Assembly: GCA_035553815.1 (NCBI GenBank)
Contig: DATMJP010000003.1
Location: 1-29,432, forward strand
DNA from: Minisyncoccota bacterium
Lineage (GTDB): Bacteria; Patescibacteriota; Minisyncoccia; Phycocordibacterales; Phycocordibacteraceae
Direction of reading: 5' to 3'
DNA length: 29,432 nucleotides
Translations under genes and position numbers: made by a program
The notes under the pieces: model-generated
The model's database searches: none
Told to the model about the DNA's origin: nothing
What the model saw: the letters and a program-made list of their open reading frames with translations, nothing else
Shown here: positions 1 through 29,432 of the stretch, piece after piece
Numbering within the stretch: position 1 is the stretch's first letter
How the letters are laid out: each line of letters opens with the position of its first letter

Positions 1-661
1 TAACGGTCTCCTTGATAGAACCGCCAGGGATGATGATTTCTGCGCCCTTGGTTAGGCTTTCATCAACGATGCCGTTGTATGAAGCTATATCTGCAGCGTC
101 GCCGCCAAACTTCTTTGCAACACCAGCGAGCGTATCGCCAGACTGCACGGTGTAGCGGACACCAGATACCGGGAGGATTATAAGTTTCATGCCCGGCTTA
201 ATGAGCTTTGCGTCCTTAATATCGTTTGCCCAGAGGACGGTGTTCATAGAAACGCCGTGCGCTGAAGCGATTGTTGAGAGGGAATCGCCCTCCTTAACGG
301 TGTACGTCGTGATGGCACCCTTTGAGCTCTTATTCTCAAGATACGCGGCGCTGCCGCCAGGACCCGCGTTTGCGATGAGGGCAGAACCCTCAGTCAATGA
401 GATATCAGCCCCGCCCTTGGCTGGATTTGGATCGGAGTTAACAGCCGCCTTGAGAAGGTCGATCTCAGCGTCGTGCATGACCGGAGAATCCTCGTCAGCT
501 GCACGAGTTATCGAGAAGGGCCAAAAGGCGTCTGCATGAGAGGCAGATGAGAGGAAAGCGACTCCGGTTGCGATAAGGGCGACGGAAGCGAATCCTAGTG
601 TCCAGTATGCATTCCGACCTTTTGTAAAACGGAGATCGGAAGGTTGCTTGGGATACGAAAT
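1..661 (-). CDS. Secreted LysM-repeat (peptidoglycan-binding) protein, 3' end outside window; start codon uncertain
   Basis: Manual minus-strand translation, open from an in-frame TGA at 682-680 to the window edge. It contains a signal-peptide-like stretch (WTLGFASVALIATGVAFLSSASHADA/FWPF) and two LysM repeats (YTVKEGDSLSTIASAHGVSMNTVLWANDI; YTVQSGDTLAGVAKKFGGDAADIASYNGI). The first in-frame ATG (478) lies after the signal peptide; ATT at 661 is the tentative start. Absent from the ORF track because it runs off the edge. Confidence 0.85.
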   Translation of the reverse strand, partial: MSYPKQPSDLRFTKGRNAYWTLGFASVALIATGVAFLSSASHADAFWPFSITRAADEDSPVMHDAEIDLLKAAVNSDPNPAKGGADISLTEGSALIANAGPGGSAAYLENKSSKGAITTYTVKEGDSLSTIASAHGVSMNTVLWANDIKDAKLIKPGMKLIILPVSGVRYTVQSGDTLAGVAKKFGGDAADIASYNGIVDESLTKGAEIIIPGGSIKETV

Positions 662-699
662 AGTTTGTGCGGGGATACTTCAGCGTTTCTTCACAATAC

Positions 700-732
700 A
701 AAAAAGCTTACATACCAGGTATATAAGCTTTT
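700..732 (-). terminator. Intrinsic terminator-like hairpin inside the LysM gene leader
   Basis: Minus-strand RNA AAAAGCUUAUAUAC-CUG-GUAUGUAAGCUUUU followed by UU (U6 tract). The one imperfect pair is U-G on the minus strand but C-A on the plus strand. Confidence 0.55.
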
Positions 733-764
733 CTTTCATTCAGCCGTATCAGACGATAGGGCTC

Positions 765-792
765 AGTATACCCTCCCCCAGGGGGCGGTCAA
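765..792 (-). promoter_or_regulatory. Sigma70-type promoter of the LysM gene
   Basis: Minus strand TTGACC (792-787), 16-nt spacer, TATACT (770-765). Confidence 0.65.
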
Positions 793-892
793 CTCTTGAC
801 ATGAAGCCGTGTTGAAAAGCTACTAGACCTCACATTAGGGGTCTTGGAAAGGGTAGGAGAGGGGGAACTAGGGGGATAACGGTGTTCCCAGG

Positions 893-898
893 TATAGT
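893..898 (+). promoter_or_regulatory. -10 element of pcrA (probable leaderless start)
   Basis: TATAGT followed by 7 nt and then the GTG start at 906. Confidence 0.55.
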
Positions 899-905
899 GT
901 GAGTC

Positions 906-2822
906 GTGACGTATCTTGATGGACTCAATGACCGACAGCGCGAAGCGGTTCTCTCTACTGAGGGACCGATTTCGGTGCTTGCCGGCGCCGGTTCAGGCAA
1001 GACGAAGGTGCTTACCACCCGCATCTACCATCTAATACGCGAGAAGGGCATACCGGCTGAACGGATTCTTGCCGTGACATTCACCAATAAGGCAGCGCGC
1101 GAGATGAAGGAGCGTCTCGGTCATCGACTTGAGTCGGAAGGCATGCCGTTTGTAGCAACGTTCCATGGCCTGGGGCGCGAACTCCTCCAAAGATATGGGG
1201 AAGCGATGGGTATTCCACGCTACTTCACTATCTATGACCGTGATGACTCGGAGCGGGCGATCAAAGAAGCGCTCAAAGCGCTTGAGGTAGACCCTAAGGA
1301 AGTGCCGCCTCGTTCAATTCTGGGACGTATTTCAAAAGCGAAGGGGGACGGGCAGAGCATGAGTGAGTTCCGGGAAAAGCATGGGCGCGAGAGCTTTCGC
1401 AATCGCATAACGTCTGAGTGCTGGGAACGCTATGAGGCAACGCTCAAGAAAGAGAAGGCGCTCGATTTTGACGATCTTATTCTTCTACCAGTACGCCTCC
1501 TTGAGAATCATGCGGATGTCCGCCAGATGGTAGAAGACAGATTCCATTACATACACATCGACGAGTTCCAGGACACGAACGAACTGCAGGGAAGACTCGC
1601 AGCGCTTCTCGGCGGTACGCGCAAGAATCTTTTCGTGGTGGGCGATATTGATCAGACTATTTACACTTGGCGCGGTGCAACCATTGATAACCTGCTCTCG
1701 TTTGATTCATCGTATCCCAATGCGCGCACCATTGTGCTTGAACATAACTACCGTTCAACGCGCACCATTGTTGACGCTGCGAACATGATCATCGAGAAGA
1801 ACCGCAACCGAAAGGAGAAGCGATCGGTCACCGACAACCCATACGGCGACCGCATCATGCTCCATGCTGCAGATACCTCAGAACGAGAAGCGCTCTGGAT
1901 TGCACGCGAAGCGCGCAGACTTATCCAGACCGGCACTTCGCCTGAAGAGATCGCGGTGCTTTTCCGCACAAACTTCCAGTCACGCGCGCTTGAAGAAAGC
2001 TTCCTGCATGCAGGCGTGCCGTACCGCCTCCTCGGTACGCGGTTCTTTGACCGCAAAGAAGTGAAAGACGTATTGTCCTGGGTCAGGCTTGCACTTGATC
2101 CATCGCGCGAAGCGGACAAAGCGCGCGCCGTGCAGTTTCCAGCACGCGGTATTGGCAAAGTAACGCTCGGCAAACTGATCGCCGGACAGCGCGATGGACT
2201 GCGCCCTGCTGAGAAAGCAAAGATAGAGGCTTTTGAAGAGGTGGTGTATGGATTGAATGCGTTTCTCCAGGGAGCAACGCCATCGGTATTTGTACGTGCC
2301 GTCATCGAGCGCAGCGGCATGGAAGCCACATACGCCAAGGGCGGAGAAGATGATCAGGAGCGATTGCTCAACATCAAGGAATTGGCAACACTTGCTGCGC
2401 GCTACGACTACCTAAGCGGGGAAGAAGGTGTTGCTGCATTTCTTGCAGACGCAGCACTTGCTGGAGATCAAGATGAGCTTGATCGTCCACAAGACGGCAA
2501 ACGCGGCGTCACGCTCATGACCGTGCACGCGGCAAAGGGACTTGAGTTTGATGCGGTATTCGTAACCGGACTTGAAGAAGGGCTGTTCCCGCACGAAGGC
2601 ATGGGGAACGAGGAACGCGATGAGGAGGAGGAGCGCCGTCTCTTCTATGTAGCGGTTACGCGCGCAAAGAAGAAGCTCATACTCACCTTCGCACGCGTGC
2701 GGCGCATATACGGCACCGATTACCTGCAGGAGCCATCCATGTTCCTGCATGATATTGATGCATCCCTCATGGAACACACCACTGCGTACGGAGACGATGA
2801 CGGATTTGTCATAGAGGCATGA
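906..2822 (+). CDS. pcrA: ATP-dependent DNA helicase UvrD/PcrA (superfamily 1A)
   Basis: Motif I AGAGSGKT, Ia TFTNKAA, II IDEFQDTN, III GDIDQTIYTWRGA, IV HNYRST, V TVHAAKGLEF, VI EERRLFYVAVTRAK. 638 aa; no C-terminal Tudor-like extension. Confidence 0.95.
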   Translation: MTYLDGLNDRQREAVLSTEGPISVLAGAGSGKTKVLTTRIYHLIREKGIPAERILAVTFTNKAAREMKERLGHRLESEGMPFVATFHGLGRELLQRYGEAMGIPRYFTIYDRDDSERAIKEALKALEVDPKEVPPRSILGRISKAKGDGQSMSEFREKHGRESFRNRITSECWERYEATLKKEKALDFDDLILLPVRLLENHADVRQMVEDRFHYIHIDEFQDTNELQGRLAALLGGTRKNLFVVGDIDQTIYTWRGATIDNLLSFDSSYPNARTIVLEHNYRSTRTIVDAANMIIEKNRNRKEKRSVTDNPYGDRIMLHAADTSEREALWIAREARRLIQTGTSPEEIAVLFRTNFQSRALEESFLHAGVPYRLLGTRFFDRKEVKDVLSWVRLALDPSREADKARAVQFPARGIGKVTLGKLIAGQRDGLRPAEKAKIEAFEEVVYGLNAFLQGATPSVFVRAVIERSGMEATYAKGGEDDQERLLNIKELATLAARYDYLSGEEGVAAFLADAALAGDQDELDRPQDGKRGVTLMTVHAAKGLEFDAVFVTGLEEGLFPHEGMGNEERDEEEERRLFYVAVTRAKKKLILTFARVRRIYGTDYLQEPSMFLHDIDASLMEHTTAYGDDDGFVIEA

Positions 2823-3604
2823 AATATTCCTTCGCTAAAAAGAGCCTCGGACAGAACTTCCTGATGCATCGCCAGACAAGCGAGCGCATTGTCCTTGCTG
2901 CGGGCGTACTGGAAAGCGATACCGTCCTTGAGATCGGCCCAGGACATGGCGCGCTCACACGCGAACTTCTGGCTAAGGCAGGGAAGGTGGTGGCTATTGA
3001 AGCTGACGATCTCCTTATTCCGGAGCTCAATGAAACCTTTAAAGTGGAGATCGCGAGCGGGAAGCTCACGCTTATCCATGCTGACGTGCGCGACTTTGAT
3101 CCGAAATCACTAGGAACTGCGTACCGATTGGTGGCTAATATCCCGTACTACATCACCGGAGAGATCATTCGCCAGTTCCTCACAGCAACTTCTAAGCCCG
3201 TTTCCATGACCCTTCTCGTGCAAAAGGAGGTCGCGGAGCGCATTGTTCGCTCCAAAAAAGAGAGTCTGCTCTCGCTTTCGGTAAAAGCGTACGGGACGCC
3301 ACGCTATGAGTTCACCGTACCGCGCGGTGCCTTCGTACCCGCTCCTTCTGTCGACTCGGCAGTACTTACCGTTGCCGATATTGCCTCGCCGTTTCGCTCT
3401 GAGACAGAAGAATCGTGGTTTTTTACGGTATTGCGCGCAGGTTTTGCACATAAAAGGAAGCTTCTGCGAAGAAATCTTGAGCTCGTCGCGGAAAAAGAGG
3501 GGATCGAGCCTGCATTTCATGAAGTCGGCATCCCGCTTAGCGCGCGCCCTGAAGATGTACATCTTGATGCATGGGTAGCGCTCGCATCACGGCTCACGGC
3601 GTAG
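2819..3604 (+). CDS. rsmA: 16S rRNA m6,2A dimethyltransferase RsmA/KsgA
   Basis: KKSLGQNFL, SAM-binding VLEIGPGHGALT, ANIPYYIT, F.PAPSVDS, GFAHKRKLL. ATGA overlap with pcrA. Confidence 0.95.
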   Translation: MKYSFAKKSLGQNFLMHRQTSERIVLAAGVLESDTVLEIGPGHGALTRELLAKAGKVVAIEADDLLIPELNETFKVEIASGKLTLIHADVRDFDPKSLGTAYRLVANIPYYITGEIIRQFLTATSKPVSMTLLVQKEVAERIVRSKKESLLSLSVKAYGTPRYEFTVPRGAFVPAPSVDSAVLTVADIASPFRSETEESWFFTVLRAGFAHKRKLLRRNLELVAEKEGIEPAFHEVGIPLSARPEDVHLDAWVALASRLTA

Positions 3605-3644
3605 TAATGCACATGTAGCAGTGATGAATTCACGCGATAGTGCG

Positions 3645-3653
3645 TGATACCAT
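3645..3653 (+). promoter_or_regulatory. Extended -10 element at the head of the T4SS-like cluster
   Basis: TG-A-TACCAT, then 7 nt, then the in-frame GTG at 3661. Confidence 0.5.
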
Positions 3654-3660
3654 ATATATA

Positions 3661-4650
3661 GTGCCAACGCTTCCACTTTCTCCACGTACCACTCGTCTTA
3701 TAGGCGCACTTGCGGTCGCGCTTGTTCTTGTCGGCGGCGCCTACGTCCTCTCTGGACCAAGCTTCTTTTCGCTTAAGTTCGCAGGCGCAGAGTCAAATGA
3801 GGAACTTCTTCGTGCGTATGCAGCTAAAGACACTGACCGAGACGGTCTTCCTGATTGGCAGGAGGTGCTCTACAGCACCGATCCGAATGTCCCTGATACC
3901 GATGGGGACGGCATTTCTGACGGGGAAGCGGCAACGAGCGGCCTACTTTCGACGCAGCGCATTATCAGCGAACAGGTGCCTGAGCCGGTTGATGTGGCCT
4001 CTATCCCTGGATTTGCACCAGCTCCAGGAACTCTCACTGAGGAGTTCTCCCGTACCTTCTTTGAATCATACGTAAGCACCTGGAAGGGCGTACCGCTCAC
4101 ACAGGAAGAGCAGGACGCACTTATCGCCAAGCTCCTTGGCGATTTCTCAGGAAAGGCGAGCGCCGTACTCAGCTCAACCTACTCATCAGCGTCAGTAGAG
4201 AGCAGTGCTGATGTTTCAGTCATCGCGTACGTAGGAGAGCTTGAGAGCGTACTGCGCCGCAATGAGGTGCGCGAAGGGGAGGGCAGTCCTGTGCTTCTTG
4301 CGCAGGCTTTTATTGAAAACTCTGACCGCTCTGCACTTCCAAAGCTAGGAACGCTCGCTCGCGCGTACGGATCAATCGCTACAGAACTTGCAGCACTTCG
4401 CGTCCCAGCTGAACTTAGCGACGAGCATCTCACCCTCATTCGCTCTTTTGATACGCTCTCCAACTCTACTGATGCGATCGCTGCATACGAGAAAGACCCG
4501 CTTGCGGTGCTCGGCGCGCTTGCGCTCTTGCAGCCATCATCGCGCGACATGGTTACCACGCTTGGCACAATTGCGCGGGAGGCAGGCGCAACCGGTTCAG
4601 TGCAGGGCGGCGCGCCGGGCTCACTTATCCAGAACTTTGCTCAGTACTAG
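3661..4650 (+). CDS. Membrane-anchored protein with thrombospondin type-3-like Ca-binding repeats (hypothetical)
   Basis: N-terminal hydrophobic helix (LIGALAVALVLVGGAYVL), two DxDxDG repeats (DTDRDGLPDWQE; DTDGDGISDGE) and a helical C-terminal part. The ORF track starts at 3640; GTG 3661 is preferred because of the -10 spacing. Confidence 0.7.
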   Translation: MPTLPLSPRTTRLIGALAVALVLVGGAYVLSGPSFFSLKFAGAESNEELLRAYAAKDTDRDGLPDWQEVLYSTDPNVPDTDGDGISDGEAATSGLLSTQRIISEQVPEPVDVASIPGFAPAPGTLTEEFSRTFFESYVSTWKGVPLTQEEQDALIAKLLGDFSGKASAVLSSTYSSASVESSADVSVIAYVGELESVLRRNEVREGEGSPVLLAQAFIENSDRSALPKLGTLARAYGSIATELAALRVPAELSDEHLTLIRSFDTLSNSTDAIAAYEKDPLAVLGALALLQPSSRDMVTTLGTIAREAGATGSVQGGAPGSLIQNFAQY

Positions 4651-4653
4651 GAT

Positions 4654-6090
4654 ATGAAGCGCTTCTTTACACAATCGGTCACCTTCCTCGTCGCGCTCTC
4701 ACTCGTTGGCTCTACCTTCACACCGCTTCTTGAGCGCTATACACCAAGGGCGCAGGCGCAGGTAGCAACCCTTGAAGGTCCGGGACCGCTCCTTGCTGCC
4801 GCAGTCGAGACCGCGTTCGTGGAAACTGCAGAGCAGACAGAGGACATAACCATGCGCATTCTCGAAGCTATTGCGCTTGCGGTTGCTCGTGCAGCAATCC
4901 AGTCAATGACACATAGCATTGTGACTTGGATCAACAGCGGTTTTGACGGCTCTCCTGCATTCGTTACCGATCTCAACATTTCCATGCGCAATCTTGCAGA
5001 TGGTGTTGCGCGCGATTTCTTTGCAAACCTCGAACTTGAAGGGATGAACGTCTCGCCGTTCCTCGAGCGCGTGGTTACCGGTGTTGGCGCTGCATATTAC
5101 TTGAACTCAAGCGAAGAGCGTCTCCAGCGCCGCCTGCGCTACACGCTTCGCCAGTACGCACCGAACGATCGTGCGTTCTTGGATGGCGACTTTGAAGAGG
5201 GCGGCTTCAATGCATGGTTCTCGGTATGGCTCCACCAGGCGAACAATCCGATCGGCGCACACTACATCGCAGGCACCGAACTTGCTAATCGTATCGAAGC
5301 AGAATCATTCGAACGCCTTGAAGACTTTAGGAACGGCCGCGGCTTTATCTCATGGAGAGGGGAGTGTAAGGCATACAGCGATCCAGTTCCTTCGCTCGGC
5401 AAGGAAGAGAAGTGTCTCCAGTACGAAGTGAAGACACCAGGCTCGGTCATTGAGCAGCAGCTTATCCATAATCAGCAGTCGCCGCTACGCCAGCTTGAGC
5501 TTGCTGACTCGATTGACTCTATCGTTGGCGCACTTGCGATGCAGCTCGTAACACAGGTGCTCGGCGGCACAGGACTTATAGGTGCTTCACGTCCAAGTAC
5601 AAACGGCGGCGCCTCTCCGCTTGCGCGCGCGACCGATCCTAACCGCACCGCAGGCAATACAACAAGCATGCGCAGCGGCTTTGCACAGAATGTGCGCAAA
5701 GAGCAGGCGAACGCAACTGCATACGTAACTGCATGGCAGCGCATTCAGGGCGCAGCTACCACCGCACAGGCAGGGCTTGCCAGTGGTGTGTGCGCTGATA
5801 AGGAGCAGAAGCAGGCGCTCGTTGGCGCAACACTTGCAGAAGCAGCAAATGCAATAAAGCGCGGGCAGGACGCAGTTGCGGCACTTACGAACATCCTCAG
5901 CGGAATCCCAGAAGGAGAAGACCCTTCAACCAGCGTACTCAGCACTGCATCAAATGACTACATGGCGCTTCTTTCAGGCGGCACACTCCCAAGCGCAACC
6001 GAGGTTGCTCGTGCAAAGACCGAATCTGGAAGCGGAACCGGCACACTCTATACACAAATGATGGATATCGCGAAAGAGTGCGGGACGTAA
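4654..6090 (+). CDS. Exported hypothetical protein of the T4SS-like cluster
   Basis: 478-aa ORF with a signal-peptide-like N-terminus ending AQA-Q, an amphipathic helical region (IVTWINSGFDGSPAFV), a Cys pair (GEC...EKC) and host-like codon usage. No family recognised. Confidence 0.7.
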   Translation: MKRFFTQSVTFLVALSLVGSTFTPLLERYTPRAQAQVATLEGPGPLLAAAVETAFVETAEQTEDITMRILEAIALAVARAAIQSMTHSIVTWINSGFDGSPAFVTDLNISMRNLADGVARDFFANLELEGMNVSPFLERVVTGVGAAYYLNSSEERLQRRLRYTLRQYAPNDRAFLDGDFEEGGFNAWFSVWLHQANNPIGAHYIAGTELANRIEAESFERLEDFRNGRGFISWRGECKAYSDPVPSLGKEEKCLQYEVKTPGSVIEQQLIHNQQSPLRQLELADSIDSIVGALAMQLVTQVLGGTGLIGASRPSTNGGASPLARATDPNRTAGNTTSMRSGFAQNVRKEQANATAYVTAWQRIQGAATTAQAGLASGVCADKEQKQALVGATLAEAANAIKRGQDAVAALTNILSGIPEGEDPSTSVLSTASNDYMALLSGGTLPSATEVARAKTESGSGTGTLYTQMMDIAKECGT

Positions 6091-6099
6091 ACTGTATTC

Positions 6100-8541
6100 A
6101 TGAGCGCGGCACGCACAGCGTCACTATTGTTCAAAAGCGTAGGCACCGCACTTGCGGTGGTTGTTCTTATCTCTAGCGGATGGGGAATAGCGAACGCACA
6201 AACGCCAAGCAACTGGCCTGCCGGCGCACCGCTCGTTGCCCAGTCCGGTCCGGTTCTGCTTACCGTAAATGAGCTTACCTACTATGAGCTTGCAGCAACT
6301 AATGCTGTCGCAGGAGGTCTCTCGCAAGATGTTGCAAACGCACGCATACTGCGTGCTGGCGATTGTCAGGACACCAGCTGTCCAGAAGCGACTAGAACCA
6401 TTGTACGCAACGAATATGTGCAAACGGTGCTTTATACCGTATCGATAAACAGAGTGGCGCCAGTTCCTCCTGGAATTGCACAGCCGCCAAGTGATGGTAC
6501 AGAAACGCCTGGAACTGGCGGAGGGACCGGAGATCCGACGACCGGAGGCGGAGGCACTGGTGAAGAGCAGAGTGCGGTTGGCACAGGAGATAACGGTGAT
6601 GGTTGTAGTCTTATAAACGGCAACATCCTAACGTGTGTTCAGAGTGTCGGAGGCAAGATCGGCGCATCAATCCTCTGGATCTTCGTCTCACTCTTCGGAT
6701 GGATGCTTGGTGTTGTGGGTATGTTCTTTAACTGGGTGATGCTAGTGACCGTCTTCCAGTTTGCAACCTACTTCGGCAATTCAGCCGGCATACTGCTTGC
6801 ATGGAGCGTGCTGCGCGACATCGGCAACATCCTCCTCTTGTTTGGTTTCATATTTATCGGTCTTCAGACCATCCTTAACATCGGCCACTTTAATGTAGGG
6901 AAGGCGCTGCCGCGCCTGGTTATCTTTGCGATACTTATTAACTTCAGCCTTTTTGTTTCAGAAGCTGTCGTCGATATATCAAACGCATTTAGTGCTTCGT
7001 TCTACAGCTACGCTGGAGACTACAACTGTGCAGATATCGGCAATAGCGCTGACTGTACAGAAAAGGGCATCGCAGGAAAGGTACTCGCTGCTGCAGGTCT
7101 CACCCAGATCTTCTCGCTCGACGGACTCTCAAACTTCAGCAACATATGGTCCTCTGACGACGGTATACAAATGTTCGTGCTCTATGCAGGACTCTGCATA
7201 TTCATGATCGTGATGATGATCACGCTTGGCGCAGCCGCGATCATGTTCATGGTTCGCGCAATCACGCTCATGCTTCTTCTCGTGGTTTCGCCGCTTGGAT
7301 TTGCAGGCATGGCCATACCGCAGTTTGAAGAACAGTCGAGCAAGTGGTGGAAGATGCTCATATCGCAGTCGTTCTTCGCGCCGATCTACCTTCTTATGAT
7401 CTTTGTCGGTCTCAAGATCATGGAAGGAGCGCAGGCGGTATTCAATGAAGGAGGAAAGGGAACTATTACCGAGGCTCTTAGCAGTACGACGGTGAGCTCA
7501 GGAGGCGTATTCATCCTCTTTACTCTCATGATCGGCTTTATGATCGCTGCCATGACTATGGCAAAGAACTTTGGCGCAGTAGGCGCAAGCTTTGCGGTAA
7601 ATGTCTCAAGCAAGGCAGTCGGCGCAGCAACCCTTGGCACCGCTGGCGTCATCGGACGAAGAACTATCGGTAAGGCGTCTGCAGAAAATGCAGAGAAGAT
7701 GCGCTCAAGCGAGTGGGCCCAGAAGCATCCGGGCATGGCTCGTCTCATGCTGAAGTCACTTGATTACGGTGCTGCAGCAAGCTTCGATGGACGCAAGTCT
7801 GTCTCAGGCATTGCTGGTGTTAAGAAAGCCGGTATAGATCTCGGTGCAGCAAATAAGACAGCGGCTCATGGATACCACGGCATTGAGGAGAAGGCTATCA
7901 AGGACCGCGAGGACTTCTACAAGAAGCTCAAGCCATCTGATGAGCAGAAAGCTGCTTCAACTGAGCTTAAGGAGGAGCTTGATGAAATCAAGAAGAAGCA
8001 GCGCGAGCGCGTCAGCGCAGAATACACGAATGTCGAACGTGCGCGCGCTGAAGTTGAAGAAGCACGTAAGTCAGGTGACGCGTCGAGGCTTCAATCAGCA
8101 CGAGACAACATGCATAACGCTATGGAAGCGTATGAGCAGAAGATCAAGAATCCTGAGGATGAGGCAGGGAAGCAGCTCAATGCCCGCCAGAAAGCTGTGG
8201 AAGCACGCATCAAGACATGGAACGCAGATGCTGAACGCCAAAAGACTGAGACCTTTATTGAAGGCACTGAGAACTCAAGCAGGCCTAACGTATTCAATCT
8301 TGGCGGCATTACCTACAACAAGTACACCACGGTCGGTCCGCATGCTGATCATGAGGTAATCCGAAAGATTAGGGAAGGAGCAACAAAGAGCGACGTTGAT
8401 AAGGCGCTCGGCGTTCTTGCAAAGAAACTTGAGGAGAAGGACAAAGACAAGGATGAGCACGCGGGAGGACACGCAGCACCACCAGCTGCAGGCCCAAGTG
8501 CGCCCGCTGGCGGAGGTCATGGGCACGGTCCTGCACACTAG
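6100..8541 (+). CDS. Extended VirB6/TrbL-like polytopic membrane protein
   Basis: Signal peptide, ~170-aa extracellular region with Cys pairs and a Gly/Thr linker, then about 7-8 hydrophobic helices with VirB6-like signatures (W..LRDIGNILL; LP.L.I.AILINFS; R.I.LMLLLVVSPL.F; WWK.L....FFAPIY), a charged coiled-coil tail and a His/Gly/Pro-rich end. The family call is from motif memory plus context. Confidence 0.7.
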   Translation: MSAARTASLLFKSVGTALAVVVLISSGWGIANAQTPSNWPAGAPLVAQSGPVLLTVNELTYYELAATNAVAGGLSQDVANARILRAGDCQDTSCPEATRTIVRNEYVQTVLYTVSINRVAPVPPGIAQPPSDGTETPGTGGGTGDPTTGGGGTGEEQSAVGTGDNGDGCSLINGNILTCVQSVGGKIGASILWIFVSLFGWMLGVVGMFFNWVMLVTVFQFATYFGNSAGILLAWSVLRDIGNILLLFGFIFIGLQTILNIGHFNVGKALPRLVIFAILINFSLFVSEAVVDISNAFSASFYSYAGDYNCADIGNSADCTEKGIAGKVLAAAGLTQIFSLDGLSNFSNIWSSDDGIQMFVLYAGLCIFMIVMMITLGAAAIMFMVRAITLMLLLVVSPLGFAGMAIPQFEEQSSKWWKMLISQSFFAPIYLLMIFVGLKIMEGAQAVFNEGGKGTITEALSSTTVSSGGVFILFTLMIGFMIAAMTMAKNFGAVGASFAVNVSSKAVGAATLGTAGVIGRRTIGKASAENAEKMRSSEWAQKHPGMARLMLKSLDYGAAASFDGRKSVSGIAGVKKAGIDLGAANKTAAHGYHGIEEKAIKDREDFYKKLKPSDEQKAASTELKEELDEIKKKQRERVSAEYTNVERARAEVEEARKSGDASRLQSARDNMHNAMEAYEQKIKNPEDEAGKQLNARQKAVEARIKTWNADAERQKTETFIEGTENSSRPNVFNLGGITYNKYTTVGPHADHEVIRKIREGATKSDVDKALGVLAKKLEEKDKDKDEHAGGHAAPPAAGPSAPAGGGHGHGPAH

Positions 8542-8570
8542 TAGTACCGAACGCGTAGCATAGTGTGCTG

Positions 8571-8576
8571 TACAAT
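8571..8576 (+). promoter_or_regulatory. -10 element of the Pro-rich gene
   Basis: TACAAT, 9 nt, ATG at 8586. Confidence 0.5.
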
Positions 8577-8585
8577 AGACGCAGC

Positions 8586-9392
8586 ATGGCAGAACCAACA
8601 CTCGAGGACAGCATTGAGATACTTCTTGAACGTGTTCCAAAACCGGTACGTGATTTCGTGCTGACCGATCTTTCCCAGACCGTACAAGCACTCATGGGGA
8701 AGCACAACCTTCACGTAGACCAGGGTGGACTGCTGCAGCGAGAGCTTCTCCTCATGCTTCTTGGCCAAGAGGAACCCGCAGATTTCATGAAGGAGCTTCG
8801 TGCTGCTGGAATCGAGGAGCAAACCGTACAGGCACTTATTACGGATATTAATGAGATCGTATTCAAGCCACTCCGAAAGAAGGAGCAGGAGGGAGGTGCT
8901 ACGGATCCAGCTCCTTCACCGCAGCCAGCACCACAAGCGCCATCAACTCCTGATGTTCCATTAGATGTGCGCGGTGTCCGCACCATGCAGGCAGACGTGC
9001 AAAGCGCGTCAGAAGCACCACAACCACCGCCTCAGCAGCCTGTGTGGCAGGCGCCACAGTATGCACATCCTGCGTATCCGCCAATGCAGCCTGTATATAC
9101 GCCGTATCCGCCGCCTTATATGCCTATGCCGCCTCAGCAGCAGACGTACTGGGTGCCCGTATCTGTAGCGGGGCAGCCACAACCATATCCTTATCCGCCC
9201 CAGCAAGCCCCTGTACAGCAGCAAGTTCCAGAACCTCCTAAGCCGGAACCTGTTGCACCTCCTACTCCTGAACCAACGCCACCCCCTGCATGGACTCCGC
9301 CACCTGTTCCGCCGCAACCACAGTACGCGCCACCTCCGCAGGTTCCGCTTACAAAAGAATTCGGTGCGGATCCATATCGTGAACCCATCTAG
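8586..9392 (+). CDS. Hypothetical protein: helical N-domain, long Pro/Gln-rich linker, terminal DPYREPI peptide
   Basis: About 100 aa of helical sequence, then low-complexity PQ/PP runs to the end. ATG 8586 is preferred over GTG 8565, which overlaps the -10 box. Confidence 0.75.
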   Translation: MAEPTLEDSIEILLERVPKPVRDFVLTDLSQTVQALMGKHNLHVDQGGLLQRELLLMLLGQEEPADFMKELRAAGIEEQTVQALITDINEIVFKPLRKKEQEGGATDPAPSPQPAPQAPSTPDVPLDVRGVRTMQADVQSASEAPQPPPQQPVWQAPQYAHPAYPPMQPVYTPYPPPYMPMPPQQQTYWVPVSVAGQPQPYPYPPQQAPVQQQVPEPPKPEPVAPPTPEPTPPPAWTPPPVPPQPQYAPPPQVPLTKEFGADPYREPI

Positions 9393-9406
9393 TTTGAGAG
9401 GAGTGT

Positions 9407-9415
9407 TGGTATACT
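9407..9415 (+). promoter_or_regulatory. Extended -10 element of prgI-virB4
   Basis: TG-G-TATACT, 7 nt, ATG at 9423. Confidence 0.65.
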
Positions 9416-9422
9416 GTTAGCA

Positions 9423-9830
9423 ATGGAGTACCAGGTACCGCAGTTCATCGAAGTTGAGGAGAAAATATTCGGACCGCTCTCAATAAAGCAGTTCGTATAC
9501 ATTGCTGGCGGACTTGGTATCTGCGTCGTGCTCGTGCTCTATCTTCCGCGCATCATTGGCGTAGCGCTTGCAATTCCGCTCGGCATCTTTACCTTCGCGC
9601 TTGCGTTCTACCGAATCAACAACAAGCCATTCATTGAGATACTTGAAGCGGGATTCAATTACTACCTCGGCGGCAGACTCTATATATGGAAGAGGGAAGA
9701 GAAGCGGCCGGAAGATATTCCTGCTGCGCCCGCTACACCTGCAGTAGAAGTACGTGAGAAGCTCGGCCTCTCGCAGAACAAGCTCCATGAGCTTGCATGG
9801 TCGCTTGATATTAAGGATACCCAGCAATAA
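9423..9830 (+). CDS. PrgI-family (VirB3-like) membrane protein
   Basis: N-terminal VPQFIEVEEKIFGPLSIKQF resembles the PrgI signature. Two adjacent TM helices; immediately upstream of the virB4-like genes. Confidence 0.8.
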   Translation: MEYQVPQFIEVEEKIFGPLSIKQFVYIAGGLGICVVLVLYLPRIIGVALAIPLGIFTFALAFYRINNKPFIEILEAGFNYYLGGRLYIWKREEKRPEDIPAAPATPAVEVREKLGLSQNKLHELAWSLDIKDTQQ

Positions 9831-9831
9831 C

Positions 9832-10467
9832 ATGCCCGCAACCAAAGCCGCCCAGTCATTTGTGCCTGTTAAAGAAATTCGCAACGGCGTTGTGATGCTC
9901 AAGAATGGCGGGTACCGGGGCATTCTTATGTGCTCTTCGATCAACTTCGCGCTGAAGTCCGAAGACGAGCAGCGCGCTATCATCGGCGGCTTCCAGAACT
10001 TCCTCAATACGCTCGATTTCTCGGTTGAAATCGTAGTGCACTCCCGCAAGATGGACATTCGCCCGTATCTTGCGCTTCTTGAGGAGCGTATGGAGTCACA
10101 GTCTTCCGAACTTATGCGCATTCAGCTGCGCGAATACATTCAGTTCATCCGTTCATTCATTGAGGGCTCTGAGATCATGACTAAGCTTTTCTATGTTGTT
10201 GTTCCGTATGATGCGGCACCGGCAAGCGAAGTGGCGAGCGCACTCCCATTCCTCCCGAAGAGCAAGGCCAACACGCCCGTCGATATGGGATCTGACGCGT
10301 TTGCTGAGTATCGCGCGCAGCTTGAGCAGCGCATGGCGCTTGTCGCAAGCGCGCTCGCTGGAAGCGGCGTGCGCGCCGTGCCTCTTGGCACCGAAGAGAT
10401 CATTGAGCTCTTGTATCGTTCATTTAATCCAAGCGAGCATGAGAACCCTATCCGGCTTCAGCAATAA
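9832..10467 (+). CDS. VirB4 N-terminal-domain-like protein (stand-alone half of a split VirB4/TraE)
   Basis: AQSFVPVKEIRNG...SINFALKSEDEQRAII..FQNFLNTLDFSVEI...GVRAVPLGTEEIIELLY..FNP resembles the N-terminal region of Firmicutes conjugative VirB4 (TraE/CD1110-type) as remembered. ATG 9832 lies 1 nt after the prgI stop; the ORF-track start 9754 overlaps prgI. Confidence 0.65.
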   Translation: MPATKAAQSFVPVKEIRNGVVMLKNGGYRGILMCSSINFALKSEDEQRAIIGGFQNFLNTLDFSVEIVVHSRKMDIRPYLALLEERMESQSSELMRIQLREYIQFIRSFIEGSEIMTKLFYVVVPYDAAPASEVASALPFLPKSKANTPVDMGSDAFAEYRAQLEQRMALVASALAGSGVRAVPLGTEEIIELLYRSFNPSEHENPIRLQQ

Positions 10468-10470
10468 CGT

Positions 10471-12294
10471 ATGGCACTAAGCGATTTCTTCAACAAGCGA
10501 AACAGCAGCGAAGAGCCGGCACTCACTCCGGTTCTCCCGCAGGACATTTATGCAGCAGGCGAACTCGATCTTGCTGACACCATTGCGCCGGCAGCGCTTA
10601 AGGTTGGCTCGCGCGAGCTTGAGATCGGTGAGAAGTTTTCCCGCTCGTTTTACACAATCTCCTATCCGCGCTTCCTTTCTGACAGCTGGTTTACCCCGAT
10701 CATTAACCTCTCAAAGCAATTGGATGTTGCGATCTTTATTCATCCTCTTGAAACCGGCATTGTAATGCGCAACTTCCAGAAGAAGGTTGCCGAGGTACAG
10801 AGCCAGATTGCTGAAAGGGAAGAGAAGGGTCTCGTGCGCGATCCTATGCTTGATACCGCATACCGCGACCTTGAAGATCTGCGCGATCAGCTGCAACAGG
10901 CACAGGAGCGCCTCTTTGAAGTCGGCCTCTACATAACGATCTACGGCTCAACGAAAGAGGATTTGGATAAGATAGAGTCTGAGATCCGCGGCATTCTTGA
11001 CGCGAAGCTTGTGTACACCAAGCCAGCACTCTTTCAGCAGGAACAGGGCTTCCGCTCGACGCTTCCGCTCATGAGCGATGAGCTGGCATCCCATTCAAAA
11101 CTCAACTCTTCACCGCTTTCTTCCTTGTTCCCATTTGTATCGTTTGATCTTACAAGCGACCGCGGCATTCTTTACGGCATCAACCGCCACAATGCGTCAC
11201 TCGTGCTCTTTGACCGCTTCTCGATGGAGAACTACAACTCCGTGGTGTTTGCCAAGTCCGGTTCTGGTAAGTCATACGCCGTGAAGCTTGAGGTACTTCG
11301 CTCACTCATGTTCGATACGGACGTGATCGTGATTGATCCGGAGCGCGAGTACGAATACCTCGCGCAGGCAACCGGCGGACGCATCTTCAATATCTCGCTC
11401 TCGTCCGAACACCACATCAATCCGTTTGATCTTCCGCCAGTGAAAGACGATGAGGAGCCAGCAGATATCCTGCGCTCAAACATCATCAACCTCGTCGGCC
11501 TCTTCCGCATCATGCTCGGCGGCCTCACACCAGAGGAGGATGCGATTGTTGACCGCGCGATCACGGAAACCTATGCACTGAAAGACATCACGGGTGACGC
11601 AGACTTTACCGGCATCGAGCCACCGCTCCTGTCTGACTTTGAAAGCGTCTTGTCCGGCATGGAGGGAAGCGAGTCTTTGGTGCAGCGCCTTTCCAAATAC
11701 ACGCACGGAACCTGGTCCGGCTTTATAAACCGCCCCACAAATGTTGATATCAACAAGCAGTTGATCGTCTTCTCAGTGCGTGATATGGAGGACGAGCTGA
11801 AGCCGGTCGCGATGTATATCATCACGCACTACATCTGGAATGCAGTGCGCCATGAATTGAAGAAGCGCCTCCTTGTTATCGACGAGGCGTGGTGGATGAT
11901 GAAGTCTGACGATACTGCATCCTTCCTCTACTCAATGGCCAAGCGCGGCCGTAAGTACTACCTCGGCCTTGCAACGATTACGCAGGACGTAGAAGACTTC
12001 TTGAGAAGTCCGTATGGCCGTCCGATCCTTACGAACTCATCGATCCAGCTTCTCTTGAAGCAGTCTCCGACGACGATTGATGTGCTCAAAGAGACCTTTA
12101 ATCTGACCGACGAGGAGAAGTACCTGCTCCTTGAGTCTGGGGTGGGCGAGGGCCTCTTCTTTGCCGGCCTTAAGCATGTGGCAATTAAGATTGTTGCGTC
12201 CTACACCGAAGACCAGATCATCACCTCAGACCCTTCCCAGCTTCTTGCAATTCGCAAAGAGAAAGACCGTCTGGAAGGAGGCCAAGGTACCTAG
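10471..12294 (+). CDS. virB4: VirB4/TraC-family ATPase (607 aa)
   Basis: Walker A FAKSGSGKS, VIVIDPEREY, HINPFD, Walker B LLVIDEAWW, KRGRKY, ITQ and LLLKQ motifs. Confidence 0.9.
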   Translation: MALSDFFNKRNSSEEPALTPVLPQDIYAAGELDLADTIAPAALKVGSRELEIGEKFSRSFYTISYPRFLSDSWFTPIINLSKQLDVAIFIHPLETGIVMRNFQKKVAEVQSQIAEREEKGLVRDPMLDTAYRDLEDLRDQLQQAQERLFEVGLYITIYGSTKEDLDKIESEIRGILDAKLVYTKPALFQQEQGFRSTLPLMSDELASHSKLNSSPLSSLFPFVSFDLTSDRGILYGINRHNASLVLFDRFSMENYNSVVFAKSGSGKSYAVKLEVLRSLMFDTDVIVIDPEREYEYLAQATGGRIFNISLSSEHHINPFDLPPVKDDEEPADILRSNIINLVGLFRIMLGGLTPEEDAIVDRAITETYALKDITGDADFTGIEPPLLSDFESVLSGMEGSESLVQRLSKYTHGTWSGFINRPTNVDINKQLIVFSVRDMEDELKPVAMYIITHYIWNAVRHELKKRLLVIDEAWWMMKSDDTASFLYSMAKRGRKYYLGLATITQDVEDFLRSPYGRPILTNSSIQLLLKQSPTTIDVLKETFNLTDEEKYLLLESGVGEGLFFAGLKHVAIKIVASYTEDQIITSDPSQLLAIRKEKDRLEGGQGT

Positions 12295-12297
12295 CCT

Positions 12298-12801
12298 ATG
12301 GCTGAACTCGGATCACGCCTCCAGCAAGCAGAGACGGCACTCTTTGTAGCCGGTACGCTCAGAGAGATCCGCGCCATATTTAATGAAAAAGGTGAGAATT
12401 TTGACGCTGAAGACGCAAACGATGTCCTCAGAGATCCTCCTGAGCCAGTACACTTTCCATTTCTTATAGCAGGAATCTCTGCATTTAAAGATGTGACCGA
12501 TGCGCTTGATATGACTATCGCAGGCATTATCGTCACCACGCTTCTCTCAGTTTTTGTCTCACTCACGCTGTTCTTCTGGTTCTGGGGAAAGATGAAGGGC
12601 AGGTGGTGGAAGAAAGCAATGATGAAGTTTATAGTGCGGCGCTTCTTCCTCATGCTCGGTATTGAGCTGCTCCCATTCCTTAAGTTCATCCCTATGACGA
12701 CTATTTTCGTGCTTATGGCCCACTACAAGGAGAAGAAGATCGTGCGGCTTATGAACCTCGCGCTCGAGATCATGCACAAGCGGGGCATAGCACGCGCATA
12801 A
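12298..12801 (+). CDS. Hypothetical integral membrane protein
   Basis: 167 aa with 3-4 hydrophobic segments and a Lys/Arg/Trp-rich loop (WFWGKMKGRWWKK); 3 nt after the virB4 stop. Confidence 0.65.
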   Translation: MAELGSRLQQAETALFVAGTLREIRAIFNEKGENFDAEDANDVLRDPPEPVHFPFLIAGISAFKDVTDALDMTIAGIIVTTLLSVFVSLTLFFWFWGKMKGRWWKKAMMKFIVRRFFLMLGIELLPFLKFIPMTTIFVLMAHYKEKKIVRLMNLALEIMHKRGIARA

Positions 12802-12839
12802 TACCCAAACGCCGTAGGCTCACACCAAGTAGAGGGCGG

Positions 12840-12845
12840 TATACT
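12840..12845 (+). promoter_or_regulatory. -10 element
   Basis: TATACT, 6 nt, ATG at 12852. Confidence 0.55.
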
Positions 12846-12851
12846 ATACGC

Positions 12852-13835
12852 ATGCGATTGTTCGCGCTTTCTCTTATAGCAGCTCTTTTCTTCATTCCGT
12901 CATTGACGGCGGTTGCGCAGGGATTACCCACTACTGAGCCGCTCTCCGTCTCCATAAGCCCTCAGTACCCGCGCCCGTATCAGACCATCACCATTACGCC
13001 GCGCAGTTACGGCGTAAACCTTACTTCCAGTACGGTTGTTATTTCGGTTAACGGCACCGAGATTGAGCGTGGTTCAGGCCTCATCACCGGCTATGCGCGC
13101 CTTGGAGGCCCTGGGGAGCGCACCACGATACGTGTAAGTGTTACCACAAACGGCCAGACACAGCAGAGAGAAGTTATCGTGCGCCCGGCTGAAGTCGCAC
13201 TTGTAGCAGAGCCACTGACTACAACCCACCCATTTTATAAAGGGGCTCCGCTAGTAGCGTCTGAGGGGCGCGTCCGTCTCGTGGCTATTCCTGATATACG
13301 CACCGCTCCAGGCACCAGTGTTGCGCCACAGAATCTCGTCTACACCTGGCGCCTTGGCAACCGCATACTTGAATCTTCGTCCGGGATAGGGAAGTCCGTT
13401 ATCGATGCGGTTGCCCCTATTCGCTACCGAGACGCAACAGTCTCTGTGACGGTAACGTCGCAAGATAGTACCCTCGTTGCATACGCTGAGACCGTAGTGG
13501 CACCGGTCGACCCAATAATACGCATCTATCGCAATGATCCACTACTCGGCCCACTCTTCGATACCGCATTCAGTGGGGAGGTGGTTATGAGCACTGAAGA
13601 GGAGACGTTCCGCGCGGTACCGTACTACTTTGGAAGCACGCCCGCAGTCACCTGGACGATGAATTCGATTGAGAGCGGATACGATAAGGACATCACGGTG
13701 CGCTCTACGGGTGCTGGTATCGGTTCGGCAATTCTAGCAGCAAGCGCTAGGGGCTCGCTCCTGTTCCAGAGTGCAGAGAGCATGCTCACAGTCCGTTTTG
13801 GTGAGCTGCGCCCACTTGGCATATTTGGTCTATAA
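12852..13835 (+). CDS. Secreted beta-rich (Ig-like/PKD-like) protein
   Basis: Signal peptide ending AVA-Q, and about three modules of alternating beta-strand sequence with LVYTW/AVTW-type motifs typical of Ig-fold repeats. Confidence 0.65.
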   Translation: MRLFALSLIAALFFIPSLTAVAQGLPTTEPLSVSISPQYPRPYQTITITPRSYGVNLTSSTVVISVNGTEIERGSGLITGYARLGGPGERTTIRVSVTTNGQTQQREVIVRPAEVALVAEPLTTTHPFYKGAPLVASEGRVRLVAIPDIRTAPGTSVAPQNLVYTWRLGNRILESSSGIGKSVIDAVAPIRYRDATVSVTVTSQDSTLVAYAETVVAPVDPIIRIYRNDPLLGPLFDTAFSGEVVMSTEEETFRAVPYYFGSTPAVTWTMNSIESGYDKDITVRSTGAGIGSAILAASARGSLLFQSAESMLTVRFGELRPLGIFGL

Positions 13836-13837
13836 CT

Positions 13838-14815
13838 ATGAGCTACCGCACCTTCGCACTTATCCTTCACCTCATCCTGCTTGGCGGCATTGCGCTGCCG
13901 AGCATTGCTTTTGCACAAGGCTTTGTGCCTCTTACGAATCTCCCAGGCCTTTCTGATTTTGAGCAGTCTCCTGATCTGCCTGCGTTCCTTAACAGCCTCT
14001 ACAAGATCTGTATCGGTGTGGCAGCGACGCTTGCAGTATTCCAAATCATGCATGCTGGTATTAAGTTCATGACCAACAAGGGCAGTGTTTCTGAAAACGA
14101 GCAGGCAAAAGATCTCATCCGTGGTGCTGTGCTCGGTCTCTTGCTTGTGCTTTCCCCGGTCATTGTATTTGGCATCATTAATCCAAAGATTCTTGAGCTT
14201 GATCTTGATGTGTCGAGGCTTGAGTCTGAGATTGCGGTTCCTGAAGATGATCCTACAACCGGAGGAACGGGAGGTGATACAACGGGAGGAACAGGTGGCG
14301 ACTCCGCTGGAAGCTGGTCCTTGGTGGGGGCAGTGTACAGACCAAGCGCTGAGGCGGCAGGACAGTGGCTTGATCAGTACTGTCAGAACAACCAGGTTCC
14401 TGCGAATGTACAAGACATAGTAGCTGAGCGCGGCAGAGATGTATCTGGTGCCGTAGATTGTCCTATAGGAGTGCAGGGAACGGCCAACTGCAACACCGCA
14501 GGTAAGACCTACATCGCGCGATGCGAGAGCGATTCAAAAGACTTCAGAGTATTCCGAGATCGTTCATGGGCCAATCAATGGAATCCTACTAACTGGTTTG
14601 ATACCGAGTGGGTAGCTATTCCAGGCAAGGATAAGGAACTGTTTGATAGATTCAGCAGCATCTGCACCGCTGAGAGAGGGAGGATAAACATCGAATCAGA
14701 CAGGGACTTCAACCTCTTAACGGTAGCGAGCTCAGGTTGTAGCGCTGATGAGCGGGAGCGCATGGGGGAGGGCAATTGGATGTGTGTCGAAGCGCGCGCA
14801 ATATGCGAAAGCTAA
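13838..14815 (+). CDS. TrbC/VirB2-like T4SS pilin with a C-terminal Cys-rich domain
   Basis: Signal peptide ending AFA-Q; pilin core LYKICIGVAATLAVFQIMHAGIKFMT.KG....EQAKDLIRGAVLGLLLVLSPVIVFGIINP; G/T linker; then about 160 aa with 8 Cys. Confidence 0.75.
   Translation: MSYRTFALILHLILLGGIALPSIAFAQGFVPLTNLPGLSDFEQSPDLPAFLNSLYKICIGVAATLAVFQIMHAGIKFMTNKGSVSENEQAKDLIRGAVLGLLLVLSPVIVFGIINPKILELDLDVSRLESEIAVPEDDPTTGGTGGDTTGGTGGDSAGSWSLVGAVYRPSAEAAGQWLDQYCQNNQVPANVQDIVAERGRDVSGAVDCPIGVQGTANCNTAGKTYIARCESDSKDFRVFRDRSWANQWNPTNWFDTEWVAIPGKDKELFDRFSSICTAERGRINIESDRDFNLLTVASSGCSADERERMGEGNWMCVEARAICES
14255..14302 (+). repeat. 2 x 24-nt tandem repeat encoding TTGGTGGD
   Basis: ACAACCGGAGGAACGGGAGGTGAT / ACAACGGGAGGAACAGGTGGCGAC; all 5 differences are synonymous third positions. 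Confidence 0.8.
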
Positions 14816-14823
14816 CTTAGTAC

Positions 14824-14829
14824 TATACT
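14824..14829 (+). promoter_or_regulatory. -10 element
   Basis: TATACT, 6 nt, ATG at 14836. Confidence 0.55.
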
Positions 14830-14835
14830 TTCTTT

Positions 14836-16047
14836 ATGCGCCGCATCTTTCTCATCGTCCTAGGCAGCATCGTCCTCATCGGTATCGGTCTTGCTGCATA
14901 TTTCTTCTTCTTCGCACCCAAGGGTCCGGCTCTAGAAGTTTCAGACGGTAACTTTTTTGGCAGCGCGGGAGACGCGCCTGTCGGTCTTGGCGACACCGGG
15001 GAAGGAGACGGCCCTGTTCCTGCCGGTGAAGAGTTTGCGCCTCGATTGATTCGCATTACTGAAGGGCCAGTAGCGCTCGGCGCCGTATCTGTCGCGCTTC
15101 CTTCACAGGCCGAGACTGCCTCAGGTACGCCCGCAGTCCCAGGCGATACTGAAGTTCGCTATATAGACCGCGCGAGCGGCAATGTGTACTCGTATAAGTT
15201 TCATGAGCGCTCGCTCTCACGTATCTCAAATCGCACACTTCCAGGAATCCAGGAGGCGGCGTGGCTTTCTGATGGCTCAACGGCATTTACCCGCTTCTTA
15301 GTGAATGACGCAAATGGCGAACATGTAGCAACCTATGCACTGCCTGCAACAGGTGAGGGCGGCTACTTCCTTGACCGCGGGATTGAGCAGGTGGCGGTAA
15401 GCGGCACGACAACGATATTTACACTTCTTTCTTCATCAGCAGGATCGGTTGGCACCGTCGCAAATCCAGACGGCTCCAATCCACGCACACTCTTCACGTC
15501 GAACCTCTCCAACGTGATCGTACATCTCTCGAATGGTCCGTTTATTGCTGCGACCAAACCTTCTTCTGGCTTAGATGGTTATGCATTTACCGTCGGCAGT
15601 ACCGGAACCTTCACACGCATTCTCGGCCCCTTCCGTGGACTATCAGTCCTGCCAAGCCCTTCAAGCAACTACGTGCTCTTCAGTTTTGTAGAGAACCGCG
15701 TCCTTAAGCTCTCGCTACTTGATCGCAGGACAGGAACCGTTATCGCGCTACCATTGAGCACGCTCGCTGAAAAGTGTGTATGGGAGAACGGGGAACAGGG
15801 CTTTTACTGCGGCGTGCCGCAGGGCCCTACAGGAAACCTGCCTGACGATTGGCACCAGGGCGTTGCCTCGTTCAGAGATCGGTTGTGGCGTATTGATGTT
15901 GCAGGACGCGTTGCAACGTACGTCATCAATCCCTCAACAGAAGCGAGCGTTGATATCGACATGGTAGGACTCGCGCTCGATGGAAGGAACGATGTGCTTG
16001 TTTTCAAGAATAAGAAAGACGGATCGCTCTGGGCATACGATCTCTAA
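14836..16047 (+). CDS. Membrane-anchored beta-propeller-like protein
   Basis: N-terminal TM helix, Gly/Pro/acidic linker, then repeated short beta-strand blades with TolB/WD-like turns (AAWLSDGS, VLPSPSSNYVLFS, CVWENG, GLALDGRNDVLVF). The fold is inferred. Confidence 0.65.
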   Translation: MRRIFLIVLGSIVLIGIGLAAYFFFFAPKGPALEVSDGNFFGSAGDAPVGLGDTGEGDGPVPAGEEFAPRLIRITEGPVALGAVSVALPSQAETASGTPAVPGDTEVRYIDRASGNVYSYKFHERSLSRISNRTLPGIQEAAWLSDGSTAFTRFLVNDANGEHVATYALPATGEGGYFLDRGIEQVAVSGTTTIFTLLSSSAGSVGTVANPDGSNPRTLFTSNLSNVIVHLSNGPFIAATKPSSGLDGYAFTVGSTGTFTRILGPFRGLSVLPSPSSNYVLFSFVENRVLKLSLLDRRTGTVIALPLSTLAEKCVWENGEQGFYCGVPQGPTGNLPDDWHQGVASFRDRLWRIDVAGRVATYVINPSTEASVDIDMVGLALDGRNDVLVFKNKKDGSLWAYDL

Positions 16048-16080
16048 AGAAAAAGCCCCGCTTGTGCGGGGCTTTTTCTT
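16047..16080. terminator. Bidirectional intrinsic terminator between the cluster and yidC
   Basis: Perfect 15-bp inverted repeat AAGAAAAAGCCCCGC-TTGT-GCGGGGCTTTTTCTT between convergent stops. Confidence 0.9.
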
Positions 16081-16820
16081 TATGCTGCTACCGGCTCTTC
16101 AGCAATAGTTCGCTTAACAAAGAACTCCTGGAGAATGCCGACGATGTTGCTTGTAATGAAGTAGAGGGCCACGGCGCCTGAGGTGAACGCAACCGCGCCG
16201 ATAACGAAGGGAAGTACGTAGCGCGCCTGCACTGCCATTGCGCGTCCAAACTCCGCCTGCATCGCACCCTTATCCTGAAGCGAATTAGGGTCGCGCTTAG
16301 GAATTGGAATGGCAAAGTACGCCTGCACAAACTGAGTAGCAGCCGCAAGCACTGCAAGAATTATATTGTGGCCCGCAATGACAAAGAATCCGAGGAAAAG
16401 GGCAGAGAACGTGCCGGGATCATTCACGAATGAGTAGAGAATGTCAGGGTTTACCTGGCTCATCGACTCGCGCTGGAACACAAGGAAGAGTGTAATGAGC
16501 ACGGGAATCTGGATGAACATGCCGAGCATGCTTGAGAACGGCTTTACATTCTCTTCCTTGTAGAGGGCAAACATCATTTCCGCCTGCTTTTGCTTGTCGT
16601 CCTTGTAGGTTTCCTTGAGTTCCTTCAACTTAGGTTCAAGACGGCGCATTGCGCGCTGGGTCTTAAGCGCTGAGATGGAGAGGGGGAGGGTCACGAACTT
16701 TACGATGAGGGTGACGATGACGACCGCAAGACCGATATCAGCGCCCGGGAGGACGCCGACAAGGTAAATGAGGAGGTTATAGATCGGAATGTAGAGGTAC
16801 TCGTGGAAAAAGGAAATCAT
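16080..16820 (-). CDS. yidC: Membrane protein insertase YidC/Oxa1 (short form without large periplasmic domain)
   Basis: GLAVVIVTLIVKFVTLPL, P.LKELKE.YK.D.Q.Q....ALYKEE.V.P, IQIPVLI.LF, ALYFITSN; canonical position after rnpA. Confidence 0.92.
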   Translation of the reverse strand: MISFFHEYLYIPIYNLLIYLVGVLPGADIGLAVVIVTLIVKFVTLPLSISALKTQRAMRRLEPKLKELKETYKDDKQKQAEMMFALYKEENVKPFSSMLGMFIQIPVLITLFLVFQRESMSQVNPDILYSFVNDPGTFSALFLGFFVIAGHNIILAVLAAATQFVQAYFAIPIPKRDPNSLQDKGAMQAEFGRAMAVQARYVLPFVIGAVAFTSGAVALYFITSNIVGILQEFFVKRTIAEEPVAA

Positions 16821-16827
16821 GTGCTCT

Positions 16828-16836
16828 AGAGTACCA
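16828..16836 (-). promoter_or_regulatory. Extended -10 element of yidC
   Basis: Minus strand TG-G-TACTCT, 7 nt, ATG at 16820. Confidence 0.5.
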
Positions 16837-16838
16837 GA

Positions 16839-17165
16839 TTACGCACGTGTCTGCTCGATAAGGGCAGTGAGTTCAGTCTGCAGATCCTCAAAAGGAAGTA
16901 GCTGACTCTTTGGACGAGCGTATACAACGAGTATGAAGTCCTTAGAGCAGTGATTGCGCAGCACTTCACGAATGCGGCGCTTTAGGAGATGACGCTTTAC
17001 TGAGCTGCGCTCTACCTTTTTAGAGACCACCACGCCGCACCCGCCCTCGCTTGGCGCAGGGCCGTAGGTAACGGAGAAATGCGGGCTGGTTGCCCGCATC
17101 AAGTCCTTCCGGCTCGTTACGCTCTCAAAATCCCGGCGGGAGAGACGCAATCGGCGTGGAATCAT
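16839..17165 (-). CDS. rnpA: Ribonuclease P protein component
   Basis: RL....DF, GVVVSKKV...VKRHLLKRRIRE (RNR-motif helix, diverged); located between rpmH and yidC. Confidence 0.85.
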   Translation of the reverse strand: MIPRRLRLSRRDFESVTSRKDLMRATSPHFSVTYGPAPSEGGCGVVVSKKVERSSVKRHLLKRRIREVLRNHCSKDFILVVYARPKSQLLPFEDLQTELTALIEQTRA

Positions 17166-17167
17166 GG

Positions 17168-17305
17168 TTATACCGTAAGGCTGGCGCGACCCTTGCGGCG
17201 ACGGCGAAGAATGGTCTTCTTGCCGCCTGGGGTTGCAGCACGTGCACGAAAACCGTGCGTCGTTGCGCGCTTGCGTTTCTTTGGCTGGTAGGTGCGCTTA
17301 GGCAT
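17168..17305 (-). CDS. rpmH: 50S ribosomal protein L34 (45 aa, missed by the ORF track)
   Basis: Manual translation [45 protein letters not shown] matches the L34 pattern; divergent from dnaA. Confidence 0.95.
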
Positions 17306-17306
17306 G

Positions 17307-17389
17307 TTGTCCACAGGATAGTACCAGGCACCAGCCGTAAACGCAACATTTTAGGGGACTTTCGACTTTTCCCCAGGTGCCCGTATAAT
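17307..17389. promoter_or_regulatory. Divergent rpmH/dnaA promoter region with two DnaA-box-like sites
   Basis: rpmH extended -10 TG-G-TACTAT (minus, 17326-17318); dnaA -10 TATAAT (17384-17389) 9 nt before the ATG; TTGTCCACA at 17307-17315 and TTTTCCCCA at 17367-17375. Confidence 0.7.
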
Positions 17390-17398
17390 ACGGCAACG

Positions 17399-18748
17399 AT
17401 GAATAAGTCAGATCCGCATGAGCTATGGGAGTATGTGCTTACGCAGGTTGAACTTTCTATTTCTCCAGCCAACTTTAATACCTGGTTTAGGGACAGCTCG
17501 ATCGTCAAAATAGAGGACGGGATAGTACATATAGGCGTGCCAAGTCAGTTCTTCCGCGACTGGTACTTGAAAAAGTTCCACACCCTTCTTTTAAAGATAA
17601 TCCGCGATGTTAACTATGAGTTTCGCAACATTGAATACGACATAGTGAAGGATATTTCCAGAAAACCTAAGGAAATAAAGCGTCCCCATCAGCCTACGGT
17701 CGAGCTACCGCTCAGTGATTTCTATAAGAACAAGAGTGATAACTTAAACCCCCGCTATACCTTCGATACCTTTGTGGTAGGTGCCTTTAACGAGCTTGCA
17801 CATGCTGCAGCGCAAGCAGCGATCAAGAACCCAGGTATTCTCTACAATCCACTCTTCATTTACGGCGATACCGGCCGTGGCAAAACCCACCTTATCCAGG
17901 CAATAGGAAACCAGTTCAAGAAGCTCTATCCGACGCGCAAGGTGTACTACCTTTCTTCAGAGCAGTTTGGTAATGAGTACACGGACGCGATCCAAAACGG
18001 TACTGCTAACCGGTTTAAGGAGAAATACCGCCACTACGATCTCCTTATCATGGACGATGTGCAGTTCTTCACGAAGCGTGAAAAGACCCAGGAGGAGGTA
18101 TTCCACCTATTCAATTCACTTCACGATAACAACAAACAGATTATTTTCTCTTCAGACCGCGCACCAGTAGCAATTCCAGACATTGCAGACCGTCTGCGTG
18201 GCCGCTTCCTTGCAGGCATGACCATTGATATTGGCGAGCCGGATACTGAGGCACGTATGGCTATCGTGCAGAAAAAGGCAGCATCTAACGGCGTTTTGCT
18301 CTCAGATGAGGTGGTTGAGTACGTTGCTACTTCTATTTCAGGCAACATCCGCGAGCTTGAGGGCGTTATTAACTCAATTGTGTGTCACACCCAGGTAAAG
18401 GGCGTTCCGCCAGACCTTGCGGAGGTAAAGCAGTCGCTCCGTTCATTCTCTCGACCAACGAAAACTCCTAATGTGAAGCACGTAGTGAATAAGGTGGCTG
18501 AATTCTACGGAATTGATGAGGAGAGCGTCTATGAGAAGACTCGAAGGAGAGAGGTGGTGCGTCCTCGCCAAGTCATTATGTATATTCTGCGCGAGGATTT
18601 CGGCGTGTCGTATCCGACCATTGGCAATAAGCTTGGCGGACGCGATCACACAACCGTTATTCACTCCTGTGAAAAGGTGAAGAGGGAAGTCCAGACGGAT
18701 ACGGAACTTGCTAAGGAAATCCAAGATATCCGCAGCTTGTTGGTATAG
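17399..18748 (+). CDS. dnaA: Chromosomal replication initiator DnaA (449 aa)
   Basis: Domain I LW..VL..VEL.IS.ANFNTWF, LNPRYTFDTFVVG, NPLFIYGDTGRGKTHL, DLLIMDDVQF, NIRELEG, RDHTTVIH. The true start is ATG 17399; the ORF-track extension from 17090 is antisense to rpmH/rnpA. Confidence 0.97.
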   Translation: MNKSDPHELWEYVLTQVELSISPANFNTWFRDSSIVKIEDGIVHIGVPSQFFRDWYLKKFHTLLLKIIRDVNYEFRNIEYDIVKDISRKPKEIKRPHQPTVELPLSDFYKNKSDNLNPRYTFDTFVVGAFNELAHAAAQAAIKNPGILYNPLFIYGDTGRGKTHLIQAIGNQFKKLYPTRKVYYLSSEQFGNEYTDAIQNGTANRFKEKYRHYDLLIMDDVQFFTKREKTQEEVFHLFNSLHDNNKQIIFSSDRAPVAIPDIADRLRGRFLAGMTIDIGEPDTEARMAIVQKKAASNGVLLSDEVVEYVATSISGNIRELEGVINSIVCHTQVKGVPPDLAEVKQSLRSFSRPTKTPNVKHVVNKVAEFYGIDEESVYEKTRRREVVRPRQVIMYILREDFGVSYPTIGNKLGGRDHTTVIHSCEKVKREVQTDTELAKEIQDIRSLLV

Positions 18749-18976
18749 CTGGGGATAAGGTATGGAAAAGCGTGGAGTGAATGTGGGGACAAAGAGAGGA
18801 GAAATAAGCCAGCTATCCCCACACGGTTCTATACCCTCCATTTCTATCCCCACTAGAAGCGCTTCTGGCGGGCAGTACTCAACAGGATACCGGGAGAGCA
18901 GGTTTCAAAATAGTGGCGTATACTGGGACTATATGGAGGTTATCCCCCTATCCACACACCTAATAATAAGAGGGGT
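18749..18976. other. Probable replication origin oriC (dnaA-dnaN intergenic)
   Basis: Box-like 9-mers: rc TTATCCCCA 18750-58, rc TTTTCCATA 18761-69, rc TTGTCCCCA 18784-92, CTATCCCCA 18813-21 and 18844-52, tandem TTATCCCCC 18940-48 / CTATCCACA 18948-56, followed by CAC-CTA-ATA-ATA (DnaA-trio-like). A 12-bp palindrome AGAAGCGCTTCT lies at 18855-66. Confidence 0.8.
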
Positions 18977-20077
18977 ATGATCATAAAAGTAGATAAAAAA
19001 GAAATAGCTCAAGCAGTGAGCACCGTTGCGCGATTTGCGGAGCGTCGTTCAGCAACATTGCCTGTACTCTCAGGCATAGCCATTGTTGCAGGGGATGATG
19101 GCATCAAACTGCGCGCTACTAATCTTGAAACCGGCATTGATTACAAGGTGAGCGGCGAGATAAAGACACCGGGCGTTGTTGCGCTTCCTGCCAGTACGCT
19201 TCGCGAGATTACTTCCTCGTTCACAGGAACCGGTACCGTCACACTCGAGCATGGAGGTGATACTGTCGTGATTACCTCAGAATTAGGTCGCAGCACGCTT
19301 AAGACCCTTCCCTTCGAGGATTTCCCTTCGCTCCCATTCCCAGAGTCTCCTAAGGCTAAATTTTCGCTTCCAGGCGCATCATTGCGCGCACTCATAACGA
19401 CGGTTGCACCGTGTGCGTCGCCATCAACCGTGCGCCCGGAACTTGCGAGCGTGCTGCTTACGTGCGAAAGCGGCACATTGAAGGCAGTTGCAACCGATTC
19501 TTTCCGTCTTGCAGAGAAGAAACTCTCCGTGGAAGGGAAGGTTGGCGCCTTTTCAATGCTTATACCAGCTAAGAATGCGCTTGATATCGTGCAGACTATT
19601 CCGGACGATGCTATTGAGGTATTGATTGATGAGCATCAATGCGCATTTTCATGGCCATCCGGCATTGTGACCACTCGCCTTGTGACTCTCTCGTATCCTG
19701 ATTACACCCAGATCATCCCTAAATCATTTGTTTCTGAAGCGACCCTGCTTCGCAAGGATCTTGAGTCAGGCCTTAAACGAACAGCAATCTTCTCAGACAC
19801 CTTTCAGAAGGTGCGCCTTGCGATGGGTACGAACGAGAAGAAGCTCACGCTCACTGCGCGCAATAATGATGTGGGAGAGACTTCAGAAAGTATTCCAGCC
19901 TCTGTAACAGGGGAATCAATTGAACTCTCATTCAACCACCGATACCTTTCAGCACCGCTTTCTTCGATCAGTGCAGAAAGTCTGACCCTCTCTGCCAGCG
20001 GCATTGGACGTCCGCTTGTCATGCGGGGAACAGGGGACACTTCGTTCCTGTACCTCGTGATGCCGATGAACCAGTAG
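18977..20077 (+). CDS. dnaN: DNA polymerase III beta sliding clamp
   Basis: LPVLSGI, LRATNLE, ..EDFP.LP, LKAVATDSFRLAE, YPDYTQIIP, FNHRYL, FLYLVMPM; follows dnaA. Confidence 0.96.
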   Translation: MIIKVDKKEIAQAVSTVARFAERRSATLPVLSGIAIVAGDDGIKLRATNLETGIDYKVSGEIKTPGVVALPASTLREITSSFTGTGTVTLEHGGDTVVITSELGRSTLKTLPFEDFPSLPFPESPKAKFSLPGASLRALITTVAPCASPSTVRPELASVLLTCESGTLKAVATDSFRLAEKKLSVEGKVGAFSMLIPAKNALDIVQTIPDDAIEVLIDEHQCAFSWPSGIVTTRLVTLSYPDYTQIIPKSFVSEATLLRKDLESGLKRTAIFSDTFQKVRLAMGTNEKKLTLTARNNDVGETSESIPASVTGESIELSFNHRYLSAPLSSISAESLTLSASGIGRPLVMRGTGDTSFLYLVMPMNQ

Positions 20078-20080
20078 CGT

Positions 20081-20332
20081 ATGAAGTCTCTTCGCGACCT
20101 GCTTCTCAAACATAAAGTTCCTGGAGTTGAAGAAGCGGAGATGCGCCGCATGTGCGCAGCAATTTTAAGCAACGTCACTTCAGTTTCTATACTGCCAAAG
20201 CAAATTAAGTATCAAGATGGCATACTCTCGCTTTCTGTGCCGCCAATTGTGAAGTCAGCGCTCCTTATGAAATTCGAGAGAGCGCAAGCTGCGCTCTCTG
20301 AAGTGAATATTACTGTTCGCGAGATTCGTTAG
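20081..20332 (+). CDS. Small DciA/DUF721-like protein (83 aa)
   Basis: Directly after dnaN. KH-like pattern IKYQDGILSLSV.P..KSALLMK..R...L...I.VREIR resembles the DciA N-terminal domain. Confidence 0.55.
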   Translation: MKSLRDLLLKHKVPGVEEAEMRRMCAAILSNVTSVSILPKQIKYQDGILSLSVPPIVKSALLMKFERAQAALSEVNITVREIR

Positions 20333-22565
20333 ATTCTTCTTGCGGAGGAGGAAAACCTTGTTCATACCCTGGAAGGGTACGGAGTATTTCCGGCGGGATG
20401 ATTTCCTGAATGAGTTCACCATCCATAAACGGAGTGGTGCTACCCATAAACGGATTGAATGGGGACGGCGAACTCCATCCTCCGATCGGATATTCCCAGT
20501 AGGCGTACTGGCCGTCGCCTATAGAATTACCGCCGCCAAGAGGATTATCCTTGTCCACCCAGTGGAGGATGTCATGCGTGCCGCTAGGACCGGTGTGTAC
20601 GCCGCGCAGCGCGGGAGGTGCGCTCTCAGGAATAGGGCGAGGCTCGTGGAAGTACTCACGTGGGTACTTCTGGAGCGCTTCCTGCATAACCGCGTTCCAC
20701 ATAGGTGCGACCACGTAGCCTGCGATCTCGCGCACCATCGCGCTGTTGTCGTTGTTGCCGGCCCATACGCCAATAGCAACCGTTGGGGTGTAGCCAACAG
20801 TCCAGACGTCGCGGTACTCGTTAGTGGTACCGGTCTTAGCGGCAACATCAAAGCCGGGGAAGTAGAACGGATTGTTCGGCGGGTACTCAGGCTGACGCGC
20901 TTCGTTGTTTGAAAGCATCCATGAGAGATCATGGGCGACACCAGGATCTACCGCATCCTGCGGATCTGGCGTGTACTCCTCGAGTACCTTGCCCTTCACA
21001 TCTTCAACACGCAGGATGCCGGTTGCTTTGTTGTAGACGCCATTATTGCCGAAGGTGGCGAAAGCGTTCGTAAGGTCGAGAAGGCGAACTTCACCAGCAC
21101 CAAGCGCAAGCGCAAGTGATTTTTCTTCACGGGAAAGGTTGCCGAGCGTAGTTATGCCTGCACGCGCTGCGAGGTTGAGCACGTTGTCGATGCCGGCAAG
21201 GTACATCGTTTTAACCGCAGGTACGTTAATTGACTGCGCGAGCGCTGTGGTGAAGGTCATAGGACCGCGGAACTTGTCGTCATAGTTGCCCGGCGCATAG
21301 CAAGGGAACTCACGATTGAAGTTATCGCTCGGCGCGCAGGCAGTTGAGAACTGGGTAGGGAGGTCAAACACAATAGTCTGCGGCGTGTAGCCCTTGGCGA
21401 GTGCCGTTGCGTACACGAATGGTTTAAAAGCCGAACCAGGCTGGCGCAAGGCAAGAGCAACGTTGTAATTGCCTTCGATATTTGGATCGAAGTAGCTGCG
21501 CGAGCCAACCATAGAGAGGATTTGTCCGGTCTTAGGATCGATCGCGACAAGCGCGGCATTCGATGCATTAAATCGGCGCTCGTTCTCAAGCGCGTACTGG
21601 TACACGATAGATTCAGCAGTGTGCTGAAGTTCTGCATCGAGCGTGGTGATGACCTTAAGTCCCTGAGTTACGACATCAGCACCATACTTCTCCTCCAGCT
21701 GCTGGCGGATATAGAACACAAAGTGCGGCGCAATGATCGAGCTGTTCTGCTGAGGGTTGAATGCAACCGTCTCATTGCGCGCTTCCTCGAACTGCTCTTC
21801 GGTGATGTGGCCGAGATAGCGCATACGCTCAAGTACGAGATTCTTACGTGCATCGAGAGCCTCCCGGTTGTTTCCGTACGGAGAATAGTATGTCGGCGCC
21901 TGCGGGAGCGCTGCTAGGTACGCAGCTTCAGCGAGCGTTACCTCCTTAGCACTTGTTCCAAAGAATGCGCGCGCAGCAGCCTCGACACCGTAAAGGCTTC
22001 CACCGAACGGCGCATCATTGAGATACATTTCAAGAATCTGGTCCTTGGTGTAATGGCGTTCAAGCTTCCAGGCAAGGAACCATTCATGGACCTTGCGGAT
22101 GATGCTCTTCTCGCCGGTAAGCACGGTGAGTTTCACTACCTGCTGCGTAATGGTTGAACCACCCTGGCTGAATTCGCCGGTCTGCAGGTTTACGAGTGCA
22201 GCGCGCAAGACAGCGATCGGACGCACGCCGCTGTGCTGGTAGAACTTATCGTCTTCAATGGCGATAGCAGCTTTTTGAATATACGGAGATACCTCGGTAA
22301 GAGGTAGGGTGGTGCGCCGCACGTCGGTGTTGAGGTCGTAGAGTACGATCTCGCCCGTACGGTCGTAGATCTTGGTCGAAAGTGCGACCTTGCGGTTCAG
22401 GAAGGATTCAAAGTCTGGAGCTGGTGCAAATGCGATCCAGAGCAGGATAAGTCCTATAAAAACAAGGCCAATGCCGCCAGCTATATAGCCTGCGCGGACA
22501 AAGGGATTTGGATCATGAAGGAGGGACTTGAGGTCTTTTAGGCCTCGCAATTTCTTCTTAGTCAT
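20310..22565 (-). CDS. Class A penicillin-binding protein (transglycosylase-transpeptidase, PBP1A family)
   Basis: N-terminal TM; GT motifs AIEDDKFYQH, GGSTITQQVVK, ILEMYLN; TP motifs RQPGSAFK (SxxK), SIN (SxN), KTGT. ATG 22565 is preferred over the ORF-track start 22583, which falls inside the -10/terminator. Confidence 0.95.
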   Translation of the reverse strand: MTKKKLRGLKDLKSLLHDPNPFVRAGYIAGGIGLVFIGLILLWIAFAPAPDFESFLNRKVALSTKIYDRTGEIVLYDLNTDVRRTTLPLTEVSPYIQKAAIAIEDDKFYQHSGVRPIAVLRAALVNLQTGEFSQGGSTITQQVVKLTVLTGEKSIIRKVHEWFLAWKLERHYTKDQILEMYLNDAPFGGSLYGVEAAARAFFGTSAKEVTLAEAAYLAALPQAPTYYSPYGNNREALDARKNLVLERMRYLGHITEEQFEEARNETVAFNPQQNSSIIAPHFVFYIRQQLEEKYGADVVTQGLKVITTLDAELQHTAESIVYQYALENERRFNASNAALVAIDPKTGQILSMVGSRSYFDPNIEGNYNVALALRQPGSAFKPFVYATALAKGYTPQTIVFDLPTQFSTACAPSDNFNREFPCYAPGNYDDKFRGPMTFTTALAQSINVPAVKTMYLAGIDNVLNLAARAGITTLGNLSREEKSLALALGAGEVRLLDLTNAFATFGNNGVYNKATGILRVEDVKGKVLEEYTPDPQDAVDPGVAHDLSWMLSNNEARQPEYPPNNPFYFPGFDVAAKTGTTNEYRDVWTVGYTPTVAIGVWAGNNDNSAMVREIAGYVVAPMWNAVMQEALQKYPREYFHEPRPIPESAPPALRGVHTGPSGTHDILHWVDKDNPLGGGNSIGDGQYAYWEYPIGGWSSPSPFNPFMGSTTPFMDGELIQEIIPPEILRTLPGYEQGFPPPQEESNESREQ

Positions 22566-22573
22566 TTGGTGAC

Positions 22574-22582
22574 ATCCTAACA
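22574..22582 (-). promoter_or_regulatory. Extended -10 element of the PBP gene, overlapping the upstream terminator
   Basis: Minus strand TG-T-TAGGAT, 8 nt, ATG at 22565. Confidence 0.45.
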
Positions 22583-22618
22583 CAAAAGCGGCCCGTAGAT
22601 CGGACCGCTTTTGTGTTA
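22578..22618. terminator. Intrinsic terminator after the acidic microprotein gene
   Basis: Perfect 14-bp inverted repeat TAACACAAAAGCGG ... CCGCTTTTGTGTTA with an inner CCG/CGG pairing; begins at the TAA of the small ORF. Confidence 0.8.
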
Positions 22619-22777
22619 GATCATATCGTCTTCTTCGTCAGTGAGCGCGTCATCAGCAACCTCGTCGTCCTCAGCTGCGTCATCGTCGCCGAGGTCCACC
22701 GCCTCGTCCTCCTCTTCGTCAGCAAGAAGATCGTCGTTCATTGGGTCGTCCATCATAACTACAAAATTATTTTTCAT
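22616..22777 (-). CDS. Highly acidic microprotein (53 aa)
   Basis: MKNNFVVMMDDPMNDDLLADEEEDEAVDLGDDDAAEDDEVADDALTDEEDDMI: 25 of 53 residues are D/E, one is K. It fills the ruvC-PBP gap and has its own terminator. Confidence 0.6.
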   Translation of the reverse strand: MKNNFVVMMDDPMNDDLLADEEEDEAVDLGDDDAAEDDEVADDALTDEEDDMI

Positions 22778-22843
22778 ACTCGCGCCACCAGACCCGAGCA
22801 CCTCTATTTGAGCAGAACGTATACTGTTTGCAAGCTGGATAAC

Positions 22844-23320
22844 TTACGCATGGGGATAGCGACTGGCGAGTGCCGCGATGCCTACCGCAATCGCGTCAAG
22901 TTCATCATCAAGCCTTGCAGCTGAAGGGAGGGTGATGAGGCGCGGAATCATTGCCATCACAGCCTTTTTCTCAGCTGCGCCGTACCCAGTCACTGCGAGT
23001 TTTACGTGCTGCGGGGAGATCTCGCGGACTGGAAGGTTGCGCCTGCCAGCCTCAGCAAGTACAGCGCCACGTGCTTCGGCAACACCAATCGCTGTTGTTT
23101 TATTCGTGCCAAAGAAGAGCGATTCAATCGCAAGGAGATCCGGCGCGTAGGTATCTAGAGCTTCTACGAGCGCATCGGCTATAACAGCAAGCCGCTGGCT
23201 CGCCTCGCCTTTAGGGGGCGTGACACATGTGCTCCATACATAGGAAGGTTTACTAGGGTCGCCCTCGACCACCGCGATGCCCATGCGGTCGTAGCCAGGA
23301 TCAATCGCGAGTATTCTCAT
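22844..23320 (-). CDS. ruvC: Holliday junction resolvase RuvC
   Basis: ILAIDPG, LAIESLFF, EARG, P..VKLAVTGYG.AEK, DDELDAIAVG. ATG 23320 overlaps the end of yebC. Confidence 0.95.
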   Translation of the reverse strand: MRILAIDPGYDRMGIAVVEGDPSKPSYVWSTCVTPPKGEASQRLAVIADALVEALDTYAPDLLAIESLFFGTNKTTAIGVAEARGAVLAEAGRRNLPVREISPQHVKLAVTGYGAAEKKAVMAMIPRLITLPSAARLDDELDAIAVGIAALASRYPHA

Positions 23321-23858
23321 AGCCGCGCACGTTGGTGTACGTTTCCTGCACATCATCGTGCTCATCAAGCAGAGTCAAAATAGTGCCGAGGCGCTCCTCA
23401 TCGTTGCCTGTGATGTCGACCAGAGGTTCGTTCGGTGTGAATGAACCATCAGGAGACTTCGTGAAAGCCCAGAGCGCTGAGCCAGGAGCGGCTAGTTCAT
23501 ACCCATTCTTGGTGAGCATGTGCTTAATTTCAGCAGTGGTACGGTTACGGCTGTCGGTGAGCGCGTTCACAATGCATGCTGAACCGCCCGGCCCGTAAAA
23601 TTCATACGTAACCTGTTCAAGCTCACCGGCTTCTTTGGAAGTGCCTTTTGTAATTGCGCGCTCAATATTATCTTTCGGCATGTTCACCTCTTTGGCGCGC
23701 TGGATAGCTGCCTGAAGCGATGGGGCAGAGAGGTTGCCTGCTGCTTTCTTTGATTCAAGGGTGATAACACGCGCGAGACGTCCGAATGCGCGGCTGCGCG
23801 CCGCGTCCGTCACGGCCTTCTGCCTCTTAATCTGTGCCCATTTGCTGTGTCCTGCCAT
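23301..23858 (-). CDS. yebC: YebC/PmpR family protein (short, 185 aa)
   Basis: MAGHSKWAQIKRQK, NMPKDNIERAI, YE.YGPGG, TDSRNRT, LDEHDDVQE.YTN. Confidence 0.93.
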   Translation of the reverse strand: MAGHSKWAQIKRQKAVTDAARSRAFGRLARVITLESKKAAGNLSAPSLQAAIQRAKEVNMPKDNIERAITKGTSKEAGELEQVTYEFYGPGGSACIVNALTDSRNRTTAEIKHMLTKNGYELAAPGSALWAFTKSPDGSFTPNEPLVDITGNDEERLGTILTLLDEHDDVQETYTNVRGYENTRD

Positions 23859-23859
23859 A

Positions 23860-24852
23860 TCAATTATTTATATACTCTTTTCCTTTATTTGTGAGCATGC
23901 GTCCGCGGCTCGAGCGCTCGATGAATCCAAGGCGTAGTAGATACGGCTCGTACATGTTTTCAACCGTATCCGGATCCTCATGGAGCGCTGAAGCGAGCGC
24001 ACGGATGCCGGCCGGTCCGCCCTTGAACGCATCACGCAGCGTCTCAAGGTAGCGGCGATCATCCTTGGTGAGACCGAGCGTGTCGATGCCAAAGAGCTGG
24101 CACGCTTCATCACACACCTGCGGCGAAAGATCGCGTTCGTGCACTTCAGAGAAATCGCGTACACGCTTTAGTAGAGCGTTTGCAATACGCGGAGTCGCGC
24201 GGCTGCGCGAAGCAATGCGCTCGATAACTTCAGGAGATGCAGAAAGACCAAGCACATCGGCAGAGCGCGCAATGATGGAACGCAAGTCCGCATCGCTATA
24301 GAAATCGAGCTGGTACACGCCGCCTCCAAAGCGTGAGCGAAGCGGGGCAGAGAGTTGCGATACGTGTGTGGTAGCGCCGACCAGCGTGAACGGGGGAAGC
24401 GCGAGTTCAACGGTGCGTGCAGACGGTCCTTTGCCAAGCACAATGTCGAGGCTGCCTTGCTCAAGCGCAGGGTAGAGAAGCTCTTCGATCTTTGAAGAGA
24501 GCTGATGAATTTCATCAATGAAAAGCACCGAGCCTGGTTCAAGGTTGGTGAGAATTGCCGCCAAGTCGCCAGCGCGCTCGATCGCAACACCTGAAGTGCT
24601 CTTGAGTGGCGCCTCAAGGGATGCGGCAACAAGGTGAGCGAGTGTGGTCTTGCCGACGCCGGGAGGGCCGTAGAACAAAATATGTTCTGGCATGGTGCCG
24701 CGCTTCTTTGCGGCTTCGATAACGATGTTGACGTTGTCTTTTACGTGGCTCTGGCCTACGTATTCGGACCAAAGGGTAGGGCGGAGCGTCGCATCAAGCA
24801 TGCGATCCCGCTCCTTTACAAATCCCGTGCTTTCCGTAGAACTACTTGACAT
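23860..24852 (-). CDS. ruvB: Holliday junction branch-migration ATPase RuvB
   Basis: LRPTLWSEYVGQ, GPPGVGKTTLA, LFIDEIH, FTLVGATT, LRSRFG, SRATPRIANALLKRVRD, YEPYLLRLGFIERSSRGR. Confidence 0.96.
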   Translation of the reverse strand: MSSSSTESTGFVKERDRMLDATLRPTLWSEYVGQSHVKDNVNIVIEAAKKRGTMPEHILFYGPPGVGKTTLAHLVAASLEAPLKSTSGVAIERAGDLAAILTNLEPGSVLFIDEIHQLSSKIEELLYPALEQGSLDIVLGKGPSARTVELALPPFTLVGATTHVSQLSAPLRSRFGGGVYQLDFYSDADLRSIIARSADVLGLSASPEVIERIASRSRATPRIANALLKRVRDFSEVHERDLSPQVCDEACQLFGIDTLGLTKDDRRYLETLRDAFKGGPAGIRALASALHEDPDTVENMYEPYLLRLGFIERSSRGRMLTNKGKEYINN

Positions 24853-24881
24853 AAAAAGGGGGTGGTGCTACTATTATAGCA
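24846..24881. promoter_or_regulatory. Bidirectional promoter: ncRNA candidate (+) and ruvB (-)
   Basis: Plus: TTGACA (24846-51), 17 nt, TG-C-TACTAT (24869-74). Minus: TG-C-TATAAT (24878-73). The core GTGCTA-CTATTA-TAGCAC is symmetric. Confidence 0.75.
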
Positions 24882-25124
24882 CATGAGGGACGGCCTCGTG
24901 AGGACCTTTCGAAGGCCCTTTTTCATTTACATCCTACATAGAACCCTCTAGGCAAGGCTTGACGGCTTCGGGCACTTCCCCAAGGATCTTCTGGTACCAC
25001 GCTTGTACGTGGTGCGCTGGGAGTCCCCTCAGGCGATTTGTTCACCCGTCCTCTTTTGGACGGACTGCCTGGAGGGTTGTGTGTGGGATAGCAAAAGCCC
25101 CGGGATAGCTCCCGGGGCTTTTGT
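24881..25124 (+). ncRNA. Structured non-coding RNA candidate (6S RNA-like long irregular hairpin)
   Basis: Consensus promoter upstream and terminator downstream. 24931-24954 pairs with 25066-25089 over 24 positions (one G-G mismatch, three G-U). The inner stem 24984-25001/25008-25026 also has G-U pairs, and there is a side hairpin CCGTCC-TCTTTT-GGACGG. The wobbles are valid only on the + strand. The identity is not confirmed. Confidence 0.6.
25092..25123. terminator. Bidirectional intrinsic terminator (pilB / ncRNA)
   Basis: Perfect 14-bp stem CAAAAGCCCCGGGA-TAGC-TCCCGGGGCTTTTG, just past the pilB stop at 25126. Confidence 0.9.
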
Positions 25125-25125
25125 G

Positions 25126-26796
25126 TTATTCGCGCGGAATATCCACCACCTTGAATACTTCTTCGAGGGAGGTGAAGCCGGATATGGCTTTAAGCACGCC
25201 ATCCTGCGCCATGGTGAGATAGCCCTGGCGGCGCGTTGCCTTCTCAATTTCAGCGGCAGACGGCCCCATCTTAAGAAGCTCTGCGAGCTCCTCGTCCATA
25301 AAGATTGCTTCATGCACGCCAAGGCGTCCTTTATAGCCGGTGTCGGTCTCCGTTTCGTGTGCGCTGTATACGTAGTCGAATGACTCAGGCATCTGGGACT
25401 TATCCTCAAGCGATGCAAAGATGCGCTCCATGGCACGCTTCTCCTCGTCTGTCGTCTGGCGCCTGATACGCGTTTCTGGATTGAGGACGCGCACCAATCG
25501 CTGAGCCATCGCAACCGTCACGGCAGACGGAATGGTCTTAGGATCAACGCCAAGATCCATGAGGCGAGGGAACGCACCCGCAGCGTTATTGGTGTGGAGT
25601 GTTGAGAACACAAAGTGTCCGGTGAGTGCGGCCTGGATAGCCGTTTCTGCAACTTCTGAGTCGCGGATCTCGCCGACCATGATGACGTCCGGGTCTTGGC
25701 GCAGTACCGAACGCAAGCCGGAGGCGAATGTGTACTCGCGGCCGTCCGTTTGCGTCTGGACAATGCCAGGGAGATGGTACTCGATAGGGTCCTCGATAGT
25801 GATGATCTTCACATCTGGCGTATGCACGGCACGCAGGAATGAATAGAGAGTCGTCGTCTTACCAGAGCCAGTCGGACCTGTCGTAAGTAGCATGCCGTTA
25901 GGGCGGTGGATCTCAGTTTCAAGGCGCTTATAGAGCTTCTCGTTAAGTCCCATCTCAGCGAATGTCCTTTGAATACCTTCAGGATCAAGGATACGCAGTA
26001 CGATATTCTCACCGTAGTTACCTGGAATAAGCGAGGTGCGGATTTCGATCTCTTTATCGCCAACACCAATACTGAAGCGGCCATCCTGTGCGCGGTTTGC
26101 AATATTAAGCTTCAGTCCTGAGAGGAGCTTGATGCGCGAGGTAAGGAGCTTATATGCGTGCGCATCAAAGAAGAAGACGTCGGTGAGCTGGCCATCAAGA
26201 CGCAGGCGCAGGCGAATAGCATCTTCCTCCGGCTCAATGTGAATGTCAGACGCGCGCAGGGTGAGTGCGCTTGCAAGGAGGCCTTCAAGGAGGCGCGAAG
26301 TCTGTGCGCGATGCTTTGGATCAACTGCGTCGGTAAGGAAGAGTCGTAGCGCGGGCAAATTGTTCAGCTCAGCTGAGAGCTTCTTGAGTTCTTCGCTTTC
26401 AATATCAAAGACGCCCTGCTTGCTCTCTGCTGCAAGCGAGAGATCTGCATAGCGCTCAAATGCTTTTTCGAGCGCGCGCTTGGAAGCTAGCTGCACCTGA
26501 ATAATCAGGCCGCGCAGTTCAAGGTCATGCAGTACCGCCTTCAGTACTTCGTTCTCAGGATTGTGTACCGCAACAAGCGTGTGCTTGCCGGTCTTATCAA
26601 ATACAATCGCTTCCGCTTCGCGCGCCTGCGCCTCAGGTAGAAGGCGCAGCGCGTCCATATTAATAGGGTAGAGGGATAGATCTATGTACGGAATGCCGTA
26701 CTTATCAGCGAGTATGCGCGTGAGGTCTTCCTCCTCATGCTCATATATAGATTTAAGTTTCTCGTTTTCGGCGTCCGTATCGAAATGGCTGGGCAT
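25126..26796 (-). CDS. GspE/PilB-family type IV pilus assembly ATPase (556 aa)
   Basis: ASDIHIEP, QDGRF, Walker A TGPTGSGKTTTL, Asp box TIEDPIEY, Walker B DPDVIMVGEIRD, His box TGHFVFSTLHTN, TGYKGR. The true start is ATG 26796; the ORF-track extension to 27336 is antisense to tsaE. Confidence 0.92.
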   Translation of the reverse strand: MPSHFDTDAENEKLKSIYEHEEEDLTRILADKYGIPYIDLSLYPINMDALRLLPEAQAREAEAIVFDKTGKHTLVAVHNPENEVLKAVLHDLELRGLIIQVQLASKRALEKAFERYADLSLAAESKQGVFDIESEELKKLSAELNNLPALRLFLTDAVDPKHRAQTSRLLEGLLASALTLRASDIHIEPEEDAIRLRLRLDGQLTDVFFFDAHAYKLLTSRIKLLSGLKLNIANRAQDGRFSIGVGDKEIEIRTSLIPGNYGENIVLRILDPEGIQRTFAEMGLNEKLYKRLETEIHRPNGMLLTTGPTGSGKTTTLYSFLRAVHTPDVKIITIEDPIEYHLPGIVQTQTDGREYTFASGLRSVLRQDPDVIMVGEIRDSEVAETAIQAALTGHFVFSTLHTNNAAGAFPRLMDLGVDPKTIPSAVTVAMAQRLVRVLNPETRIRRQTTDEEKRAMERIFASLEDKSQMPESFDYVYSAHETETDTGYKGRLGVHEAIFMDEELAELLKMGPSAAEIEKATRRQGYLTMAQDGVLKAISGFTSLEEVFKVVDIPRE

Positions 26797-26802
26797 GGAG
26801 CT

Positions 26803-26856
26803 ATGATAGCGCGCTCGGAAGCAGCCTGCCATGCTTTTCTTTGTAATTGGTACAAT
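26803..26856. promoter_or_regulatory. Divergent -10 elements of pilB (-) and tsaE (+)
   Basis: Minus TATCAT (26808-26803), 6 nt, ATG 26796. Plus TG-G-TACAAT (26848-56), 6 nt, ATG 26863. Confidence 0.6.
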
Positions 26857-26862
26857 AGGGGT

Positions 26863-27297
26863 ATGGAAAAGGCACTCCCTAGTCTTGAAGCGCTCGAAGC
26901 AGAAGCAAAGACCTTCACGAGAGGGCTTGTACCAAAGGCATCTGGCGCCACGCTCCTTACCCTCTCTGGGGAGCTCGGAGCCGGGAAAACCGCCTTTACC
27001 CAGGCGCTTGCCCGCACGCTGGGAGTTACGGACGCCATAACGAGCCCCACCTTCGTGCTTATGAAGATCTACCAGCTTCCAGAGGAGGCCGCATTCAGGC
27101 GCCTTGTGCATATCGACGCATACCGGCTTCAAGGAAGGGAGGACCTTGCACCGCTCGGATTTGATGAAGTGCTTGAAGACAAGGACAACCTCGTGGTCGT
27201 TGAGTGGCCTCAACAGGTTGACCTTATGCAAAGCGACTACGCGCTCACCCTCATGGTTAATCCTGACGAGAGCCGCACCATAACCTATGGCACCTAA
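26863..27297 (+). CDS. tsaE: tRNA t6A biosynthesis ATPase TsaE
   Basis: LSGELGAGKTAF, ITSPTF, LVHIDAYRL, VVVEWP. The true start is ATG 26863. Confidence 0.95.
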   Translation: MEKALPSLEALEAEAKTFTRGLVPKASGATLLTLSGELGAGKTAFTQALARTLGVTDAITSPTFVLMKIYQLPEEAAFRRLVHIDAYRLQGREDLAPLGFDEVLEDKDNLVVVEWPQQVDLMQSDYALTLMVNPDESRTITYGT

Positions 27298-29432
27298 ACG
27301 AAAGCGGCTCGTACTTCTTGATGCGCACGCGATCATCCATCGCGCGTACCACGCACTTCCAGATTTCCAGGGACCGGATGGTCAGCCAACCGGCGCCCTC
27401 TACGGACTTTCAGCAATGCTGCTTCGCATCATGCAGGATCTCGCGCCAGACTATATCGCTGCTTGTTACGACCTACCGAAACCAACCGTACGCCATGAGG
27501 CGTACGCAGGCTACAAAGCAACGCGCGTAAAGACCGATGATGCGCTTACTACTCAGATCAACACGTCGCGCAAAGTCTTTCAGGCATTTTGCATACCTAT
27601 ATATGAGCGAGAGGGGTTCGAGGCAGACGACATCCTCGGGACGATCGTGGAAGAGCTGAAGGATACGCCGGAGCTTGAGGTGGTGATCGCATCAGGCGAT
27701 ATGGACACGCTTCAGTTGGTCGACGAGAACCGGGTCAAGGTGTATACCCTCAAGAAAGGGCTCAACGACACTATCATGTACGACGAGAAGGCCGTGCGTG
27801 AACGCTTTTTGTTTGATCCGGCACTCATTCCTGACTACAAGGGATTGCGTGGCGACCCCTCAGACAACATCATCGGTGTTCCCGGCATCGGCGAGAAGAC
27901 GGCAACCGAACTCATCACCACCTTTGGCTCAATAGAGGACATATACGCAGCGCTTCATAAGGACGAAGAGAAATTCCTTGCCAAAGGCGTGAAGCCGCGC
28001 ATCATGAATCTCCTCAAAGAGCATGAAGAAGATGCAATCTTTTCAAAGATGCTTGCCACTATACGTACTGATGCGCCGATTGCATTCTCGCTTAAAGACA
28101 CAGCGCGCGAAGATAAAGTCTCACTTCCGAAACTGCTCGCCCTCTTTGATGAGCTGGGATTCCGCTCACTGCGCGGCAGGGCACGCAGCGTACTTTTGAG
28201 CGATGCGGAAGAGGGCGAGGAATCGGAAGAGGAGGAGCGTGTGGAAGAGGATATAGATCCAACCAAACTCTCGGAAGCGAAAGTTATGCTGTGGCTTCTG
28301 ATGTCAGATTTCACTAACCCCACCACTGAGGATGTGCTCGCATACGCAAAGAAGCAAACGTTTGCAGAAGCGTATGACGAGCTGTCCCGTCGCATTAAAG
28401 AAACCGGAAGGCTGCAGGAGGTGTTTGAAACTATTGAGCAGCCGCTCATTCCTGTGCTGCGTCGGTCAGAAGCATGCGGCGTGCTCGTTGATAAAAAAGC
28501 ACTCATCGCACTACGCGACCGCTACCGTGCGGAACTCAGTGAGATAGAAGCACGCATATACAAAGCAGCAGGGAAGGAGTTCAACATCAGCTCGCCTAAA
28601 CAGTTAGGCGACGTGCTCTTTGATGATTTGGAGCTCCGCGTTAAGGGGCAGAAGAAAACTTCGACCGGGCAACGCTCGACCAAGGAATCAGAGCTTGAGA
28701 AGTTGCGCGAGCTCCATCCGATCATTAGCGACATCCTTGAATACCGTCAGATACAAAAGCTCCTTTCAACCTATGTCGAAAGCATCCCGCCATTGCTTGA
28801 TGGTGATGGACGCCTGCATACGGAGTTCATACAGACCGGCACCACAACTGGCCGCATGGCGAGCCAGAATCCTAACCTGCAGAATATTCCGATCCGCACA
28901 GAGCGCGGGCGCTTGATTCGAAACGCATTCATTGCACCTAAGGGCTCAACACTTCTCGCGCTTGATTATTCGCAGATTGAATTGCGCCTCGCGGCGATTC
29001 TCTCTGGCGACGAGAAGCTCATTGAGATTTTCAAGTCAGGCCGCGACGTGCACCAGGAAGTCGCTGCTGCCGTGTTTGGTGTGCCAAGCACTGAAGTAGA
29101 TCGAGAGATGCGCAGGCGCGCAAAGATTATCAACTTCGGTATTCTCTACGGCATGGGCGTAAATGCACTGCGCACACAGCTCGGCACCACTACCGGAGAT
29201 GCCCATCGTTTCTACGACGACTACTTCGCCACGTTCACGCGCCTCGCTGAATACTTGGAAGAGACGAAGGGCTTTGCACGCAAGAACGGCTACACAGAAA
29301 CGCTGTTCGGCCGCCGCCGTCAGTTCCCAGAAATGCGCTCGCCGCTACCGTACGTGCGCGCACAGGCGGAACGCATGGCGATCAATGCGCCGATCCAAGG
29401 TACGCAGGCAGACATCATCAAGCGTGCGATGG
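27287..29432 (+). CDS. polA: DNA polymerase I, 3' end outside window
   Basis: Manual translation from ATG 27287: LVLLDAHAIIHRAYHALP, GFEADD, SGDMD, GDPSDNIIGVPGIGEKTA (5'-3' exonuclease); FNISSPKQL, TTTGRMASQNPNLQNIP, DYSQIELR, AKIINFGILYG (family A polymerase). Not in the ORF track because it runs off the edge. Confidence 0.96.
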   Translation, partial: MAPKRKRLVLLDAHAIIHRAYHALPDFQGPDGQPTGALYGLSAMLLRIMQDLAPDYIAACYDLPKPTVRHEAYAGYKATRVKTDDALTTQINTSRKVFQAFCIPIYEREGFEADDILGTIVEELKDTPELEVVIASGDMDTLQLVDENRVKVYTLKKGLNDTIMYDEKAVRERFLFDPALIPDYKGLRGDPSDNIIGVPGIGEKTATELITTFGSIEDIYAALHKDEEKFLAKGVKPRIMNLLKEHEEDAIFSKMLATIRTDAPIAFSLKDTAREDKVSLPKLLALFDELGFRSLRGRARSVLLSDAEEGEESEEEERVEEDIDPTKLSEAKVMLWLLMSDFTNPTTEDVLAYAKKQTFAEAYDELSRRIKETGRLQEVFETIEQPLIPVLRRSEACGVLVDKKALIALRDRYRAELSEIEARIYKAAGKEFNISSPKQLGDVLFDDLELRVKGQKKTSTGQRSTKESELEKLRELHPIISDILEYRQIQKLLSTYVESIPPLLDGDGRLHTEFIQTGTTTGRMASQNPNLQNIPIRTERGRLIRNAFIAPKGSTLLALDYSQIELRLAAILSGDEKLIEIFKSGRDVHQEVAAAVFGVPSTEVDREMRRRAKIINFGILYGMGVNALRTQLGTTTGDAHRFYDDYFATFTRLAEYLEETKGFARKNGYTETLFGRRRQFPEMRSPLPYVRAQAERMAINAPIQGTQADIIKRAM

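Follow-up and report, generated by a model that had tools for sequence, protein, structure and literature searches.

Results

Gene content and surroundings of the locus

The window investigated in this study, a stretch of 29,432 nucleotides, contains a real and intact type IV secretion (T4SS) gene cluster of an ultrasmall Paceibacteria (CPR) genome. The cluster consists of eleven open reading frames on the + strand at 3640-16047, all of which are intact and whose intergenic gaps do not exceed 50 nt. It is located beside the replication origin, with ksgA/rsmA on its left and yidC-rnpA-dnaA-dnaN on its right (TM, transmembrane):

906-2822, co-directional with the cluster: uvrD/pcrA, 5' of ksgA (UvrD domains)
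2819-3604, +: ksgA/rsmA, left flank (PF00398, E 1.6e-47)
3640-4650, +: g1, bitopic protein with N-terminal TM helix, Ca-binding TSP3 repeat and helix-rich outer domain
4654-6090, +: g2, secreted, mostly helical protein of a family confined to Patescibacteria (signal-peptide-like N-terminus)
6100-8541, +: g3, predicted extended VirB6/TrbL-like polytopic membrane protein (TM profile, alignment of 12 members)
8565-9392, +: g4, cytoplasmic protein with conserved N-terminal domain of ~110 aa and Pro/Gln-rich tail (no TM segment or signal peptide)
9423-9830, +: g5, membrane hairpin of the PrgI/VirB3 type that opens a conserved transcription unit (PF12666, E 1.4e-8)
9832-10467, +: g6, TrsD-like, predicted to supply the N-terminal portion of a complete VirB4 of the MPF-FATA type
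10471-12294, +: g7, VirB4 ATPase, rest of the N-terminal domain and P-loop domain
12298-12801, +: g8, small membrane protein with 2 TM helices and a conserved E-x2-P-x5-P motif (TM profile)
12852-13835, +: g9, secreted beta-rich protein, first gene of a conserved unit (signal peptide)
13838-14815, +: g10, predicted VirB2-like pilin with signal peptide, two hydrophobic helices and a lineage-variable C-terminal domain with 9 Cys
14836-16047, +: g11, beta-propeller with an N-terminal TM helix as anchor (AF2 model)
16080-20077: yidC (-), rnpA (-), dnaA (+) and dnaN (+), right flank (PF02096, PF00825, Bac_DnaA, DNA_pol3_beta)

The initial annotation had recognized eleven co-directional genes, including PrgI/VirB3, a VirB4 divided between two genes, an extended VirB6 and a VirB2-like pilin, at a site between rsmA and yidC near the origin. 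The first statement is borne out by profile matches and reading frames, the second by the Pfam domains identifying ksgA, yidC, rnpA, dnaA and dnaN.

The motor proteins

The best-defined component of the locus is the ATPase encoded by g7, which covers positions 183-733 of 752 of the model NF045971 (conju_CD1110) with an E of 6e-110 and 368.6 bits (cut-off 325) and which retrieves 4AG5 (E 9e-51) and TrwK (E 1.7e-6) in a profile search of the PDB. The score above the cut-off and the match to 4AG5 identify it as a VirB4 of the MPF-FATA type. Its P-loop domain is detected by the TraG profile (E 1e-23), its Walker A and B motifs are intact, with GxGKS and DE invariant across the VirB4 alignment, and the protein is 72-87% identical across the order. 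As in other members of this type, virB4 is adjoined by a PrgI/VirB3 gene (g5) and by a TrsD homologue, g6, which matches NF041427 TrsD (E 2.3e-4), positions 2-130 of 752 in NF045971 (E 3.4e-6) and positions 104-233 of 894 in NF045975 (E 1.9e-8). The g6 proteins of relatives are 46-71% identical, and a PDB profile search with g6 gave no specific match. Judged from these profile alignments, VirB4 is here encoded by two genes, g6 and g7, which together tile the CD1110 model; in one member of the class (G132), TrsD and VirB4 are fused in a single frame of 816 aa. We have also considered g6 as a paralogue of the N-terminal part retained in g7. Since profile-profile similarity between the two is absent (probability 0.2), g6 would constitute the missing N-terminal piece instead of a duplicate. 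Among 539 relatives confirmed by tblastn, the 80 nearest loci listed belong to MAGs of Patescibacteria or of unnamed bacteria.

VirB6 and the pilin

The g3 protein has a Cys-bearing N-terminal ectodomain, about six TM helices and, as its tail, a charged coiled coil of ~300 aa. The protein of the window taken alone shows no VirB6 family match in Pfam and NCBIfam, and a PDB profile search with it returned nothing specific. Its orthologues, which are 41-48% identical in the matched core, cover nearly the whole of PF04610, the TrbL/VirB6 family (positions 26-212 of 215), with E values of 4e-6 to 2e-5, a single one of them above the cut-off, and TrbL is matched by one of the 12 members of the g3 alignment (E 1.8e-4). 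By transitive homology, g3 thus is the predicted VirB6 homologue near virB4. A comparable situation is found for g10, where the protein of the window stays under the Pfam pilin cut-off (23.5 vs 26.6 bits) and its orthologues match PF18895 in 13 of 13 cases (best E 6e-11) and TrbC/VirB2 in 6 of 13, which assigns it, via these relatives, as a putative VirB2-like pilin near virB4. The g10 orthologues range from 144 to 415 aa in length and are alignable in their first ~130 residues only. Four further pilins are encoded elsewhere in the genome, as two tandem pairs.

Lineage-specific accessory proteins

The cluster contains seven lineage-specific proteins, six of which reside in the membrane or are secreted, namely a TSP3 anchor, a helical protein, a 2-TM protein, a beta-rich protein, the variable tail of the pilin and a TM-anchored propeller. 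The description of all accessory proteins as surface or membrane components thus applies to the others but not to the cytoplasmic g4, which carries neither signal peptide nor TM segment. In g1, a single TM segment (residues 20-38) is accompanied by a match to PF18884 TSP3_bac (E 4.5e-6, 26.8 bits, cut-off 25); apart from this repeat, a PDB profile search found no relative, and orthologues with 21-40% identity occupy the same position in relatives. For g2, searches of Pfam and NCBIfam gave no match and a PDB profile search nothing specific, and its neighbours in the protein atlas are all Minisyncoccota hypotheticals. Its AF2 model is poor (pLDDT 53) and confident only in a C-terminal helical bundle, whose structural matches are generic, TraC of the VirB5/TraC family (1R8I) being found with a Z of 7.8 at rank 28 among hundreds of such bundles. 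Neither g4, whose N-terminal domain is kept in relatives, nor g8, with positional homologues of like architecture in 13 of 15 loci, matches a family in Pfam or NCBIfam.

The remaining two proteins are linked to VirB4 in many genomes. The g9 protein, which weakly matches Ig-like PDB profiles (E 0.016-0.07) and probably consists of Ig-like repeats, belongs to a family with members in 56 of 101 genomes of the class. Its gene stands between VirB4 and g11 wherever both are on one contig. The g11 family is found in 75 of the 101 genomes, in 65 of these ~5 kb or less from VirB4. Its AF2 model (pLDDT 85.2, pTM 0.80) is related to WD40, tricorn and TolB propellers with a Foldseek probability of 1.00, and TolB profiles are matched at E 0.024-0.2. 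No VirB8-like or VirB1-like subunit was recognised at the locus, where g1 looks all-helical and the cluster holds no hydrolase domain. The roles of g1, g2, g4, g8, g9 and g11 are putative and assigned from position, topology and conservation.

Promoters

Three perfect TATACT boxes are located 7 nt before the ATG of g5 and 6 nt before those of g9 and g11, with weaker boxes before g3 and before an alternative start of g4 (ATG 8586, preceded at 9 nt by TACAAT), which may be the true one. A box similar to TATACT is found upstream of PrgI in 9 of 15 relatives and upstream of g9 likewise in 9 of 15. Since this leaderless pattern is distributed genome-wide and also subdivides the locus, the promoter grammar is common to both, as had been suggested, and the sequence pattern predicts transcription from the genome's own leaderless promoters. 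Of the proposed division into at least five promoter units, the three internal promoters before g5, g9 and g11 are firm and the remaining boxes weaker. The support derives from the genome-specific TATACT analysis and not from a generic sigma-70 consensus scan, which detected 6 sites, fewer than the 9 +/- 3 in shuffled sequences.

Distribution and inheritance

The composition of the locus is that of its genome, with GC, GC3, codon score and tetranucleotide distance all inside the genomic range, in line with the initial annotation, which had noted a codon style like that of the neighbouring genes. VirB4 is present in 39 of 41 relatives and in 97 of 101 sampled class genomes, and the gene order is maintained throughout an order comprising 17 families. 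Among the loci of 15 relatives from across the order, 8 have uvrD-ksgA-g1..g11-yidC-rnpA-dnaA-dnaN as a single block; in a further 3 this arrangement is unbroken, but the 20-kb stretch stops short of ksgA, and the right-flank order yidC-rnpA-dnaA-dnaN is identical in all 15, which answers the proposed check of synteny with rsmA and yidC in favour of a fixed position. Some congeners have a locus split between g4 and PrgI, and in four congeners comEC is found directly upstream of PrgI. The suggested comparison of phylogenies revealed co-divergence of VirB4 with DnaA+DnaN+YidC (r = 0.946, Mantel 0/5000) at 0.46x the rate, and VirB4 and housekeeping clades with good support agree, without tree conflict. 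VirB4 is more conserved than DnaA, and the motor is demonstrably under strong purifying selection. The distribution, which is not patchy, the parallel divergence of VirB4 and housekeeping genes, the host-like composition and a genome free of relaxases as judged by six families support a vertically inherited, non-mobile machine, as had been favoured over a mobile element.

Mobility genes and VirD4-like ATPases

A Pfam profile search of the window detected no relaxase, VirD4 or integrase, and the locus contains no tRNA, nor is the cluster enclosed by an att-like pair of repeats. The genome assembly comprises 61 contigs and is 86% complete; in it, no relaxase was found for PF03432, PF01076, PF03389, PF08751, PF02486 and PF13814, with positive controls that worked for all but PF13814, where control matches remained under the cut-off. 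At this completeness, the absent portion of the genome could still hold a relaxase, or one of an unknown family could be present. Tyrosine recombinases are represented by a single Xer-like gene, located on another contig. Two ATPases of the VirD4/TraD superfamily, both without TM segments, are encoded apart from the locus (contigs C36 and C34), and their conservation in 41 of 41 relatives makes conjugative-type substrate coupling possible. The claimed lack of relaxase, VirD4, integrase, tRNA and att thus stands for the locus and, concerning the six relaxase families, for the genome, but the recommended genome-wide check contradicts it for VirD4.

Discussion

Taken as a whole, the locus is very probably explained by a vertically inherited T4SS, in which a motor set and a VirB2-like pilin are combined with lineage-specific outer proteins to serve an epibiotic lifestyle. 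By analogy to solved T4SSs, VirB3 would hold the VirB4 hexamer at the membrane beside VirB6, and the likeness to these structures predicts mutual binding of VirB3, TrsD and VirB4. The pilin, once inserted by Sec, would be pulled from the membrane by VirB4 and polymerised to a tube. A VirB7/9/10 core is absent at this locus, and the extracellular accessory proteins may stand in for it by spanning the wall and touching the host cell. In a more specific version, which we consider unlikely, an outer module of g9, the pilin with its Cys-rich tail and g11, together with g1 and g2, would replace VirB7/9/10 and set host specificity in a machine that imports host nucleic acids or other macromolecules and is not an exporter.

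The literature suggests that such a machine would act in the epibiotic lifestyle and not in self-transfer, and we infer host contact, secretion or uptake as its role. Among the conceivable functions, a pilus or conduit taking up host material has a chance somewhat below even, export of effectors is possible but doubtful, adhesion only appears improbable and DNA transfer very improbable.

A nucleic-acid uptake machine resembling ComB of H. pylori or the archaeal Ced system, whose pilus touches the host and which imports host DNA or RNA as nucleotide source, is a tentative proposal. It would account for a genome free of relaxases by six Pfam families and a locus devoid of a coupling protein, and it would suit the absence of nucleotide synthesis in Patescibacteria. 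In S. epibionticum, ComEC is dispensable and the T4SS essential according to PMC11665869 and PMC12857230, and a cultivated Minisyncoccota parasite takes host RNA and shows tubular structures, maybe T4SS pili (bioRxiv 10.64898/2026.06.21.733656). However, import is predicted by analogy, and VirB4 is an orthologue of neither CedB nor ComB4, with NF041017 (CedB) reaching 37.5 bits vs a cut-off of 700 in the P-loop region only. The position of comEC just upstream of PrgI in four congeners, which would fit uptake, is the product of rearrangement in one subclade, and the two VirD4-like ATPases kept genome-wide also argue against this role.

These ATPases would find a function in effector export, in which one or both would serve as coupling protein for the injection of proteins into the host bacterium. 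Their retention in 41/41 relatives is consistent with the effector delivery proposed in PMC11665869, but they lack TM segments and are encoded away from the locus, the T4CP homologue of S. epibionticum is described as non-essential in PMC12102498 and no candidate effectors were identified, which leaves this reading rather unlikely. An ordinary integrated conjugative element or its decaying remnant, as might be considered from the descent of the core genes from MPF-FATA conjugation systems, is rejected as barely conceivable given the lack of a cognate relaxase (in the genome), of an adjoining coupling protein and of integrase, att and tRNA at the locus, the host-like composition, the position and gene order fixed across the order in a class-wide system without patchy distribution or tree conflict, and intact genes with a motor more conserved than DnaA.

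The preferred reading of a vertically inherited T4SS bears on a very large, mostly uncultivated radiation, for whose life on hosts this system is probably central; in the one species tested, Southlakia epibionticum, it is essential according to PMC12857230 and PMC11665869.

Comparison with known systems

The DNA import systems ComB (Helicobacter pylori) and Ced (Sulfolobales) are likewise VirB4-based and relaxase-free, but their orthology to the present locus is limited to the ATPase fold. The MPF-FATA systems of Firmicutes, trsC-trsD-trsE of pGO1/pSK41 and the CD1110 VirB4 of CTn2, have a like order of VirB3-like, TrsD and VirB4. In contrast to the present locus, they are mobile elements, equipped with relaxase, adjoining VirD4, hydrolase and VirB8-like proteins but devoid of a VirB2 pilin. 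The T4SS of Candidatus Southlakia epibionticum ML1, a member of another class (Saccharimonadia), is a chromosomal monoderm system with VirB3, VirB4, VirB6 and VirB2-like pilins too, and is essential for epibiotic growth (Wang et al. 2023, as summarized in PMC12857230 and PMC11665869). As described there, virB4 is adjoined by a six-pilin array and VirB1-like hydrolases, whereas our locus contains one pilin and no recognisable hydrolase.

The Paceibacteria T4SS of Quinonero-Coronel et al. 2025 (Microb Genom, PMC12102498), which lacks a relaxase and is linked to dnaA/ksgA/rnpA, shows no difference of substance. Common to both are an MPF-FATA VirB4 adjoined by TrsD and PrgI/VirB3, VirB6 and a VirB2-like pilin nearby, the absence of a relaxase, T4CP homologues elsewhere and placement beside ksgA, rnpA, dnaA and dnaN, the Paceibacteria arrangement. 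The locus is therefore a further copy of a known system, whose lack of a relaxase and position beside dnaA were published in 2023-2025. That it is a vertically inherited, non-mobile machine is likewise the conclusion drawn in this paper and in the reviews PMC12857230 and PMC11665869. The sections of PMC12102498 consulted do not mention that a TM-anchored beta-propeller and a secreted beta-rich protein are linked to VirB4 throughout the class, nor do they mention the leaderless promoter units, the locus of certain congeners that is split between g4 and PrgI, and the single TrsD-VirB4 fusion. While adding no new kind of system, the locus provides a clean and complete example from Paceibacteria whose parts are defined, and the accessory proteins that remain linked to VirB4 in the class would merit structural or genetic study.

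Organization of the locus

The eleven open reading frames of the T4SS-like cluster (g1-g11, numbered in order, 3640-16047, +) follow directly after ksgA/rsmA with intergenic gaps of at most 50 nt, on a 29.4-kb contig (C3, which the window covers completely) that is one of 61 in a 546-kb assembly of 86% completeness and a GC content of about 54%.

Features of the locus and its surroundings (coordinates, strand, description)
906-2822, +, uvrD/pcrA
2819-3604, +, ksgA/rsmA
9423-9830, +, g5, PrgI/VirB3-like (PF12666, E 1.4e-8)
10471-12294, +, g7, VirB4 (NCBIfam model conju_CD1110, 368.6 bits, above the family cut-off, E 6e-110, positions 183-733 of 752)
13838-14815, +, g10, VirB2-like pilin
17090-18748, +, longest dnaA frame
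25126-27336, -, PilB/GspE-type ATPase with MshEN domain (type IV pilus motor)

Downstream of the cluster lie, in order, yidC (-), rnpA (-), dnaA, dnaN and a class A PBP gene (-), further on ruvC, a YebC-like gene, ruvB and the PilB-type ATPase (all -), and then polA. The ATPase gene adjoins ruvB at a distance of 9 kb from the T4SS. The longest dnaA frame, starting with TTG at 17090, overlaps rnpA, and the alignment of its orthologues begins only around residue 100; because a TATAAT box sits 9 nt upstream of the ATG at 17399, the real DnaA probably starts there and comprises 449 aa.

Core components of the secretion system

Beyond its family model, g7 aligns with TrwK and with the VirB4 structure solved from Thermoanaerobacter (4AG5, E 9e-51), and all orthologues preserve its Walker motifs unchanged. 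The preceding g6, which starts at ATG 9832, a single base past the PrgI stop codon, matches the first 130 positions of conju_CD1110, positions 104-233 of a mycoplasma VirB4 model and the TrsD/TraD family. It shares no similarity with g7 and is thus no duplicate of the N-terminal part that g7 retains. Together, both tile a full-length VirB4 of the MPF-FATA type in the same two-gene layout as trsD-trsE of pGO1, and in a class-level relative (L140, contig C5 of genome G132, 1162-3612) the TrsD-like part and VirB4 are fused into one open frame of 816 codons. Their description as a split VirB4 in the initial annotation is therefore fair, and two genes are the usual arrangement in this group.

In the 813-residue g3, a signal peptide and a Cys-bearing ectodomain precede about six transmembrane helices, and the protein ends in a charged tail some 300 residues long. 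It did not itself match any family in our searches; its orthologues, with 41-48% identity across the aligned core, do match PF04610 (TrbL/VirB6), covering almost the entire model (E 4e-6 to 2e-5). g10 is a VirB2-like pilin, whose orthologues match the pilin families PF18895 (13 of 13) and TrbC (6). Conservation of this protein is confined to the first ~130 residues, and the Cys-rich tail is variable both in size and in sequence (orthologues comprise 144-415 aa). This C-terminal domain of g10 (residues ~135-325), which is not conserved in relatives, may constitute a variable host-recognition tip. Four more VirB2-like pilin genes are found outside the locus as two tandem pairs (contigs C17:1949-4427 and C52:679-1896, both -), where an HMM built from the N-terminal part of g10 detects them at E 3e-10 to 4e-6; two of them are long like g10 (317 and 334 aa).

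Accessory proteins and coupling ATPases

The accessory genes had all been described as encoding surface or membrane proteins, which holds by topology for g1, g2, g8, g9 and g11 but not for g4. The latter carries a Pro/Gln-rich tail and, since it contains neither a signal peptide nor a membrane segment, is predicted to be cytoplasmic. g1, a bitopic membrane protein, carries a Ca-binding repeat of the TSP3 type. g2 is a secreted helical protein of no known family; its predicted structure was poor, and its likeness to VirB5/TraC is not discriminating. g8 is a small protein with two transmembrane segments and an E-x2-P-x5-P motif common to its positional homologues. g9, which is secreted and rich in beta structure, gives weak Ig-like matches. 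The confidently predicted fold of g11 (pLDDT 85, pTM 0.80) combines an N-terminal transmembrane helix with a beta-propeller. Among 101 sampled genomes of the class, VirB4 is present in 97, the g11 family in 75 (in 65 of those it shares a contig with VirB4, at a distance of up to about 5 kb) and the g9 family in 56, where it sits between VirB4 and g11 if both share a contig.

The reported absence of a VirD4 coupling protein applies to the window, where none was found, but not to the entire genome, which encodes two ATPases of the VirD4/TraD superfamily lacking transmembrane segments (contigs C36:207-1865 and C34:4170-5852 (-), the latter cut by the contig end). Both weakly match TrwB_AAD_bind, TraG-D_C and conju_CD1115. 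Each of the 40 relatives contains at least one match and most contain both, with the first being 58-82% identical. The second, of about 930 aa in relatives, is followed in this genome by a 935-aa protein without family.

Inheritance of the locus

The evidence supports a resident system rather than a mobile element. As initially proposed, we detected no relaxase, with no match in the 86%-complete genome to six Pfam families, five of which gave control matches above their cut-off, while those of PF13814 stayed below it. Neither a tRNA nor a direct-repeat pair bracketing the cluster was found in the window, and the genome's sole tyrosine recombinase is encoded by a strong Xer-like gene that resides on contig C25. 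The cluster falls inside the genome-wide spread for GC, GC3, synonymous-codon score and tetranucleotide distance.

Vertical inheritance is borne out by the wide occurrence of VirB4, which 39 of 41 relatives encode and whose sequences from 17 families of the order are 72-87% identical, by conserved gene order and by co-divergence. The block uvrD-ksgA-g1 to g11-yidC-rnpA-dnaA-dnaN-PBP is intact in 8 of 15 fetched loci, and three more show identical order up to the end of the fetched stretch, short of ksgA. Pairwise distances of VirB4 and of DnaA+DnaN+YidC correlate with r = 0.946, a value reached in no Mantel permutation, with VirB4 evolving at 0.46 times the rate, and well-supported clades agree between both trees. 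VirB4 is the most conserved protein of the neighborhood and the surface proteins are the least (20-55%).

In four congeneric genomes, the locus is split between g4 and PrgI, with PrgI-g11 remaining beside yidC-dnaA and uvrD-ksgA-g1-g4 residing elsewhere. The displaced block is inverted and some 70 kb distant in a complete genome; a second genome has it at about 49 kb and a third on a different contig, and in the fourth the VirB6-like gene, the only one located, lies at a distance of about 40 kb. The retention of both halves fits selection on function, not on linkage. As a result of the rearrangement, the segment immediately preceding PrgI now carries comEC and the genes for an M50 peptidase and glucose-6-phosphate dehydrogenase (L037/L051 of G017, G023).

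Transcription units

A generic sigma-70 scan was uninformative. The genome nevertheless shows a clear pattern of its own: 52 of 156 TATACT hexamers are positioned 6-9 nt upstream of an ORF that is at least 100 codons long, counted to its start codon, with other spacings and control hexamers giving about 1-2 per spacing. This position suggests leaderless or near-leaderless mRNAs, many of which would begin with the start codon itself or immediately ahead of it.

Boxes in the window
TATAGT, before uvrD (906)
TAAACT, before g3 (6100)
TATACT, before g5 (9423), g9 (12852) and g11 (14836)
TATAAT, before the dnaA ATG (17399)
TACAAT, before an alternative g4 start

Among 15 relatives, boxes precede PrgI in nine and g9 in nine, and never VirB4 or the pilin. 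The locus thus shares the promoter pattern of the genome, as had been claimed. Of the proposed minimum of five small promoter units, the boxes support at least three internal ones (g5-g8, g9-g10 and g11), with five or six as the upper figure. The breakpoint of the rearrangement coincides with the g4/g5 boundary.

Mechanism and comparison with known systems

The analysis establishes what the components are and how they are oriented, as well as vertical inheritance and selection; beyond this, homologous solved systems suggest how the machine might operate. VirB3 and the TrsD piece would anchor a VirB4 hexamer to the membrane alongside VirB6, the Sec-inserted pilin would be extracted and then polymerized by VirB4, and the secreted and anchored accessory proteins would build the wall-spanning and host-contact part.

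Collectively, the feature is real and its interpretation as a vertically inherited, non-mobile apparatus, which may serve host contact, secretion or uptake, is correct, although already published for a system that is known. A survey of 3,035 Patescibacteria genomes (PMC12102498) describes a VirB4 clade that is monophyletic and branches within MPF-FATA, with TrsD adjoining VirB4, PrgI, VirB6, VirB2-like pilins and pilin arrays, almost absent relaxases, and a location near dnaA, dnaN, rnpA, ksgA and rpmH in Paceibacteria. In Southlakia epibionticum, according to two reviews, the T4SS and pilins are essential and comEC is dispensable; the role of the T4SS is stated as unknown, with effector delivery or uptake proposed (PMC12857230, PMC11665869). 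A 2026 preprint (bioRxiv 10.64898/2026.06.21.733656) reports a cultivated Minisyncoccota parasite feeding on host RNA, with tubular structures that may be T4SS pili. The about two, mostly unlinked, T4CP homologues per genome described in the same survey (PMC12102498) agree with our observation of two VirD4-like ATPases outside the locus.

Follow-up and report, generated by a model that had tools for sequence, protein, structure and literature searches.

The question raised by this locus, which lies in a 29,432-nucleotide stretch of Patescibacteria (CPR) DNA of the Paceibacteria/Parcubacteria type, analysed at its full length (the window), is what occupies the gap between ruvB and pilB. The original prediction, made from the letters alone, had placed there an unannotated, rod-like RNA on the plus strand, either a divergent 6S RNA or a new RNA family. 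The features discussed below are collected in Table 1.

Table 1. Coordinates of the gene, its signals, its predicted helices and its neighbours (window position = 24930 + RNA nucleotide n).
Feature	RNA nt	Window position	Strand	Remarks
ncRNA body		24931–25089	+	159 nt; sits between ruvB and pilB
Gap holding the ncRNA				273 bp, between ruvB and pilB
P1, closing stem	1–23 / 137–159	24931–24953 / 25067–25089	+	23 bp; top CUCUAGGC and A10 nearly invariant
Junction dinucleotide AA	24–25	24954–24955	+	96–97% conserved, 68 sequences
Pa, 5′ branch hairpin	26–37	24956–24967	+	GGCU-UGAC-GGCU
P2′	40–44 / 109–113	24970–24974 / 25039–25043	+	covariation
P3′	48–55 / 97–105	24978–24985 / 25027–25035	+	5′ strand CCCCAAGG; tandem C·A / A·C mismatches; AGGA/UCCU nearly invariant
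P4′	58–65 / 86–93	24988–24995 / 25016–25023	+	5′ strand CUUCUGGU; invariant tandem U·G/G·U (CUGG/CUGG)
P5, apical hairpin	66–83	24996–25013	+	6 bp, loop CUUGUA; sequence and length variable
P6, 3′ branch hairpin	116–133	25046–25063	+	CCGUCC-UCUUUU-GGACGG
−35 hexamer, TTGACA		24846–24851	+	perfect; overlaps first ATG of the long ruvB ORF (other strand)
Extended −10, TG-c-TACTAT		24866–24874	+	TACTAT at 24869–24874; 17-nt spacer to −35
Facing extended −10, TG-c-TATAAT		24873–24881	−	read from sequence; overlaps the RNA's −10 by 2 bp
5′ leader		24883–24930	+	hairpin 24883–24926, then U-rich run; terminator-like (fold of 24880–25128)
Intrinsic terminator		25091–25124	either	15-bp stem; A run before, U run after; one base short of the pilB stop codon
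ruvC		22844–23368	−	Pfam
yebC		23301–23858	−	Pfam
ruvB		23860–24852	−	Pfam
pilB		25126–27336	−	Pfam; stop codon 25126–25128
polA		from 27287	+	Pfam
Farther genes, in order: yidC; dnaA and dnaN; class A PBP			−; +; −	Pfam

The plus strand of 24931–25089 folds with a minimum free energy of −85.3 kcal/mol (z = −7.19), which none of 200 shuffled sequences equalled, as against −63.3 kcal/mol (z = −4.06) for its complement. The better folding of the plus strand indicates that the G-U asymmetry is real, as had been claimed from the observation that non-Watson–Crick pairs appear as G-U on this strand. Relatives were taken from the 80 closest RuvB loci in a collection of species-level genomes (RuvB 51–83% identical to that of the window), all of them MAGs labelled Paceibacteria, Kaiserbacteria, Zambryskibacteria, Yonathbacteria, Nomurabacteria, Parcubacteria and similar; each RuvB-anchored locus comprised 13 kb, 914 kb in total. 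With the window RNA as blastn and nhmmer query, homologues were detected in 44 loci, all of them 100–300 bp upstream of ruvB and on the opposite strand. Forty-three of these were aligned with MAFFT without regard to structure (alignment A2) and served as the source of a covariance model, whose E-values, the model being home-made, are rough. A further alignment of 68 sequences fitted to the model (A4) includes 25 from a distant, AT-rich group.

The covariance model located the RNA in 78 of the 80 loci, always adjoining ruvB upstream and on the opposite strand. Scores ranged from 166 down to 27.5 bits on the true strand and were 22–39 bits on the reverse strand of the same sites; in the window the two strands scored 153.4 bits (plus) and 27.6 bits (minus). 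The RNA was not found in L044 and L063, even with filters off; there are just 279 nt ahead of ruvB in L063. Homologues are 135–176 nt long, with a median of 159. A PilB homologue on the opposite strand is the downstream neighbour in 60 of the 75 assessable loci; among the other 15, the longest downstream ORF lies on the strand of the RNA in 10, four of which have it overlapping the RNA. The identity of each RNA to the window copy follows that of RuvB (Spearman 0.78, n = 67), averaging 72% for loci with a RuvB identity of 70% or more and 52% for those below 60%. Divergence in step with RuvB, at a fixed site, argues for vertical inheritance rather than mobility. Judged from these sequence comparisons, 24931–25089 on the plus strand is a real, stand-alone gene for a structured non-coding RNA of ∼160 nt, and the family to which it belongs is core and vertically inherited in Paceibacteria (Patescibacteria/CPR).

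The long terminal inverted repeats could instead be those of a MITE or another mobile palindrome, and an element acting at the level of DNA or a small protein gene might likewise be taken for an RNA gene. Against a mobile element, no second copy is present in the 29-kb window, one true-strand match per locus was obtained across the 914 kb of 13-kb loci, and blastn of the RNA against phage and plasmid collections gave no match. A MITE was rejected on the single copy per locus, the common site in 78 of 80 loci and the divergence that tracks RuvB; the G-U asymmetry also speaks against an element that is not RNA. The only ORFs overlapping the RNA are one of 49 aa starting with TTG and one of 40 aa starting with GTG. 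No reading frame is conserved, the lengths of 77 homologues being spread over all three classes modulo 3 (24/31/22), and indels of 1–2 nt occur in the most conserved part of the RNA; a small protein gene was rejected on these grounds. It is thus extremely improbable that the locus is anything but an RNA gene. The absence of a credible protein had been foreseen, and two of the findings which the original prediction had said would count against it, a lack of covarying orthologues and the presence of dispersed copies, were not encountered: covarying orthologues exist, and there are no dispersed copies in the window or in the 13-kb loci.

The promoter singled out beforehand, TTGACA and TACTAT separated by 17 nt and accompanied by TG, is one of three sites in the whole window that match 10 of 12 consensus positions, and the only one of the three with TG. 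Promoter-like sites are no more numerous in the window than in shuffled sequences, so that a consensus match by itself is weak evidence and the case is carried by conservation. TTGAC[AT]-N16–18-TAnnnT is found upstream of the RNA, on the same strand, in 71 of the 78 loci; every one of these promoters includes TG, and the −35 is a perfect TTGACA in 70. Transcription would start at ∼24881–24883, as estimated from the spacing. The distance from the −10 element to P1 varies (8–102 nt, median 45), and because of this the leader is probably trimmed, dispensable or irrelevant. A T-rich run is present just 5′ of P1 in 35 of 78 loci and is preceded by a hairpin in 14 of these. At the 3′ end, the strong terminator that had been noted is borne out by its stem and U run, and is predicted to be able to serve both the RNA and pilB. 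P1 is directly followed by a U-rich run in 24 of 77 relatives, which suggests that in those loci P1 itself can be the terminator; the window has the separate hairpin instead.

The extended −10 element that faces the RNA promoter is probably the promoter of ruvB, in which case the RNA and ruvB would be transcribed divergently from a bidirectional promoter. Of the 78 loci, 34 have a facing TAnnnT with the 2-bp overlap, and 33 of these belong to the close group; at the overlapping −10 elements a palindrome, TGCTAG..CTAGCA, was observed. The fixed site beside ruvB and the bidirectional promoter shared in 34 loci might indicate, in place of a general function in trans, a role tied to the locus. Such a role, in which transcription of the RNA gene or the overlapping divergent 5′ ends tune ruvB, or the rod insulates ruvB from pilB, and the RNA has no function in trans, would agree with the constant position in 78 of 80 loci, with the convergent PilB gene in 60 of 75, with the overlap of the −10 elements, and with the terminator common to pilB in the window. 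It is improbable, however, since internal loops, tandem mismatches and bases 100 nt away from the promoter would not have to be conserved for insulation or interference, since the facing −10 is absent from 33 of 34 distant loci (it is present only in L069) and the RNA is kept in all 34, and since selection on the RNA itself is indicated by the strong asymmetry between the strands and by covariation throughout the rod.

Analysis of the orthologues by RNAalifold, a check that had been proposed together with the prediction, gave a consensus on A2 of 50 pairs, 30 of them with compensatory changes. In A2 (43 sequences), 95.2% of cells are paired, compared with 86.4% after shuffling and at most 49% with slid partners, and none of 500 shuffles reached any of five measures. 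The corresponding values for A4 (68 sequences) are 94.9%, 78.5% and at most 51%; 40 of 50 pairs show compensatory changes and none of 500 shuffles matched. A4 is biased toward the structure of the model, so A2 provides the cleaner test of covariation. P1 carries compensatory changes in 18 of 20 pairs on A4, and its ends covary freely (AUCC/GGAU, UUCC/GGAA, AUCG/CGAU, AAAAAG/CUUUUU). Changes on both sides were found in all five pairs of P2′ on A4 and in four of five on A2, and all six pairs of P6 are compensatory. In P3′, C48–G105 is replaced by U–A in 4 of the 43 close sequences of A2, with none broken, and in 12 of 68 in A4, while A52·C100 becomes G·U in L028 and in most distant sequences, a classic isosteric exchange.

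In the modelled fold, P1, P2′, P3′, P4′ and P5 form a long coaxial rod, and at its centre each strand gives off one small hairpin. Covariation supports three of the helices drawn by hand in the original prediction: the closing stem, the apical stem with its CTTGTA cap and the hairpin of 6 bp on the 3′ side. The large open centre of 29 and 39 nt was not upheld: in its place is a closed junction in which both strands bear a hairpin, with linkers of 2, 2, 2 and 3 nt in the window copy. When the branches were folded singly, hairpins formed on the 5′ side in 65 of 68 sequences (at least 3 bp), at the apex in 61 of 68 (at least 4 bp) and on the 3′ side in 64 of 68 (at least 4 bp). Pa is invariant and weak (about −3 kcal/mol) in the close group; the distant group has in its place longer hairpins of unrelated sequence (4–8 bp), with stabilities of up to −8.7 kcal/mol. 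Pa is absent in L055, L067 and L073, which have only 5–8 nt on the 5′ side, and P6 is absent in L012, L021, L018 and L030, in which the 3′ side measures 1, 1, 2 and 6 nt, respectively. Each side branch is dispensable and no sequence is without both; in the model, the universal core is the rod.

Two other helices were considered and rejected. The pairing of GCUUGA (27–32) with UCAGGC (99–104), which had been suggested as part of the centre and is also present in the window's own minimum free energy structure, reaches 99% pairing among the 43 close sequences but without a single compensatory change. Its 5′ half is missing in the 25 distant homologues. The UCAGGC-side strand pairs instead with CCCCAAGG, with covariation, and pairing with an AGG-containing strand is kept in the distant group. 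The adjoining helix of the same minimum free energy structure, of the GGCUUC/GGGAGU type, is only 64.6% paired, again with 0 compensatory changes. UCAGGC is able to pair with three different partners, which makes a conformational switch possible.

Conservation of sequence is concentrated at a few places along the rod. Positions conserved to at least 94% over the 68 sequences comprise the A10–U150 pair, U17, C18, A20, G22, C23 / G137, U140, G142, A143, G144 at the top of P1, A24 and A25, A53, G54, G55 / C97, C98, U99 in P3′, and U62, G63, G64 / C87, U88, G89 in P4′. As motifs, the invariant elements are CUCUARGC/GCYUNGAG at the top of P1 with the AA that follows, an A–U pair 13 bp lower, AGGA/UCCU, which adjoins the tandem C·A and A·C (or G·U) mismatches, and the tandem G·U of CUGG/CUGG. 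The invariant bases are mostly inside helices, and few unpaired nucleotides are conserved family-wide. U19 is 88% conserved though its partner is A, G or U, indicating a constraint on this strand over and above base pairing. In the distant group, the 3′ strand at the top of P1 and that of P3′ read almost alike, which suggests two related sites along the rod.

In the close group conservation extends further. A segment of 16 nt, AAGGCUUGACGGCUUC, hardly varies among the 43 close sequences (44 when the window copy is counted), and the whole GGCUUGACGGCUU segment is invariant. A ligand-sensing RNA or a ribozyme, acting in trans or on itself, could be expected to keep such a segment, to offer alternative pairings like those of UCAGGC and to contain a multi-helix junction. 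This function is hardly likely, however, because AAGGCUUGACGGCUUC is missing from the distant group or replaced there by unrelated hairpins, because conserved unpaired nucleotides are few in the family as a whole, and because in 60 of 75 loci there is no downstream gene to regulate. A riboswitch or cis-regulatory leader was rejected on the same arrangement, the downstream PilB homologue being on the opposite strand in those loci.

Known families were searched as the original prediction had advised. Rfam 15 (4227 models, RNase P, tmRNA, Y RNA/YrlA and raiA among them) gave 0 matches in the 29,432 bases at the gathering score. In the window region and in two homologues (those of L052 and L024), no 6S, SRP, RNase P, tmRNA or Y RNA was found up to E = 10; the best sub-threshold matches to the window region were terminator look-alikes of at most 20.8 bits, and those of the two homologues were terminator or hairpin look-alikes only. 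ARAGORN detected no tRNA or tmRNA in the window. The literature searched, in which coverage of subscription journals is thin, yielded no description of this RNA, of a non-coding RNA between pilB and ruvB, or of a 6S RNA in CPR. For TM7x, a cultivated Saccharibacterium, the available extract of a 2022 preprint states that there are no validated small RNAs (10.1101/2022.03.25.485537). That the RNA family is new, one of the two outcomes originally envisaged, is supported by the lack of a match to any Rfam 15 family, none of the named families appearing up to E = 10, and of a description in the literature searched.

A familiar housekeeping RNA in disguise, whether SRP RNA, RNase P RNA, tmRNA or Y RNA, could share some of the features seen here. 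Bacterial SRP (4.5S) RNA is a hairpin-like rod with conserved elements near its tip and far from it, and its 5′ leader is removed; the present RNA is likewise a rod-like hairpin with a leader that may be processed, and its four-way junction is cloverleaf-like. To our knowledge, the tetraloop and flanking loops of SRP RNA are universally conserved. Here the apical loop varies in sequence and length, on which ground, together with the lack of an SRP family up to E = 10, SRP RNA was rejected. The size is far below that of RNase P RNA or tmRNA and none of these families was recovered from Rfam, so that a disguise of this kind is very unlikely. SRP domain IV, the conserved regions of RNase P RNA, Y RNA, retron non-coding RNAs, CsrA-type GGA loops and Shine–Dalgarno mimicry were each rejected after comparison by hand, formal testing being confined to the Rfam scans.

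Conservation inside helices that contain fixed mismatches points to protein binding, and a trans-acting, protein-binding RNA is the reading preferred here, with a probability of roughly 0.5 on the sequence evidence. The RNA would be abundant and would act in trans; the strand-specific conservation embedded in its helices, with the fixed mismatches, would be the footprint of a protein along one face of the rod; and the RNA would be a subunit or a sequestering ligand of a conserved protein. The leading named candidate for this partner would be the RNA polymerase holoenzyme, with the RNA as a non-canonical 6S analogue, a possibility weighed below as a rival in its own right. Helix-embedded conservation is also explicable by tertiary contacts, alternative pairings or a ligand. 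A more far-reaching reading, put forward tentatively and at slightly worse than even odds, is a hitherto undescribed housekeeping ribonucleoprotein of CPR bacteria, in which a core, highly expressed rod with a closed four-way centre would be dedicated to a conserved protein other than RNA polymerase, Ffh, RnpA or SmpB. Control of RNA polymerase by an architecture different from the open-promoter mimicry of 6S RNA would be just as new.

CPR/Patescibacteria account for a large share of bacterial diversity and have tiny genomes, and we know of almost no characterised regulatory RNAs in them. The retention of the RNA at one locus in 78 of 80 species-level genomes whose RuvB is only 51–83% identical to that of the window marks it as a housekeeping component rather than a quirk of one lineage. 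If the RNA is 6S-like, it would be the missing RNA polymerase-regulating RNA of these bacteria in a new structural guise; if it has another partner, it would form a ribonucleoprotein additional to those of the textbooks (SRP, RNase P, tmRNA and 6S). With the covariance model, annotators can label an RNA gene that is left blank by current pipelines.

Among known systems, 6S RNA (RF00013 and relatives, with E. coli 6S and B. subtilis 6S-1) is the one with which the original prediction had compared the RNA. Both are products of stand-alone genes and form rods of ∼150–200 nt, with a closing stem made from both ends, an apical stem broken by small loops, a strong housekeeping promoter and a clade-wide distribution. 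As far as the available part of PMC8876501 goes, 6S RNA is a ∼200-nt rod whose closing and apical stems flank a central bubble with relatively little structure; the 3′ strand of the bubble carries a −10-like element and the 5′ strand the template start, and B. subtilis 6S-1 has a small hairpin on the 3′ side. Measured against that part of the description, the present RNA agrees in size (135–176 nt) and in having two arms, P1 of 23 bp and the apical arm P2′–P5, both covarying, and it shares the central 3′-side hairpin with B. subtilis 6S-1 (PMC8876501). It differs in the bubble, in whose place there is a closed junction with a hairpin in the 5′ centre strand in 65 of 68 sequences and in the 3′ strand in 64 of 68. 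The 6S architecture originally perceived therefore stands as to length and to its closing and apical stems, as does the 3′ hairpin, but not as to the unstructured bubble, and similarity to a 6S model is lacking. Sequence conservation, moreover, lies in the helices and not in a bubble, and in three species (L012, L021, L018) the 3′ centre strand is only 1–2 nt long, so that the geometry of an open promoter would need the covarying P2′ to melt. With no 6S-type covariance model matched up to E = 10 by the window region or the homologues in L052 and L024, membership of the modelled RNA in the 6S family is not supported.

The RNA might nevertheless function as a 6S RNA, binding the sigma-70 holoenzyme as a promoter mimic and being released by the synthesis of short product RNAs templated from AA/Pa into the 5′ strand of P1. 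The 3′-side hairpin it shares with 6S-1 would be consistent with this function (PMC8876501, in the part available), as would the rod shape and length with closing and apical stems and the stand-alone, near-universal gene with its strong housekeeping promoter. The 5′ strand of the P1 top and the AA are conserved beyond the needs of pairing, in the manner of a template, Pa is weak in the close group, and the literature searched offered no 6S RNA in CPR. The function is unlikely all the same. No 6S-type Rfam model was matched in any of the three sequences scanned; the 5′ centre strand is a hairpin in nearly every sequence, with stabilities of up to −8.7 kcal/mol in the distant group; and 3′ strands of 1, 1 and 2 nt leave no single strand for a −10-like element unless the covarying P2′ melts. 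The invariant AA beside P1 would, in addition, template U, which is a poor initiating nucleotide.

Ms1 RNA of actinobacteria, according to the accessible portion of PMC9130861, has a 6S-related structure, binds the RNA polymerase core and was found by synteny in a clade without a recognisable 6S RNA; to that extent it is a precedent for RNA polymerase-binding RNAs that escape 6S models. It is unlike the present RNA in clade and in gene neighbourhood, the comparison being limited to Rfam scans. SRP (4.5S) RNA resembles the present RNA as a long rod with conserved elements both near the tip and far from it; the present RNA departs from it in its variable apical loop, the absence of domain IV loops, its two side hairpins and the lack of an SRP match in Rfam. 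The raiA motif, OLE, ROOL and GOLLD are orphan, conserved, structured non-coding RNAs. Like the present RNA, they were defined solely by covariation and conservation, are restricted to certain clades and had no known function when found. Unlike them, the present RNA is smaller, matched no Rfam family in these scans and is encoded by a core gene with a fixed neighbourhood, in CPR bacteria.

The extended -10 element of the RNA is met by a second one that faces it from the opposite strand, and in the relatives, at close-group loci, the facing pair takes the form of a palindrome, TGCTAG-N4-CTAGCA. Facing, overlapped -10s were found at 34 of the 78 RuvB-anchored loci that carry an RNA homologue, with the close group accounting for 33 and the distant group for one (L069). 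Judged from the sequence, this arrangement is a conserved bidirectional promoter in these 34 loci, predicted to serve both the RNA and ruvB.

The start codon of ruvB itself is ambiguous. The long ruvB ORF begins within the -35 hexamer of the RNA promoter and has no Shine-Dalgarno sequence. A second candidate start, an in-frame ATG, is preceded at 9 nt by AAGGAG, and the RuvB alignments of most relatives begin only at query residues 9–19.

Features of the window around and within the RNA
Feature	Window position	Remark
ruvC ORF	22844-23368	
YebC/TACO1 ORF	23301-23858	short, 185 aa
ruvB start codon, candidate range	24799-24852	ambiguous
In-frame ATG of ruvB	24801-24799	second candidate start
AAGGAG	24816-24811	ahead of the in-frame ATG
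Start of long ruvB ORF	24852	
Two extended -10s	24866-24881	RNA's and one on the opposite strand, 2-bp overlap
Terminator-like hairpin and U run	24883-24930	between inferred transcription start and RNA body
UCAGGC	25029-25034	
UCAGGC partner 1		covarying partner in P3'
UCAGGC partner 2	24957-24962	GCUUGA of the 5' branch; helix of the minimum-free-energy (MFE) fold
UCAGGC partner 3	25067-25072	GCCUGG, top of P1 3' strand
pilB ORF	25126-27336	736 aa
polA	27287-29431	

The YebC/TACO1 ORF, which shares 68 nt with the ruvC ORF, matches the second and third Pfam domains over just 55 of their 160 positions, and may be a gene that has been truncated or fused. Between ruvC and ruvB the window has no ruvA. 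The pilB ORF is longer than the ~555–570 aa of the neighbours in most relatives, and on the opposite strand the start of polA overlaps the first 50 nt of pilB; the actual start codon of pilB may be an internal one, or the window protein may carry an additional N-terminal stretch.

A T-rich run stands immediately 5' of P1, the closing stem, at 35 of the 78 loci, with a hairpin before it in 14 of these; at loci lacking the hairpin, the run lies no more than ~10 nt from the start. Possible roles of the hairpin and T-run are attenuation, nucleotide-sensitive initiation or a processing signal.

Within the RNA, UCAGGC is complementary to three segments. The RNA is made up of related C-Y-N-R-G words, and alternative conformations are therefore conceivable. 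Two homologues are unusual in the apical arm: the apical hairpin of L019 (2543-2718) is 16 nt longer, and L010 (5719-5925) has, within the 3' half of the arm, an insertion that includes a stretch of Ns and is probably an artefact of assembly or masking. This homologue is excluded from both sequence sets, A2 (43 close sequences) and A4 (68, 25 of them distant).

In the distant group of A4, the 3' strand at the top of P1 (GCUUAGAG) and that of P3' (CCUUAGAA) are nearly identical words with the same orientation along the rod; the likeness could come from a pair of related binding sites or from a duplication within the RNA.
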